Shown: positions 1-37,127 of the stretch, one piece after another | Numbering within the stretch: position 1 is the stretch's first letter | Layout: every line of letters begins with the position of its first letter | NCBI GenBank assembly: GCA_034190305.1 | Contig: JAXHSV010000002.1 | Coordinates: 1-37,127 of the forward strand | Reading direction: 5' to 3' | Origin: Planctomycetota bacterium | Lineage (GTDB): Bacteria > Planctomycetota > Phycisphaerae > SM23-33 | Length of the DNA: 37,127 nucleotides | Notes under the pieces: model-generated | What the model saw: the letters and a program-made list of their open reading frames with translations, nothing else | Databases searched by the model: none | What the model was told of the DNA's origin: nothing | Position numbers and translations under genes: made by a program

Positions 1-328
1 GTTCGATTGTCCTCGCACGGTCGGCTGCCGAGATGCCCGTTGTGACGCCCGCGGCTGCGTCAATCGTTACCGTAAAGGCAGTACCGAAACGCGAGGTGTT
101 GTCCGCCACCTGGGGGTGTAATCCGAGCGTGTCGGCTTTTTCGCCCGTCATGGGAAGACAGATCAGGCCGCGCCCGTAGCGCGCCATGAAGTTTATTATT
201 TCCGGCGTAACCCGCTCGGCCGCACACACCAGATCGCCTTCGTTCTCGCGCGACTCATCATCGACCAGGATAATAAGCTTTCCGGCGCGAATCTCGTCCA
301 GTATTTCCTCAATCGGCGAAAACGGCAT
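1..328 (-). CDS. ribB: 3,4-dihydroxy-2-butanone-4-phosphate synthase (RibB, or the N-terminal half of RibBA); the 3' end runs off the window
   Basis: My own minus-strand translation from ATG 328-326 gives [60 protein letters not shown]...[25 protein letters not shown]. This is the conserved DHBP-synthase N-terminus. It is absent from the ORF track because there is no stop codon inside the window. Confidence 0.85.
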
Positions 329-347
329 CAAAAGACCTCCGTCCTAT

Positions 348-1028
348 TCACATATTCCTGTCGGTACGGTCATTATGGCGGTTACTGTCTGCTTCGGCGA
401 CAAATGTCAGCCCAATTCGGGTATAACTGACCACCGACAAGGCGCAAAACCCGGCTACAGCATACCATAAAACCATCGCCAGGTGTGTCCCTACCGACAG
501 GCCAAGCAGATTAAGTTCCGGGCTGATAAGCACCGCGGCAACCATAGCGACCTGCCCGGCTGTGCATATCTTTCCGGGCCAGGACGGAAGGACACGCACG
601 CTGCCCGTCAGAAGGAATATTATCAGAAACCCGGCAATAACCCACAGATCCTTTCCGACAATCATTACGACGACCCACCCGGGAAGGGTGGTACCTTTGA
701 CCGCTGAACCCGGCATCGAAAGCAAAACGACCGCACAGACAATCAATGTCTTGTCGGCCAGCGGGTCAAGAATCGCGCCGAGACGACTTTTACAGTTCAA
801 CCGGCGGGCCAGAAAACCGTCAATAACATCAGACGCCGCCATGAACGCAAATAATCCAATCGCCAGGTAACGATAAACAGGCTGGGCCTGATGGTTCTGA
901 AGGAGCACCACAAACGGCGCCACCAGCATCAGCCTCAGCAACGAAAGACGATTCGGCCAGGTCAGATACGCCCAGGGTCTGGCTGTTTCGGATTGCATTT
1001 TAGGAATTTCCCCGCTTCCTGATTCCAT
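348..1028 (-). CDS. pgsA: CDP-alcohol phosphatidyltransferase, PgsA-like (CDP-diacylglycerol--glycerol-3-phosphate 3-phosphatidyltransferase)
   Basis: C-terminal part of ORF 348..1628. It has a perfect D-G-x2-A-R-x8-G-x3-D-x3-D motif ([27 protein letters not shown]) and several TM helices. The start was taken at ATG 1028 ([14 protein letters not shown]...), 2 nt after the stop of the upstream gene; ATG 998 is an alternative. The Arg-rich N-terminal 200 aa of the track ORF is rejected as out-of-frame overlap with ORF 1031..1606. Confidence 0.8.
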
Positions 1029-1030
1029 GA

Positions 1031-1591
1031 TTACCGCCTGCCGGTTCCTGTCGCCTTGTTGACATCCCGGTGAAACCACCACGCGCCGGCCAGCACCACC
1101 GCCGCCAAAGGAAAACTGGCATACATTACTATTTTCATCCGTGAATACCAGGTGTAAAACTCTTGTTCCGGGTCCGCCCGGAACACCATATCCACAGCGA
1201 TAAAACCCACGAGAATAAGCATCGCACCGACAACCAGCATCAGCGGGATCATTGTTTTTTTGTACATGTGTGCGTGGCGCCGATGATAACCGTCGCCGGA
1301 AGTTACGTGTACCCCGCCGGAAGCGCCCAAAGACGAAGCTGCGCCGGTGAAAACCTCGTCGGAAACACCGTCGGCCACCGTCTCGGCGGCGGCAGCGGCG
1401 AATTCGCCGGGGTCGGACATAACCACGTTGCTTTGCACCATTGCATCCAGCGCCGAGATCGGATTGACCTTGCCCTGCTCGTTCGGAACGATTATCTCGC
1501 CACCGCCGCCGGACCTGTCGGCAAGGTCCGCCAGAGCGTCGGCGGGATGAGCGGCCTGCTGGGTATCGTCGTTTTTCACGTCGTCTGTCAT
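1031..1591 (-). CDS. hypothetical membrane protein: acidic, Ala/Gly-rich N-terminus and two C-terminal TM helices
   Basis: ORF 1031..1606. ATG at 1591 (MTDDVKND...) is preceded by GAAGG; GTG 1606 is an alternative. TM segments are MIPLMLVVGAMLILVGFIAV and IVMYASFPLAAVVLAGAWWF. The stop lies 2 nt before the pgsA start. I recognise no family. Confidence 0.5.
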   Translation of the reverse strand: MTDDVKNDDTQQAAHPADALADLADRSGGGGEIIVPNEQGKVNPISALDAMVQSNVVMSDPGEFAAAAAETVADGVSDEVFTGAASSLGASGGVHVTSGDGYHRRHAHMYKKTMIPLMLVVGAMLILVGFIAVDMVFRADPEQEFYTWYSRMKIVMYASFPLAAVVLAGAWWFHRDVNKATGTGRR

Positions 1592-1839
1592 TGGTGTAAC
1601 CTTCACAGCGCAAGCAAGTAACAGACAATCATATCCGCCATAACCAATTATCGCCAGCGACTTTTACAGGTGTCTTGCAAGGGACAACCGGCTGGGGTAA
1701 CCTTCCTGCCTGTTTAATAAGGAAAGGAGCGATTATGCCGTTGATGTTTGACATGCCGCTGGAGCAGTTGAAAAATTACCAGGGGTGAAATCCGCGCCCA
1801 AAAGACTTCGATGAATTCTGGGACAGCGGTATCGCAGAG

Positions 1840-2697
1840 ATGCAGGCGATTGATCCGGACGTTGAACAAATCCGGTCGGATTTCCAGACACCTTACGCCG
1901 AGTGCCTTGATACGTATTTCACGGGTGTCGGCGGCGCGCGGATTCATGCGAAGGTTTTACGCACGACGAGCGCATCCGAGCCGCATCCGGCCTTGCTTAT
2001 CTTCCACGGCTACTCAGGCAACGCCGGTGACTGGACGGACAAACTCGGATACGCCGCGATGGGATACACCGTCGCCGCCCTTGACTGCCGGGGTCAGGGC
2101 GGTCTGTCCGAAGACGTCGGCGGCGTTGTCGGCAACATGCACCGCGGGCATATCATTCGCGGTCTTGACGGCCCGCCGGAGAAAATGCTGTTCCGGCAGA
2201 TATTCCTCGATACCGCCCAACTGGCCCGAATAATAATGGACATGCCGGACGTGGATGAAACACGGGTCGGCGCGATGGGCGGAAGCCAGGGCGGCGGACT
2301 GACGCTGGCGTGTGCTTCTCTCGAACCGGGGATTAAACAGGCTGCCTCGCTGTACCCGTTCCTCAGCGACAACAAACGAACATGGGAGATCGACCTGGCG
2401 AGGGACGCCTACCTGGAACTGCAAAACTACTTCCGGCAATTCGACCCGCTCCACGAGCGCGAGGAAGATGTCTTCGTCAAACTCGGGTACATCGACGTCC
2501 AGCACCTGTGTCCTCGGATTCGCGGCGAGGTGCTGATGGGGATGGGGCTGATGGACACCGTTTGCCCGCCGTCAACACAATTCGCAGCGTATAATAAAAT
2601 AAAGTCCAAAAAATCGCTGATTCTTTATCCCGATTTCGGACACGAGAGCCCGCCGGGACATCCGGACAGAGTATTCCAATTCATGAGCGGGCTTTGA
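1840..2697 (+). CDS. CE7-family acetyl xylan esterase / cephalosporin-C deacetylase. As drawn it lacks its first ~35 codons because of an in-frame TGA at 1786-1788 (see finding).
   Basis: Close resemblance to the CE7 AXE1 family throughout: HPALLIFHGYSGN, GGSQGGGL nucleophile elbow, LMGMGLMDTVCPPSTQFAAYN, YPDFGHE. The true N-terminus (MPLMFDMPLEQLKNYQG*NPRPKDFDEFW) starts at ATG 1735 behind a strong GGAAAGGAG Shine-Dalgarno sequence and is in the same frame. Confidence 0.85.
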   Translation: MQAIDPDVEQIRSDFQTPYAECLDTYFTGVGGARIHAKVLRTTSASEPHPALLIFHGYSGNAGDWTDKLGYAAMGYTVAALDCRGQGGLSEDVGGVVGNMHRGHIIRGLDGPPEKMLFRQIFLDTAQLARIIMDMPDVDETRVGAMGGSQGGGLTLACASLEPGIKQAASLYPFLSDNKRTWEIDLARDAYLELQNYFRQFDPLHEREEDVFVKLGYIDVQHLCPRIRGEVLMGMGLMDTVCPPSTQFAAYNKIKSKKSLILYPDFGHESPPGHPDRVFQFMSGL

Positions 2698-2770
2698 CGC
2701 CGATTATAAGTGTATTGCGACATAGAATGAACTGCCTTTAGATGGGAAAAAACAAACGTCCTGGCAGAAA

Positions 2771-2906
2771 AAGTAAAAAGAAAAGAGAGCGGGATTACAG
2801 GACCACAGACTCCTGGGGCTCCCTGCGAGGGTCCTTCGGAAATATTTTAATGTTCTTTATCCCGTAATCTTAAAATCCCCATAATCCTTCTATCTTTCTT
2901 TTTCTT
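2771..2906. repeat. Low-complexity palindromic intergenic element, GGATTACAG family, copy 1
   Basis: The left arm aagtaaaaagaaaagagagcgggattacagg (2771-2801) is roughly the reverse complement of the right arm ...ccccataatccttctatctttctttttctt (2878-2906). It shares an exact 23-mer, taatcttaaaatccccataatcc (2865-2887), with 28309-28331. Confidence 0.7.
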
Positions 2907-2940
2907 CGATTTGACATTATCATCCAAATATCGGGACAGA

Positions 2941-3813
2941 ATGATGAAACGTCAGCCATATCGAGCGGGGAGTTTCTACGAGGCCGGTGAGGATGCCTGC
3001 CGGCGCAGCGCAAGAAAACTCCTCGACGATGCAGAGATACCGAACGATTTGCCTGAAGCGCTTTTCGGCGGGCTTGTCCCGCACGCAGGGTGGGTCTTTT
3101 CTGGCCTGACGGCGTCAATGACTTTCAAAGCGCTGGCCAGCCGCAACCGGCTTGGCAGGGTCGTCATCTTCGGCGCAGACCACTGGGGCACTGCCGGCGA
3201 CGGCGCCGTCTTTGACAAAGGCGCCTGGCTGACGCCGCTGGGAGAGGTCGCCATCGACGAAGAACTGTCCGACGCCCTGCTCGGCGGGTGCTCACTGCTT
3301 CGGGCAGACAGTTCCGCACACAATCGCGAGCACAGTATCGAGGTGCAGTTGCCCCTGATGCAGGTCGCCTGCGGCGATGTCCGAATCGTTCCGATTAACA
3401 TCTCGCCGTCGCCCGAAGCCGTCCGGGTCGGCAGGGAAGTCGGCGAGGTGCTAAAGGGGAATTTCCCCGATGCGTCGGTCATCGCAAGCACGGACCTGAC
3501 GCACTACGGGCCTCAGTATGGCTTTACGCCGGGCGGAACGGGTCCCGCCGGGCTGAAATGGGCCGAGGAAAACGACGCCCGATTACTGAAACTCATCGAG
3601 ACGATGCAGGCGGAAGATGTCATTTCCGAAACCTCCACCCATCGCAGCGCCTGCGGCGGCGGCGCCATTGCCGCAACCATCGCCGCCTGCTCGGTAATGG
3701 GCGCAACATCCGGGTTGACCCTTAAATACACCACCAGCGCCGAGGTAATGCGGCAAGTCTATGGAAACCGCTGCGACGAAGCCGTCGGCTACGTATCCGT
3801 GGTGTTCGCCTGA
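2941..3813 (+). CDS. MEMO1-family protein (AmmeMemoRadiSam system protein B type)
   Basis: ORF 2911..3813. ATG 2941 (MMKRQPYRAGSFY...) matches the family's typical R-x-P-x-x-AG-x-FY start. Also present are VPHAGWVFSG, EHSIEVQLP, DLTHYGP and ACGGGAI. No AMMECR1 or radical-SAM partner is adjacent. Confidence 0.8.
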   Translation: MMKRQPYRAGSFYEAGEDACRRSARKLLDDAEIPNDLPEALFGGLVPHAGWVFSGLTASMTFKALASRNRLGRVVIFGADHWGTAGDGAVFDKGAWLTPLGEVAIDEELSDALLGGCSLLRADSSAHNREHSIEVQLPLMQVACGDVRIVPINISPSPEAVRVGREVGEVLKGNFPDASVIASTDLTHYGPQYGFTPGGTGPAGLKWAEENDARLLKLIETMQAEDVISETSTHRSACGGGAIAATIAACSVMGATSGLTLKYTTSAEVMRQVYGNRCDEAVGYVSVVFA

Positions 3814-3828
3814 AAACGCCTTCGGGAT

Positions 3829-4074
3829 TTATTTATTGACGTACTTCTCGATGAATTCAACGGCATCGCCGACGGTCTGGACTTCCAGGGCGTCCTCGGC
3901 GTCCATGTTGATATCGAACTCTTCGTCGAAGGCCGCGACCAGTTGCACCGACTGGGTGCTCTCTGCCCCAAGGTCGAATACGAAGTCGCTTTCCGGCTTG
4001 ACCATATCCGGCGTTACGTTTAATACTTCGCAGGTTACTTTTGCGACACGTTCGGCAATCTCATTCTTATTCAT
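3829..4074 (-). CDS. stand-alone acyl carrier protein
   Basis: ORF 3829..4098; start taken at ATG 4074 (MNKNEIAERV...). About 81 aa and acidic, with phosphopantetheine attachment motif DLGAES and a four-helix ACP pattern. Confidence 0.8.
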   Translation of the reverse strand: MNKNEIAERVAKVTCEVLNVTPDMVKPESDFVFDLGAESTQSVQLVAAFDEEFDINMDAEDALEVQTVGDAVEFIEKYVNK

Positions 4075-4105
4075 GCTTTTCTCCGAAGAATAAAACAACT
4101 GCGTT

Positions 4106-4184
4106 ATTTCGTGAACTCGTTGATTCGTGAACTCGCAAACCCGCCGGGACTAACACGCATTCACGAATTCACGAATTCATTCAC
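4106..4184. repeat. Low-complexity palindromic intergenic element, TTCGTGAA family
   Basis: The left arm has ttcgtgaactcg twice (4108-4119, 4124-4135). The right arm has (a)ttcacgaa twice (4159-4167, 4168-4175), the reverse complement of the left word. The right arm overlaps the stop (4177-4179) of the acyl-CoA synthetase gene. Confidence 0.7.
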
Positions 4185-6327
4185 TCAACCTAATTCTCAC
4201 ATCGGCGACATTGCCGCCCTTACCGGCGGGGCCGACGATTAATGGGTTTATATCCAGTTCGGCGATGCGCTCGAAATCAACCACAAGCCGACCCAGTCGC
4301 AGCAGGCAATCCTCCACACCGGCAACGTCGGCGGGACCCGTCCCGCGAGCGCCTTCGAGCAGTTTGTATGCCTTTATCTGGCGGACCATCCGCGAAGCGA
4401 CAGCCGGCGTTATCGGCGCCAAAGCGAATGTTACATCCCTGAATATCTCCACAAACAGCCCGCCCAGGCCGAACATCAGCGTAGGACCAAAGGCGGCGTC
4501 ATGCTTAGCGCCGAGAATCACCTCGTGCCCGCTCGGAATCATTCCGCGAACCACAAAACCCTTAATCCGGGCCTCCGGCATCGCCTCACCGATGTGGCTG
4601 ACCATGTCGTTATAGGCGCTGCGAACTGCATCGGCGTCCCTGAGGTTCAACGCGACGCCTTTGACGTCGAACTTGTGGATAATCTGCGGGCTGACCACCC
4701 GAAGGACGACCGGATAGCCGATCCGTCCTGCGAATTCGACAGCCTCGTCTGCATCGCGGCAAAGTTTATACTCCGGTACGGGGAAGCCATAGGCCTTCAG
4801 AACCGCCAACGCCTGGTCTTCATCGAGGTATCCGCCCGGCGCCGAGTCAATGACGGAAGCGGCGACCTGGTAATCGACTGAGGGGGGTTGATAATCCGCC
4901 TCTTCCGGCGACTCGCGCCACCGGCGGATACGCTGAAGGTCGGACATGGCCCGACAGGCCCATTCCGGAAGGATATAATGGGGGATGTTGGCAGCCTGAA
5001 GAATATCCACACCCGGCGCCACATCGGTAGCGCCCATGAACGAACAGGCAATCGGCTTGTCGGTGCCCTCGTGGACCTTGCAGATACCACGCGCAATCTC
5101 CTCGATGTCCGTCATGGACTGAGGGGTAAGGATGACCAGCGTCTGGTCAACATTGGGATCGTCCAGTACTGCCTGCAGCGCCAAGACGTAACGGTCAACA
5201 CGTGCGTCACCTATGACATCGACGGGGTTTTTCACGTTGGCTGCAGCCGGTAGCGCTTCAGCCAGTTTTTTCGTTGTTTCCGGCTGGAAGCGTGCAATCT
5301 CCAGCCCTACTTTCACAGCCGCATCGGTCGCCATCACGCCCGGACCGCCGGCGTTGGTAACAATGGCCAGGCGGTTGCCCTTCGGCATGGGTTGAGAGGT
5401 CAGCATGGTGGCGGTGTTGAACAATTCCTCAATGCTGTTCGCGCGGACAATGCCCGCCTCAAGAAAGACTTCGTCGCATATGGCGTCCTCCCCGGCCAGC
5501 GAACCGGTATGGCTGGACGCGGCGTCAGCGCCCTGCGGCGTCCTTCCGCTTTTAATCGCAAGTATCGGTTTGGGATTGTCGCCGCGAGTAACGCGTCTGG
5601 CTGTCTCTATCAACGCCCGACCGTCGCGGAGTTCCTCAAGGTACAGCAGAATCACGTCGGTCTGTTCGTCCTGGTGAAGGTAGTCCAGCAGGCCCATCTC
5701 CGTTACGCCGGCCTTGTTTCCGAAACTCACAAATTTGGAAAAACCTATGTTCCTGTTACGGGCGTAATCAAGAACGGCTGTACATAGTGCGCCGGACTGG
5801 CTGAGGAAAGCAATCCGCCCCCCTGCCGGCATCTTGCGGGCAAAGGAGGCGTTCAGAACTATCTTCGGGTCGGTATTTATGACGCCCAGACAGTTAGGCC
5901 CGACGAGAGAGATGTCGTACTCGGCGCAGATTTCCTTAATCTCCTGCTCGCGTTTTTCACCCTCCGGGCCGACCTCGCGGAAACCGGCAGAGATGATTAT
6001 CACGCCCTTGACGCCCTTTTCTCCGCATTGTCGAAGCGCCCTTGCCATGACATTGGCGGGAAAAACTATCACCGCAAGGTCAATGTCGTCCTTGATATCC
6101 GTCAGATACCGGTAGGCCGGAACCGCGCTTATGCTGCGCTTGCCCGGCGCGACCGGATACAACACGCCCTTGTACCCGCTGGCGAGGATGTTGTAGAAAA
6201 TGTCGTACGGCACGGTCCCGGGCGTCTGGGTAACGCCCATAACCGCGACGCTTACAGGATTGAAGATACGGTCGCGCGGATACCCGCCGGGGATAGTCTC
6301 TACAGAATACTTAGTTGTGTTAGGCAT
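4177..6327 (-). CDS. ADP-forming (NDP-forming) acetyl/acyl-CoA synthetase, fused alpha-beta form
   Basis: 716 aa. N-terminal CoA-binding domain, succinyl-CoA-synthetase-like phosphohistidine motif SSHTGSLAG, and a C-terminal ATP-grasp domain (GYPVVLRVVSPQIIHKFDVKGV...ELDINPL). Confidence 0.85.
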   Translation of the reverse strand: MPNTTKYSVETIPGGYPRDRIFNPVSVAVMGVTQTPGTVPYDIFYNILASGYKGVLYPVAPGKRSISAVPAYRYLTDIKDDIDLAVIVFPANVMARALRQCGEKGVKGVIIISAGFREVGPEGEKREQEIKEICAEYDISLVGPNCLGVINTDPKIVLNASFARKMPAGGRIAFLSQSGALCTAVLDYARNRNIGFSKFVSFGNKAGVTEMGLLDYLHQDEQTDVILLYLEELRDGRALIETARRVTRGDNPKPILAIKSGRTPQGADAASSHTGSLAGEDAICDEVFLEAGIVRANSIEELFNTATMLTSQPMPKGNRLAIVTNAGGPGVMATDAAVKVGLEIARFQPETTKKLAEALPAAANVKNPVDVIGDARVDRYVLALQAVLDDPNVDQTLVILTPQSMTDIEEIARGICKVHEGTDKPIACSFMGATDVAPGVDILQAANIPHYILPEWACRAMSDLQRIRRWRESPEEADYQPPSVDYQVAASVIDSAPGGYLDEDQALAVLKAYGFPVPEYKLCRDADEAVEFAGRIGYPVVLRVVSPQIIHKFDVKGVALNLRDADAVRSAYNDMVSHIGEAMPEARIKGFVVRGMIPSGHEVILGAKHDAAFGPTLMFGLGGLFVEIFRDVTFALAPITPAVASRMVRQIKAYKLLEGARGTGPADVAGVEDCLLRLGRLVVDFERIAELDINPLIVGPAGKGGNVADVRIRLSE

Positions 6328-6353
6328 TCATCGCCTCGTCGGTCATTTTCGAT

Positions 6354-6463
6354 TCGTCGCCGCATCGTCGCCGTATCGTCGCCGCATCGTCGCCGTATCG
6401 TCGCCGTATCGTCGCCGTACCGGCGACGTACCGTCGCCGTATCGTCGCCGTACCGGCGACGGC
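6354..6463. repeat. Tandem repeat of 10 x 11 bp (consensus TCGTCGCCGTA), with two units inverted so that two identical 8-bp-stem hairpins form
   Basis: Units read directly from the sequence, starting at 6354, 6365, 6376, 6387, 6398, 6409, 6420, 6431, 6442 and 6453. The sequence cgtcgccgTACcggcgacg occurs at 6410-6428 and again at 6443-6461. Confidence 0.9.
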
Positions 6464-6479
6464 TAAACATTATAGATTA

Positions 6480-7763
6480 TTATTTTTTCGTCATTTTCCG
6501 CCGGCCTCGAAGGAGGGCTTCGTCGCGGACCGGAGCGGTAATCTCAAAAATCGCTTCCCACATCGCCTGCTCGGTATCGGTCCATTGGCGCTTGCGCCGG
6601 CCCATGGCTATCGCCGCTGTCTCGTACAGTTTCTTTCTTCCGAAGCCCTTTGTAACCACGCCGTCGAGAAACCATGCGAAGGAGGGAATGAACTTCGGCA
6701 ACGGTTTGCCTGTGGGCATAATCAGCGCCATGGCGCCGACGTAGGAACCGGTATTCAGCAGTGTACCGATGGCGGTCTTGGTGTGGTCGCCGATGAGCGA
6801 GCCGACCTTAGTCGAACCGGTGTTTATCGGTCTCCTGCCGTTCAGCATGACCGATACGTCGGAATAGTCATTCTTCAGGTCGCTGTTGGTAGTCAAAGCG
6901 CCGAGGTTGACCCATTCGCCGACGTACGCATGGCCCAGGAAGCCGTCGTGATACTTGTTGGAGTAGCCCTGGATGATGGACTCTTCGACCTCGCCGCCGA
7001 TTCGGCAGACCGGTCCGATACTGTTGCCTTCGCGGCACTTGGCGCCCAGAAGGATCGATTTTTTACCGACGTAGCATGGACCTTCAATCCGCGTGAACGG
7101 GTGGACTTCGACATCCTCATCGAGATATACAGGCCCGTTTTCAGCGTCAATTACAACCATCGGATGTATGACAGCGCCTGCGGCGACGAAGACATCCTTT
7201 TTGCCGCCGCGGATTGCGCCGGGCTGCTCGACGGTCCCTTCGATACCGCTGCGTCCGGCGGAGTTGAAATCCTCGGTCAACTGCTCCGGATTGGACAACA
7301 CCAGGTCCCAGATGTAATTCCACGTCTGCAACTCCGGCGTAACCGTCGGAAGCGACGCGGCGGCTGATTCCAGCAACTCGTCAATCCCGCCGGTTTTTAC
7401 TTTTCCCAGGTCGCCGGCGGCGATTCGCGCATAGAGCACTTCGCCGTCTTCGGCAACACCGACTTCGCTCGGACCGGTCGGCGAGACATCAAAACCGGCT
7501 GCCTTTACCCGGCCGTTGACGATGAATAAATCGTCGCCGGTCAGCGTAATCGGATCGTTGACCTTCATCTCCGTCCCGGCGCGATACGAATCGGCCATGT
7601 ACGGCTCGACGAAGCAGGCTACATCGTCTGCGCCGATCTTCGCGATTAGTTTCTCGATCAGCGTGTTTATTCCGCATCGCAGCTCCCATATGGGCCTGCT
7701 CAACGACAGCGGGTGGAAATTCGCCCTCCTGGCGGAAGGACCTTCAAACAGGATTAACCTCAT
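6480..7763 (-). CDS. putative sugar nucleotidyltransferase with a left-handed beta-helix C-terminal half (NTP_transf_4 / 'alternative bacterial GlmU'-like)
   Basis: 427 aa. The N-terminus MRLILFEG...FHPLSLSRPIWELRCGINTLIEK resembles the family found in Bacteroidota and related phyla. The C-terminal half has hexapeptide-like periodicity (IGPVCRIGGEVEESII..., VGSLIGDHTKTAIGTLL). Confidence 0.65.
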   Translation of the reverse strand: MRLILFEGPSARRANFHPLSLSRPIWELRCGINTLIEKLIAKIGADDVACFVEPYMADSYRAGTEMKVNDPITLTGDDLFIVNGRVKAAGFDVSPTGPSEVGVAEDGEVLYARIAAGDLGKVKTGGIDELLESAAASLPTVTPELQTWNYIWDLVLSNPEQLTEDFNSAGRSGIEGTVEQPGAIRGGKKDVFVAAGAVIHPMVVIDAENGPVYLDEDVEVHPFTRIEGPCYVGKKSILLGAKCREGNSIGPVCRIGGEVEESIIQGYSNKYHDGFLGHAYVGEWVNLGALTTNSDLKNDYSDVSVMLNGRRPINTGSTKVGSLIGDHTKTAIGTLLNTGSYVGAMALIMPTGKPLPKFIPSFAWFLDGVVTKGFGRKKLYETAAIAMGRRKRQWTDTEQAMWEAIFEITAPVRDEALLRGRRKMTKK

Positions 7764-7807
7764 TTACATGCTCCTTTGTTCAGTTTCTTTCCGGCATCGG
7801 CCCGGAT

Positions 7808-8833
7808 TTATTTAATCTCGACCGGCACTCCTTTATCCGCCGATTCAACTATGGCGGCGGCTGTCTTCAAAACCACCAACCCGTCTTCACCGGAAGGTTC
7901 CGGATCACGTCCGGCCAGTATCGAATCAACAAAGTGACGAATCGACTCGAGCAGGAATCCCACGGGGTGTCCGTTCACTGTACCGGTCAGCGTTGCGGGA
8001 TAAGTGAAGGATTCACTCGTCGCCTTTTGGACCATCGTCTGCATGGCGTCGATGGTCATGGCAGCCTTGGTGAATATCATTTCCATTTTGGAATCAACCG
8101 ACATCGGCGAGGTGTCGGGAAGAATCCAGCACGATTCGAACGCAGCAACGGCGCCGTTGTCGAATTCAACCGTACCGTGGTAGAAGTCGGGCGTATCGAC
8201 GCCCATGCCCTTGAGGACGACGGAACGTTGCACGCCGTAGGCCCGTCGCGGGTCAGAACCCCATATCCAGCGAATCCGGTCGATCAGATGACTCATCAAC
8301 CAAAATGGAGTCTTCGTCCGGGACGACCAGGCGAGCATCTTCGTCGGAACATATATTGTGTTGTTCAATCGCAGATAGGCGTACAACGGGTCGCCCAACT
8401 CGCCGCTGACAAAGGCCTCCCTCGCCTGCTGGATGGGCACCTGGAAGCGGTTGCTGAAGTTCACCATCATCCTGACGCCCTTGTCCCGGGCGGCCTTGAC
8501 TATCGCTTCGGCGTCCTCGACCCTGATCGCCAGCGGTTTTTCGACAAGCAGGTTCCGGCCCGATTCAATCACCGCAAGAGAGGCATCAAGGTGCAGATGA
8601 TCGGGAAGCACGACTGCAACGGCGTCGAGTTCGACCTTATCGAGCATCTCTTTGTAATCCGTGTATGCTTGAGTCACTCCATAACGATTCGCCACATCTT
8701 TGACTCGATCATTATTTATATCGGTCAACGCGACAACTTCGGCGTTATGAAGGCTCTGAAAGCACCGCACATGACCTTGACCGTGAATTCCCACGCCTAT
8801 GATGCCGACTTTCAGCACTTTTTCAGAGTTCAT
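7808..8833 (-). CDS. Gfo/Idh/MocA-family NAD(P)-dependent oxidoreductase
   Basis: 341 aa. Rossmann N-terminus KVGIIGVGIHGQGH, and the family motif LVEKPLA. Confidence 0.85.
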   Translation of the reverse strand: MNSEKVLKVGIIGVGIHGQGHVRCFQSLHNAEVVALTDINNDRVKDVANRYGVTQAYTDYKEMLDKVELDAVAVVLPDHLHLDASLAVIESGRNLLVEKPLAIRVEDAEAIVKAARDKGVRMMVNFSNRFQVPIQQAREAFVSGELGDPLYAYLRLNNTIYVPTKMLAWSSRTKTPFWLMSHLIDRIRWIWGSDPRRAYGVQRSVVLKGMGVDTPDFYHGTVEFDNGAVAAFESCWILPDTSPMSVDSKMEMIFTKAAMTIDAMQTMVQKATSESFTYPATLTGTVNGHPVGFLLESIRHFVDSILAGRDPEPSGEDGLVVLKTAAAIVESADKGVPVEIK

Positions 8834-8914
8834 TTCATATCTCCCAAATATCGTGAAACTTTACTACTACTCCGTCATTACTAAATCCATGAACAATTCC
8901 GGGCGTTGTTTATT

Positions 8915-8996
8915 CGACACAGAGACACAGAGGAACAGAGATATAGAAAAACACAGGACTTTATTAAATTCTCTGAATCTCTGCGTCTCTGTGTCG
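8915..8996. repeat. Low-complexity palindromic intergenic element, CACAGAG family, copy 1
   Basis: The left arm cgacacagagacacagaggaacagagat (8915-8942) pairs with the right arm ttctctgaatctctgcgtctctgtgtcg (8969-8996). The left arm is nearly identical to the reverse complement of 31641-31664. Confidence 0.8.
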
Positions 8997-9045
8997 TATA
9001 ACCATGCTGACAGATTTAAGGTTGACAGAGTACTGCTACACGCCG

Positions 9046-11250
9046 TCAGGATTTACTTCTGACGCTCTCGATCCGCTCGGTAAATTCCTCCGTCTCCCGG
9101 CGAACCTGTTTGACGAAACCGTCGTCTTCAGCCTTGCCCAACACCGCCTTCATCTCCGCCGGAGTCTCGAACGTAATCCGCCGGAAAAGGTTTTCGTCAT
9201 CCTTTTTTCGGGTGGCGTAGGTCTGGTCGCAGATATACTTCTGGATATCCCCGGCCTCATCAAGCGCCTCGGACCAGAGTTCCGGCGTCAGTTCATCGGC
9301 CCCGAGCACTTCCAGCAGCGTCGCAAAGGCGTGACGCTGTTTGTCGAGCGGATATTTTTTCCACAACTTGTCGTAACGGCTGTGGACGGCTTGCCAGTCG
9401 TCGATTTCGCCGGATTTGATGTCGTCCCGAAGAGTCTCGAAGTCGTCGGCCATGACGAGTTGTCCGCCGAGGTTGACCCATTCTCGGCAGCGCGGCCCGG
9501 AAAGTTCGGCGCACATGGACTTCAACGTTGCGCCGGTTTTGGTCTGCATGTAAGTTATCAGCTTTTTGACCGCATAATAATGGAGCATTCGGCGATAGGC
9601 GCGGTATCCTTCGGCAGCCTTGAGGACAACGACCTTTCGACGTGAGTTCTCGATTCCCGGAGCGAGAATTTCCAACTTATCCACAATCTCGCTCGGTCCG
9701 GTCAGAAGCCCTCTTCCTGTTTTCGCTAATTCTTCGGGAGTTTTTTCATCCGGCGAATCGCTTTCCGCCGAGATGTGCGATCGGGCGGTCCACGCCTCCA
9801 GCATCGCCATGGCTGCGAACATTTCCTCGGCGGTGTCGGGCGCGAATGACTCGAACTCGACATTTTGTCGCTTGTGCTTGCGGGTGTCGCGGGCCTGGAA
9901 CTTCCACGAGTTCCGCGCCAATGCGTACATGTTATACAGCCACCAGTAAGCCGGCATAACAGTCAGGCGGTCGGCGGCCAAGTCGTTGGCAACGAGACTG
10001 AACGGCAACGGCACGTCAAGTTCGGACGGGTAGTCGCCCTTGGACAGAAGGACGAAGGAAGCGAATCGACTGTTATGCTTCAGGCTTGTGCAAAGTCCGG
10101 GCCAGAAGCCCCTACCGGCCTGAATTTCACCATCCGGGGATCTGCTGTTGTGGTTCGAGCCGATGGTCGCAGCCGCGGCAATGTTACTCTGGCCCATTAC
10201 CAGCGAGGCAATCAGGAACGAATTGTTGTGATGCTGCTCGTGGGCGGGGAATATAAGGTTGTTGAGCAATTCGCAGCAGGAGACCGTCGAGTTGTCGCCG
10301 AGGTATGAATGGATTAACCTCGCGCCGTACTTGAGGGAACTGTTGTCGCCCATCACGAAACGCACCGCCTTGCAGCCATAGAATACGTGGCAGGCCAGGC
10401 CTATGATTCCGTTGACCAGTTCGACGCCCTCGCCGATCTGGGTCGATTCTTCGTGGCTTGAGTTAATCGTAAGGTTCTTGAGTTTGTTGGCGCCTTTGAT
10501 ATAGGCAGCCGGTCCGATCTTTACATCCTTTATGATTCGGCAGTTCTTGACGACGCAGTTTTCACCCACTGTTCCGTAGAAGCCTCTGCGGGGATCGAAC
10601 ATCTGCTGGGTCATTTGCCTCATCCGCTCGAGCAGTTCGCCGTCGTCGCGGAATTTCGCCCAGAAATAGGCGTCGGCGGGCAGCATTCCGTCGAAGGGCA
10701 TGACGCTCCGCCCGCCCACCTCATTTATCAGGTCCAGCCAGATGCGAGTTTCCTCATCCTCTCCATCCTTGACGATACCGTTGCCGAACCTGGCGTGGTT
10801 CGTAACGTGCATCTCGTCGATATTCAACAGCATGACATGGTCGGAAATGATGTAGTGCGACAGGTATCGGACGTGATGAATGGCCGTATTGTCGCCTATG
10901 TCGCAGTTGATGATGAGGCTGTTGCTCAGACCGACCGGAACGGTCATGTCGTGAAAAGTCAGGCACTGTTGCTCAAGCCGACCTATGCGAACCAGGCCGA
11001 AAAACTGGCAGTTAAGCACCTGATGAGGGCTGAAATTCTCAGTAACCAGCACCGTCTCCCAGTTTTCGGCGGTGTTTCCGTTCTTGACAAGCGTTTCGAG
11101 TTCTTCGGGGCGGAGGTTCCGCCATGCGTCGGCGGGTTTGCCCGACTGAAAATTGCGAAGATAAAACTCGTCTTCGCCCGCCGGTAGAAACCGCTCGGGA
11201 ATAAAACCGCACCCCAGTGATTTTAGAGACGAAATTTGCATCTTGTTCAT
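9046..11250 (-). CDS. large uncharacterised protein, DUF4954-like (beta-helix-like N-terminal two thirds, helical C-terminal third)
   Basis: 734 aa, long clean ORF. The family name comes from my recollection of DUF4954 proteins of Bacteroidota and was not verified. Hexapeptide-like stretches include VGENCVVKNCRIIKDVKIGPAAYIKGANKLKNLTI. Confidence 0.55.
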   Translation of the reverse strand: MNKMQISSLKSLGCGFIPERFLPAGEDEFYLRNFQSGKPADAWRNLRPEELETLVKNGNTAENWETVLVTENFSPHQVLNCQFFGLVRIGRLEQQCLTFHDMTVPVGLSNSLIINCDIGDNTAIHHVRYLSHYIISDHVMLLNIDEMHVTNHARFGNGIVKDGEDEETRIWLDLINEVGGRSVMPFDGMLPADAYFWAKFRDDGELLERMRQMTQQMFDPRRGFYGTVGENCVVKNCRIIKDVKIGPAAYIKGANKLKNLTINSSHEESTQIGEGVELVNGIIGLACHVFYGCKAVRFVMGDNSSLKYGARLIHSYLGDNSTVSCCELLNNLIFPAHEQHHNNSFLIASLVMGQSNIAAAATIGSNHNSRSPDGEIQAGRGFWPGLCTSLKHNSRFASFVLLSKGDYPSELDVPLPFSLVANDLAADRLTVMPAYWWLYNMYALARNSWKFQARDTRKHKRQNVEFESFAPDTAEEMFAAMAMLEAWTARSHISAESDSPDEKTPEELAKTGRGLLTGPSEIVDKLEILAPGIENSRRKVVVLKAAEGYRAYRRMLHYYAVKKLITYMQTKTGATLKSMCAELSGPRCREWVNLGGQLVMADDFETLRDDIKSGEIDDWQAVHSRYDKLWKKYPLDKQRHAFATLLEVLGADELTPELWSEALDEAGDIQKYICDQTYATRKKDDENLFRRITFETPAEMKAVLGKAEDDGFVKQVRRETEEFTERIESVRSKS

Positions 11251-11262
11251 CTAAAAAAATCA

Positions 11263-11338
11263 AACCACAAGGAACACAAAGGCAAAGAATTAATAATTCA
11301 ATTCGTTTTTCTTTGTGCTCTTTGCACCCTTTGTGGTT
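11263..11338. repeat. Low-complexity palindromic intergenic element, CACAAAG family, copy 1
   Basis: The left arm aaccacaaggaacacaaaggcaaagaa (11263-11289) pairs with the right arm ttctttgtgctctttgcaccctttgtggtt (11309-11338). Confidence 0.75.
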
Positions 11339-11345
11339 CATCCCG

Positions 11346-12128
11346 TTACGCACCCGGCGAGCCGGGTTTGTTTTGTTGTATCCAGTCGTAATAATCCCGC
11401 ATCTTGAGTTTACCGGCTGCTGCTTCATCCAGGAAGAACAGGCTGTCGGGATGGAGTTGCAGGGCGCTGGCGGTAATCATGCTTGAAACAGGTCCTTCGA
11501 CGGCGGCTGCGACCGCATCGGCCTTCCCTTCCCCGTTGGCCAGCAATAACAACCTCTCCGCCTCCATGATCGTCCCGACACCCATAGTGATGGAATAGAT
11601 AGGAACTTCTTCTCTGTTGTCGAAAAATCGCGCGTTGTCGTCGATAGTCTGTCTGGTCAGCGTCTTCAGTCGCGTCCGGGAGGACAGGCTGCTGGAAGGT
11701 TCGTTGAATGCTATGTGCCCGTCGGACCCGATACCCAATATCTGAAGGTCGATCCCGCCGCACTCCTCGATCCGGTCCTCGTACCACATGCAGAACGCCT
11801 CGTAGTTGTTGGCTGTTCCCGACGGAACATGAATGTTCTCCTTGGGAATGTTTATATGCTTGAAGAGATTTTCCCACATGAAGTAGTAGTAACTCTGGGG
11901 ATGATCGTGCGACAGTCCGACGTACTCATCCAGGTTGAAGGTGGTAACGTGGGAAAAGTCCAGCCCCTCTTCGGTGTGCATGCGGATGAGTTCCTTGTAC
12001 AATCCCAAAGGCGTTGAACCTGTCGCCAGGCCCAGAACGGCGTCCGGTTTTTCGTTCAGCGTTTCAGCCACAACCTTCGCAGCCGCTGCGCTCATCTTTT
12101 CGTACGTCGGGCATACTATAACTTCCAT
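11346..12128 (-). CDS. nagB: glucosamine-6-phosphate deaminase
   Basis: C-terminal 260 aa of ORF 11346..12461, starting at ATG 12128 (MEVIVCPTYEKM...). Motifs GLATGSTP, TFNLDEYVGL, GIGSDGHIAFNEPSSSLSSRTRLKTL and LQLHP match NagB. The upstream 111 codons of the track ORF have no NagB counterpart. Confidence 0.85.
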   Translation of the reverse strand: MEVIVCPTYEKMSAAAAKVVAETLNEKPDAVLGLATGSTPLGLYKELIRMHTEEGLDFSHVTTFNLDEYVGLSHDHPQSYYYFMWENLFKHINIPKENIHVPSGTANNYEAFCMWYEDRIEECGGIDLQILGIGSDGHIAFNEPSSSLSSRTRLKTLTRQTIDDNARFFDNREEVPIYSITMGVGTIMEAERLLLLANGEGKADAVAAAVEGPVSSMITASALQLHPDSLFFLDEAAAGKLKMRDYYDWIQQNKPGSPGA

Positions 12129-12359
12129 TTCTCGTTCTCCACTATCGGTGTTACCCCCACTGTTATACGCCTTATCCGAATCACGGAACAACTGGACTCC
12201 AGAGGCGCTACCGGGACAGATTCTAACGGTTGCCCCAAACCGGTCAAGCAATTTTCCAAAGGTAAAAAAAAGAGCCGCTCGGTGTAACCGAAAAATTGCT
12301 TGATTGACAACCCAAAATAGAATAAAAGGCGCCATCCCCATTGGAAATGGACAGAAACG

Positions 12360-12869
12360 ATGAAGTTTTGCCTTATAGACAGAATCGAACTTATCGAGCC
12401 TGGAAAGCGGATCGTCGGCATCAAGACGCTGTCGCTGGCCGAGGAGTACCTTGCCGATCATTTTCCCGCCTTTCCAGTGATGCCGGGAGTGTTAATGCTG
12501 GAATCACTGGTCCAGGCCGCCGCCTGGCTTGTTCGACTGGAACAGAATTTCTCCAAAAGCATGGTCGTGCTGTCGGCTGCTCGAAACATCCGATACGGAA
12601 ATTTTGTCGCCCCCGGCGGAACGCTGCGGATCGAGGCTGAACTTATCAAAATCGACGGGGACATCGCCAAATTCAAAGGTTCCGGCGCGGTGGACGACGG
12701 GCAAACCGCTGTGCAGGGACGATTCGAACTGAAATGCTTCAACGTGGCGGATTTCTTCGCCCCCGCCGCTGCCGCTGATGAGCGAATAATCGCCCGACTT
12801 AAAGAAAGGTTCAAACTCATCGGCGGTCCTGAAGCACTGACATCGACGGGAGAAAAACCTCATGAATAA
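12360..12869 (+). CDS. FabZ/FabA-like hotdog-fold 3-hydroxyacyl-ACP dehydratase (paralog 1)
   Basis: 169 aa. DHFPAFPVMPGVLMLESLVQ matches the FabZ catalytic His...Glu segment (HFPxxPxMPGVLxxE). Confidence 0.75.
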   Translation: MKFCLIDRIELIEPGKRIVGIKTLSLAEEYLADHFPAFPVMPGVLMLESLVQAAAWLVRLEQNFSKSMVVLSAARNIRYGNFVAPGGTLRIEAELIKIDGDIAKFKGSGAVDDGQTAVQGRFELKCFNVADFFAPAAAADERIIARLKERFKLIGGPEALTSTGEKPHE

Positions 12870-12898
12870 GATTGGTCGGACCGTCTCCGGCAGAAACA

Positions 12899-12927
12899 TT
12901 GACTTTGCCGGAGAGTTTCTCTATATA
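12899..12927 (+). promoter_or_regulatory. candidate sigma70-type promoter in front of the ACP gene
   Basis: TTGACT (12899-12904), 17-bp spacer, TATATA (12922-12927), about 60 bp upstream of ATG 12990. A 7-bp-stem hairpin ctccggc...gccggag (12884-12914) overlaps the -35 element. Confidence 0.45.
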
Positions 12928-12989
12928 GTTCACGTATTATTTTGCTTGAAAAGGCATTGTTTTCGGAAAGAAACAGGAGAATATACGTT

Positions 12990-13379
12990 ATGCCGATGAC
13001 AGAAGATGAGATTTTTCAGAAGGTTACAGAAACGCTTACCGAAGCGCTGGGCGTCGATGATGACGAAGTAACCCCGGAGGCGACTCTCACGGGCGATTTG
13101 GGGGCGGAATCCATCGATTTTCTGGACATAGTATTCAGGTTGGAAAAGGCTTTCGACATCAAAATACCCCCCGGCGACCTGTTCCCGGACAATGTCCTTA
13201 ACAATCCCGAGTTTGTAGCCGACGGGAAACTCACCGACGCCGGAATGGTCAAACTCAAAGAGTCCATGCCGCACGTCGAATTCGGCGATTTCGACCAGGA
13301 CCCTGACGTCAACAAACTTTCGGAACTGTTCAAGGTCCAGACGATCGTCAACTACGTCCGGAACAAGACCGCCGGATAA
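12990..13379 (+). CDS. acyl carrier protein with a ~45-residue insertion before the last helix
   Basis: ATG 12990 is preceded by AGGAGA (12975-12980). MPMTEDEIFQKVTETLTEALGV...LTGDLGAESIDFLDIVFRLEKAF is a standard ACP core with the DLGAES attachment site. It is followed by a PPGDLF...DVNKLSELF segment, then FKVQTIVNYV. Confidence 0.8.
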   Translation: MPMTEDEIFQKVTETLTEALGVDDDEVTPEATLTGDLGAESIDFLDIVFRLEKAFDIKIPPGDLFPDNVLNNPEFVADGKLTDAGMVKLKESMPHVEFGDFDQDPDVNKLSELFKVQTIVNYVRNKTAG

Positions 13380-13387
13380 ACAGCCTG

Positions 13388-13466
13388 AACCATAAGGAGC
13401 ACAAAGAGAAGAAAAACAGATTTTTTGACTCTCTTGTTCCTTGTGTTCTTCGTGTCCTTTGTGGTT
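13388..13466. repeat. Low-complexity palindromic intergenic element, CACAAAG family, copy 2
   Basis: The left arm aaccataaggagcacaaagagaagaaaaac (13388-13417) pairs with the right arm ctcttgttccttgtgttcttcgtgtcctttgtggtt (13431-13466). Both arms start or end with AACCA(C/T)AA(A)GG, as in 11263-11338. Confidence 0.7.
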
Positions 13467-13500
13467 TATTTTTTCTCCGAGCAAATGGAGCCAATCGGTA

Positions 13501-13977
13501 ATGCGTTGGATTTGGATTGATTGCTTCGAAGAGTTCTCCCCGGGCGTATCGGCTACTGCCGTAAAAAACGTCTCACTGGCGGAGGAACACCTGCACGACC
13601 ACTGGGAAGAGTTCCCGGTCATGCCGGTCAGCCTGATGATCGAGGGAATGGCGCAGACGTCGGGGATACTCGTCGGACAGGCGCGCGATTTCCGGGAAAA
13701 GGTTATCCTCGCTAAAATCTCCAAGGCCGAAATCAGCGAACCGGTCGTGCCCGGCGATCAATTAAAATATCACGCCGAACTGGTAACGATTTCCGACCAG
13801 GCAGCAAGTACGCACGGAACTGTCTCCAAAAACGGTCAACCCATCGGCACTATCGACCTGATGTTCTCGCACATAGACCAGAACCTCGCCGGAACAAAGT
13901 TTCCCGAAGAGAACTTTGTCTTTACGGGTCAGTTTCTCAGGTTGCTGGCGGGTTTTGTGGAAGGACCGGGCCGATGA
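13501..13977 (+). CDS. FabZ/FabA-like hotdog-fold dehydratase (paralog 2)
   Basis: ATG 13501 (MRWIWIDCFEEF...) within ORF 13441..13977. HDHWEEFPVMPVSLMIEGMAQ retains the His and Glu. The stop overlaps the next start (ATGA at 13974-13977). Confidence 0.7.
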   Translation: MRWIWIDCFEEFSPGVSATAVKNVSLAEEHLHDHWEEFPVMPVSLMIEGMAQTSGILVGQARDFREKVILAKISKAEISEPVVPGDQLKYHAELVTISDQAASTHGTVSKNGQPIGTIDLMFSHIDQNLAGTKFPEENFVFTGQFLRLLAGFVEGPGR

Positions 13978-15293
13978 GCGAACGCCGCGTCGTCATTACC
14001 GGCCTGGGCGTGGTAACCGCCGGAGGGACGGGCATAGAAGAACTGTTTGAGAACATCTGCGCGAAGAAGCAGAGCGTCAAGCGCATAGACTTATTCGACC
14101 CGTCCGGTTTCCCCTGCCAGGTTGCGGGCCAACTGGACGACTTCTCCGCCAGTAAGTTCGTCCCCCGTAATTATCGCAAGGCGGTCAAGGTAATGGCCCG
14201 CGACATCGAGATTGCCGTCGCAGCCGCCGACCTGGCTGTCCGCAACGCCGGTATCACTACGCGGGGCATCGACGAACAAAACATAGATGTCGAATCGAAT
14301 CGCTTCGGGTGCAATATCGGAGCCGGGCTTATCTGTGCGGACCTGAACGAACTCGGTTCGGCAATAAACACGTCCGTTACCGACGGTAATTTCGACTTCA
14401 AAAAATGGGGCGCCGAAGGCATAAACAACCTCACGCCGTTATGGCTGCTGAAATACCTTCCGAATATGCTCGCCTGTCACGTAACGATCATCCATGGCGC
14501 CAAGGGGCCTTCCAATACCATTACCTGCGGCGAGGCCTCCGGGTACCTTGCTGCCGGTGAGGCGGCCAGAACTATAGCCCGTGGCGCCGCCGATGTCGCC
14601 ATAGCCGGTGGGGCGGAGAGCAAAGTCAACCCGATGAACCTTCTGCGACAGACGCTGCTTGGGCGAGTTGCCACCGGAGGAAACGACCAGCCAGGACAGG
14701 CATGCAAACCATTCGACGCCGATGCCGACGGAACTGTAATAGGCGAGGGCGGAGGCCTGCTCATCCTGGAAGACCAGGCGCGTGCGGACGAAAGAAACTC
14801 GCGCGTTTATGCGGAGTTTGCCGGCTTCGGTTCCGCCTGCGACCCGGACGGGATGAACTACCTCGAAGCACCAAAAGGCGACGGTCTGGTCAGAGCGATA
14901 TCAGCCGCCATTGCCGATGCGGGAATCTCGCCGGATCAGATCAGTCTGATTATCCCCCACGGAACAGGCGTCCCGGCCGAGGACGCCACCGAAGCCGACG
15001 CCATCGTCCGGGCGCTCGGCGAACGGGCTGACACTGTTGCGGTAAGCCCCCTGACCGGCGGGTTCGGAAATCTCTTCGCCGGCGCCGGCGCGGTGCAAAT
15101 TGCCGTAGCCGCCATGGCGCTGCACAAGCAGACAATTCCGCCCGCCGTCAACTTTGAAAAACCCGCCGACAACTGCCGGATGAATGTCCGAAAGGAACCG
15201 GCTGAAGCGAAATTGCAATATGCCCTCTGCTGCGCACACGCCACCGGTGGGCAGAACGCGGCAGTGATTCTGAAGCGATACGAAGGTGATTAA
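13974..15293 (+). CDS. beta-ketoacyl synthase-like protein with a degenerate active site (chain-length-factor-like partner)
   Basis: 439 aa with a KAS I/II fold throughout (RRVVITGLGVV, GPSNTIT.., ADVAIAGGAE, PFDADADGTVIGEGGGLLILE, PHGTG). The canonical Cys position reads Glu (TCGEASG vs ATACTSG). The KSMTGHLLGAAG segment reads LTGGFGNLFAGAG, so Lys becomes Thr and His becomes Asn. Confidence 0.8.
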   Translation: MSERRVVITGLGVVTAGGTGIEELFENICAKKQSVKRIDLFDPSGFPCQVAGQLDDFSASKFVPRNYRKAVKVMARDIEIAVAAADLAVRNAGITTRGIDEQNIDVESNRFGCNIGAGLICADLNELGSAINTSVTDGNFDFKKWGAEGINNLTPLWLLKYLPNMLACHVTIIHGAKGPSNTITCGEASGYLAAGEAARTIARGAADVAIAGGAESKVNPMNLLRQTLLGRVATGGNDQPGQACKPFDADADGTVIGEGGGLLILEDQARADERNSRVYAEFAGFGSACDPDGMNYLEAPKGDGLVRAISAAIADAGISPDQISLIIPHGTGVPAEDATEADAIVRALGERADTVAVSPLTGGFGNLFAGAGAVQIAVAAMALHKQTIPPAVNFEKPADNCRMNVRKEPAEAKLQYALCCAHATGGQNAAVILKRYEGD

Positions 15294-15341
15294 TGTCTAA
15301 TGACCGTTGACTAATTTCTAACGAATGTCCAATGATTAATG
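15290..15341. repeat. Left inverted-repeat arm flanking the four-helix-bundle gene (GACATTAGTCATT word, reverse-complement orientation)
   Basis: taatgtctaatgacc (15291-15305) is the exact reverse complement of ggtcattagacatta (15742-15756). gaatgtccaatga (15322-15334) is complementary to cattggac... at 15706 onward. Confidence 0.8.
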
Positions 15342-15704
15342 CCCAAAGAAGGTAAGAAAGAGTATGACCTCGAGGAGAGAACGGCTCGCTTTGGACAGAC
15401 AGTGATAGCCTTTGCGAAGAAAGTACCCCAAAACCCTGTAACGATATCGCTGATTAGCCAACTGGTAAGAGCCGGAACAAGCGTCGGAGCCAATTATTGT
15501 GAGGCTGACGACGGTGTATCGAAAAGGGATTTCAGAAACAAGATAGGCATCTGTAAAAAAGAATCGCGGGAGTCCAAGCACTGGGCAAGAATGATCGTTG
15601 CGGCAGTGCCGGAATTGAAAGAAGAAGCAAGACCGTTATGTCAGGAAGCAAAGGAACTCCACCTTATATTTGTTTCGATCTTTCGCAGCGCCGGAAGCGG
15701 TTAG
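15339..15704 (+). CDS. four-helix-bundle protein (23S rRNA intervening-sequence protein / S23p family)
   Basis: 121 aa. LVRAGTSVGANYCEADDGVSKRDFRNKIGICKKESRESKHW matches the family signature (QLxRSxxSIGANxxEA...S..DF..K..I..KE..ET..W). Confidence 0.85.
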   Translation: MPKEGKKEYDLEERTARFGQTVIAFAKKVPQNPVTISLISQLVRAGTSVGANYCEADDGVSKRDFRNKIGICKKESRESKHWARMIVAAVPELKEEARPLCQEAKELHLIFVSIFRSAGSG

Positions 15705-15765
15705 ACATTGGACGTTGGACATTAGTCATTGAATAGACATTGGTCATTAGACATTAGTCATTAAG
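15701..15765. repeat. Right inverted-repeat arm flanking the four-helix-bundle gene: two ~32-nt direct repeats
   Basis: gacattagtcatt occurs at 15718-15730 and 15750-15762; agacattgg occurs at 15703-15711 and 15735-15743. The arm is complementary to 15290-15341. Confidence 0.8.
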
Positions 15766-15808
15766 TCAGCAGCGAGAAAGGCAGGCTAATTCAATAGATG
15801 GGTTATTC

Positions 15809-17092
15809 ATGAGACGGCGAGTAGTCATAACGGGCATGGGATGTGTAACGCCGCTGGGACACGACGTGGAATCAACATGGTCGGCCCTTCTGGCGGGCAA
15901 GAGCGGCATCAGCCCAACCGATTTGTTTGACGCCGAGACGTTCCCTACGACATTTTCATCCCAGGTCAGGGATTTTCAACTCCCGGAAGCACTGTCTGAA
16001 ACCGGAAGGCATGACCGCGCCGGCAGACAGACTAAATTCGCCCTCGCCGCCGCCCTGGAGGCGTGGAAGCAATGCGGGCTGGGCGAAGCCGACGGGCACG
16101 ACCCGGCGCGAATGGGCATCTACCTGGGTTCGGGAGAGGGGAGCCTGGACTTCGATAATTTCACCGGACTTTTAATCGACGCCTGGGGCAATGACGGAAA
16201 ACTGGATACCGTCCGATGGGCCAAACTGGCGCTTGAACGAATGAATGTCCACCGCGAGCAGGAACAGGAGGCCAACATGGTGGTCTCACACCTCGCCGGT
16301 CAATTCAATATCCAGGGTCCGGCGTTCAATATTTTGACCGCCTGCGCCGCCAGCACCCAGGCCATCGGCGAAGCGACTATGATCCTCCGCAGGGGCGACG
16401 CAGACGTCATAATGACAGGCGGGGCTCACAGCATGATCCACCCCTACGGCGTAACCGGCTTCAATCGCCTAAACGCCCTTTCGACTCGCAATGATGAAAT
16501 GCTGACAGCATCAAGGCCTTTCGACCTTACACGCGACGGCTTCGTCCTGGGCGAAGGGGCGGGCATCCTCATACTGGAGGAATACGAATTCGCCCGACAA
16601 CGGGGAGCAAAGATACTGGCCGAGATTATCGGTTACGGCTCCAGCGCCGACGCCTACCGCATCACCGATCAGGACCCCAACGGCGACGGTGGCGCCGCCG
16701 GTATGCGGGCCGCTATGGAAGACGCCGGTGTAAAACCCGAGCAGATAGATTACATCTCCGCACACGGAACCAGCACGCCGCAGAATGACTCGGTCGAAAC
16801 ACGAGCAATTAAAGCGGTCTTCGACGACCTGGCGAAAAAAGTTCCCGTTTCGTCTGTAAAAGGTTCAGCCGGACACCTCATCGCCGCCGCCGGCGTAACA
16901 GAACTGATTACCTGCGTGCTTGCCCTGCGCGACCAGATTCTGCCGCCGACGATGAACCTTCACACGCCCGACCCGGACTGCGACCTCGATTACATTCCCA
17001 ATGAACCCCGAAAGGCCGACGTCCGCACCGTTATGAGCAACTCCTTCGGTTTCGGCGGTCAAAACGATACGCTGATCATTACCAACATCTAG
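15809..17092 (+). CDS. beta-ketoacyl-ACP synthase II-type condensing enzyme (canonical Cys-His-His)
   Basis: 427 aa. LTACAAS (Cys), AHGTSTPQND (His), SSVKGSAGHLIAAAG (Lys, His), FGFGGQN. It carries a ~15-aa insertion relative to E. coli FabF around residues 110-150. Confidence 0.85.
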   Translation: MRRRVVITGMGCVTPLGHDVESTWSALLAGKSGISPTDLFDAETFPTTFSSQVRDFQLPEALSETGRHDRAGRQTKFALAAALEAWKQCGLGEADGHDPARMGIYLGSGEGSLDFDNFTGLLIDAWGNDGKLDTVRWAKLALERMNVHREQEQEANMVVSHLAGQFNIQGPAFNILTACAASTQAIGEATMILRRGDADVIMTGGAHSMIHPYGVTGFNRLNALSTRNDEMLTASRPFDLTRDGFVLGEGAGILILEEYEFARQRGAKILAEIIGYGSSADAYRITDQDPNGDGGAAGMRAAMEDAGVKPEQIDYISAHGTSTPQNDSVETRAIKAVFDDLAKKVPVSSVKGSAGHLIAAAGVTELITCVLALRDQILPPTMNLHTPDPDCDLDYIPNEPRKADVRTVMSNSFGFGGQNDTLIITNI

Positions 17093-17152
17093 AGTGCTCA
17101 TCCTGCGGCTTGCAACCAGGCTACCCTGCACGCTACCATAGTCAGTTATATT

Positions 17153-18259
17153 ATGATCGTCATAGCAACAGAATTGTCAACATCGGCCAAACTGTGGGAA
17201 TTCATAACGCATTACTGGGCGGCGCTGGTAATCGCGGCAACGTGCCTGAGCCTGCTGACCTTTGCGCTGCTGCTGCTGACCAAGTACGTCCGCATATGCC
17301 TGAATATCTTCACCGATACCCCCCTGCCGCTGTCCATTGACGCCAGGGATTTCCAGGTAATCCAGGGCGAGGAGGTCCGCTTCCGCAGTTTCGACGGCAC
17401 GAGTCTGAGAGGCATGTGGCTGCGGACGACAAGCGGTACAGATCGCAAGGGAACTATCGTCTTTTGTCATGAGTTCGGTTCCGATATGTACAGTTGCGCC
17501 CGGTACACCAAGCCGCTCATAGAGGCAGGATTTGACATCTTCACTTTCGATTTCCGGGGACATGGGGACAGCAGCCGCCCGCAAAACTACCGCATTCTGC
17601 AGTGGCCTTCGGATAAGGAACTCGAAGACACCCTGGGAGCATGTGCCTACGTGGAGGACTGCCTCTTATCGGCGGGTGAACCGGTACAGATCGGCGTCTT
17701 CGGCATCAGTCGAGGGGCGGGTGCAGCCATTTTGACGGCAAGTTCAAACCGAAACATCGCCTGCCTCGTTTGCGACGGAGCATTCAGCACCGCCGAGACG
17801 CTCCTGACTCTTATGAAGCGCTGGGCATCCATCTTCGGGCGCGTCAGGCTTGTCTATCAGAACCACCCCGATGCGTTCTGGCGGTTCCTTCTGTGGTGCA
17901 TGATGCGATTTGCCCAGCCAAGGCTTGGTCGGCGATTCCCCTCCGTTCGAAAGGCGCTGGAAAATATGATCGCCCGCCCGACAATGTTTATCCACGGTCA
18001 GAGGGACAGTTACGTCAGGCCCGACCAGGCCGAACTGCTCCACCGCGCCGCAGGACAACCCAAATACCTCTGGATTGTCCCGAAAGCCAAGCACAACCAA
18101 TCCGTTACCACCGCGCCTGAAGAGTATGCAGCCAGGACAACCGCGTTCTTCCGCAAGTATCTCGCCGACGAAAATGTCGATGAAGTTGAAATTACCGGCA
18201 AAGCAACCCGCGGGAATTACTCGAAGGTAAAAGACCGCTTCTCGAAGGTTACGCAATGA
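17153..18259 (+). CDS. membrane-anchored alpha/beta-fold hydrolase
   Basis: 368 aa. N-terminal TM helix (WAALVIAATCLSLLTFALLLL), nucleophile elbow GISRG, and candidate acid and His residues in HGQRDSY and KAKHNQ. Confidence 0.7.
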   Translation: MIVIATELSTSAKLWEFITHYWAALVIAATCLSLLTFALLLLTKYVRICLNIFTDTPLPLSIDARDFQVIQGEEVRFRSFDGTSLRGMWLRTTSGTDRKGTIVFCHEFGSDMYSCARYTKPLIEAGFDIFTFDFRGHGDSSRPQNYRILQWPSDKELEDTLGACAYVEDCLLSAGEPVQIGVFGISRGAGAAILTASSNRNIACLVCDGAFSTAETLLTLMKRWASIFGRVRLVYQNHPDAFWRFLLWCMMRFAQPRLGRRFPSVRKALENMIARPTMFIHGQRDSYVRPDQAELLHRAAGQPKYLWIVPKAKHNQSVTTAPEEYAARTTAFFRKYLADENVDEVEITGKATRGNYSKVKDRFSKVTQ

Positions 18260-19908
18260 GCCTTGCGCGTATATTACTTCGACCGGCCGCTCGCATCGCC
18301 GGAATGCGCGCTTCCCGGCAGGCCCGCGCGTTCATGGACTCGCACAGACACACCCGCAGAGTGCAGGAGTCGCTGCTTGACAGGCTCATCAAGGCCGCCT
18401 CCGACAGCGAATTCGGACGCGAACACAATTTCGGCCGAATCCGCTCTTACGAAGATTTCGCCTCCGCCGTACCGATTGGAGACTATGAAACCCACCGCCG
18501 ATACGTCGAGCGTGTACTTTCGGGCCAGGTCGATGCGATGTTCGCTCCGGGGACAAAGATTCGCATGTTCGCCGTTACCAGCGGAACCACCGGTTCGCCG
18601 AAGCATATTCCGGTTACAGAGCAATTCCTCCGCGATTACCGTCGAGGCTGGAACATCTTCGGAATACAGATGCTTAAGGACCATCCCGACGGCTGGCTGC
18701 GAAAGATAATTACGATCGGCTCATCTGCCCGCGAAAACACCAGCCCGACCGGGCTTCCATGCGGCGCCATCAGCGGTCTGCTGGTGGAAAACCAGCAATG
18801 GGTCGTCCGAAAGATGTACCCGGTCTCGCCACAGGTCAACGATATCGGCGATGCCTCCGAAAAGTACTACGCCATCATGCGATCGTCCGTCGCTCAAGAT
18901 ATCGGAATCATCATCACCCCCAACCCCTCCACGGCGGTCAAACTGGCGCAGATCGCACGCGACAACGCCGAGCGTCTTATCCGCGATGTCCGCGACGGTA
19001 CTATAAGCATCTCCGAAGCCGCATCAATCGAAGCAATGAACGGATTGTCGTTTCGCCCGAACCGCTACGCTGCAAAGCGGCTGGAGGAAATCATCCAACG
19101 CCATGGGCAACTCCTTCCGAAATACTTCTGGAACCTCAGTTTCATGCTAATGTGGACGGGCGGAACGGTCGGGCTGTACCTGCCGAGCATCCGCCGCTAC
19201 TACGGCGACGCGCCCATACGCGACATGGGACTTCTGGCCAGCGAAGGCAGGTTGTCGGTGCCCCTGGCGGATAATTCAGCCTCCGGCGTGGCGGAAATCA
19301 CCTCCAATTTTTTCGAGTTTATCCCAGCCGACCAAATCGAATCGGCCGGTCCCGACGTGCTCGGCGCACATGAACTCAGTCAGGGAGAGGAATATTTCGT
19401 CTTGTTTTCCAACTGGTCCGGGCTGTGGCGGTACAATATCGACGACCGCATTCGTGTAACGGGCCGGTTCGGCGACAGCCCCGTCTTTGAATTCCTCTCC
19501 AAGGGTATGCACGCCTGTTCAATCACAGGCGAGAAGATTACCGAGCACCAGGTGGTCCGCGCCATGGAAGCGGCGTCGGCCCGGGCCGGCGCGGGCATTG
19601 AACAGTTCGTCCTGCAGGGGCATTTCGCCGAGACACCATACTATGAGTTACGCATCGAAGCGTCTGACAAGGTGAACATCATATCACTGGCCCAGGATAT
19701 GGACAAGGCCTTGTGCGGGCTTAACGTCGAATACGATTCCAAACGCCGCTCGGGCAGGCTTGGACCGATACGCCCTGTAGGCGTACCGGCGGGCGCCTTC
19801 GCCGAACAGCAGGCCAGGCAAATCAATCATCACCGCAACCGCCCTGAACAGTACAAGCACAAATTCCTGATGACCGAAGTAGTCAATGCCCCGCCAACCT
19901 GGCAATAA
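18256..19908 (+). CDS. GH3 auxin-responsive-promoter-family protein (acyl acid-amido synthetase-like adenylating enzyme)
   Basis: 550 aa. TSGTTGSPKHIPVT, LWRYNIDDRIRVTG and ITGEKITE are typical GH3 (PF03321-type) motifs. The start overlaps the hydrolase stop (ATGA at 18256-18259). Confidence 0.8.
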   Translation: MSLARILLRPAARIAGMRASRQARAFMDSHRHTRRVQESLLDRLIKAASDSEFGREHNFGRIRSYEDFASAVPIGDYETHRRYVERVLSGQVDAMFAPGTKIRMFAVTSGTTGSPKHIPVTEQFLRDYRRGWNIFGIQMLKDHPDGWLRKIITIGSSARENTSPTGLPCGAISGLLVENQQWVVRKMYPVSPQVNDIGDASEKYYAIMRSSVAQDIGIIITPNPSTAVKLAQIARDNAERLIRDVRDGTISISEAASIEAMNGLSFRPNRYAAKRLEEIIQRHGQLLPKYFWNLSFMLMWTGGTVGLYLPSIRRYYGDAPIRDMGLLASEGRLSVPLADNSASGVAEITSNFFEFIPADQIESAGPDVLGAHELSQGEEYFVLFSNWSGLWRYNIDDRIRVTGRFGDSPVFEFLSKGMHACSITGEKITEHQVVRAMEAASARAGAGIEQFVLQGHFAETPYYELRIEASDKVNIISLAQDMDKALCGLNVEYDSKRRSGRLGPIRPVGVPAGAFAEQQARQINHHRNRPEQYKHKFLMTEVVNAPPTWQ

Positions 19909-19938
19909 AAAACCGGAGCGACCTTCAGGCCGCTCCGG
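19904..19938 (-). terminator. Rho-independent terminator of the prepilin-like gene (possibly bidirectional)
   Basis: Hairpin ccggagcg-a-cct-tc-agg-c-cgctccgg (19913-19938). On the minus strand it is followed by TTTTTTATT (19912-19904). Confidence 0.7.
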
Positions 19939-19970
19939 AATGGTGTTACTCCGCTACTTCAATCCCCGAC

Positions 19971-20855
19971 CTAATTAGTTTCCTTAATCGGCCCGATCAG
20001 GAAACTGTCAACTGTTGACAGATGGTCGGCTAAGTCTATGCTCCCCTCTCCCTGCGTACCCTCGTCGCTCTCGCCGGATGCGCTGTAGATGTTATCGTCG
20101 TCGATTCCAACGTCAGCCCGACTCTCACTGGCTGATACATGATAGTCGGCGTAGAGAACATTGATGGCGTCGCCGGAAAGGTGGTTCTGACTCATGCCCC
20201 TCTTCCTATTCTTATCGCTCAGCGAACTGCTCCAGTCAATCAACGCCGTGGGACTATCATCGTCGTCATCAGTCTTATCGAATTCCGGGGTCTTGTCGGC
20301 CATAATCGCCAACCCTCCCTTGCTGGAGGTCGTATAGCCGGCTTTGTAGTCCATGCCGCCGCTACTAATCGGCGCCTGGAAACTGTAACTAATCTTCGTG
20401 GAGTTAGCCGCGCCGTTTGAAGGGTCGTCCACTTCCGCATCGTAGAAATCCCAGTAATAGTAAGTCTCGTTGCTTTCGGTAAACCTGACGGTCTGCATCT
20501 TGCTGGCGTTACCGTCGCTGGGACAGCGGAATATATCCGCAGGCTGACCCGAGCGAACCACCAGGAACATCAAGGCCGTCGGACTCACCAACGCCGGTGT
20601 CGTCAGGCTTTTTGCATTCGTTCCGGTTTTGACCGACGACCATGTGATACTTCTTATCCACGGTGCAGAATCGTCATTCGCGCTAGCATAGAGCACTAAG
20701 CCCTTCCCGACTCCGTTGAGGTTGGCTGCACAGAGCGCCTGCCTGGCCATTTCCTTCGCACGTCCCAGCGTTGGCAGAAGTATTGACACCAAAAGTGCGA
20801 TAATCGCAACGACCACCAACAACTCAACCAATGTGAAACCTTTCGTTCGCTTCAT
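19971..20855 (-). CDS. prepilin-type N-terminal cleavage/methylation domain protein (type II secretion pseudopilin-like, DUF1559-like)
   Basis: ATG 20855 gives MKRTKGFTLVELLVVVAIIALLVSILLP. Near the C-terminus, NHLSGDAINVLYADYHV resembles the H-X9-DG motif but with different spacing. The tail is acidic and Ser/Asp-rich. Confidence 0.8.
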   Translation of the reverse strand: MKRTKGFTLVELLVVVAIIALLVSILLPTLGRAKEMARQALCAANLNGVGKGLVLYASANDDSAPWIRSITWSSVKTGTNAKSLTTPALVSPTALMFLVVRSGQPADIFRCPSDGNASKMQTVRFTESNETYYYWDFYDAEVDDPSNGAANSTKISYSFQAPISSGGMDYKAGYTTSSKGGLAIMADKTPEFDKTDDDDDSPTALIDWSSSLSDKNRKRGMSQNHLSGDAINVLYADYHVSASESRADVGIDDDNIYSASGESDEGTQGEGSIDLADHLSTVDSFLIGPIKETN

Positions 20856-21166
20856 AATAGTACTCTCCCTATTCTTTCCCAACTGTTCCTTTTGTTCCGC
20901 CGGGATATACTACACAATATACCTTTCCTGTCCGGCTTACATCGTTTGCGGTAGAGGGTTCATTTATGGGGCGTGGGATATTATGGAAGAGTCCATGCAA
21001 CCACAATTACCCTCTGCCGAATCCTACACTTTAATAATAGCAAGTTTACATGGTCCATGTCAATAGCATATCCAGATTTTTTTGCCCCTTTTTAGACGAC
21101 CATTTCAGCCGTTTTTAGCGGCCTGGAGAATCAGGCGAACCGCCGGTCCGGAAAACAAACCTTGTA

Positions 21167-21195
21167 TTGACACAAATCCGCAACGGGCATACTCT
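21167..21195 (+). promoter_or_regulatory. candidate sigma70-type promoter of the UDP-sugar pyrophosphorylase gene
   Basis: TTGACA (21167-21172), 17-bp spacer, TACTCT (21190-21195). It would give a very short leader before ATG 21206. Confidence 0.3.
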
Positions 21196-21205
21196 GTCGA
21201 AGACA

Positions 21206-22645
21206 ATGGCGGCCCTGGAAACAAAAAGAAAACTCCTCCGCACATTCGGGCAGGAACATCTGCTGACCTTTTACGATGAACTCGACCGGGCGTCCCAATC
21301 GGCCCTTCTGGAACAGATTTCCGGCATAGATTTTGAACAACTCACAGGGTTGATACGATCGCATGTTCTTTCCGAGCCGACAGCAGGCATTCCTGCAAAT
21401 CCGTCTCCCGCCCCTATTCTACCGTCCAGGCCCGCCGACGAGGTGTCATCCAACTCATACCACCGCGCCAGGCGGCGAGGGGAAGAACTTATATCTACCG
21501 GCCGGGTGGCTGGGTTCGTCGTCGCCGGCGGGGAAGGAACGCGACTCGGATTCGACGGACCGAAGGGTTGTTTCCCCGTCACACCGGTCAGACACAAGAG
21601 CCTCTTCCAGGTTTTCGCCGAGCAGATACTCTCGGCTGTCCGTCGTTACGGTGCGACCATCCCGTGGTACATAATGACCAGTCAGACCAACGACGGCGCC
21701 ACCCGTGAATTCTTCAATGAGAATAATTACTTCGGCCTGAACCGCCGGGACGTATTTTTATTCACGCAGGGACAGATGCCGGTAACGGACCTGAACGGGA
21801 AAATCCTCCTGTCCGACAAGGGTTCGATCGCCTTCAGCGGCGAGGGCCACGGCGGATGCCTCAGCGCGTTGCGCCAAAGCGGCGCCCTGGACGACATGGC
21901 CGCACGCGGCATCGAGTACATCTCCTATTTCCAAGTGGACAACCCGCTGAATCATTGCATCGACCCGCTCTTTATAGGGCTGACCGCCGACGTCTGCGCC
22001 GAGATGTCCGCAAAGGCGATCCCGAAACGCGGACCGATGGAAAAACTCGGGAACTTCTGCATGGTCGACGGAAAAGTAACGGTCATCGAATACTCCGATC
22101 TTCCCGAAGAAGCCGCCCGCCAAACCAAGCGGGACGGTTCGCTCGTTTTCAGCTCCGGAAGCATCGCTATTCACATCCTCTCTCGCAGGTTCGTCGAACG
22201 ACTGACAGCCGACGGACACTGCAGGCTGCCGTTTCACCGGGCAATCAAGAAGTCCGCTTACATCGACCCGTCCGGGACGCTTGTCGAACCGGCTGAACCG
22301 AACGCCGTAAAGTTCGAGCGGTTCGTTTTCGACGCTATGCCGCTGGCCGAGAAGGTCGTGGTTCTGGAAACGCTTCGGTCCGAAGAGTTCTCACCCGTCA
22401 AGAACGCAGACGGAGAGGGAAGCCCCGCAACATCCATTCGAGACCAGGTTCGCCGGGCGGCACGCTGGCTGGAATCGGCGGGGCTGACCGTTCCAAAAAA
22501 CGACGACGGCGAACCGGACGCAGTCATCGAAATCAGCCCACTGCTTGCAAGCGACGCCGAGCAACTCGCCGAAAACATCGACCCGAACCTGAAAATCAAG
22601 GCTGGAGAAAATGTCTATCTTGACACGCCTTCGCCGGAACGTTAG
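21206..22645 (+). CDS. UDPGP-family UDP-sugar / UDP-N-acetylglucosamine pyrophosphorylase (eukaryotic UAP1-like type)
   Basis: ORF 21167..22645; start taken at ATG 21206 (MAALETKRKLLRTFGQEHLL...). VAGGEGTRLGFDGPKG, YFQVDNPL and KFERFVFD are UDPGP (PF01704-type) motifs. Confidence 0.8.
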   Translation: MAALETKRKLLRTFGQEHLLTFYDELDRASQSALLEQISGIDFEQLTGLIRSHVLSEPTAGIPANPSPAPILPSRPADEVSSNSYHRARRRGEELISTGRVAGFVVAGGEGTRLGFDGPKGCFPVTPVRHKSLFQVFAEQILSAVRRYGATIPWYIMTSQTNDGATREFFNENNYFGLNRRDVFLFTQGQMPVTDLNGKILLSDKGSIAFSGEGHGGCLSALRQSGALDDMAARGIEYISYFQVDNPLNHCIDPLFIGLTADVCAEMSAKAIPKRGPMEKLGNFCMVDGKVTVIEYSDLPEEAARQTKRDGSLVFSSGSIAIHILSRRFVERLTADGHCRLPFHRAIKKSAYIDPSGTLVEPAEPNAVKFERFVFDAMPLAEKVVVLETLRSEEFSPVKNADGEGSPATSIRDQVRRAARWLESAGLTVPKNDDGEPDAVIEISPLLASDAEQLAENIDPNLKIKAGENVYLDTPSPER

Positions 22646-22662
22646 GCTCTTTTGAAGCACTC

Positions 22663-22746
22663 GCCCGGGTGGCGGAACTGGCAGACGCGCCAGCTTGAGG
22701 GGCTGGTCTCCCTTGGGAGGTGCAGGTTCAAATCCTGTCCCGGGCA
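22663..22746 (+). tRNA. tRNA-Leu (anticodon GAG)
   Basis: Hand-folded cloverleaf: acceptor GCCCGGG/CCCGGGC, anticodon stem CCAGC/GCTGG with loop TTGAGGG, long variable arm TCTCCCTTGGGAGGT, T-loop TTCAAAT. Followed by a T-run. Confidence 0.9.
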
Positions 22747-22820
22747 TTTTTTATTTCCGATCTCCAATTTCCGATTTACCTTACTGCGATAGAAGCCTGC
22801 CTTCAAAGGATGACTGATAA

Positions 22821-23462
22821 GTGGATTTGATTGTTTTTCTGTCACAGGCTGTTGTAATTTCATTTTCGGGTGTTATGGCGCCCGGACCGGTAACGGCTGT
22901 AACGCTCGGACTTGGGGCGCGAAACCGACATGCGGGCGCTTTGGTGGCTATCGGGCACGGGATCGTGGAATTCCCCCTGATGGTGCTGATTATCCTGGGC
23001 ATAGGAGGGATGTTTGAGATTCCCGCGGTTCGGATCGGAATCGGACTGGCCGGCGGCGCGATGTTGATCGCGATGAGCGTAAGCATGCTCATGCAGGTCA
23101 GGAAGCCCGCCCCCTCCCAAAGCGCCCCCGCCATCAGAGGGCCGGTGTTGACCGGAATCCTCCTGTCGATCGGAAATCCATATTTCCTGCTCTGGTGGGC
23201 GACTGTGGGGCTTGCCCTTGCTTCCCAGGCGGTCAGCCTGGGGCTTATTGCGTTCGTGTTTTTCGCGGTCCTGCATTGGTTATGCGACCTTGTCTGGCTC
23301 GAAGCGCTGTCGGCGGCGAGTTACCGAGGCTCAAGAATCATCGGAGGCGCAAGCCGGCGGATCGTCATGGCAATCTGCGCCGCAGCCCTGTTTTTCTTCG
23401 GCCTGGTGTTCCTGTTCAAAGGCGCCAGGAGACTGATAGGCGCAGCCACGGAATCCGCCTGA
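22821..23462 (+). CDS. LysE/RhtB-family amino-acid exporter
   Basis: 213 aa with a GTG start and about 6 TM helices. The N-terminal SGVMAPGPVT and the central GNPYFLLWW are typical of LysE-type translocators. Confidence 0.7.
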   Translation: MDLIVFLSQAVVISFSGVMAPGPVTAVTLGLGARNRHAGALVAIGHGIVEFPLMVLIILGIGGMFEIPAVRIGIGLAGGAMLIAMSVSMLMQVRKPAPSQSAPAIRGPVLTGILLSIGNPYFLLWWATVGLALASQAVSLGLIAFVFFAVLHWLCDLVWLEALSAASYRGSRIIGGASRRIVMAICAAALFFFGLVFLFKGARRLIGAATESA

Positions 23463-23552
23463 CACTCTTTACCTTCAAAGACAACAAACAAGGCCTCCCC
23501 ATGAGATCAAGGGTCCGTGGACGAACGAATGTAATTCGCGATGCGGAGCGAA

Positions 23553-24857
23553 TCATTTTCTTTCCAGCGACTTTTCGACTTCGTGCGAGAGTCTTATCGC
23601 GCACCATTGCCGCCCGCACATTGCACAGTAGTCTTCGTCGGTGGGCATGTCTCTGCGGTGGATTTGCTTTGCTGCCTCGCCGTCGAAGGCGAGTTCAAAT
23701 TGCTTCGCCCAGTCCAGTTCGGCCCGCGCCTCGGAGATGGCGTCGTCGCGGTCCCTCGCGCCGGACCTGCCAAGTGCAACGTCCGCTGCGTGCGCGGCGA
23801 TCTTGTAGGCGATACATCCCGTTTTGACATCTTCGGGCGACGGGAGCGTAAGATGCTCGGCCGGCGTAACGTAGCACAGGAACGAGGCTCCGTGATAAGC
23901 GGCCATGGTTGCACCTATCGCCGAGGTAATGTGATCGAAACCCGGAAAGATATCCGTTACGATAGGCCCAAGGACGTAGAATGGCGCACCGTCGCAGAGT
24001 TGCTCCTGGCGCTTCATGTTCATTTCTATCTGGTCGAGCGGGATATGCCCCGGCCCTTCGACCATGCACTGGACGCCGGAAGCCCGCGCTCTGCCCACCA
24101 GTTCGCCAAGCGTCGCCAACTCGGCAAATTGCGCATCGTCCGACGCGTCGGCAAGGCACCCGGGACGGAGGCCGTCGCCAAGCGAGTAGGATACGTCATA
24201 CTCGCGGCAGATGGCGGAAATCTCATCGAACATCTCGTAAAGCGGGTTCTGCCGATTGTGATGCAGCATCCATTTAGCCAGCAAACTCCCGCCGCGAGAG
24301 ACGATTCCCATTTTCCTCGGCCTGACAAGTTCCAGATGCTCTCGCAGCAGCCCGGCGTGGATCGTAAAGAAATCGACGCCCTGGGCGGCCTGGGCGGTGA
24401 TGGTCGCCAGCATCTGATCGGGTGTCAGGTCCTCAATGTCCCGCTCGGCGATCATTGAATATACGGGAACCGTTCCGAGCGGAACGGATGAGTTCGCAAT
24501 CAGGTGCGTGCGGATTTCGTCCAGGTCCCCGCCGGTGGATAAATCCATGACGGTGTCGGCTCCGTATTGGACGGCCCAGCGAAGTTTTGTCAGTTCCATG
24601 TCCCGGCAGGAACTGTTCGGCGAAGCGCCGATATTGGCGTTAATCTTGACGGTAAGGGCCCTTCCGATACCGATCGGGTCGAGTTTGACGCCCGTTTCGC
24701 CGTCGCCGAGAAGGTGCAGGCGGTTTGCGGGGATGACAAGCCGGCCGGCAGCGACCTCGGCGCGGATTAATTCGGCGTCGAGGCGCTCGCGCCGGGCGAC
24801 TCGTTCCATTTCCGGCGTTATTTCACCGGCGACGGCATGTTGGTATTGCGTCGGCAT
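23553..24857 (-). CDS. thiC: phosphomethylpyrimidine synthase
   Basis: ATG 24857 (MPTQYQHA...) is preceded by AGGAG. Family-wide ThiC similarity is present ([30 protein letters not shown]-terminal CAMCG.. cluster). Confidence 0.9.
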
Positions 24858-24865
24858 TTTCACTC

Positions 24866-25417
24866 CTACCACATCGGACCGTTCAGGTCGATCTTACCGG
24901 TGGGCCACTGCTCCAAAGGCATCCGAACCGGGCAGATCATAATGTATCCGACTCCGTTGTGGTCCCACCTTCTGAATGTTCCGTCGGGGTTTTCGATGAT
25001 CGTCTCGTTTTCAATCTTTTGCCAGCCGAAGCGGGCATAGAATCCATACTTGTCACGGTGGCAGAAAAGCAGGCCGAAGTCAAACCGGGCTTCTGTTTGA
25101 AAACGTTCCCGGACAGCCTGCATGACGGCCTTGCCCGCACCGCTGCCCCGGACGTCCGGATGAGAGCAGACATTCGCAACGCCGCCGATGAGCAGTTCTT
25201 TTTCGCCGGCGTCGATGATTCGAGGCAGCAGGCGGGCGCCGGCGACAAGCCGACCGTCGCGGCGAACGCCGAACCACAAATCGTCTTCCGGCGGCGTGTG
25301 ATACCACCGCTGGTGGGCAAAATCCGCCGATTCGGGAAAAGCAAGGTGCTGAAGTTCCAGAATTTCCCGATCCTGCCGCGGAGAAATGTCCTGTTCTTTC
25401 GTAATTTCAACTTTCAT
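24866..25417 (-). CDS. GNAT-family N-acetyltransferase
   Basis: ATG 25417 (MKVEITKEQ...). The acetyl-CoA-binding segment is [14 protein letters not shown]. The stop lies 8 nt upstream of the thiC start. Confidence 0.7.
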
Positions 25418-25444
25418 CAGGAAAACCTCGCATCTGCCGCGCAT

Positions 25445-25500
25445 AAAATCGGCCGCGCGCCGGCGGCCGGAATATGAGCCACAAAACTCTGAAATTCCGT
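25445..25500 (-). terminator. putative expression-platform terminator of the TPP riboswitch
   Basis: On the minus strand, GGCCGC-cggcgc-GCGGCC is followed by GAUUUUAUG. It lies between the aptamer and the GNAT start. Confidence 0.4.
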
Positions 25501-25502
25501 CC

Positions 25503-25590
25503 GCTTCCCTACGCAGTTCACACCCACGCGAACGGGCATTTACTGGTCAGGTTCCAAGGGTCATTCTCAGTCCACACGGACGCCCCTAGC
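25503..25590 (-). promoter_or_regulatory. TPP (THI-box) riboswitch
   Basis: The minus strand reads CUAGGGGCGuccgugugGACUGAGAaugACCCuuggaACCUGAccaguAAAUGCccguucgcgugggugugaaCUGCGUAGGGAAGcgg. All conserved THI-box blocks are present (GGGG.G, CUGAGA, ACCC, ACCUGA, AAUGC, GCGUAGGGAA), with an extended P3 region. Confidence 0.8.
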
Positions 25591-25752
25591 AGTCCGTGGC
25601 GAAAGTGCTTCTTCGGCGAGAGTGAGGGATTTCGCCCGGGTACAAGGAGCAAAAACGCAGGCGAATCCGGGAGATTCGTCGAGTTTTTGCGACGCAGTGC
25701 AACGGGTGAAAGACCCGCTCGCAGCCAGAATGACTTTCACCACGGGCTGCTA
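25586..25752. repeat. ~167-bp nested imperfect palindrome (MITE-like element or structured RNA)
   Basis: The outer arm ctagcagtccgtggcgaaagt (25586-25606) pairs with actttcaccacgggctgctag (25732-25752). The inner arm gcaaaaacgcaggcgaatc pairs with gattcgtcgagtttttgc around the centre at ~25670. Confidence 0.75.
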
Positions 25753-25776
25753 GCGAACCACTTTTATCTTATCATC

Positions 25777-26508
25777 TTACCATTTCACTTGCAGGTAATC
25801 CACCTCCAGCACCGGTTCATCCCCGACAAGCACATTACTTCCGATCTTCATAACCGAAATTCGCACCGGAAACGCCATCCCGTTGGGAAACATTTGCCAG
25901 GAATAGACGGTTACTGTCCCATCGCCGCCGGCTTCGTCGGACCCGGCGGTTACCATCCTGAGGACACTGGTCTGCGCGTCAAAATAATACGCTTTTATAT
26001 CGCCGACCCCCCCGGTAACAGGAACTCGAATCAAGTCTCTGCCGTCAATTCGCACTCGCTCCGTGGCGGTTGGTTTTTCATCGCCGCCGCAGAGATTCCT
26101 CGGCCCGCGAACCCTGTGCAGAATAGTCTGCAATGATTCGATTACCGCCTTCTTTCTTTCAGGCGACGCGACGAAACCCTTCGACTTGAATCTGGAACCT
26201 CCGATGCCGCCGACCGACGCTGTCCAACTACCGTCAGCCGTTTTGGCCGACGCCCGAATCACGTCTCCTTCCGGGTTGATAACCTGGTGCTGCTCGTTAA
26301 TCGTCGCCTTTCCGGCATCGTCGTAAATGCTGACAACGGCAGTGGCTTCGATGTTACCGACCGACCGACACCTGGCGATCCCGCCCATCGCATCGACGCT
26401 TCCGGCTACTACGTCACGGGCCGGTCCCAGTTTGTACCCCGCATACGGATCCGCACATCCAGCCGCCGCCAGAAAACACACCGCCGCAGATAAGAGAATC
26501 TTCTTCAT
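25777..26508 (-). CDS. hypothetical lipoprotein
   Basis: 243 aa. Signal peptide plus lipobox [19 protein letters not shown] recognise no family. Confidence 0.6.
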
Positions 26509-26546
26509 TTCCGCTTACTCCTCTATACCGCTTGAAATCAAGACAC

Positions 26547-26620
26547 CATCCCCGACAGGATTCGAACCTGTAACCTTCGGCTCCGGAGGCCGACGCTCTA
26601 TCCAATTGGGCTACGGGGAC
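26547..26620 (-). tRNA. tRNA-Arg (anticodon CCG)
   Basis: The minus strand reads GTCCCCGTAGCCCAATTGGATAGAGCGTCGGCCTCCGGAGCCGAAGGTTACAGGTTCGAATCCTGTCGGGGATG. The anticodon stem is TCGGC/GCCGA with loop CTCCGGA. There is one C-A mismatch in the D stem. Confidence 0.85.
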
Positions 26621-26635
26621 CCGATTGCTGAATTG

Positions 26636-26664
26636 ATTCTCTCAGCAGACCGCCGGTAAGTCAA
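26636..26664 (-). promoter_or_regulatory. candidate sigma70-type promoter of tRNA-Arg
   Basis: On the minus strand: TTGACT (26664-26659), 17-bp spacer, GAGAAT (26641-26636), 15 nt before the tRNA 5' end. Confidence 0.35.
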
Positions 26665-26713
26665 TAGTCATAACCGATGGCGCGTTTATTCGACGGTTTT
26701 ATCGTCTGGGGCG

Positions 26714-26742
26714 TTGACGTCGGCGGTCAAATCGCTTACAGT
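26714..26742 (+). promoter_or_regulatory. candidate sigma70-type promoter of tig
   Basis: TTGACG (26714-26719), 17-bp spacer, TACAGT (26737-26742), about 75 nt upstream of ATG 26817. Confidence 0.35.
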
Positions 26743-26816
26743 CCTGCCGTTGAAAGATGTTTCGTATTAACCCCATCGAAGGATGGCGGGAAAGTAAGAC
26801 GGGAACCGATACTCAA

Positions 26817-28253
26817 ATGACTGAAGAAACCAAAAACGCACCGGAGCAGGACCCGGCAGTGAACGACAATGTCGCAGCGGACGTAATTTCCGAGACGGCC
26901 GAGTCCGAAGAAAGCAAACTGCCCGACAACACGGTAACGGTCGAAGACGCCGGCACACTGAGAAAGAAAGTTACCGTGCAGGTGAACCGGCAGAGAATCG
27001 ACGCGAAGTTCAGCGAGATGTTCGGCGAACTCGGACGAACGGCCCAGGTGCCGGGATTCCGCATCGGGCGCGCGCCGCGACGACTCATCGAGAAACGCTT
27101 CGGAAAAGATGTCGCCGACGACGTCCGCAACTCGCTGGTGGGCGAGGCGATCGGCGATGCGCTTGACAAGGCCGAATTCAAGACCATCGGCGAACCGGAA
27201 ATCAAACTCGAAGAAATCGAACTGCCCGAAAAAGACGAGATGACCTTCAGTTTCGAGGTGGAGGTCGCGCCGGAATTCGACCTGCCCGACTACAAGGGAA
27301 TCGAGATTAAACGCCCCGTCATCGAGGTAAACGACGAGCGGATTGACGAATTCCTGACGTCTTTCCGCCATCGCTACGGGCGGTTCAAGCCAACCGACAC
27401 GCCCGCTCAGGCCGGTGACGTCGTCGTCGCCGACGTGAGCATCACGGGCGATAACATCGACTTCGAACAGTCCAACCTGGAATTGCGCGTTGCACCTGCG
27501 CAGGTCGAAGGTATTATCCTCGAAGACCTGGAAAAGACGCTCACCGGAAACAAAACCGGCGACAAGCCATCCGTAAAGGCTACGGTGCCTGCCGGTCATC
27601 CCAACGAGGACTGGCGTGAGAAGGAAGTTACCGCTACGTTCGATATCCGGGAGGTCAAGCGGCTTGAACTGCCTGAACTGAACGATGATTTTGCACAACA
27701 GGCGGGGTTCGACTCCATCTATGAGATGCGCCAAGCGGTCAGCGAGCGGCTGGAGTCCGGCGTAATCATCGAGCAGCGTCGGGCGATGCGGAACCAGGTC
27801 TGCGACTTCCTGAGTAAGAACGTAAGCTTCGACCTTCCCGAAGGTCTGGCTCGACGTTACGCCAGCCGACTGCTAATGAGGCGGGCCGTAGAACTGATGG
27901 ACTCCGGCGTACCAAAGGACCGGATTGATCAGAACCTTCAGGAACTTCAGGCAGCAGCGGAAGAACGCGCCGAGGGAGAACTGAAGTTGTCATTCATTCT
28001 GGGCAAACTGGCCGATGCCGAGGACATCGAGGTGGACGACGGGGAGATTAACGCACGAATCGCCCAAATGGCGGCCCAGTACAACCGCCGACCCGAACGG
28101 CTCCGCCAGGAAATGACCAAAGAAGGCACTCTTGACCAACTTGCCACCGCAATCCGGGAAGAAAAAGCGATAGAAAAGGTGCTGGAACAAGCCAATATCA
28201 TCGATGCCGAAAAAGAAGGTGACAAAAAGAAAGACGACAAAAAGAAGAAATAG
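26817..28253 (+). CDS. tig: trigger factor
   Basis: ATG 26817 within ORF 26757..28253. FGELGRTAQVPGFRIGRAPRRLIEKRFG and the overall architecture match trigger factor. It has an acidic ~45-aa N-terminal extension and a Lys-rich tail. Confidence 0.9.
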   Translation: MTEETKNAPEQDPAVNDNVAADVISETAESEESKLPDNTVTVEDAGTLRKKVTVQVNRQRIDAKFSEMFGELGRTAQVPGFRIGRAPRRLIEKRFGKDVADDVRNSLVGEAIGDALDKAEFKTIGEPEIKLEEIELPEKDEMTFSFEVEVAPEFDLPDYKGIEIKRPVIEVNDERIDEFLTSFRHRYGRFKPTDTPAQAGDVVVADVSITGDNIDFEQSNLELRVAPAQVEGIILEDLEKTLTGNKTGDKPSVKATVPAGHPNEDWREKEVTATFDIREVKRLELPELNDDFAQQAGFDSIYEMRQAVSERLESGVIIEQRRAMRNQVCDFLSKNVSFDLPEGLARRYASRLLMRRAVELMDSGVPKDRIDQNLQELQAAAEERAEGELKLSFILGKLADAEDIEVDDGEINARIAQMAAQYNRRPERLRQEMTKEGTLDQLATAIREEKAIEKVLEQANIIDAEKEGDKKKDDKKKK

Positions 28254-28345
28254 ATAGCAGGATTACAGGGATTACAGGATTCGGGGTTTTTCTTTTATTT
28301 TTGTCCTATAATCTTAAAATCCCCATAATCCCGCTATTCTTCTTC
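28243..28345. repeat. Low-complexity palindromic intergenic element, GGATTACAG family, copy 2
   Basis: The left arm aagaagaaatagatagcaggattacagggattacaggattcgggg pairs with the right arm cctataatcttaaaatccccataatcccgctattcttcttc. It shares an exact 23-mer with 2865-2887. The left arm overlaps the last tig codons. Confidence 0.75.
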
Positions 28346-28368
28346 AGAATCAGAGGAAATCAAAGAAC

Positions 28369-28959
28369 ATGGCATACACCGAATACGCCCGACAGCGTGA
28401 GATGACACTTGAAGAGCGCCTCGCGGAAGAGCGAATCGTTTTTCTCTGGGGCGAGATCGCTCCCAACATCGCAGGCGCGCTGATAATGCGCCTTCTGGAA
28501 CTGCACGCCAAGGCGCAAAACCGCGACATCCACCTTTACATCAACTCGCCCGGCGGGGCTGTCGATGACACGCTGGCAATCTACGACACGATGCAGTTCC
28601 TCGAATGCGACGTAGCCACATATTGCGTCGGTCAGGCCGCCAGCGGTGCGGCAATCATCCTCGCATCAGGAACAAAAGGCAAACGCTTCGCCCTGCCCCA
28701 CTCAAAGATAATGATCCACCAGCCATGGGGCGGCGTAACGGGACAGGCAGCCGATATTCAGATTCAGGCAGAGGAAATCCTCAAGGCAAAGCGAATGCTG
28801 AATGAAATCCTCGCCAGGCACACCGAAAGAACTGTCGAACAAATCGAAAACGAAACAGAGCGGGACCGATACCTCACACCCGCCGAAGCGAAGGAATACG
28901 GAATCGTCGATGAGATCGTAACTGCTGCGGCGCAAGCCGCAAAAAAGAAGAAAGAATAA
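28369..28959 (+). CDS. clpP: ATP-dependent Clp protease proteolytic subunit, paralog 1
   Basis: 196 aa with the Ser-His-Asp triad context GQAASGAA, MIHQPWGG and ETERDRYL. Confidence 0.9.
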   Translation: MAYTEYARQREMTLEERLAEERIVFLWGEIAPNIAGALIMRLLELHAKAQNRDIHLYINSPGGAVDDTLAIYDTMQFLECDVATYCVGQAASGAAIILASGTKGKRFALPHSKIMIHQPWGGVTGQAADIQIQAEEILKAKRMLNEILARHTERTVEQIENETERDRYLTPAEAKEYGIVDEIVTAAAQAAKKKKE

Positions 28960-28971
28960 ACTTCAGGTGTA

Positions 28972-29604
28972 ATGATGGAAAATCAGCATCTCGTACCAAT
29001 CGTTATTGAGAAGTCAGGGCGCAGCGAGCGGAGTTACGATATTTATTCCAGGCTGCTGCGGGACCGTATAGTCTTCATCGGAGGGCAGATTGACGACGGC
29101 GTCGCCAATCTGGTTATCGCGCAGTTGCTGTTTCTGTCCAACGAAGACCCCAAGGCGGACATCAACATTTACGTCAATTCGCCCGGCGGGAGCATTTCGG
29201 CGGGCATGGCGATATACGATACGATGCAGTTCGTCCGCTGCGACGTCTCGACCGTCTGCGTAGGAATGGCTGCGTCGATGGGCGCGCTGCTGATGGCGGC
29301 GGGAGCACGCGGAAAACGAACCATCCTGCCCAACAGCAGGGTTCTGGTCCACCAGCCGCTTATCCGCGGCGTGCTGACGGGGCCGGCGACCGAACTGGAC
29401 ATCGAGGCCAGAGAAATCATCCGCCTGCGAAAGCGACTCTACGAAGTTCTTTCAAAGCATACCGGACAATCGATCGAACAGATCGAACGCGACTGCGACC
29501 GGAACAAATGGCTCAACGCCGAAGAGGCCGTCGAATATGGCTGTGCCGACAGGATTCTCCAGCACATGCCAAAACCGGACACCGAGACGCTAAAGGCGAC
29601 ATAA
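28972..29604 (+). CDS. clpP: ATP-dependent Clp protease proteolytic subunit, paralog 2
   Basis: 210 aa with [13 protein letters not shown] and [10 protein letters not shown]. It starts 12 nt after paralog 1. Confidence 0.9.
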
Positions 29605-29605
29605 A

Positions 29606-30265
29606 ATGAAACGCCCTACCCAGGCAGGGACTTTTTCATCGGCGATAATCCGCCTTACCCCGGCTGCGCTGCTGCTCGTCGGGTGTATCTCGCAGCAGGC
29701 TGACCAGACCGCGATCCAACTCCGCCGCTGCCGAGAGGAAAACACCAAACTCCAGGCCGATATTCAGGACCTGCAAACCGAACTGCTCGCCCGGCAGAAG
29801 CAAATCCGGACGCTACAGGGTCTTGGCGAGAAGCGGCTGGAAAACCTCTTCCACGTTACAGGCGTAAAACTCGGAAAATACACCGCCGGCGCGGACCTCG
29901 ATAAAACCCCCGGCCAGGACGGTATCCGCGTCTATCTGACGCCAATCGACCGCGACGGGCACGCGATTAAGGCAGCCGGTGCGGTAAAGATTCAACTGTT
30001 CGACCTGGCTGCGAAGGAAAACCTCGTAGCCGAACATGATTTCCCCGTCGAAAAGATTTCCGAACAATGGGCCGGCGGATTCATGACGTATCACTACTGT
30101 TTCGACTGCCGATGGCCCGCCCCGCCCGAACACGACGAAATCACCGTCCGCGTCGAATTCATCGACTACCTCACAGGAAAGACCTTCACAGTCCAGATGG
30201 TCTGCAAAGTAAAACTGCCGGTTTCGACAACGGCTACCGCCCCCGCCACCCAGCCGGGGAAATAA
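29606..30265 (+). CDS. hypothetical lipoprotein with a coiled-coil segment; paralogous to 33021..33545
   Basis: Lipobox LLLVGC, then a heptad-like region (QLRRCREENTKLQADIQDLQTELLARQKQIRTLQ). The C-terminal beta-rich domain DGIRVYLTPIDRDGHAIKAAGAVKIQLF aligns with RGIDVRIEAIDAYGDANKAFGQFRFELY of the other gene. Confidence 0.6.
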   Translation: MKRPTQAGTFSSAIIRLTPAALLLVGCISQQADQTAIQLRRCREENTKLQADIQDLQTELLARQKQIRTLQGLGEKRLENLFHVTGVKLGKYTAGADLDKTPGQDGIRVYLTPIDRDGHAIKAAGAVKIQLFDLAAKENLVAEHDFPVEKISEQWAGGFMTYHYCFDCRWPAPPEHDEITVRVEFIDYLTGKTFTVQMVCKVKLPVSTTATAPATQPGK

Positions 30266-30274
30266 TCACCCCTT

Positions 30275-30685
30275 CTATTCCAACAGAATCGTTTTTACGC
30301 AGGCAACCAGGCTCCACATTATTATCCCCGCAGCCATGGTGAAAATTAACAGCCCCCATTGGTCCCGAATGGCGCCGACGATCCGAAACGCCGCATATTC
30401 GCCTCCGACAAGTATTATTATGACCGGCAGCAATATAGTCCCGCCGGCCAGGCCGCTGTCCTCGACAAGTTTCCGCCCTACGGCATAGCCGACTGGGTAC
30501 CCAACCGCAGCAGGCACCAAAAACATCAAAGTCAGCACAGACCAGTGTGAAGGCAGGAAGTCAACGATGGGCCAGGCGAAATACATCAATACCCCCGCGA
30601 CGCACGCCCCCGCCGCTGTGCGATAGCCCGCCTTGCCCAGGGCAATCATCCAGCCACGCGCGGGTGTCCATTCGTTCGGGTCCAT
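30275..30685 (-). CDS. hypothetical small integral membrane protein (~4 TM)
   Basis: 136 aa and hydrophobic. It starts 3 nt after the stop of the methyltransferase gene, on the same strand. Confidence 0.55.
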   Translation of the reverse strand: MDPNEWTPARGWMIALGKAGYRTAAGACVAGVLMYFAWPIVDFLPSHWSVLTLMFLVPAAVGYPVGYAVGRKLVEDSGLAGGTILLPVIIILVGGEYAAFRIVGAIRDQWGLLIFTMAAGIIMWSLVACVKTILLE

Positions 30686-30688
30686 GAT

Positions 30689-31546
30689 TTAGCCCTCCCA
30701 CAAGGATGGTTGCTGACTTTCGGCTGATTTTCTGGTCTTTACGCGCCTTTGCGGACGCAGCGCTTCGGGATTTTCGGCGATTTCGGTCCCCCGCCGCCGG
30801 CCGGCGAGGGTCTCGGCGATGCGATTTGTGGATTCAGCCACATATTTTTCCGAAATGTCGATGCCAAGATATTCCCTCCCCAGTCTCGCAGCCACTGTGC
30901 AGGTCGTGCCAGAGCCGCTGAACGGGTCAAGAACAAGGCCGCCCTCGTTGGAAGAAACGCTGACGATGCGCTCCAGCACCTTCTCGGGCATCTGGCAGGG
31001 ATGCCACTGGACGCGCTCCTTAAACGTCCCGCAGACGCGCGAAAAACTCCACACATCATCGGGAACCTTTCCTGTCGGATTGGCCCGCTTGTCGGCGTAT
31101 GTCGTCTGTCGGGCTGACGGGATGCGGACAGCCATGTCGTTAAAAGTAAAAATTTTGGGGTCCTTTACGAAATAGAACAGGTGCGCATGGCTTCGGGCGA
31201 ATTTGCGCTTGGTGTTCTGGCCGAAGGTGTAATGCCAGATAATCCAGTTCCGCAGGTGCAGGCCCAGCGAGTTTCCGATGATGCGGACCTCTGCTGCGTA
31301 TTCGTCGCCGATGGCGATCCAGAAAGAACCCGTCGGCTTGAGGGCCTTTTCGACGCAAACCCGCATCCATTCTTCCGTCCAGGCGTAGTATTCATCATAT
31401 TTTTTGCGGTCCTGGTACACGTCGTACTTGTAGCCGATGTTGAACGGCGGGTCGGCGAAAATAAGGTCCGCTATCGGCTCGTTCAAGTCTGACAGAATTT
31501 TGATGCAATCGCCTGCGATTATTCGGTTAGGTGTGATTTTCTTCAT
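30689..31546 (-). CDS. beta-class DNA methyltransferase (N6_N4_Mtase family; the DPPF motif suggests N6-adenine)
   Basis: ATG 31546 (MKKITPNRIIAGDC...). Motif IV DPPFN precedes motif I LDPFSGSGTT, which is the circularly permuted beta order. No nuclease gene is adjacent. Confidence 0.8.
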   Translation of the reverse strand: MKKITPNRIIAGDCIKILSDLNEPIADLIFADPPFNIGYKYDVYQDRKKYDEYYAWTEEWMRVCVEKALKPTGSFWIAIGDEYAAEVRIIGNSLGLHLRNWIIWHYTFGQNTKRKFARSHAHLFYFVKDPKIFTFNDMAVRIPSARQTTYADKRANPTGKVPDDVWSFSRVCGTFKERVQWHPCQMPEKVLERIVSVSSNEGGLVLDPFSGSGTTCTVAARLGREYLGIDISEKYVAESTNRIAETLAGRRRGTEIAENPEALRPQRRVKTRKSAESQQPSLWEG

Positions 31547-31589
31547 TCGTGTTCTTCGCAACCGTAAATGTTAATTCGAGTCAGTTCTT

Positions 31590-31664
31590 CGACACAGAGG
31601 CGCAGAGAGACAGAGAGTAAAAGAAGAAAAAGATTTTTCTCCGTTCCTCTGTGTCTCTGTGTCG
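31590..31664. repeat. Low-complexity palindromic intergenic element, CACAGAG family, copy 2 (inverted relative to copy 1)
   Basis: The left arm cgacacagaggcgcagagagacagagag (31590-31617) pairs with the right arm ctccgttcctctgtgtctctgtgtcg (31639-31664). The reverse complement of the right arm, CGACACAGAGACACAGAGGAAC.GAG, is nearly identical to 8915-8940. Confidence 0.8.
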
Positions 31665-31723
31665 CATCAGTTTTTTCACAAGTTTAACTACTACTCTGCG
31701 AAGCGGCATCGTTGCGCAGACCG

Positions 31724-32692
31724 CTAACGCCTGTGCACCAGGTATCCGACATACGCCACATATCCCATCAGCAGCAGTACGGCTTCCCATCGGTCCAGTT
31801 TGCGTTTTTTTCCCGTGAACATCGTCAGAAACAGAACAATTGTGGCGGCTATCATCGCCAGCGAATCGACATTGAATAATGAGGAATAAGCGATCGGATA
31901 AACCACTCCGCTGATTCCAAGGACCATCAGCAGGTTCAGGATGCACGATCCGACGATATTTCCGACGGCTATATCGCACCGTTTCCGGTAGGCGGCGACG
32001 GCGGAGGTCGCCAGTTCCGGAAGCGACGTTCCGCCGGCGATAATCGTGCACGCTATCAACTTCTTGCTGACACCCAGTTGCGTAGCGACATCAATAGCCC
32101 CGTTGACCGTAAAACGTCCGCCGAAAAACAAGGCCGCCAGTCCGCCGACAATCATAAGCCCCGATGTCCGATAAGAGTAGGTTACAACATCATACTGGTC
32201 CACCGACTCAATCCTGGAAATCCCAAACGTGTATATCAGGAATATCGCCAGGAAACCGAGCAGCACCAGCCCGTCGGTACGGGAGAGCAAATTGGCTGCG
32301 CCGGCGCCTCCCCATGAATCGTTCACCAGCATGAACACCACAAGCGTCGCAAGCAGCAAAAACGGGATCTCTTTCCAGACGGTGTTTTTCTGAACAGTCA
32401 ACGGGTAAATCAGCCCGGCGACGCCGAGTATCAGCAGGGTGTTGGCCATATTGCTGCCAATGACGTCTCCAAAGACTATTTCATGTTGTCCGCCGCCGGC
32501 TGCAAATATGCTGATTAATAATTCAGGCGCAGAGGTTCCGAAGGCGACCACCGTCAGGGCAATTGCGATTTCTGAAATAGACATCTTCTTCGCAAGCGAA
32601 GCGGCCCCTCGGACCATCGCTTCTGCCCCGGCGATTAGCAGCACCAGTCCCGAAACTATCATCACTGTCGGCAGCACAAGGCTCATGTTCAC
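31724..32692 (-). CDS. CaCA-family cation/Ca2+ antiporter (YrbG-like)
   Basis: 322 aa and polytopic, with two alpha-repeat signatures, GTSAPEL and GTSLPEL. GTG start at 32692; ATG 32686 is an alternative. Confidence 0.85.
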   Translation of the reverse strand: MNMSLVLPTVMIVSGLVLLIAGAEAMVRGAASLAKKMSISEIAIALTVVAFGTSAPELLISIFAAGGGQHEIVFGDVIGSNMANTLLILGVAGLIYPLTVQKNTVWKEIPFLLLATLVVFMLVNDSWGGAGAANLLSRTDGLVLLGFLAIFLIYTFGISRIESVDQYDVVTYSYRTSGLMIVGGLAALFFGGRFTVNGAIDVATQLGVSKKLIACTIIAGGTSLPELATSAVAAYRKRCDIAVGNIVGSCILNLLMVLGISGVVYPIAYSSLFNVDSLAMIAATIVLFLTMFTGKKRKLDRWEAVLLLMGYVAYVGYLVHRR

Positions 32693-32830
32693 ATTTCCTC
32701 TAGAATGTGCCCGGAAGGAGCATCGAAAAACACCTCCGGAATTATCTCCGCCGGCATCCTTGAGAGTGATTATTTATTCCGGGACGCCCAAAGGCAAGAA
32801 AAGCCTTTAACTCCATCCTAAAAAAAACGC

Positions 32831-32860
32831 TTGACCGGACGGGGATAATGACGATTTAAT
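32831..32860 (+). promoter_or_regulatory. candidate sigma70-type promoter of tRNA-Gly
   Basis: TTGACC (32831-32836), 18-bp spacer, TTTAAT (32855-32860), 12 nt before the tRNA 5' end. Confidence 0.35.
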
Positions 32861-32872
32861 ACGTGTCGGTTT

Positions 32873-32944
<72 letters not shown>

Positions 32945-32953
32945 TTTGCTGGT

Positions 32954-33015
32954 GGTTGGTAGCCGGTAGTCAGTAACCGGTAAGAACCGGCTACCGGCTA
33001 TTGACTACCGATTAC
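32954..33015. repeat. Low-complexity palindromic element, GGTAGCC/GGTAGTC family (possible tRNA-Gly terminator)
   Basis: ggtagtcagtaaccggta (32965-32982) pairs with taccggctattgactacc (32992-33009), an 18-bp stem with 2 mismatches and a 9-nt loop. Confidence 0.7.
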
Positions 33016-33020
33016 TAATT

Positions 33021-33545
33021 ATGAATATCAGAAGCGCCTTTTCTGTTTTCGCGGCTGCGATTCTCGCTGCCGCGCTGACCGCCGGATGTAACGGTTCATT
33101 CTGGCAGCGGAACAAGCCTGTGGTCGAGGAAACCATACCTGAACCCATAGATACACTGCTTCCTAAGCAGATTCGTATCCATCCGTTCACCGGAATGAGC
33201 GTCTTTTCCGAAAAAGGCGACATCAGGGGAATCGACGTTCGCATCGAGGCCATTGACGCATACGGCGACGCCAACAAGGCCTTCGGTCAATTTCGCTTCG
33301 AGTTGTATCAATTCAAGCCCAACAGCCCGGACCCCAGGGGCGTCCGTCTGGCCGTATGGAACGAGAGCATCGAAGACTTCAAGAGCAACCGCCGACACTG
33401 GAACAGCATCGCGCGGATATACCAGTTCAAACTTGCCTGGAATCGACCAACCTCCGTCGGGCAGAAGTTCGTCCTCGCGGTTGTCTTCCAGAGCCGATTC
33501 ACCGAACGCCTCTTCACCGAACGGGTCTTCGAGTCAGACCGCTGA
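33021..33545 (+). CDS. hypothetical lipoprotein; paralogous domain to 29606..30265
   Basis: 174 aa with lipobox LTAGC. The beta-rich domain is described under 29606..30265. Confidence 0.6.
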   Translation: MNIRSAFSVFAAAILAAALTAGCNGSFWQRNKPVVEETIPEPIDTLLPKQIRIHPFTGMSVFSEKGDIRGIDVRIEAIDAYGDANKAFGQFRFELYQFKPNSPDPRGVRLAVWNESIEDFKSNRRHWNSIARIYQFKLAWNRPTSVGQKFVLAVVFQSRFTERLFTERVFESDR

Positions 33546-33550
33546 AAAAG

Positions 33551-34090
33551 CTACTTTCGCGAGCGATTGACAGCCTCCAGAACCATCTCGTGCACCTGGG
33601 CCGGTTTGTCAACTGCGCTCCAGACAACGGCAGGGACGCTCTGTGAAGCGGTCAGGCAACAGATGCTTCCCGTGCCGAAGAGCCTTTCGGTAATCGTAGC
33701 GGTCAGCACTGGTCGACGGATATCCATCAGCGCCGCCGACGAGACTCTGATATGCACCAATCCTCGAACTGTTACGATTCGATGATTGGTCAGCACGTAG
33801 GTTCTCCCCAGCCACTGCCAGCAGGCTCCAAGAGCGCGGAGAATGGCGACGGCGGCACAGAAACATATAATGGTTTCGGCCGGCGTTTCGCTCCGATAGA
33901 TATTCACGACATAAGCGATCACGGTAACGACCAATGCTGAAATAAGCACCGGCAGCGATGCAAGCAGGACGAACCATCCGCTGGGCTTGATTGCCAGGAT
34001 GATAATCTCTCCGTCGCCAAGCAGGTCCGCCGGCACAAGGTGCGCCGCAATGTCAGCCCGTTGCGAAGTCGGTTCGGCAGAAGGTGTCAT
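33551..34090 (-). CDS. membrane protein with a bacterial PH domain (bPH_2 / YdbS-like)
   Basis: ATG 34090 (MTPSAEPTSQ...) within ORF 33551..34204. Two TM helices are followed by YVLTNHRIVTVRG...LFGTGSI, the usual bPH_2 pattern. Confidence 0.65.
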   Translation of the reverse strand: MTPSAEPTSQRADIAAHLVPADLLGDGEIIILAIKPSGWFVLLASLPVLISALVVTVIAYVVNIYRSETPAETIICFCAAVAILRALGACWQWLGRTYVLTNHRIVTVRGLVHIRVSSAALMDIRRPVLTATITERLFGTGSICCLTASQSVPAVVWSAVDKPAQVHEMVLEAVNRSRK

Positions 34091-34268
34091 ATCCAAAAGT
34101 GTCCGTACCGGAAACGATGCGTATCCGATGTGCAAATATGCTAACGTCCCGCAACAAACGTTGCAACCCATGATAAAAAACACCGGAAGCGCCCCCGCCT
34201 GCATGAACTGGTTGGGCTTGTGCCCAAGCCAACCGACAGGTTATTATATCAATTCTGTCTATTTATAT

Positions 34269-37127
34269 ATGGCCAAGACACGTAAGACATCCCGAAACCC
34301 CGGTAAGGCGTCGGTTGTGCGTCGTCGCAACGCCGCCCGAACGACCAACCAAAGGGAAATAGTCGTCCTCGGCGCCAAGGAGCACAACCTACGGCACATC
34401 GACGTGCGGATTCCGCGCGACAAACTGGTGGTCGTTACGGGGCTTAGCGGGTCGGGTAAGAGTTCGCTGGCGTTCGACACGCTCTATGCCGAGGGGCAGC
34501 GGAAGTACGTCGAGAGCCTGTCGGCCTACGCCCGTCAGTTCCTCGAGCAACTATCCAAGCCGGACGTGGACCACATCGAGGGCCTGCCGCCGACGATCGC
34601 CATCGAGCAGCGCAGCGGCGGCGCCAATCCGCGCTCGACGGTGGCGACGACCACGGAGATTTACGATTATCTGCGTCTGCTGTTCGCCCGCGTCGGCCTG
34701 CCGCACTGCTGGGTCTGCGGGCGGCCGATTACCTCCCAGACAGTTACGCAGATGATCGACGCCATCTTCCGCCTGCCGGAAGGTACGCGATTCATGGTCC
34801 TTGCCCCGGTCGTCCGCGGACAAAAGGGTCAGCACGCCGAAGTGCTTCGCCGCGTGCGGCGTGAAGGCTTCGTTCGACTTCGCGTCGATTCGGTCCTGTA
34901 CGATCTCCAGGACGTCCCGCCGCTGGAAAAGAACCGCAAACACACCATCGAAGTCGTGGTTGACCGGTTGGTGCTCAAGCCTTCCGTGCGAATCCGGCTG
35001 GGCGACAGTCTGGGCGCAGCACTGGAACTTTCCGGCGGGCTGGTAACGATTGCATATGAGGAAAACGGCGGAACCTCGCCCGACGAGGACGCAAACGGCG
35101 CAGAACCCGTCTGGAAGAATCAGATATACAGCGCCACCTTCGCCTGCCCGGAACACCCGCAGGCGAACCTGGAGGAACTGTCGCCGCGTATGTTCAGTTT
35201 CAATTCACCTTACGGGGCATGTGAGGTATGCGACGGGCTTGGAACGATTCCGGAATTCGACCCGGACCTTATCGTGCCGGACACGTCCCTCAGCCTCAGT
35301 AAGGGCGCCGTCCACGCCTGGCGCCACGGCGGAAAGCGGATGAACATCTTCTACAATCGCATGATCCGCCGGTTCTGCCGAAATTACGACGTCAGCCCGG
35401 ATACGCCTTACAAGGAACTCCCCCCCACCGTCCGAAAAGCGCTGATGTACGGCGATGGCGGCGGGACGAAGCAGTTTGAGGGCGTCATTCCCAACCTGAC
35501 CCGCCGATGGGAAACCACCGAGAGCGAATTCGTCAAGCAGCGGCTTCACGGGTACCTTTCCGAACAGCCTTGCCGGACATGCCGCGGCGCCAGACTCAAG
35601 GCTGCGTCGCTGGCGGTCAAAATCGACGGAAAGAACATTTGCGACGTTGTCGGCATGAGCATATCCGCAGCCCGGTCTTACTTCGATTCGCTCACCTTCG
35701 ACGCCGAGCGCGCCAGGATCGCCGAGCAGATACTACGCGAAATCAGCCACCGCCTGAAATTCATGGAGGACGTTGGACTCGGATACATTACGCTGGACCG
35801 CACAAGCGCCACGCTATCGGGCGGCGAAGCGCAGCGAATCCGCCTTGCAACCCAGGTCGGAAGCGGGCTGGTGGGCGTCTGTTACGTGCTGGATGAGCCG
35901 ACCATCGGGCTGCACCAGCGCGACAACAAGCGAATGATCGCCACGCTGCGCCACCTGCGCGACATCGACAATACGGTAATAGTCGTCGAGCACGACGAGG
36001 AGATGATCCGCTCTGCCGACCACATAATCGACATAGGTCCGGGCGCGGGCCGCCGCGGCGGACGCATCGTCGCACAGGGTAAGTTGAAAGACATCGAATC
36101 GGCGCCTGAATCCGTTACCGGAAAGTACCTGTCCGGGACGATGGAAATCGAGACGCCGAGTGAGCGAAGGATTTTATCGTTCCACAAGGTCGTGGAAATC
36201 CGGGGCTGTCGGGAAAACAACCTGAAAAACCTGGACGTCAAGTTCCCGCTGGGCGGGATCGTGTGCGTAACGGGCGTAAGCGGTTCGGGCAAGAGCACGC
36301 TGGTCAATCAGACGCTTCTTCGTGCGCTCCGCCGGAGTTTATACGGCTCGCGCGACAAGCCGGGCGCATTCGACAGGCTCCTGGGGACGGGAAAGATCGA
36401 CAAGGTAATCGAAATCAACCAGTCGCCCATCGGAAGGACGCCGCGGTCGAACCCCGCGACCTATACCGGCGTATTCGGTCACATCCGCCAGTTATTCGCC
36501 AGGACGCGCGAGGCGAAAATTCGAGGATACAAACCGGGACGGTTCTCTTTCAACGTCAAGGGCGGGCGCTGCGAGGCGTGCGGGGGGCAGGGAACGAAAA
36601 AAATCGGAATGCACTTCCTGCCCGACGTGTACGTTACCTGCGCCGAGTGCAAGTCCAGCCGGTATAACGACGAGACGCTGGAGATAAAGTATCGTGGAAA
36701 GAGCATCGCCGACGTGCTGAAGATGCGGGCAGAGGAAGCCCTTTCCTTCTTCCAGAACTTCCCGAAGATAAAGCGGATTCTCAAGACCCTCAACGACGTC
36801 GGGCTTTCATACGTCGAACTTGGACAGTCCTCGACCACGCTGTCGGGGGGCGAAGCCCAGCGGGTAAAACTTGCCAGCGAACTGGGGAAAACCGCCACGG
36901 GACACACGCTCTACATGCTGGATGAGCCGACGACAGGATTGCACTTCGCCGACATCCGCAGCCTCCTGAACGTCCTGAACCGCCTGGCGGAGAAAGGCAA
37001 CACGATTATCATCATCGAGCATAACATGGATGTGATAAAGTGCGCCGACTGGATAATCGACCTGGGCCCCGAAGGCGGCGACGCCGGCGGGACCGTCATC
37101 GCTCAGGGAACACCAGAAGACATCGTC
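34269..37127 (+). CDS. uvrA: excinuclease ABC subunit A; the 3' end runs off the window
   Basis: My own translation from ATG 34269 stays open for 953 codons to the window end. It contains [46 protein letters not shown], a second Walker [11 protein letters not shown], zinc-finger Cys pairs (CPEH...CEVCDG; CEACGG...CAEC) and [12 protein letters not shown]. It is absent from the ORF track because there is no stop codon in the window. Confidence 0.95.

Follow-up and report, generated by a model that had tools for sequence, protein, structure and literature searches.

A second type II fatty acid synthase-like elongation set of Phycisphaerae beside a hydrolase-GH3 pair suggests an unknown amino-acid lipid

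Seven co-directional genes are found on the + strand of the window (the whole 37,127-nt stretch of DNA analyzed), encoding two FabZ-like dehydratases (DH1 and DH2), an ACP, a ketosynthase-like protein (KS-like), a ketosynthase (KS), an α/β-hydrolase and a GH3-family enzyme (Table 1). All seven lie where the original prediction had placed them, and their domain assignments agree with it. The chosen gene starts match homologue lengths, and both predicted ATGA overlaps (DH2/KS-like and hydrolase/GH3) are real, with a gap of −4 in each case. An eighth gene within the block encodes a TIGR02436 four-helix-bundle protein and interrupts the KS pair, as had been implied. Domain searches of the window returned no KR, AT, LolA/MMPL or ammonia-lyase gene, in keeping with the predicted absences. 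The co-directional block ends at a terminator-like hairpin that has 11 pairs (9 GC) and a T-run after it. The seven genes constitute two modules (12360-17092 and 17153-19908) and not one cassette.

Table 1. Features of the core and hydrolase-GH3 modules, in window coordinates.
Feature	Coordinates	Strand	Domains or remarks
DH1, FabZ-like hotdog dehydratase, 169 aa	12360..12869	+	FabA/FabZ-like domain PF07977
Candidate sigma-70-like promoter, TTGACT-17-TATATA	12899..12927	+	5' of ACP gene; direct reading of sequence
Private ACP, 129 aa	12990..13379	+	PF00550 (PP-binding) over aa 10-65 only
DH2, second FabZ-like dehydratase, 158 aa	13501..13977	+	PF07977
KS-like, CLF-like inactive FabF paralogue, 439 aa	13974..15293	+	Ketoacyl synthase N- and C-terminal domains
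Insertion with four-helix-bundle gene (TIGR02436 / PF05635) at 15339-15704	15287..15760	+	60-nt imperfect inverted repeats on both sides
KS, FabF-type ketosynthase, 427 aa	15809..17092	+	Ketoacyl synthase N- and C-terminal domains
Membrane-anchored α/β-hydrolase, 368 aa, OlsI-like by position	17153..18259	+	Abhydrolase_1, Hydrolase_4
GH3-family acyl-acid amido synthetase, 550 aa	18256..19908	+	PF03321, PF23571, PF23572 (GH3 N, M, C domains)
GC-rich hairpin between GH3 stop and convergent pseudopilin gene	19913..19938	.	Scored on - strand

The KS-like protein lacks the canonical Cys, Lys and second His, as originally read, with Glu (in TCGEASG), Thr and Asn at these positions, and retains the first His. 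None of 82 orthologues has Cys at the catalytic position; Glu (50), Asp (29), Ala (2) or Ser (1) stands there instead, and the second His is usually missing. The downstream KS is canonical, its Cys/His/Lys/His set being present in 75 of 75 orthologues. It is 40% identical to one bona fide Phycisphaerae FabF and 32% identical to KS-like, with which it aligns without large gaps where alignment of KS with FabF requires one. Most relatives have the two KS genes overlapping or abutting, the inactive one upstream. In the window they are split by the four-helix-bundle insertion, and homologous genes occupy the same junction in six related loci. Such residue patterns suggest that KS-like and KS pair up as a KS/CLF-like heterodimer.

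A similar complementarity is seen in the dehydratases, which share 36% identity and match PF07977 with 60 bits (DH1) and 51 bits (DH2). The FabZ active site combines a His from one subunit with a Glu from the other. Among DH1 orthologues the catalytic His34 is present in 66 of 66 and Glu48 in 57, the remaining 9 having Gln; among DH2 orthologues Glu48 is present in 77 of 77 and His34 in just 55. Both dehydratases could be compared in 66 loci, and 18 of these have lost the DH2 His. Because DH1-His and DH2-Glu are invariant while the reciprocal pair decays, the residue patterns point to a DH1:DH2 heterodimer.

The ACP carries its phosphopantetheine serine (Ser41) within DLGAESID and contains an insertion of ∼45–50 aa between helix II/III and helix IV. 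The same insertion is found in 72 of 72 unique orthologues, which are 126–139 aa long; a profile search returned 124 cluster representatives at E ≤ 1e-30. In a structural search (AF2 model, pLDDT 85), the best matches were ordinary ACPs of 75–80 aa and the insertion was without a match. The promoter-like TTGACT-17-TATATA reported 5' of this gene is indeed present and is a candidate of sigma-70-like type, but it is not general: among 148 unique ACP-upstream regions, 5 have a comparable motif (−91 to −115), as compared to 0.5% of random windows, and all five belong to the window's clade.

A search of species-representative genomes with patterns for KS-like proteins gave at least 600 matching stretches, at least 591 of them confirmed as relatives, and KS-like relatives are thus encoded in at least 591 species genomes; the best 80 of these are nearly all labeled Phycisphaerae or Planctomycetota. 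Nearly all of ∼170 related genomic and metagenomic loci preserve the order DH1-ACP-DH2-KS-like-KS, with flanks that vary by locus and consist of ordinary genes (e.g., SerRS, ComEC). The five-gene core is best read as a second type II FAS-like elongation set that is conserved across Phycisphaerae; it is distinct from housekeeping FAS II. That it might instead be the organism's housekeeping elongation set is highly improbable, even though KS nearly reaches the TIGR03150 fabF equivalog cutoff (475.8 versus 493.75 bits) and exceeds that of a KAS II subfamily model, the ACP scores narrowly above the cutoff of one ACP subfamily model (66.9 versus 66), and the 37-kb window has no fab genes besides those of the core. 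Against this reading, one locus (L043) carries plsX-fabH-fabD-fabG-acpP-fabF directly upstream of the core, and a deep-branching one (L046) carries fabD-fabG-acpP and a partial FabF-like gene (the 3' part, cut by the locus edge and seen by tblastn only) on the same contig as core, hydrolase and GH3; each housekeeping fab protein scanned in these two loci scores above its own NCBIfam cutoff. In contrast, DH1 (94.8 bits) and DH2 (80 bits) fall below the FabZ cutoff of 113, and the window's ACP and KS fall below the AcpP and FabF equivalog cutoffs. The ACP insertion and a KS that is catalytically dead in all 82 orthologues likewise argue against a housekeeping role. The predicted separation from housekeeping fab genes therefore holds in relatives, where separate fabF/acpP sets are found, although it could not be read from a window without other fab genes; the description as a specialized FAS/PKS-like set (catalytic KS, degenerate partner, two hotdog dehydratases, private ACP) stands.

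The second module encodes a hydrolase with the predicted membrane anchor, one strong N-terminal hydrophobic segment (aa 24–42, KD19 2.60), and a triad of Ser186 (in GISRG), Asp285 and His314 that is invariant in 11 of 11 orthologues. It lies directly upstream of GH3 in seven of eight GH3-centered lineages. All eight GH3 orthologues have the nucleotide motifs TSGTTGSPK, LLASEG and WRYNIDD. GH3 matches the OlsH model NF052613 with 110 bits (E 1e-31; cutoff 620) and plant JAR1 with 90 bits over nearly its full length (aa 24–516); since both scores are weak, its substrates cannot be inferred from them. The pair, originally noted as no part of the known type II PKS and aryl-polyene-type clusters, is not without precedent: its gene architecture matches that of planctomycete OlsI/OlsH (PMC12493201). 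The amidation proposed for GH3 is a plausible hypothesis.

Linkage between the two modules is weak or absent outside the window's clade. In six of the eight GH3-centered lineages no more than 6 kb separates the core from GH3, with differing flanks and genes inserted between, and core, hydrolase and GH3 are linked in the deep-branching L046. Three further lineages have the hydrolase directly after KS, without GH3. Most core-bearing genomes, however, have no hydrolase or GH3 within 8–10 kb (∼170 loci), so that the core must have some function for which the second module is dispensable, at least in cis. One locus has hydrolase-GH3 without a core within 9 kb, and another GH3 alone. Linkage within one clade could be inherited synteny. 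The seven genes do occur together in several lineages, as co-conservation of the proposed cassette would have it, but the conserved unit is the five-gene core. The observations of the original prediction are thus confirmed, and its interpretation is partly supported.

The core beside hydrolase-GH3 suggests an unknown amino-acid lipid, and the best reading, with a probability of about one half, is that the core supplies private acyl-ACP to an aminolipid step of the OlsHI type, a coupling that we infer. The insertion-bearing ACP would be loaded in trans, because the core has no acyltransferase. Malonyl units would be condensed by KS together with the inactive Glu/Asp-substituted KS-like protein as a KS/CLF-like heterodimer, with ketoreduction, and enoyl reduction if any, provided by housekeeping FabG and FabI-type enzymes. 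Dehydration would fall to the DH1:DH2 heterodimer, in which DH1-His and DH2-Glu would form the obligatory active site, and the output would be a segregated pool of special acyl-ACP. The hydrolase-GH3 pair would work like OlsI/OlsH. GH3 would adenylate a free, possibly 3-hydroxy, fatty acid and amidate an amino acid, with a head group that need not be ornithine, while the membrane-anchored Ser-Asp-His hydrolase may be an O-acyltransferase and/or thioesterase, using the private acyl-ACP as its acyl donor or freeing the acyl group from it; the special chain would thereby be built into an amino-acid lipid of N-acyl or acyloxyacyl type. For the known system, its authors state that neither the acyl donor of OlsI nor the origin of the free fatty acid used by OlsH in vivo is known (PMC12493201).

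It is possible, if somewhat doubtful, that the modules are functionally independent neighbors, the core making a chain for another destination (e.g., AcpXL-like lipid A secondary acylation or bulk membrane fatty acid) and hydrolase-GH3 being a self-contained OlsHI-like aminolipid synthase acting on ordinary fatty acids. The many core loci without hydrolase or GH3 nearby, the hydrolase-GH3 pair without a core and the lone GH3 are consistent with this, as is the use of free fatty acids by OlsH, which does not require ACP (PMC12493201). In one distant lineage (L091), moreover, lpxA, two PF03279 lipid A acyltransferase genes and lpxB lie between the DH-ACP-DH half of the core and its KS-like-KS half, an arrangement that points to another acyl-chain destination and is reminiscent of acpXL-fabZXL-fabF1XL-fabF2XL-lpxXL (PMC5613085). 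Yet lpx genes lie near the core in just 1 of ∼170 loci, and both the proximity of core and GH3 despite varied flanks and insertions and the KS-hydrolase adjacency in three lineages argue for a connection. A highly reducing type II PKS making an amide-capped polyene or unsaturated chain (aryl-polyene/ishigamide-like, using the FAS KR and no enoyl reduction) is unlikely. The KS with an inactive partner, the two dehydratases, the private ACP and the absence of ER and KR genes would suit such a system, as would precomputed PF22818 ApeI-like matches on DH orthologues, weak NCBIfam matches to the cispentacin type II PKS-like AmcB, AmcE and AmcF, and amide formation by GH3 enzymes (PMC12493201). Nevertheless, among PDB matches KS is closest to E. 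coli FabF (367 bits, versus 273 for the actinorhodin KS and 227 for the ishigamide KS) and KS-like to T. thermophilus FabF (227 bits, versus 168 for the actinorhodin CLF), and the Cys position holds Glu/Asp whereas aromatic-PKS CLFs have Gln. The window also has no aryl starter enzyme, KR, glycosyl/acyltransferase or LolA/MMPL export gene, and class-wide conservation beside housekeeping genes would sooner be expected of a core membrane function than of a pigment.

Among known systems, OlsH and OlsI, which are co-operonic in planctomycetes, make ornithine lipid by a GH3-dependent pathway published in 2025 for Singulisphaera acidiphila (PMC12493201; NCBIfam NF052613). Among OlsH homologues of ≥30% identity, published surveys name Isosphaerales and Gemmatales but none of the Phycisphaerae orders (PMC12971839). 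The window shares with this system a GH3 adenylating amide synthetase and an α/β-hydrolase in one planctomycete operon, the three GH3 nucleotide-binding motifs and the expected chemistry, in which an amino acid is N-acylated at the expense of ATP and then O-acylated. It differs in its GH3 score, far below the OlsH equivalog cutoff, in a motif III (GLWRYNIDD) nearer the plant form than OlsH GMWSHLIGD, in having no olsG methyltransferase, in its order of hydrolase then GH3 with a 4-nt overlap, and in the hydrolase's N-terminal membrane anchor; no literature report places an OlsHI operon beside KS, DH or ACP genes. The AcpXL very-long-chain fatty acid cluster of Rhizobiales (PMC5613085) is likewise a compact set of dedicated ACP, FabZ paralogue and two FabF paralogues apart from housekeeping FAS, using FAS enzymes in trans and encoding its consuming acyltransferase alongside, and the bracketed lipid A acyltransferase genes of L091 recall it. 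The window, however, has no LpxXL (PF03279) gene, L091 being the sole case among ∼170 loci, its adjacent consumer is the hydrolase-GH3 pair, and it has two dehydratases and the ACP insertion. Window proteins did not reach the cutoffs of NCBIfam PRK06508, PRK06501 and PRK06519, which we take to be models of AcpXL cluster proteins.

Aryl-polyene (APE) and other highly reducing type II PKS clusters (ApeO/ApeC, ApeI/ApeP; PMC8358021) resemble the core in their KS and CLF-like pair, private ACP and pair of hotdog dehydratases, thought to be heterodimeric, and in the ApeI-like Pfam matches. In contrast, the window has no KR, adenylating starter enzyme, second ACP, ApeR-type KS, glycosyl/acyltransferases or LolA/MMPL export genes, and its proteins are nearer FabF and FabZ. 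Anammox Cluster I (KustE3603-3608), with amxACP, amxFabZ and amxFabFmut/amxFabF2 (bioRxiv 10.64898/2026.05.19.726425; PMC10139942; PMC2649909), differs in having radical-SAM and phytoene-desaturase-like genes, which the window does not, in a single dehydratase rather than two, in Val/Thr rather than Glu/Asp in place of Cys, and in an ACP with a long 3-10 helix rather than a 45–50-aa insertion. Neither window KS is specifically closest to the chains of 9s5h (B/C), the one matched PDB entry with two different KS chains and perhaps the anammox heterodimer, which score 278 and 193 bits versus 367 for E. coli FabF. KS/CLF-like pairs of FabF proteins with a private ACP already have precedents in Planctomycetota: amxFabFmut/amxFabF2 is a KS/CLF-like heterodimer by experiment (bioRxiv 10.64898/2026.05.19.726425), and R. 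baltica FabF paralogues have Asp/Glu in place of Cys (PMC2649909). Like the window, Cluster I, which belongs to the same phylum, encodes an atypical ACP of its own and FabZ variant(s), and its gene for an inactive FabF paralogue lies just upstream of the active one.

The seven genes of the original prediction were all recovered on the + strand, together with both ATGA overlaps (4 nt each, at DH2/KS-like and hydrolase/GH3), the single strong hydrophobic segment at the N terminus of the hydrolase, and the sigma-70-like element. An Rfam scan of 11000-21200 returned 0 matches. The observation is confirmed, and its interpretation as a lipid- or polyketide-like system is supported in part.

Features of the gene block
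Feature	Position	Strand	Basis or location
DH1, FabA/FabZ-like	12360-12869	+	Pfam/NCBIfam
TTGACT-17-TATATA, sigma-70-like	12899-12927	+	upstream spacer of ACP gene
ACP, 129 aa	12990-13379	+	PP-binding domain aa 10-65 only (Pfam)
DH2, FabA/FabZ-like	13501-13977	+	Pfam/NCBIfam
KS-like, ketoacyl synthase	13974-15293	+	Pfam/NCBIfam
Four-helix-bundle TIGR02436/PF05635 protein, eighth gene, between both KS genes	15339-15704	+	Pfam/NCBIfam
KS, ketoacyl synthase	15809-17092	+	Pfam/NCBIfam
α/β-hydrolase	17153-18259	+	Pfam/NCBIfam
GH3 protein, three-domain	18256-19908	+	Pfam/NCBIfam

To define the extent of the system, relatives' loci (L numbers) were compared with the window. Searching species-representative genomes with patterns of the KS-like family gave at least 600 matching stretches, with 591 confirmed relatives among those listed, and the source labels of named homologues were all Phycisphaerae or Planctomycetota. 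The order DH1-ACP-DH2-KS-like-KS was near-universal in the best 80 genome matches and in 31 metagenome loci (the longer ones, ≥7 kb, of 80), while a minority of loci were split, carrying KS-like-KS alone or DH-ACP-DH alone. The hydrolase-GH3 pair adjoins this core only in a subset, made up of the clade to which the window belongs and of L046, which branches deeply; a hydrolase without GH3 directly follows KS in L008, L014, and L021. When eight lineages were surveyed from the GH3 gene outward, the core was contiguous with hydrolase-GH3 in two, separated from it by one to three genes in three, and convergent at a distance of ∼2 kb in one; hydrolase-GH3 occurred with no core nearby in one lineage and GH3 alone in another. 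These varied arrangements and the predominance of core-only loci indicate a five-gene core and a separable two-gene module. A single seven-gene unit, as originally proposed, is ruled out by the tblastn census (85 genome-derived and 80 metagenome loci) and the tree, the two parts tending to lie close together in one part of the class. The flanks of the core differ between loci and hold ordinary genes: clustering of flanking ORFs yielded only SerRS, ComEC, GNAT, ABC-2, SPFH, and similar proteins rather than a conserved lipid partner, and no relevant lipid partners were found at the split loci.

In relatives, the KS-like and KS genes overlap or abut, and in the window they are parted by the four-helix-bundle gene, which lies with flanking 60-nt imperfect inverted repeats of TAATGTCTAATGA-like units at 15287-15760. 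Homologues (35-40% identity) occupy the same junction in L031, L037, L042, L062, L112, and L172, and in L044 one precedes the module; the element looks like a small insertion cassette recurring at one site. Amino-sugar and nucleotide-sugar genes flank the module, with an NTP_transf_4/hexapeptide protein, a GFO/IDH/MocA oxidoreductase, DUF4954, and NagB encoded at 6480-12461 and a UDPGP-family uridylyltransferase downstream at 21167-22645; DUF4954, NagB, pseudopilin, and UDPGP are arranged in L087 as in the window. The NagB ORF as listed (11346-12461, − strand, 371 aa) overlaps the start of DH1. Because the L087 orthologue has only 261 aa and the Pfam domain of the listed ORF starts at aa 122, the true start is probably ∼110 codons downstream, which would leave a divergent intergenic region of ∼230 bp before DH1. 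Within 3 to 5 kb downstream of GH3 are a LysE-family amino-acid exporter (22821-23462, + strand) and an acetyltransferase of the GNAT family that weakly matches NodA (24866-25444, − strand). Two lineages with the seven-gene arrangement encode an Aminotran_3-family aminotransferase upstream of the module (L001:1347-4025 and L089:1-132), a family that includes ornithine and acetylornithine aminotransferases.

All 72 unique ACP orthologues (126-139 aa) share DLGAESIDFLDIVFRLEK and carry an insertion of ∼45-50 aa before helix IV. A profile search at E≤1e-30 returned 124 representatives of 50% identity clusters, and the ten full-length representatives aligned were 38-57% identical to the window ACP and kept the insertion. 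The AF2 model (pLDDT 85) comprises a normal ACP core with an added hairpin and helices, and Foldseek matched it to ordinary ACPs only, leaving the insertion unmatched. Spacers of ∼120 nt lie on each side of the ACP gene (12870-12989 and 13380-13500) in a block whose other genes overlap or abut; the corresponding spacers span ∼45-220 nt in the four relatives checked. No conserved promoter was apparent before the ACP gene, the motif being present in just 5 of 148 upstream regions.

The catalytic KS and degenerate neighbor of the original prediction were borne out by the active-site residues in the window and among orthologues. In the KS-like protein, aligned with Thermus thermophilus FabF, the catalytic Cys is replaced by Glu (TCGEASG), Lys by Thr, and the second His by Asn; across 82 orthologues the Cys position holds Glu (50), Asp (29), Ala (2), or Ser (1) and never Cys, and in place of the second His most have Asn, Ser, or Thr. 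The KS has a complete set of catalytic residues, and Cys/His/Lys/His are kept in 75/75 orthologues. The two proteins are 32% identical and align without large gaps at ∼aa 115-160, where alignment of KS with FabF needs a gap. For both, the closest kin is FabF, ahead of PKS KS/CLF proteins, and KS is 40% identical to genuine Phycisphaerae FabF. An active KS beside an inactive KS homologue is the KS/CLF-type layout, and the sequences suggest that the two form a KS/CLF-like heterodimer. The hallmark of aromatic PKS is a CLF with Gln at the active-site Cys position; in contrast, the KS-like proteins here mostly carry Glu or Asp.

The FabZ active site is assembled across two subunits, one contributing His and the other Glu, and DH1 and DH2 of the window each have both residues. 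Among orthologues, DH1-His is retained in 66/66 and DH2-Glu in 77/77. By contrast, DH2-His is missing in 18 of the 66 loci that allowed both dehydratases to be compared, and nine orthologues have Gln in place of DH1-Glu. This retention is what would be expected if DH1 and DH2 formed a heterodimer in which a single composite site is obligatory, and it offers a clean signature, at the sequence level, for FabZ heterodimers.

The hydrolase-GH3 pair resembles, in gene architecture, the GH3-dependent ornithine-lipid pathway, in which OlsH, a GH3 enzyme, N-acylates ornithine using free fatty acid and ATP, and OlsI, an α/β-hydrolase, O-acylates the product; in planctomycetes the two genes always share one operon (PMC12493201). 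The window GH3 contains PF03321, PF23571, and PF23572, aligns with JAR1 over nearly its full length (aa 24-516), and has the nucleotide motifs TSGTTGSPK, LLASEG, and WRYNIDD, which are kept in 8/8 orthologues, as expected of the GH3 fold. The hydrolase gene lies directly upstream of GH3 in 7/8 lineages, consistent with a shared operon. Although all three motifs are present, the GH3 protein scores only 110.1 bits against the OlsH model NF052613 (two stretches, best aa 21-225; cutoff 620), and comparison of the hydrolase with OlsI gave no NCBIfam model match even at E≤10. Phycisphaerae orders are not listed in surveys of OlsH homologues (PMC12971839). The Stieleriacine-type N-acyl tyrosine route was rejected as a candidate, as it relies on NasY rather than GH3 (PMC12479983). 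Literature searches found nothing useful on Phycisphaerae aminolipids and no paper on the module or its GH3 association.

The reading we favor, with a probability of about 0.5, couples the two modules. The core, borrowing FabD, FabG, and possibly FabI, would build a segregated acyl-ACP pool by means of the putative KS/CLF-like heterodimer and heterodimeric dehydratase; the hydrolase-GH3 pair would convert fatty acid and amino acid to an N-acyl or acyloxyacyl aminolipid; and the membrane-anchored hydrolase would form the bridge to the private ACP. It is gene neighborhood that suggests the coupling, which would also fit what the OlsHI pathway is stated to lack, namely an acyl donor (called "X") and an origin for the free fatty acid. 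More tentative is the proposal that the five-gene module is a dedicated acyl-chain factory and that, in vivo, the GH3/α/β-hydrolase aminolipid pathway draws its acyl groups from the insertion ACP, as donor or as source.

Among the alternatives, a housekeeping FAS II set is highly improbable. Separation from housekeeping fab genes was an assumption of the original prediction as far as the window goes, where none of the 20 larger ORFs scanned outside the block is another fab gene; in relatives it is true. In L043, plsX-fabH-fabD-fabG-acpP-fabF lies directly upstream of the module with every protein above its NCBIfam cutoff (FabF 601 bits, AcpP 106), and in L046, fabD-fabG-acpP, each above cutoff, shares a contig with the module, hydrolase, and GH3, along with a FabF-like gene seen by tblastn as a partial 3′ part cut by the locus edge. 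These canonical clusters (L043:1668-7137 and L046:1-3128) lie 1.5-8 kb from the specialized module, so that the two FAS sets are sometimes neighbors, as in these two Phycisphaerae lineages. The housekeeping role was rejected on this ground, and the separate fabF and acpP genes of these relatives run against the possibility originally raised that the organism has no other fabF, fabZ, or acpP. The window proteins themselves fall below the equivalog cutoffs (KS 475.8 versus 493.75 bits for FabF; DH1 94.8 and DH2 80.2 versus 113 for FabZ; ACP 54.5 versus 70.45 for AcpP). By extension from relatives, the module is presumably a second, specialized set in the window's own genome as well. A polyene-type PKS is improbable, less so than a housekeeping set but behind both the coupled and independent-module readings. 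APE clusters differ in having a KR, an adenylating starter enzyme, a second ACP, an extra KS, and LolA/MMPL export, none of which was detected by Pfam/NCBIfam in the eight block ORFs or the 20 larger ones elsewhere in the window.

That the modules are independent, with the core's chain going elsewhere, possibly to lipid A, is the main alternative, though less favored. A hint comes from L091, a distant relative (ACP 47% identical), where seven genes lie between the module halves DH1-ACP-DH2 and KS-like-KS: lpxA, lpxB, a pair of PF03279 genes for lipid A acyltransferases, and three more (L091:280-11193). However, this is a single case, no other locus among ∼170 having lpx genes near the module, and a general lipid A linkage was dropped.

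Very little is known of lipid chemistry in Phycisphaerae, a class of abundant anaerobes that degrade polymers. The presence throughout the class of a second FAS-like module, whose ACP is unique, implies that these bacteria share a conserved lipid yet to be characterized. The closeness of this module to an OlsHI-like pair bears on the acyl donor of OlsI and on where OlsH obtains free (hydroxy) fatty acid. If the insertion ACP does supply the acyl groups, the product would be a kind of membrane lipid not seen before, in Phycisphaerae, with its special chain joined to an amino acid through amide and ester bonds; the system would be the first in which a GH3 amide synthetase is fed by a private type II FAS and would answer where OlsHI-type pathways obtain acyl substrates.

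The components are of known kinds. Paralogues of FabF in R. baltica that carry Asp or Glu instead of Cys163 were described in 2009 (PMC2649909), and recent work on anammox Cluster I demonstrated FabF heterodimers of KS/CLF-like type, accompanied by a private ACP and FabZ (bioRxiv 10.64898/2026.05.19.726425), an idea that would here reach beyond anammox bacteria. Unlike the present loci, Cluster I contains B12-radical-SAM and phytoene-desaturase-like genes, none of which occur in the window or in relatives' loci. Another comparable system is the acpXL-fabZXL-fabF1XL-fabF2XL-lpxXL cluster (PMC5613085), distinguished by an adjacent LpxXL-type (PF03279) acyltransferase that is absent from the window and all other loci except L091. 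What is new in comparison with these systems is the combination, a specialized type II FAS-like module next to an OlsHI-like aminolipid module.

Follow-up and report, generated by a model that had tools for sequence, protein, structure and literature searches.

The gap between two beta-ketoacyl synthase (KS) family genes of a Planctomycetota bacterium was found to hold what is probably one copy of a mobile, selfish cassette of the intervening-sequence (IVS) type, which would be transcribed by read-through, cut by RNase III within its stem, and encode a protein that serves the element itself. The cassette occupies positions 15287–15768 (~480 bp, forward strand) of the window, the whole 37,127-nt stretch of contig JAXHSV010000002.1 that was analysed, and consists of a left arm, an open reading frame and a right arm. 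The first-pass annotation had proposed that an IVS-type cassette landed here in an mRNA operon, and this proposal is borne out by tight orthologous junctions, by copies at other gene junctions and by the likeness of its repeats to the heptamers of the Coxiella IVS.

The gap had been given as 515 bp, which is exact: the upstream KS-like gene (13974–15293, containing Pfam ketoacyl-synt N and C domains) stops at 15293 and the downstream KS gene (15809–17092, identified by Pfam) starts at 15809. Both genes lie on the forward strand, and the cassette shares the orientation of this host operon. The left arm (15287–15346) was delimited by repeat search as a degenerate heptamer array and is paired to the right arm in both the MFE and centroid folds. 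The TAA stop codon of the KS-like gene (15291–15293) lies within its first heptamer; the first heptamer of the cassette thus provides the stop codon of the upstream gene. The 3′ end of the left arm overlaps the start codon of the gene for a 121-aa four-helix-bundle protein (15339–15704, forward strand), and the right arm (15701–15768), a heptamer array recovered by repeat search with TRF periods of 7, 14 and 32, begins at the stop codon of that gene (TAG, 15702–15704). A 40-nt spacer (15769–15808), defined by alignment with the other copy and by junction comparison, separates the right arm from the KS start and has no homology to other copies or to the KS-KS junction of relatives. In alignment with the copy at locus L001, homology starts at ~15291 (AATGTCTAATG) and ends at ~15764 (...GTCATTAA), and the flanks outside are unrelated. 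GC content is 0.455–0.477 in windows over the insert versus 0.58–0.635 in the KS genes on both sides. The neighbours read within 3 kb of each side (FabA-like, ACP, KS, alpha/beta-hydrolase and GH3-like) are of the lipid-synthesis type. Rfam matched three tRNAs only in the whole window, and no RNA family in or near the cassette.

Each arm is an array of a degenerate 7-nt unit that was overlooked in the first-pass annotation, with TAATGTC/TAATGAC in the left arm and GACATTA/GTCATTA in the right. The left arm is made up of the units TGATTAA, TGTCTAA, TGACCGT, TGACTAA, TTTCTAA, CGAATGT, CCAATGA and TTAATG, and the right arm of TTAGACA, TTGGACG, TTGGACA, TTAGTCA, TTGAATA, GACATTG, GTCATTA, GACATTA, GTCATTA and AGTCA. 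Overall, the arms are 73% complementary over 60 nt (15287–15346 with 15701–15760), with an alignment score 12.7 sd over shuffles. The perfect 15-nt match described earlier was reproduced, taatgtctaatgacc (15291–15305) being the exact reverse complement of ggtcattagacatta (15742–15756) and overlapping the TAA stop. A second, inner pairing of 15322–15334 with ~15704–15716 does exist, but it is shorter than had been reported, with an 8-bp perfect core (15327–15334 with 15706–15713) or 11 bp including one G·U. The duplication noted in the right arm corresponds to direct copies at 15702–15730 and 15734–15762, which are 90% alike at a spacing of 32 nt. When 15280–15775 was folded as RNA, the arms were predicted to pair in a stem that is long but imperfect, its outer helix having 22 bp (15285–15306 with 15742–15763; MFE −146.9 kcal/mol, z = −4.3, 0/100 shuffles as good), so that the complementary arms would form a stem as the arms of an IVS do. 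The left arm also contains stops in every frame, along with several short mini-ORFs that start with ATG. One candidate promoter in the left arm, a weak 9/12 match with its −10 element ending 3 nt before the ATG, was no better than those in shuffles and was rejected.

Assignment of the 121-aa protein to the family first noted inside 23S rRNA IVSs was confirmed by PF05635 (23S_rRNA_IVP; S23p/Avd-like) at 45.2 bits (cut-off 33.8) and by TIGR02436 at 65.3 bits (cut-off 24). The protein matched PDB 2RLD with an E value of 1.5e-12, or 1.2e-20 with a profile. An AF2 monomer model (pLDDT 91.3) contains four helices, and its Foldseek matches were 2RLD, 2GSC (source organism Xanthomonas) and Avd (4DWL/8UB7). 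The predicted topology is that of an up-down four-helix bundle, with TMq of 0.72–0.78 to 2RLD (TMt up to 0.85) and TM of 0.72–0.81 to 2GSC. A homopentamer has been established for 2GSC, 2RLD and Avd (PMC4990558; bioRxiv 10.1101/2023.10.23.563531). Sequence profiles (HMMER) did not reach Avd, which was reached by fold comparison only. As judged from dN/dS of about 0.1 (0.09–0.15 for the window protein versus the L001 and L002 copies), the cassette protein is under purifying selection.

Comparison of orthologous junctions supported the earlier premise that the two KS genes are normally coupled. At 9/9 complete junctions of the closest relatives, the end of KS1 and the start of KS2 share 4 or 1 nt (ATGA), and the cassette is absent. 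The relatives' KS-like gene ends in ...KRY(x)(x)*, followed by the ATGA overlap with the next KS, and the downstream KS of the window retains the ATGA that in relatives overlaps the upstream stop. Given this ATGA overlap in the closest relatives, the 515-bp gap was taken as an insertion, and comparison of the junctions places its insertion point exactly at the stop/start overlap of the coupled KS-like/KS pair. The KS-KS gap is ≤56 nt at ~60 of 73 junctions. In other lineages the same junction holds toxin-antitoxin pairs (MNT/HepT, ImmA/DUF4411), an HNH gene or another IVP gene, which marks the KS-KS junction as a place where selfish genes accumulate. No RNA run contained the window, and the DNA contigs of four runs yielded neither an empty site nor ends; the contigs merely break at the arms.

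Three further gene junctions, all in other genomes, were found to carry copies with an 82–92% identical protein and nearly the same arms, on which basis the cassette is regarded as mobile. Two of these junctions belong to a hydrogenase-type operon, one being occupied at locus L001 and the other at L002/L003 (89–92% identical protein, near-identical arms); at the third, in L167 and L169 (82–84% identical protein), the neighbours are a 209-aa gene and HU. The site filled in L002 is without a cassette in L001. At the site filled in L001, L002 has a remnant (1335–1500) composed of the left arm, 5 codons, the terminal ~50 nt of the ORF and the right arm. Presence at the same site is thus sporadic among relatives, as it is for IVSs, and a single fixed orthologous position in all carriers is already contradicted. 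As the ORF-deleted remnant in L002 shows, the cassette decays into ORF-less hairpins by internal deletion. The suggested link to the ORF-less palindromes elsewhere in the window is one of analogy only; those palindromes have other repeat units, and no IVP gene with arms of the GACACAGAG type, the unit of the window's other hairpins, was present in about 1 Mb of fetched loci.

Full-length copies encode solely a four-helix-bundle protein of 115–130 aa. No target-site duplication was seen outside the arm ends in 40 loci, and no transposase, RAYT, integrase or recombinase was linked to the cassettes in any locus read, so that both the target-site duplication and the cognate transposase of a MITE or TIR transposon are missing. 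The single 3′ attC and the arrays beside intI of integron cassettes are likewise missing; inverted arms stand on both sides, and the copies occur singly within operons, none of them near an integrase.

The anatomy extends across the family. One search scored the best 8000 candidate proteins, of which 7997 proved to be significant relatives. A survey of the flanks of four-helix-bundle genes detected inverted arms, with flank complementarity at z>4, in 69 of 80 relatives, and both flanks of relatives show a 7/14/21-nt autocorrelation that is absent in CDS. An enlarged set of 83 relatives with IVP bounds added L001, L002 and L028 to the 80 metagenome loci; with a single exception, these have a nearby ORF of ≥100 aa on each side wherever the contig extends far enough. 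The cassette is co-oriented with both neighbours in 36/51 loci, the upstream stop lies ≤10 nt from the arm start in 30/41, and the median distance from the upstream stop to the IVP ATG is 54 nt. In most relatives a promoter would not fit, and the upstream stop usually falls at the left arm or within it. This anatomy is kept by distant homologues from cyanobacteria and Bacteroidota (Nostoc, Anabaena, Bernardetia), which have inverted arms of repeated short units with unrelated sequence, and these units are clearly heptamers in Nostoc and Anabaena.

Across 13 loci sharing one insertion site, identity was 90% in the arms, 89% at codon positions 1+2 and 54% at position 3. By this comparison the arm sequences are under purifying selection, conserved like codon positions 1+2. 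Arm mismatches across relatives comprised 49 sense-wobble changes, 60 antisense-wobble changes and 199 transversions, without the G·U versus A·C asymmetry that served as the test of RNA-level selection. In 15 loci at one insertion site the arms barely vary, and the changes are nearly all one-sided (one clear double change). With mismatch types random and changes mostly one-sided, nothing shows selection for RNA pairing as such, and the lack of an RNA-specific G·U bias leaves room for a DNA-level or protein-binding role of the arms. Metatranscriptome contigs cover the IVP ORF of the relative L149 at 99%+ identity; one of them continues without a cut from the upstream flank across the left arm and into the ORF (depth 2–8, contig-level data).

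The closest known system is the 23S rRNA IVS of Leptospira, Coxiella burnetii, Xanthomonas and Brucella, which likewise carries a PF05635/S23p ORF between complementary arms, has tandem heptamers of variable copy number ahead of the start codon (GACAGAT in Coxiella), measures about 430–480 nt, is sporadic and horizontally spread, and occurs in ORF-less versions. In Coxiella, RNase III cuts at the first of these repeats before the S23p start, and the S23p ORF appears to be untranslated and decaying (PMC4990558), whereas the cassette protein is by its dN/dS under clear purifying selection. The location also differs: IVSs lie in helix 25 or 45 of 23S rRNA, and the present cassette is flanked by two protein genes of an operon and lies outside any 23S rRNA gene. 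RNase III excision has been demonstrated for the rRNA elements, while for the cassette it is a presumption.

Avd of diversity-generating retroelements (PDB 4DWL, 8UB7) shares the four-helix-bundle fold (TM 0.70–0.78); it forms a basic pentamer, which binds a structured RNA element next to the gene that encodes it (bioRxiv 10.1101/2023.10.23.563531). Unlike for Avd, no reverse transcriptase is found among the genes within 3 kb of the cassette, nor in L001 and L002; the sequence similarity is too low for HMMER, and the retroelements have no counterpart of the heptamer arms. Intergenic heptamer repeats have been described in Xanthomonas (GGGAATC) and in Nostoc/Calothrix (GGGGAYT and STRR) (Rehm et al. 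2015, PMC4692102). They resemble the arms in comprising at least four degenerate heptamers, often as inverted pairs, between co-oriented genes and near the upstream stop (about 28 nt), but were described without an enclosed gene, read as G-quadruplex formers and not linked to S23p. Xanthomonas and Nostoc (plasmids) both have PF05635-family genes. MITEs, REP/REPIN and IS200/IS605-type elements are similarly small, multi-copy, intergenic and hairpin-forming with ORF-less derivatives, and REPINs and IS200/605 also lack target-site duplications; the cassette differs from them in its tandem heptamer arms, its one conserved non-transposase gene with no linked RAYT or TnpA, and its insertion, which strongly favours the direction of host transcription. 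Phage T7 early mRNA and E. coli operons have RNase III sites between their cistrons, where cleavage without re-joining is tolerated. Like the predicted stem of the cassette, these are long imperfect stems between the cistrons of a polycistronic transcript, but the hairpins are short and immobile, and their loops contain no gene.

In the favoured reading, the cassette would have no promoter of its own and be transcribed by read-through within the operon mRNA. Its arms would pair into a long imperfect stem of the type that RNase III cuts in 23S rRNA IVSs, and cleavage would free the ORF-bearing loop and part the flanking cistrons. Such cleavage of the window's stem is plausible because the Coxiella IVS has heptamers like these and is cut there. 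A cut without re-joining would be tolerated between cistrons, as in the surface helices of rRNA, which would explain where such cassettes persist. The protein would be made and, by analogy with Avd, most likely acts as an RNA- or DNA-binding pentamer on the arms of its own cassette, serving maintenance or spread of the element and not the lipid pathway. Counted against this reading are the uncut L149 contig, the conservation of arm sequence, which fits protein recognition at least as well as a bare stem, and the missing target-site duplications and associated transposase or recombinase. As the Coxiella ORF is apparently untranslated and decaying, the rRNA paradigm may also not transfer to the protein.

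A lesser but real possibility is that the arms function mainly at the DNA level, as recognition ends of a non-autonomous mobile element, with the RNA stem a by-product and some RNA processing still allowed. The arms would then be symmetric binding-site arrays or a single-strand DNA hairpin, acted on by a recombinase or transposase encoded elsewhere or by the cassette's own pentameric protein. Conservation of the arms as strong as that of codon positions 1+2, the absent G·U bias with few compensatory changes, the MITE-like ORF-less derivatives and assembly graphs that break in the arms, as multi-copy repeats would, all agree with this, as do sharp ends (often AATGAC...GTCATT) that lack target-site duplications in the manner of HUH/IS200-IS605-type or REP-type elements. 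Against it, no transposase, RAYT or integrase accompanies any locus read, 5–8 tandem heptamers per arm are unlike known TIRs, the co-orientation bias and the abutment to stop codons point to a transcript- or translation-level constraint, and the rRNA-borne members are demonstrably RNA-processed.

The insert uncouples genes that are translationally coupled elsewhere and its protein is under purifying selection, as would suit a domesticated regulator of the lipid/polyketide operon that tunes the KS-like:KS ratio or mRNA stability for the host. This is nevertheless very unlikely given the cassette's absence from all nine complete junctions of the closest relatives, the near-identical cassettes in unrelated operons, and the other selfish genes at this junction in other lineages. 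It is also highly improbable that the protein is a toxin, antitoxin or phage-defence gene kept by addiction, with arms regulating its expression. The gene is small, mobile and conserved and shares its within-operon niche with the MNT/HepT and ImmA/DUF4411 pairs, but the 121-aa protein had 0 matches in PADLOC and 0 in PHROGs, the cassette matches no known toxin-antitoxin or defence model and is a single gene without a partner rather than a two-gene module, and Coxiella S23p expressed in E. coli causes no growth defect, i.e. is not toxic. The chance that the complementarity merely reflects low-complexity A+T-rich sequence around an ordinary small gene is practically negligible. In its favour are the low complexity of the arms and the presence of further short-repeat hairpins in the window; against this stand the shuffle score, the 15-nt perfect match and the recurrence of the architecture in most of the 80 relatives and, with different heptamers, in distant homologues. 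A chance origin is already refuted by the survey.

No earlier description of S23p cassettes outside rRNA genes was found in the literature searched, which lay chiefly outside subscription journals. The origin and function of the 23S rRNA IVS and its S23p ORF have been a standing question since the early 1990s, and the over-representation of heptamer repeats between genes in several bacterial phyla has likewise long been unexplained. With considerable doubt, a wider reading can be offered in which S23p/Avd-like genes flanked by inverted arms of heptamer arrays make up a distinct and very widespread class of mobile cassettes. The pentamer would recognise 7-nt arrays, as RNA or DNA, for maintenance or spread, possibly through an RNA intermediate, as homology to the reverse-transcriptase cofactor Avd would allow. 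ORF-less relics of such cassettes would account for the intergenic heptamer arrays and heptamer hairpins seen in Xanthomonas, Nostoc/Calothrix (STRR) and planctomycetes, and 23S rRNA IVSs would be the small subset that landed in rRNA. The cassette anatomy is sharply conserved, with heptamer arms, a stop codon given to the upstream gene and no promoter. Such cassettes break translational coupling in operons, their arms break metagenome assemblies, and they leave hairpins that may be mistaken for terminators or regulatory RNAs. The present results point to rRNA IVSs as a special case within a far larger cassette population situated between the cistrons of ordinary operons.

The 121-aa IVP ORF (15339-15704, plus strand) was assigned to PF05635 (23S_rRNA_IVP; 45.2 bits) and to TIGR02436 ('four helix bundle protein'; 65.3 bits), with both scores exceeding the curated cut-offs. 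The ORF lies between two plus-strand beta-ketoacyl synthase family genes, KS-like (13974-15293) and KS (15809-17092), and these coordinates bear out the 515-nt gap described in the first-pass annotation. Gene order in one direction is FabA-like, ACP, FabA-like, KS-like, KS, alpha/beta-hydrolase and GH3-like. G+C content was 0.455-0.477 in windows over the insert, compared to 0.58-0.635 in the flanking KS genes. The host cluster (12360-19908), which ends in a GH3-family adenylating enzyme, is conserved across Planctomycetota (Planctomycetaceae, Pirellulales, Phycisphaerae and Tepidisphaerales).

Enclosure of the ORF by complementary arms, as first observed from the sequence alone, was confirmed by coordinates, arm score and RNA fold. 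The 15-nt inverted match between 15291-15305 and 15742-15756 is exact and overlaps the upstream gene's TAA stop, and the reported duplication of the right arm consists of two direct copies 32 nt apart. The whole arms (15287-15346 and 15701-15760) are 60 nt long with 73% complementarity, and their alignment scored 12.7 sd over shuffles. Both are formed by degenerate heptamer arrays, TAATGTC/TAATGAC-type on the left and the complements GACATTA/GTCATTA on the right. The arms also pair in the predicted fold of RNA 15280-15775 (MFE -146.9 kcal/mol, z -4.3, equalled by 0/100 shuffles), where the outer helix comprises 22 contiguous pairs. The Logan contigs of two sequencing runs (X1 and X2) include a variant that lacks 82 nt of the IVP ORF's 3' portion (15607-15690), with the direct repeats GCAGTGCCGGAA and GCAGCGCCGGAA on either side of the missing stretch; this may represent an allele with a frame-breaking deletion or a further copy in the community that is decaying.

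Comparison of orthologous junctions, for which KS-like relatives were taken from 80 Planctomycetota genomes at species level, identified the cassette as an insertion. Nine of the closest relatives have a complete junction (L004, L005 and L007-L013; 54-71% aa identity), and in every one an ATGA joins the stop of KS-like to the start of KS with an overlap of 4 or 1 nt. The gap is ≤56 nt at about 60 of the 73 KS-like/KS junctions. The upstream protein of the window ends in ...KRYEGD*, its stop falling in the first heptamer, and the downstream KS gene retains ATGA 40 nt past the right arm. Wide gaps in other lineages carry other selfish cargo: an MNT/HepT pair (L056), an ImmA-IrrE/DUF4411 pair (L079), an HNH endonuclease (L081), G+C-rich palindromes (L017, L075), two small unannotated ORFs (L034, L077), small membrane ORFs (L042, L052 and possibly L063) and a distant PF05635 gene, at 37% identity, whose own inverted heptamer arms are different (L028). 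The KS-like/KS junction (L004-L083) is a recurrent selfish-gene landing site in Planctomycetota.

Of the 8000 best candidates in a protein search with IVP, 7997 were significant relatives, and the closest two (92% and 89% aa identity) are in two other assemblies, L001 and L002. These two cassettes occupy different junctions of one hydrogenase/complex-I-like operon type and run in the direction of the operon, and their arms are nearly identical to those of the window cassette. Homology between the window and L001 extends from AATGTCTAATG (about 15291) to ...GTCATTAA (about 15764), and the flanks outside are unrelated. Copies of 82-84% identity have a 209-aa gene on one side and an HU gene on the other. 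At the junction occupied by the full cassette in L001, L002 has the left arm, five codons, the final ~50 nt of the ORF and the right arm; this arm-to-arm unit is the remnant of a cassette after internal deletion. Logan contigs from four marine metagenome runs break within the arms, which is where a repeat present in many copies would be expected to break them. The cassette is mobile and decays to ORF-less hairpins.

Further repeats were observed at these and related loci. The L001 junction that is occupied by the cassette in L002 (L001 6007-6040) has no cassette and contains a one-sided heptamer array, GGGACTA GGGACTT GGGACTA GGGATTA, without an inverted partner. A ~240-nt palindromic element (L002 5410-5650; ends TATGACAGCG...CGCTGTCATA) is nested within the right arm of the full L002 cassette. 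Downstream of the IVP stop in L106, L157, L147 and L140, the first cassette is succeeded by another array resembling a left arm, and cassettes therefore nest or stand in tandem; L147 and L140 then have a short arm-arm unit without an ORF.

The family was surveyed in 80 metagenome loci encoding proteins 66-76% identical to the IVP of the window. Complementarity between upstream and downstream flanks exceeded z 4 in 69 of 80 loci with full flanks (median z 9.5; the set includes the window, L001, L002 and L028), although this and the other family counts are not fully independent, some loci being one insertion site in related organisms. Autocorrelation peaked at 7, 14 and 21 nt in both flanks and not in the coding region, and the 6-mers AATGAC, TCTAAT and CTAATT were common to the left arm and the reverse complement of the right arm. 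The elements span 443-576 bp, frequently start with AATGAC and finish with GTCATT, and show no target-site duplication. The IVP gene was co-oriented with both neighbours in 36/51 cases, and the upstream neighbour was co-oriented in 55 and opposed in 12. The upstream stop lay ≤10 nt from the first arm base in 30/41 loci (within the arm in 24), and its median distance to the IVP ATG was 54 nt, approximately one arm length, which leaves no room for a promoter. ORFs of at least 100 aa were found close on each side in all relatives but one where the contig extends far enough; therefore, no relative appears embedded in an rRNA gene.

Distant homologues (30-38% identity) follow the same plan with unrelated repeat units. 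The arms on Nostoc punctiforme pNPUN01 are GTCGGAG x4 and CGACCTC/CGACTTC x5, and in Bernardetia complementary AAATCTAA-type units stand on both sides at a site between fabH and an M20 hydrolase gene. On Anabaena cylindrica pANACY.01 (L165 1300-2070), a four-helix-bundle gene on the opposite strand separates cas2 from cas1, and inverted AGTAAAA heptamer arrays surround it in two nested pairs.

Other repeats were present in the window. Two ORF-less hairpins (8907-9004 and 31590-31664), each between two co-oriented minus-strand ORFs, have 27-35 nt arms of tandem 8-nt units (GACACAGA / TCTCTGTG; 81-83% complementarity) and 21-28 nt loops. This motif was absent from ~1 Mb of fetched loci, which also yielded no IVP gene with arms of this kind. 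A heptamer hairpin (32951-33009; GGTAGCC GGTAGTC ... / ACCGGCT ACCGGCT ATTGACT ACC) lies directly 3' of tRNA-Gly(GCC) (32873-32944). Nine tandem copies of the 11-nt unit TCGTCGCCGTA (6354-6452; 89% matches) lie between long minus-strand ORFs (4177-6327 and 6480-7763) and are also spanned by a 238-aa plus-strand ORF (6028-6744).

The AF2 model of IVP consists of four helices (pLDDT 91.3), and its top structural matches were 2RLD (BT_0352, 'S23 ribosomal protein family'), 2GSC (Xcc0516) and Avd of the Bordetella phage DGR (4DWL, 8UB7; TM 0.70-0.78). Avd is a basic pentamer which binds a structured RNA element beside its own gene and is required by the DGR reverse transcriptase (bioRxiv 10.1101/2023.10.23.563531). 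No reverse transcriptase was found near the cassette in the window, L001 or L002 neighbourhoods, and IVP had no match in PADLOC or PHROGs. The S23p of Coxiella showed no toxicity in E. coli.

A dN/dS of 0.09-0.15 among the window, L001 and L002 indicates that IVP is functional, whereas the Coxiella IVS ORF appears to be decaying. Across 13 loci with one common insertion site, identity was 90% in the outer 34 nt of the arms, 89% at codon positions 1+2 and 54% at the third; the arm value shows constraint on arm sequence and not on pairing alone. Arm mismatches were random in type (49 G·U in sense RNA, 60 in antisense, 199 transversions), and arm variation at loci with one common insertion site was almost wholly one-sided. 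Selection for RNA pairing as such is therefore not evident, and the data fit a protein-recognition or DNA-level role of the arms at least as well. The cassette is inserted, mobile and promoter-less, with selection acting on both protein and arms.

The anatomy of the cassette agrees with that of the Coxiella 23S IVS (428 nt; PMC4990558), in which tandem heptamers precede the S23p ORF and the first of them is the site of RNase III cleavage; the label 'IVS-type' is thus apt. Together with the junction comparison and the copies elsewhere, this agreement upholds the part of the first-pass interpretation in which an IVS-type cassette was inserted in an operon. Its location, however, is not the one that defines a 23S IVS, and excision as in a 23S IVS is putative. 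The cassette would be transcribed by read-through, its arms may pair within the operon mRNA, and RNase III could cut the stem, freeing the ORF-bearing loop and separating the cistrons. A cut without ligation would presumably be tolerated between cistrons, as in rRNA surface helices, and IVP may act on the arms of its own cassette. Thin metatranscriptome data for a relative, L149, place its IVP ORF in RNA libraries (99%+ identity); they also include one contig that extends from the upstream flank across the left arm, as well as arm-arm contigs with no ORF.

Intergenic heptamer arrays are in excess in Xanthomonas and Nostoc; those of Xanthomonas include 70-75 inverted pairs and lie near the upstream stop between co-oriented genes, and the arrays were not linked to S23p genes (Rehm et al. 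2015, PMC4692102). No description of non-rRNA S23p cassettes was found in the searchable literature, which included few subscription journals. The window cassette is a single instance from a huge family. The class itself, S23p cassettes with heptamer arms inside operons, appears to be undescribed in that literature, and it links rRNA IVSs, Avd-like proteins and the heptamer repeats of intergenic regions, which had been three loose ends.
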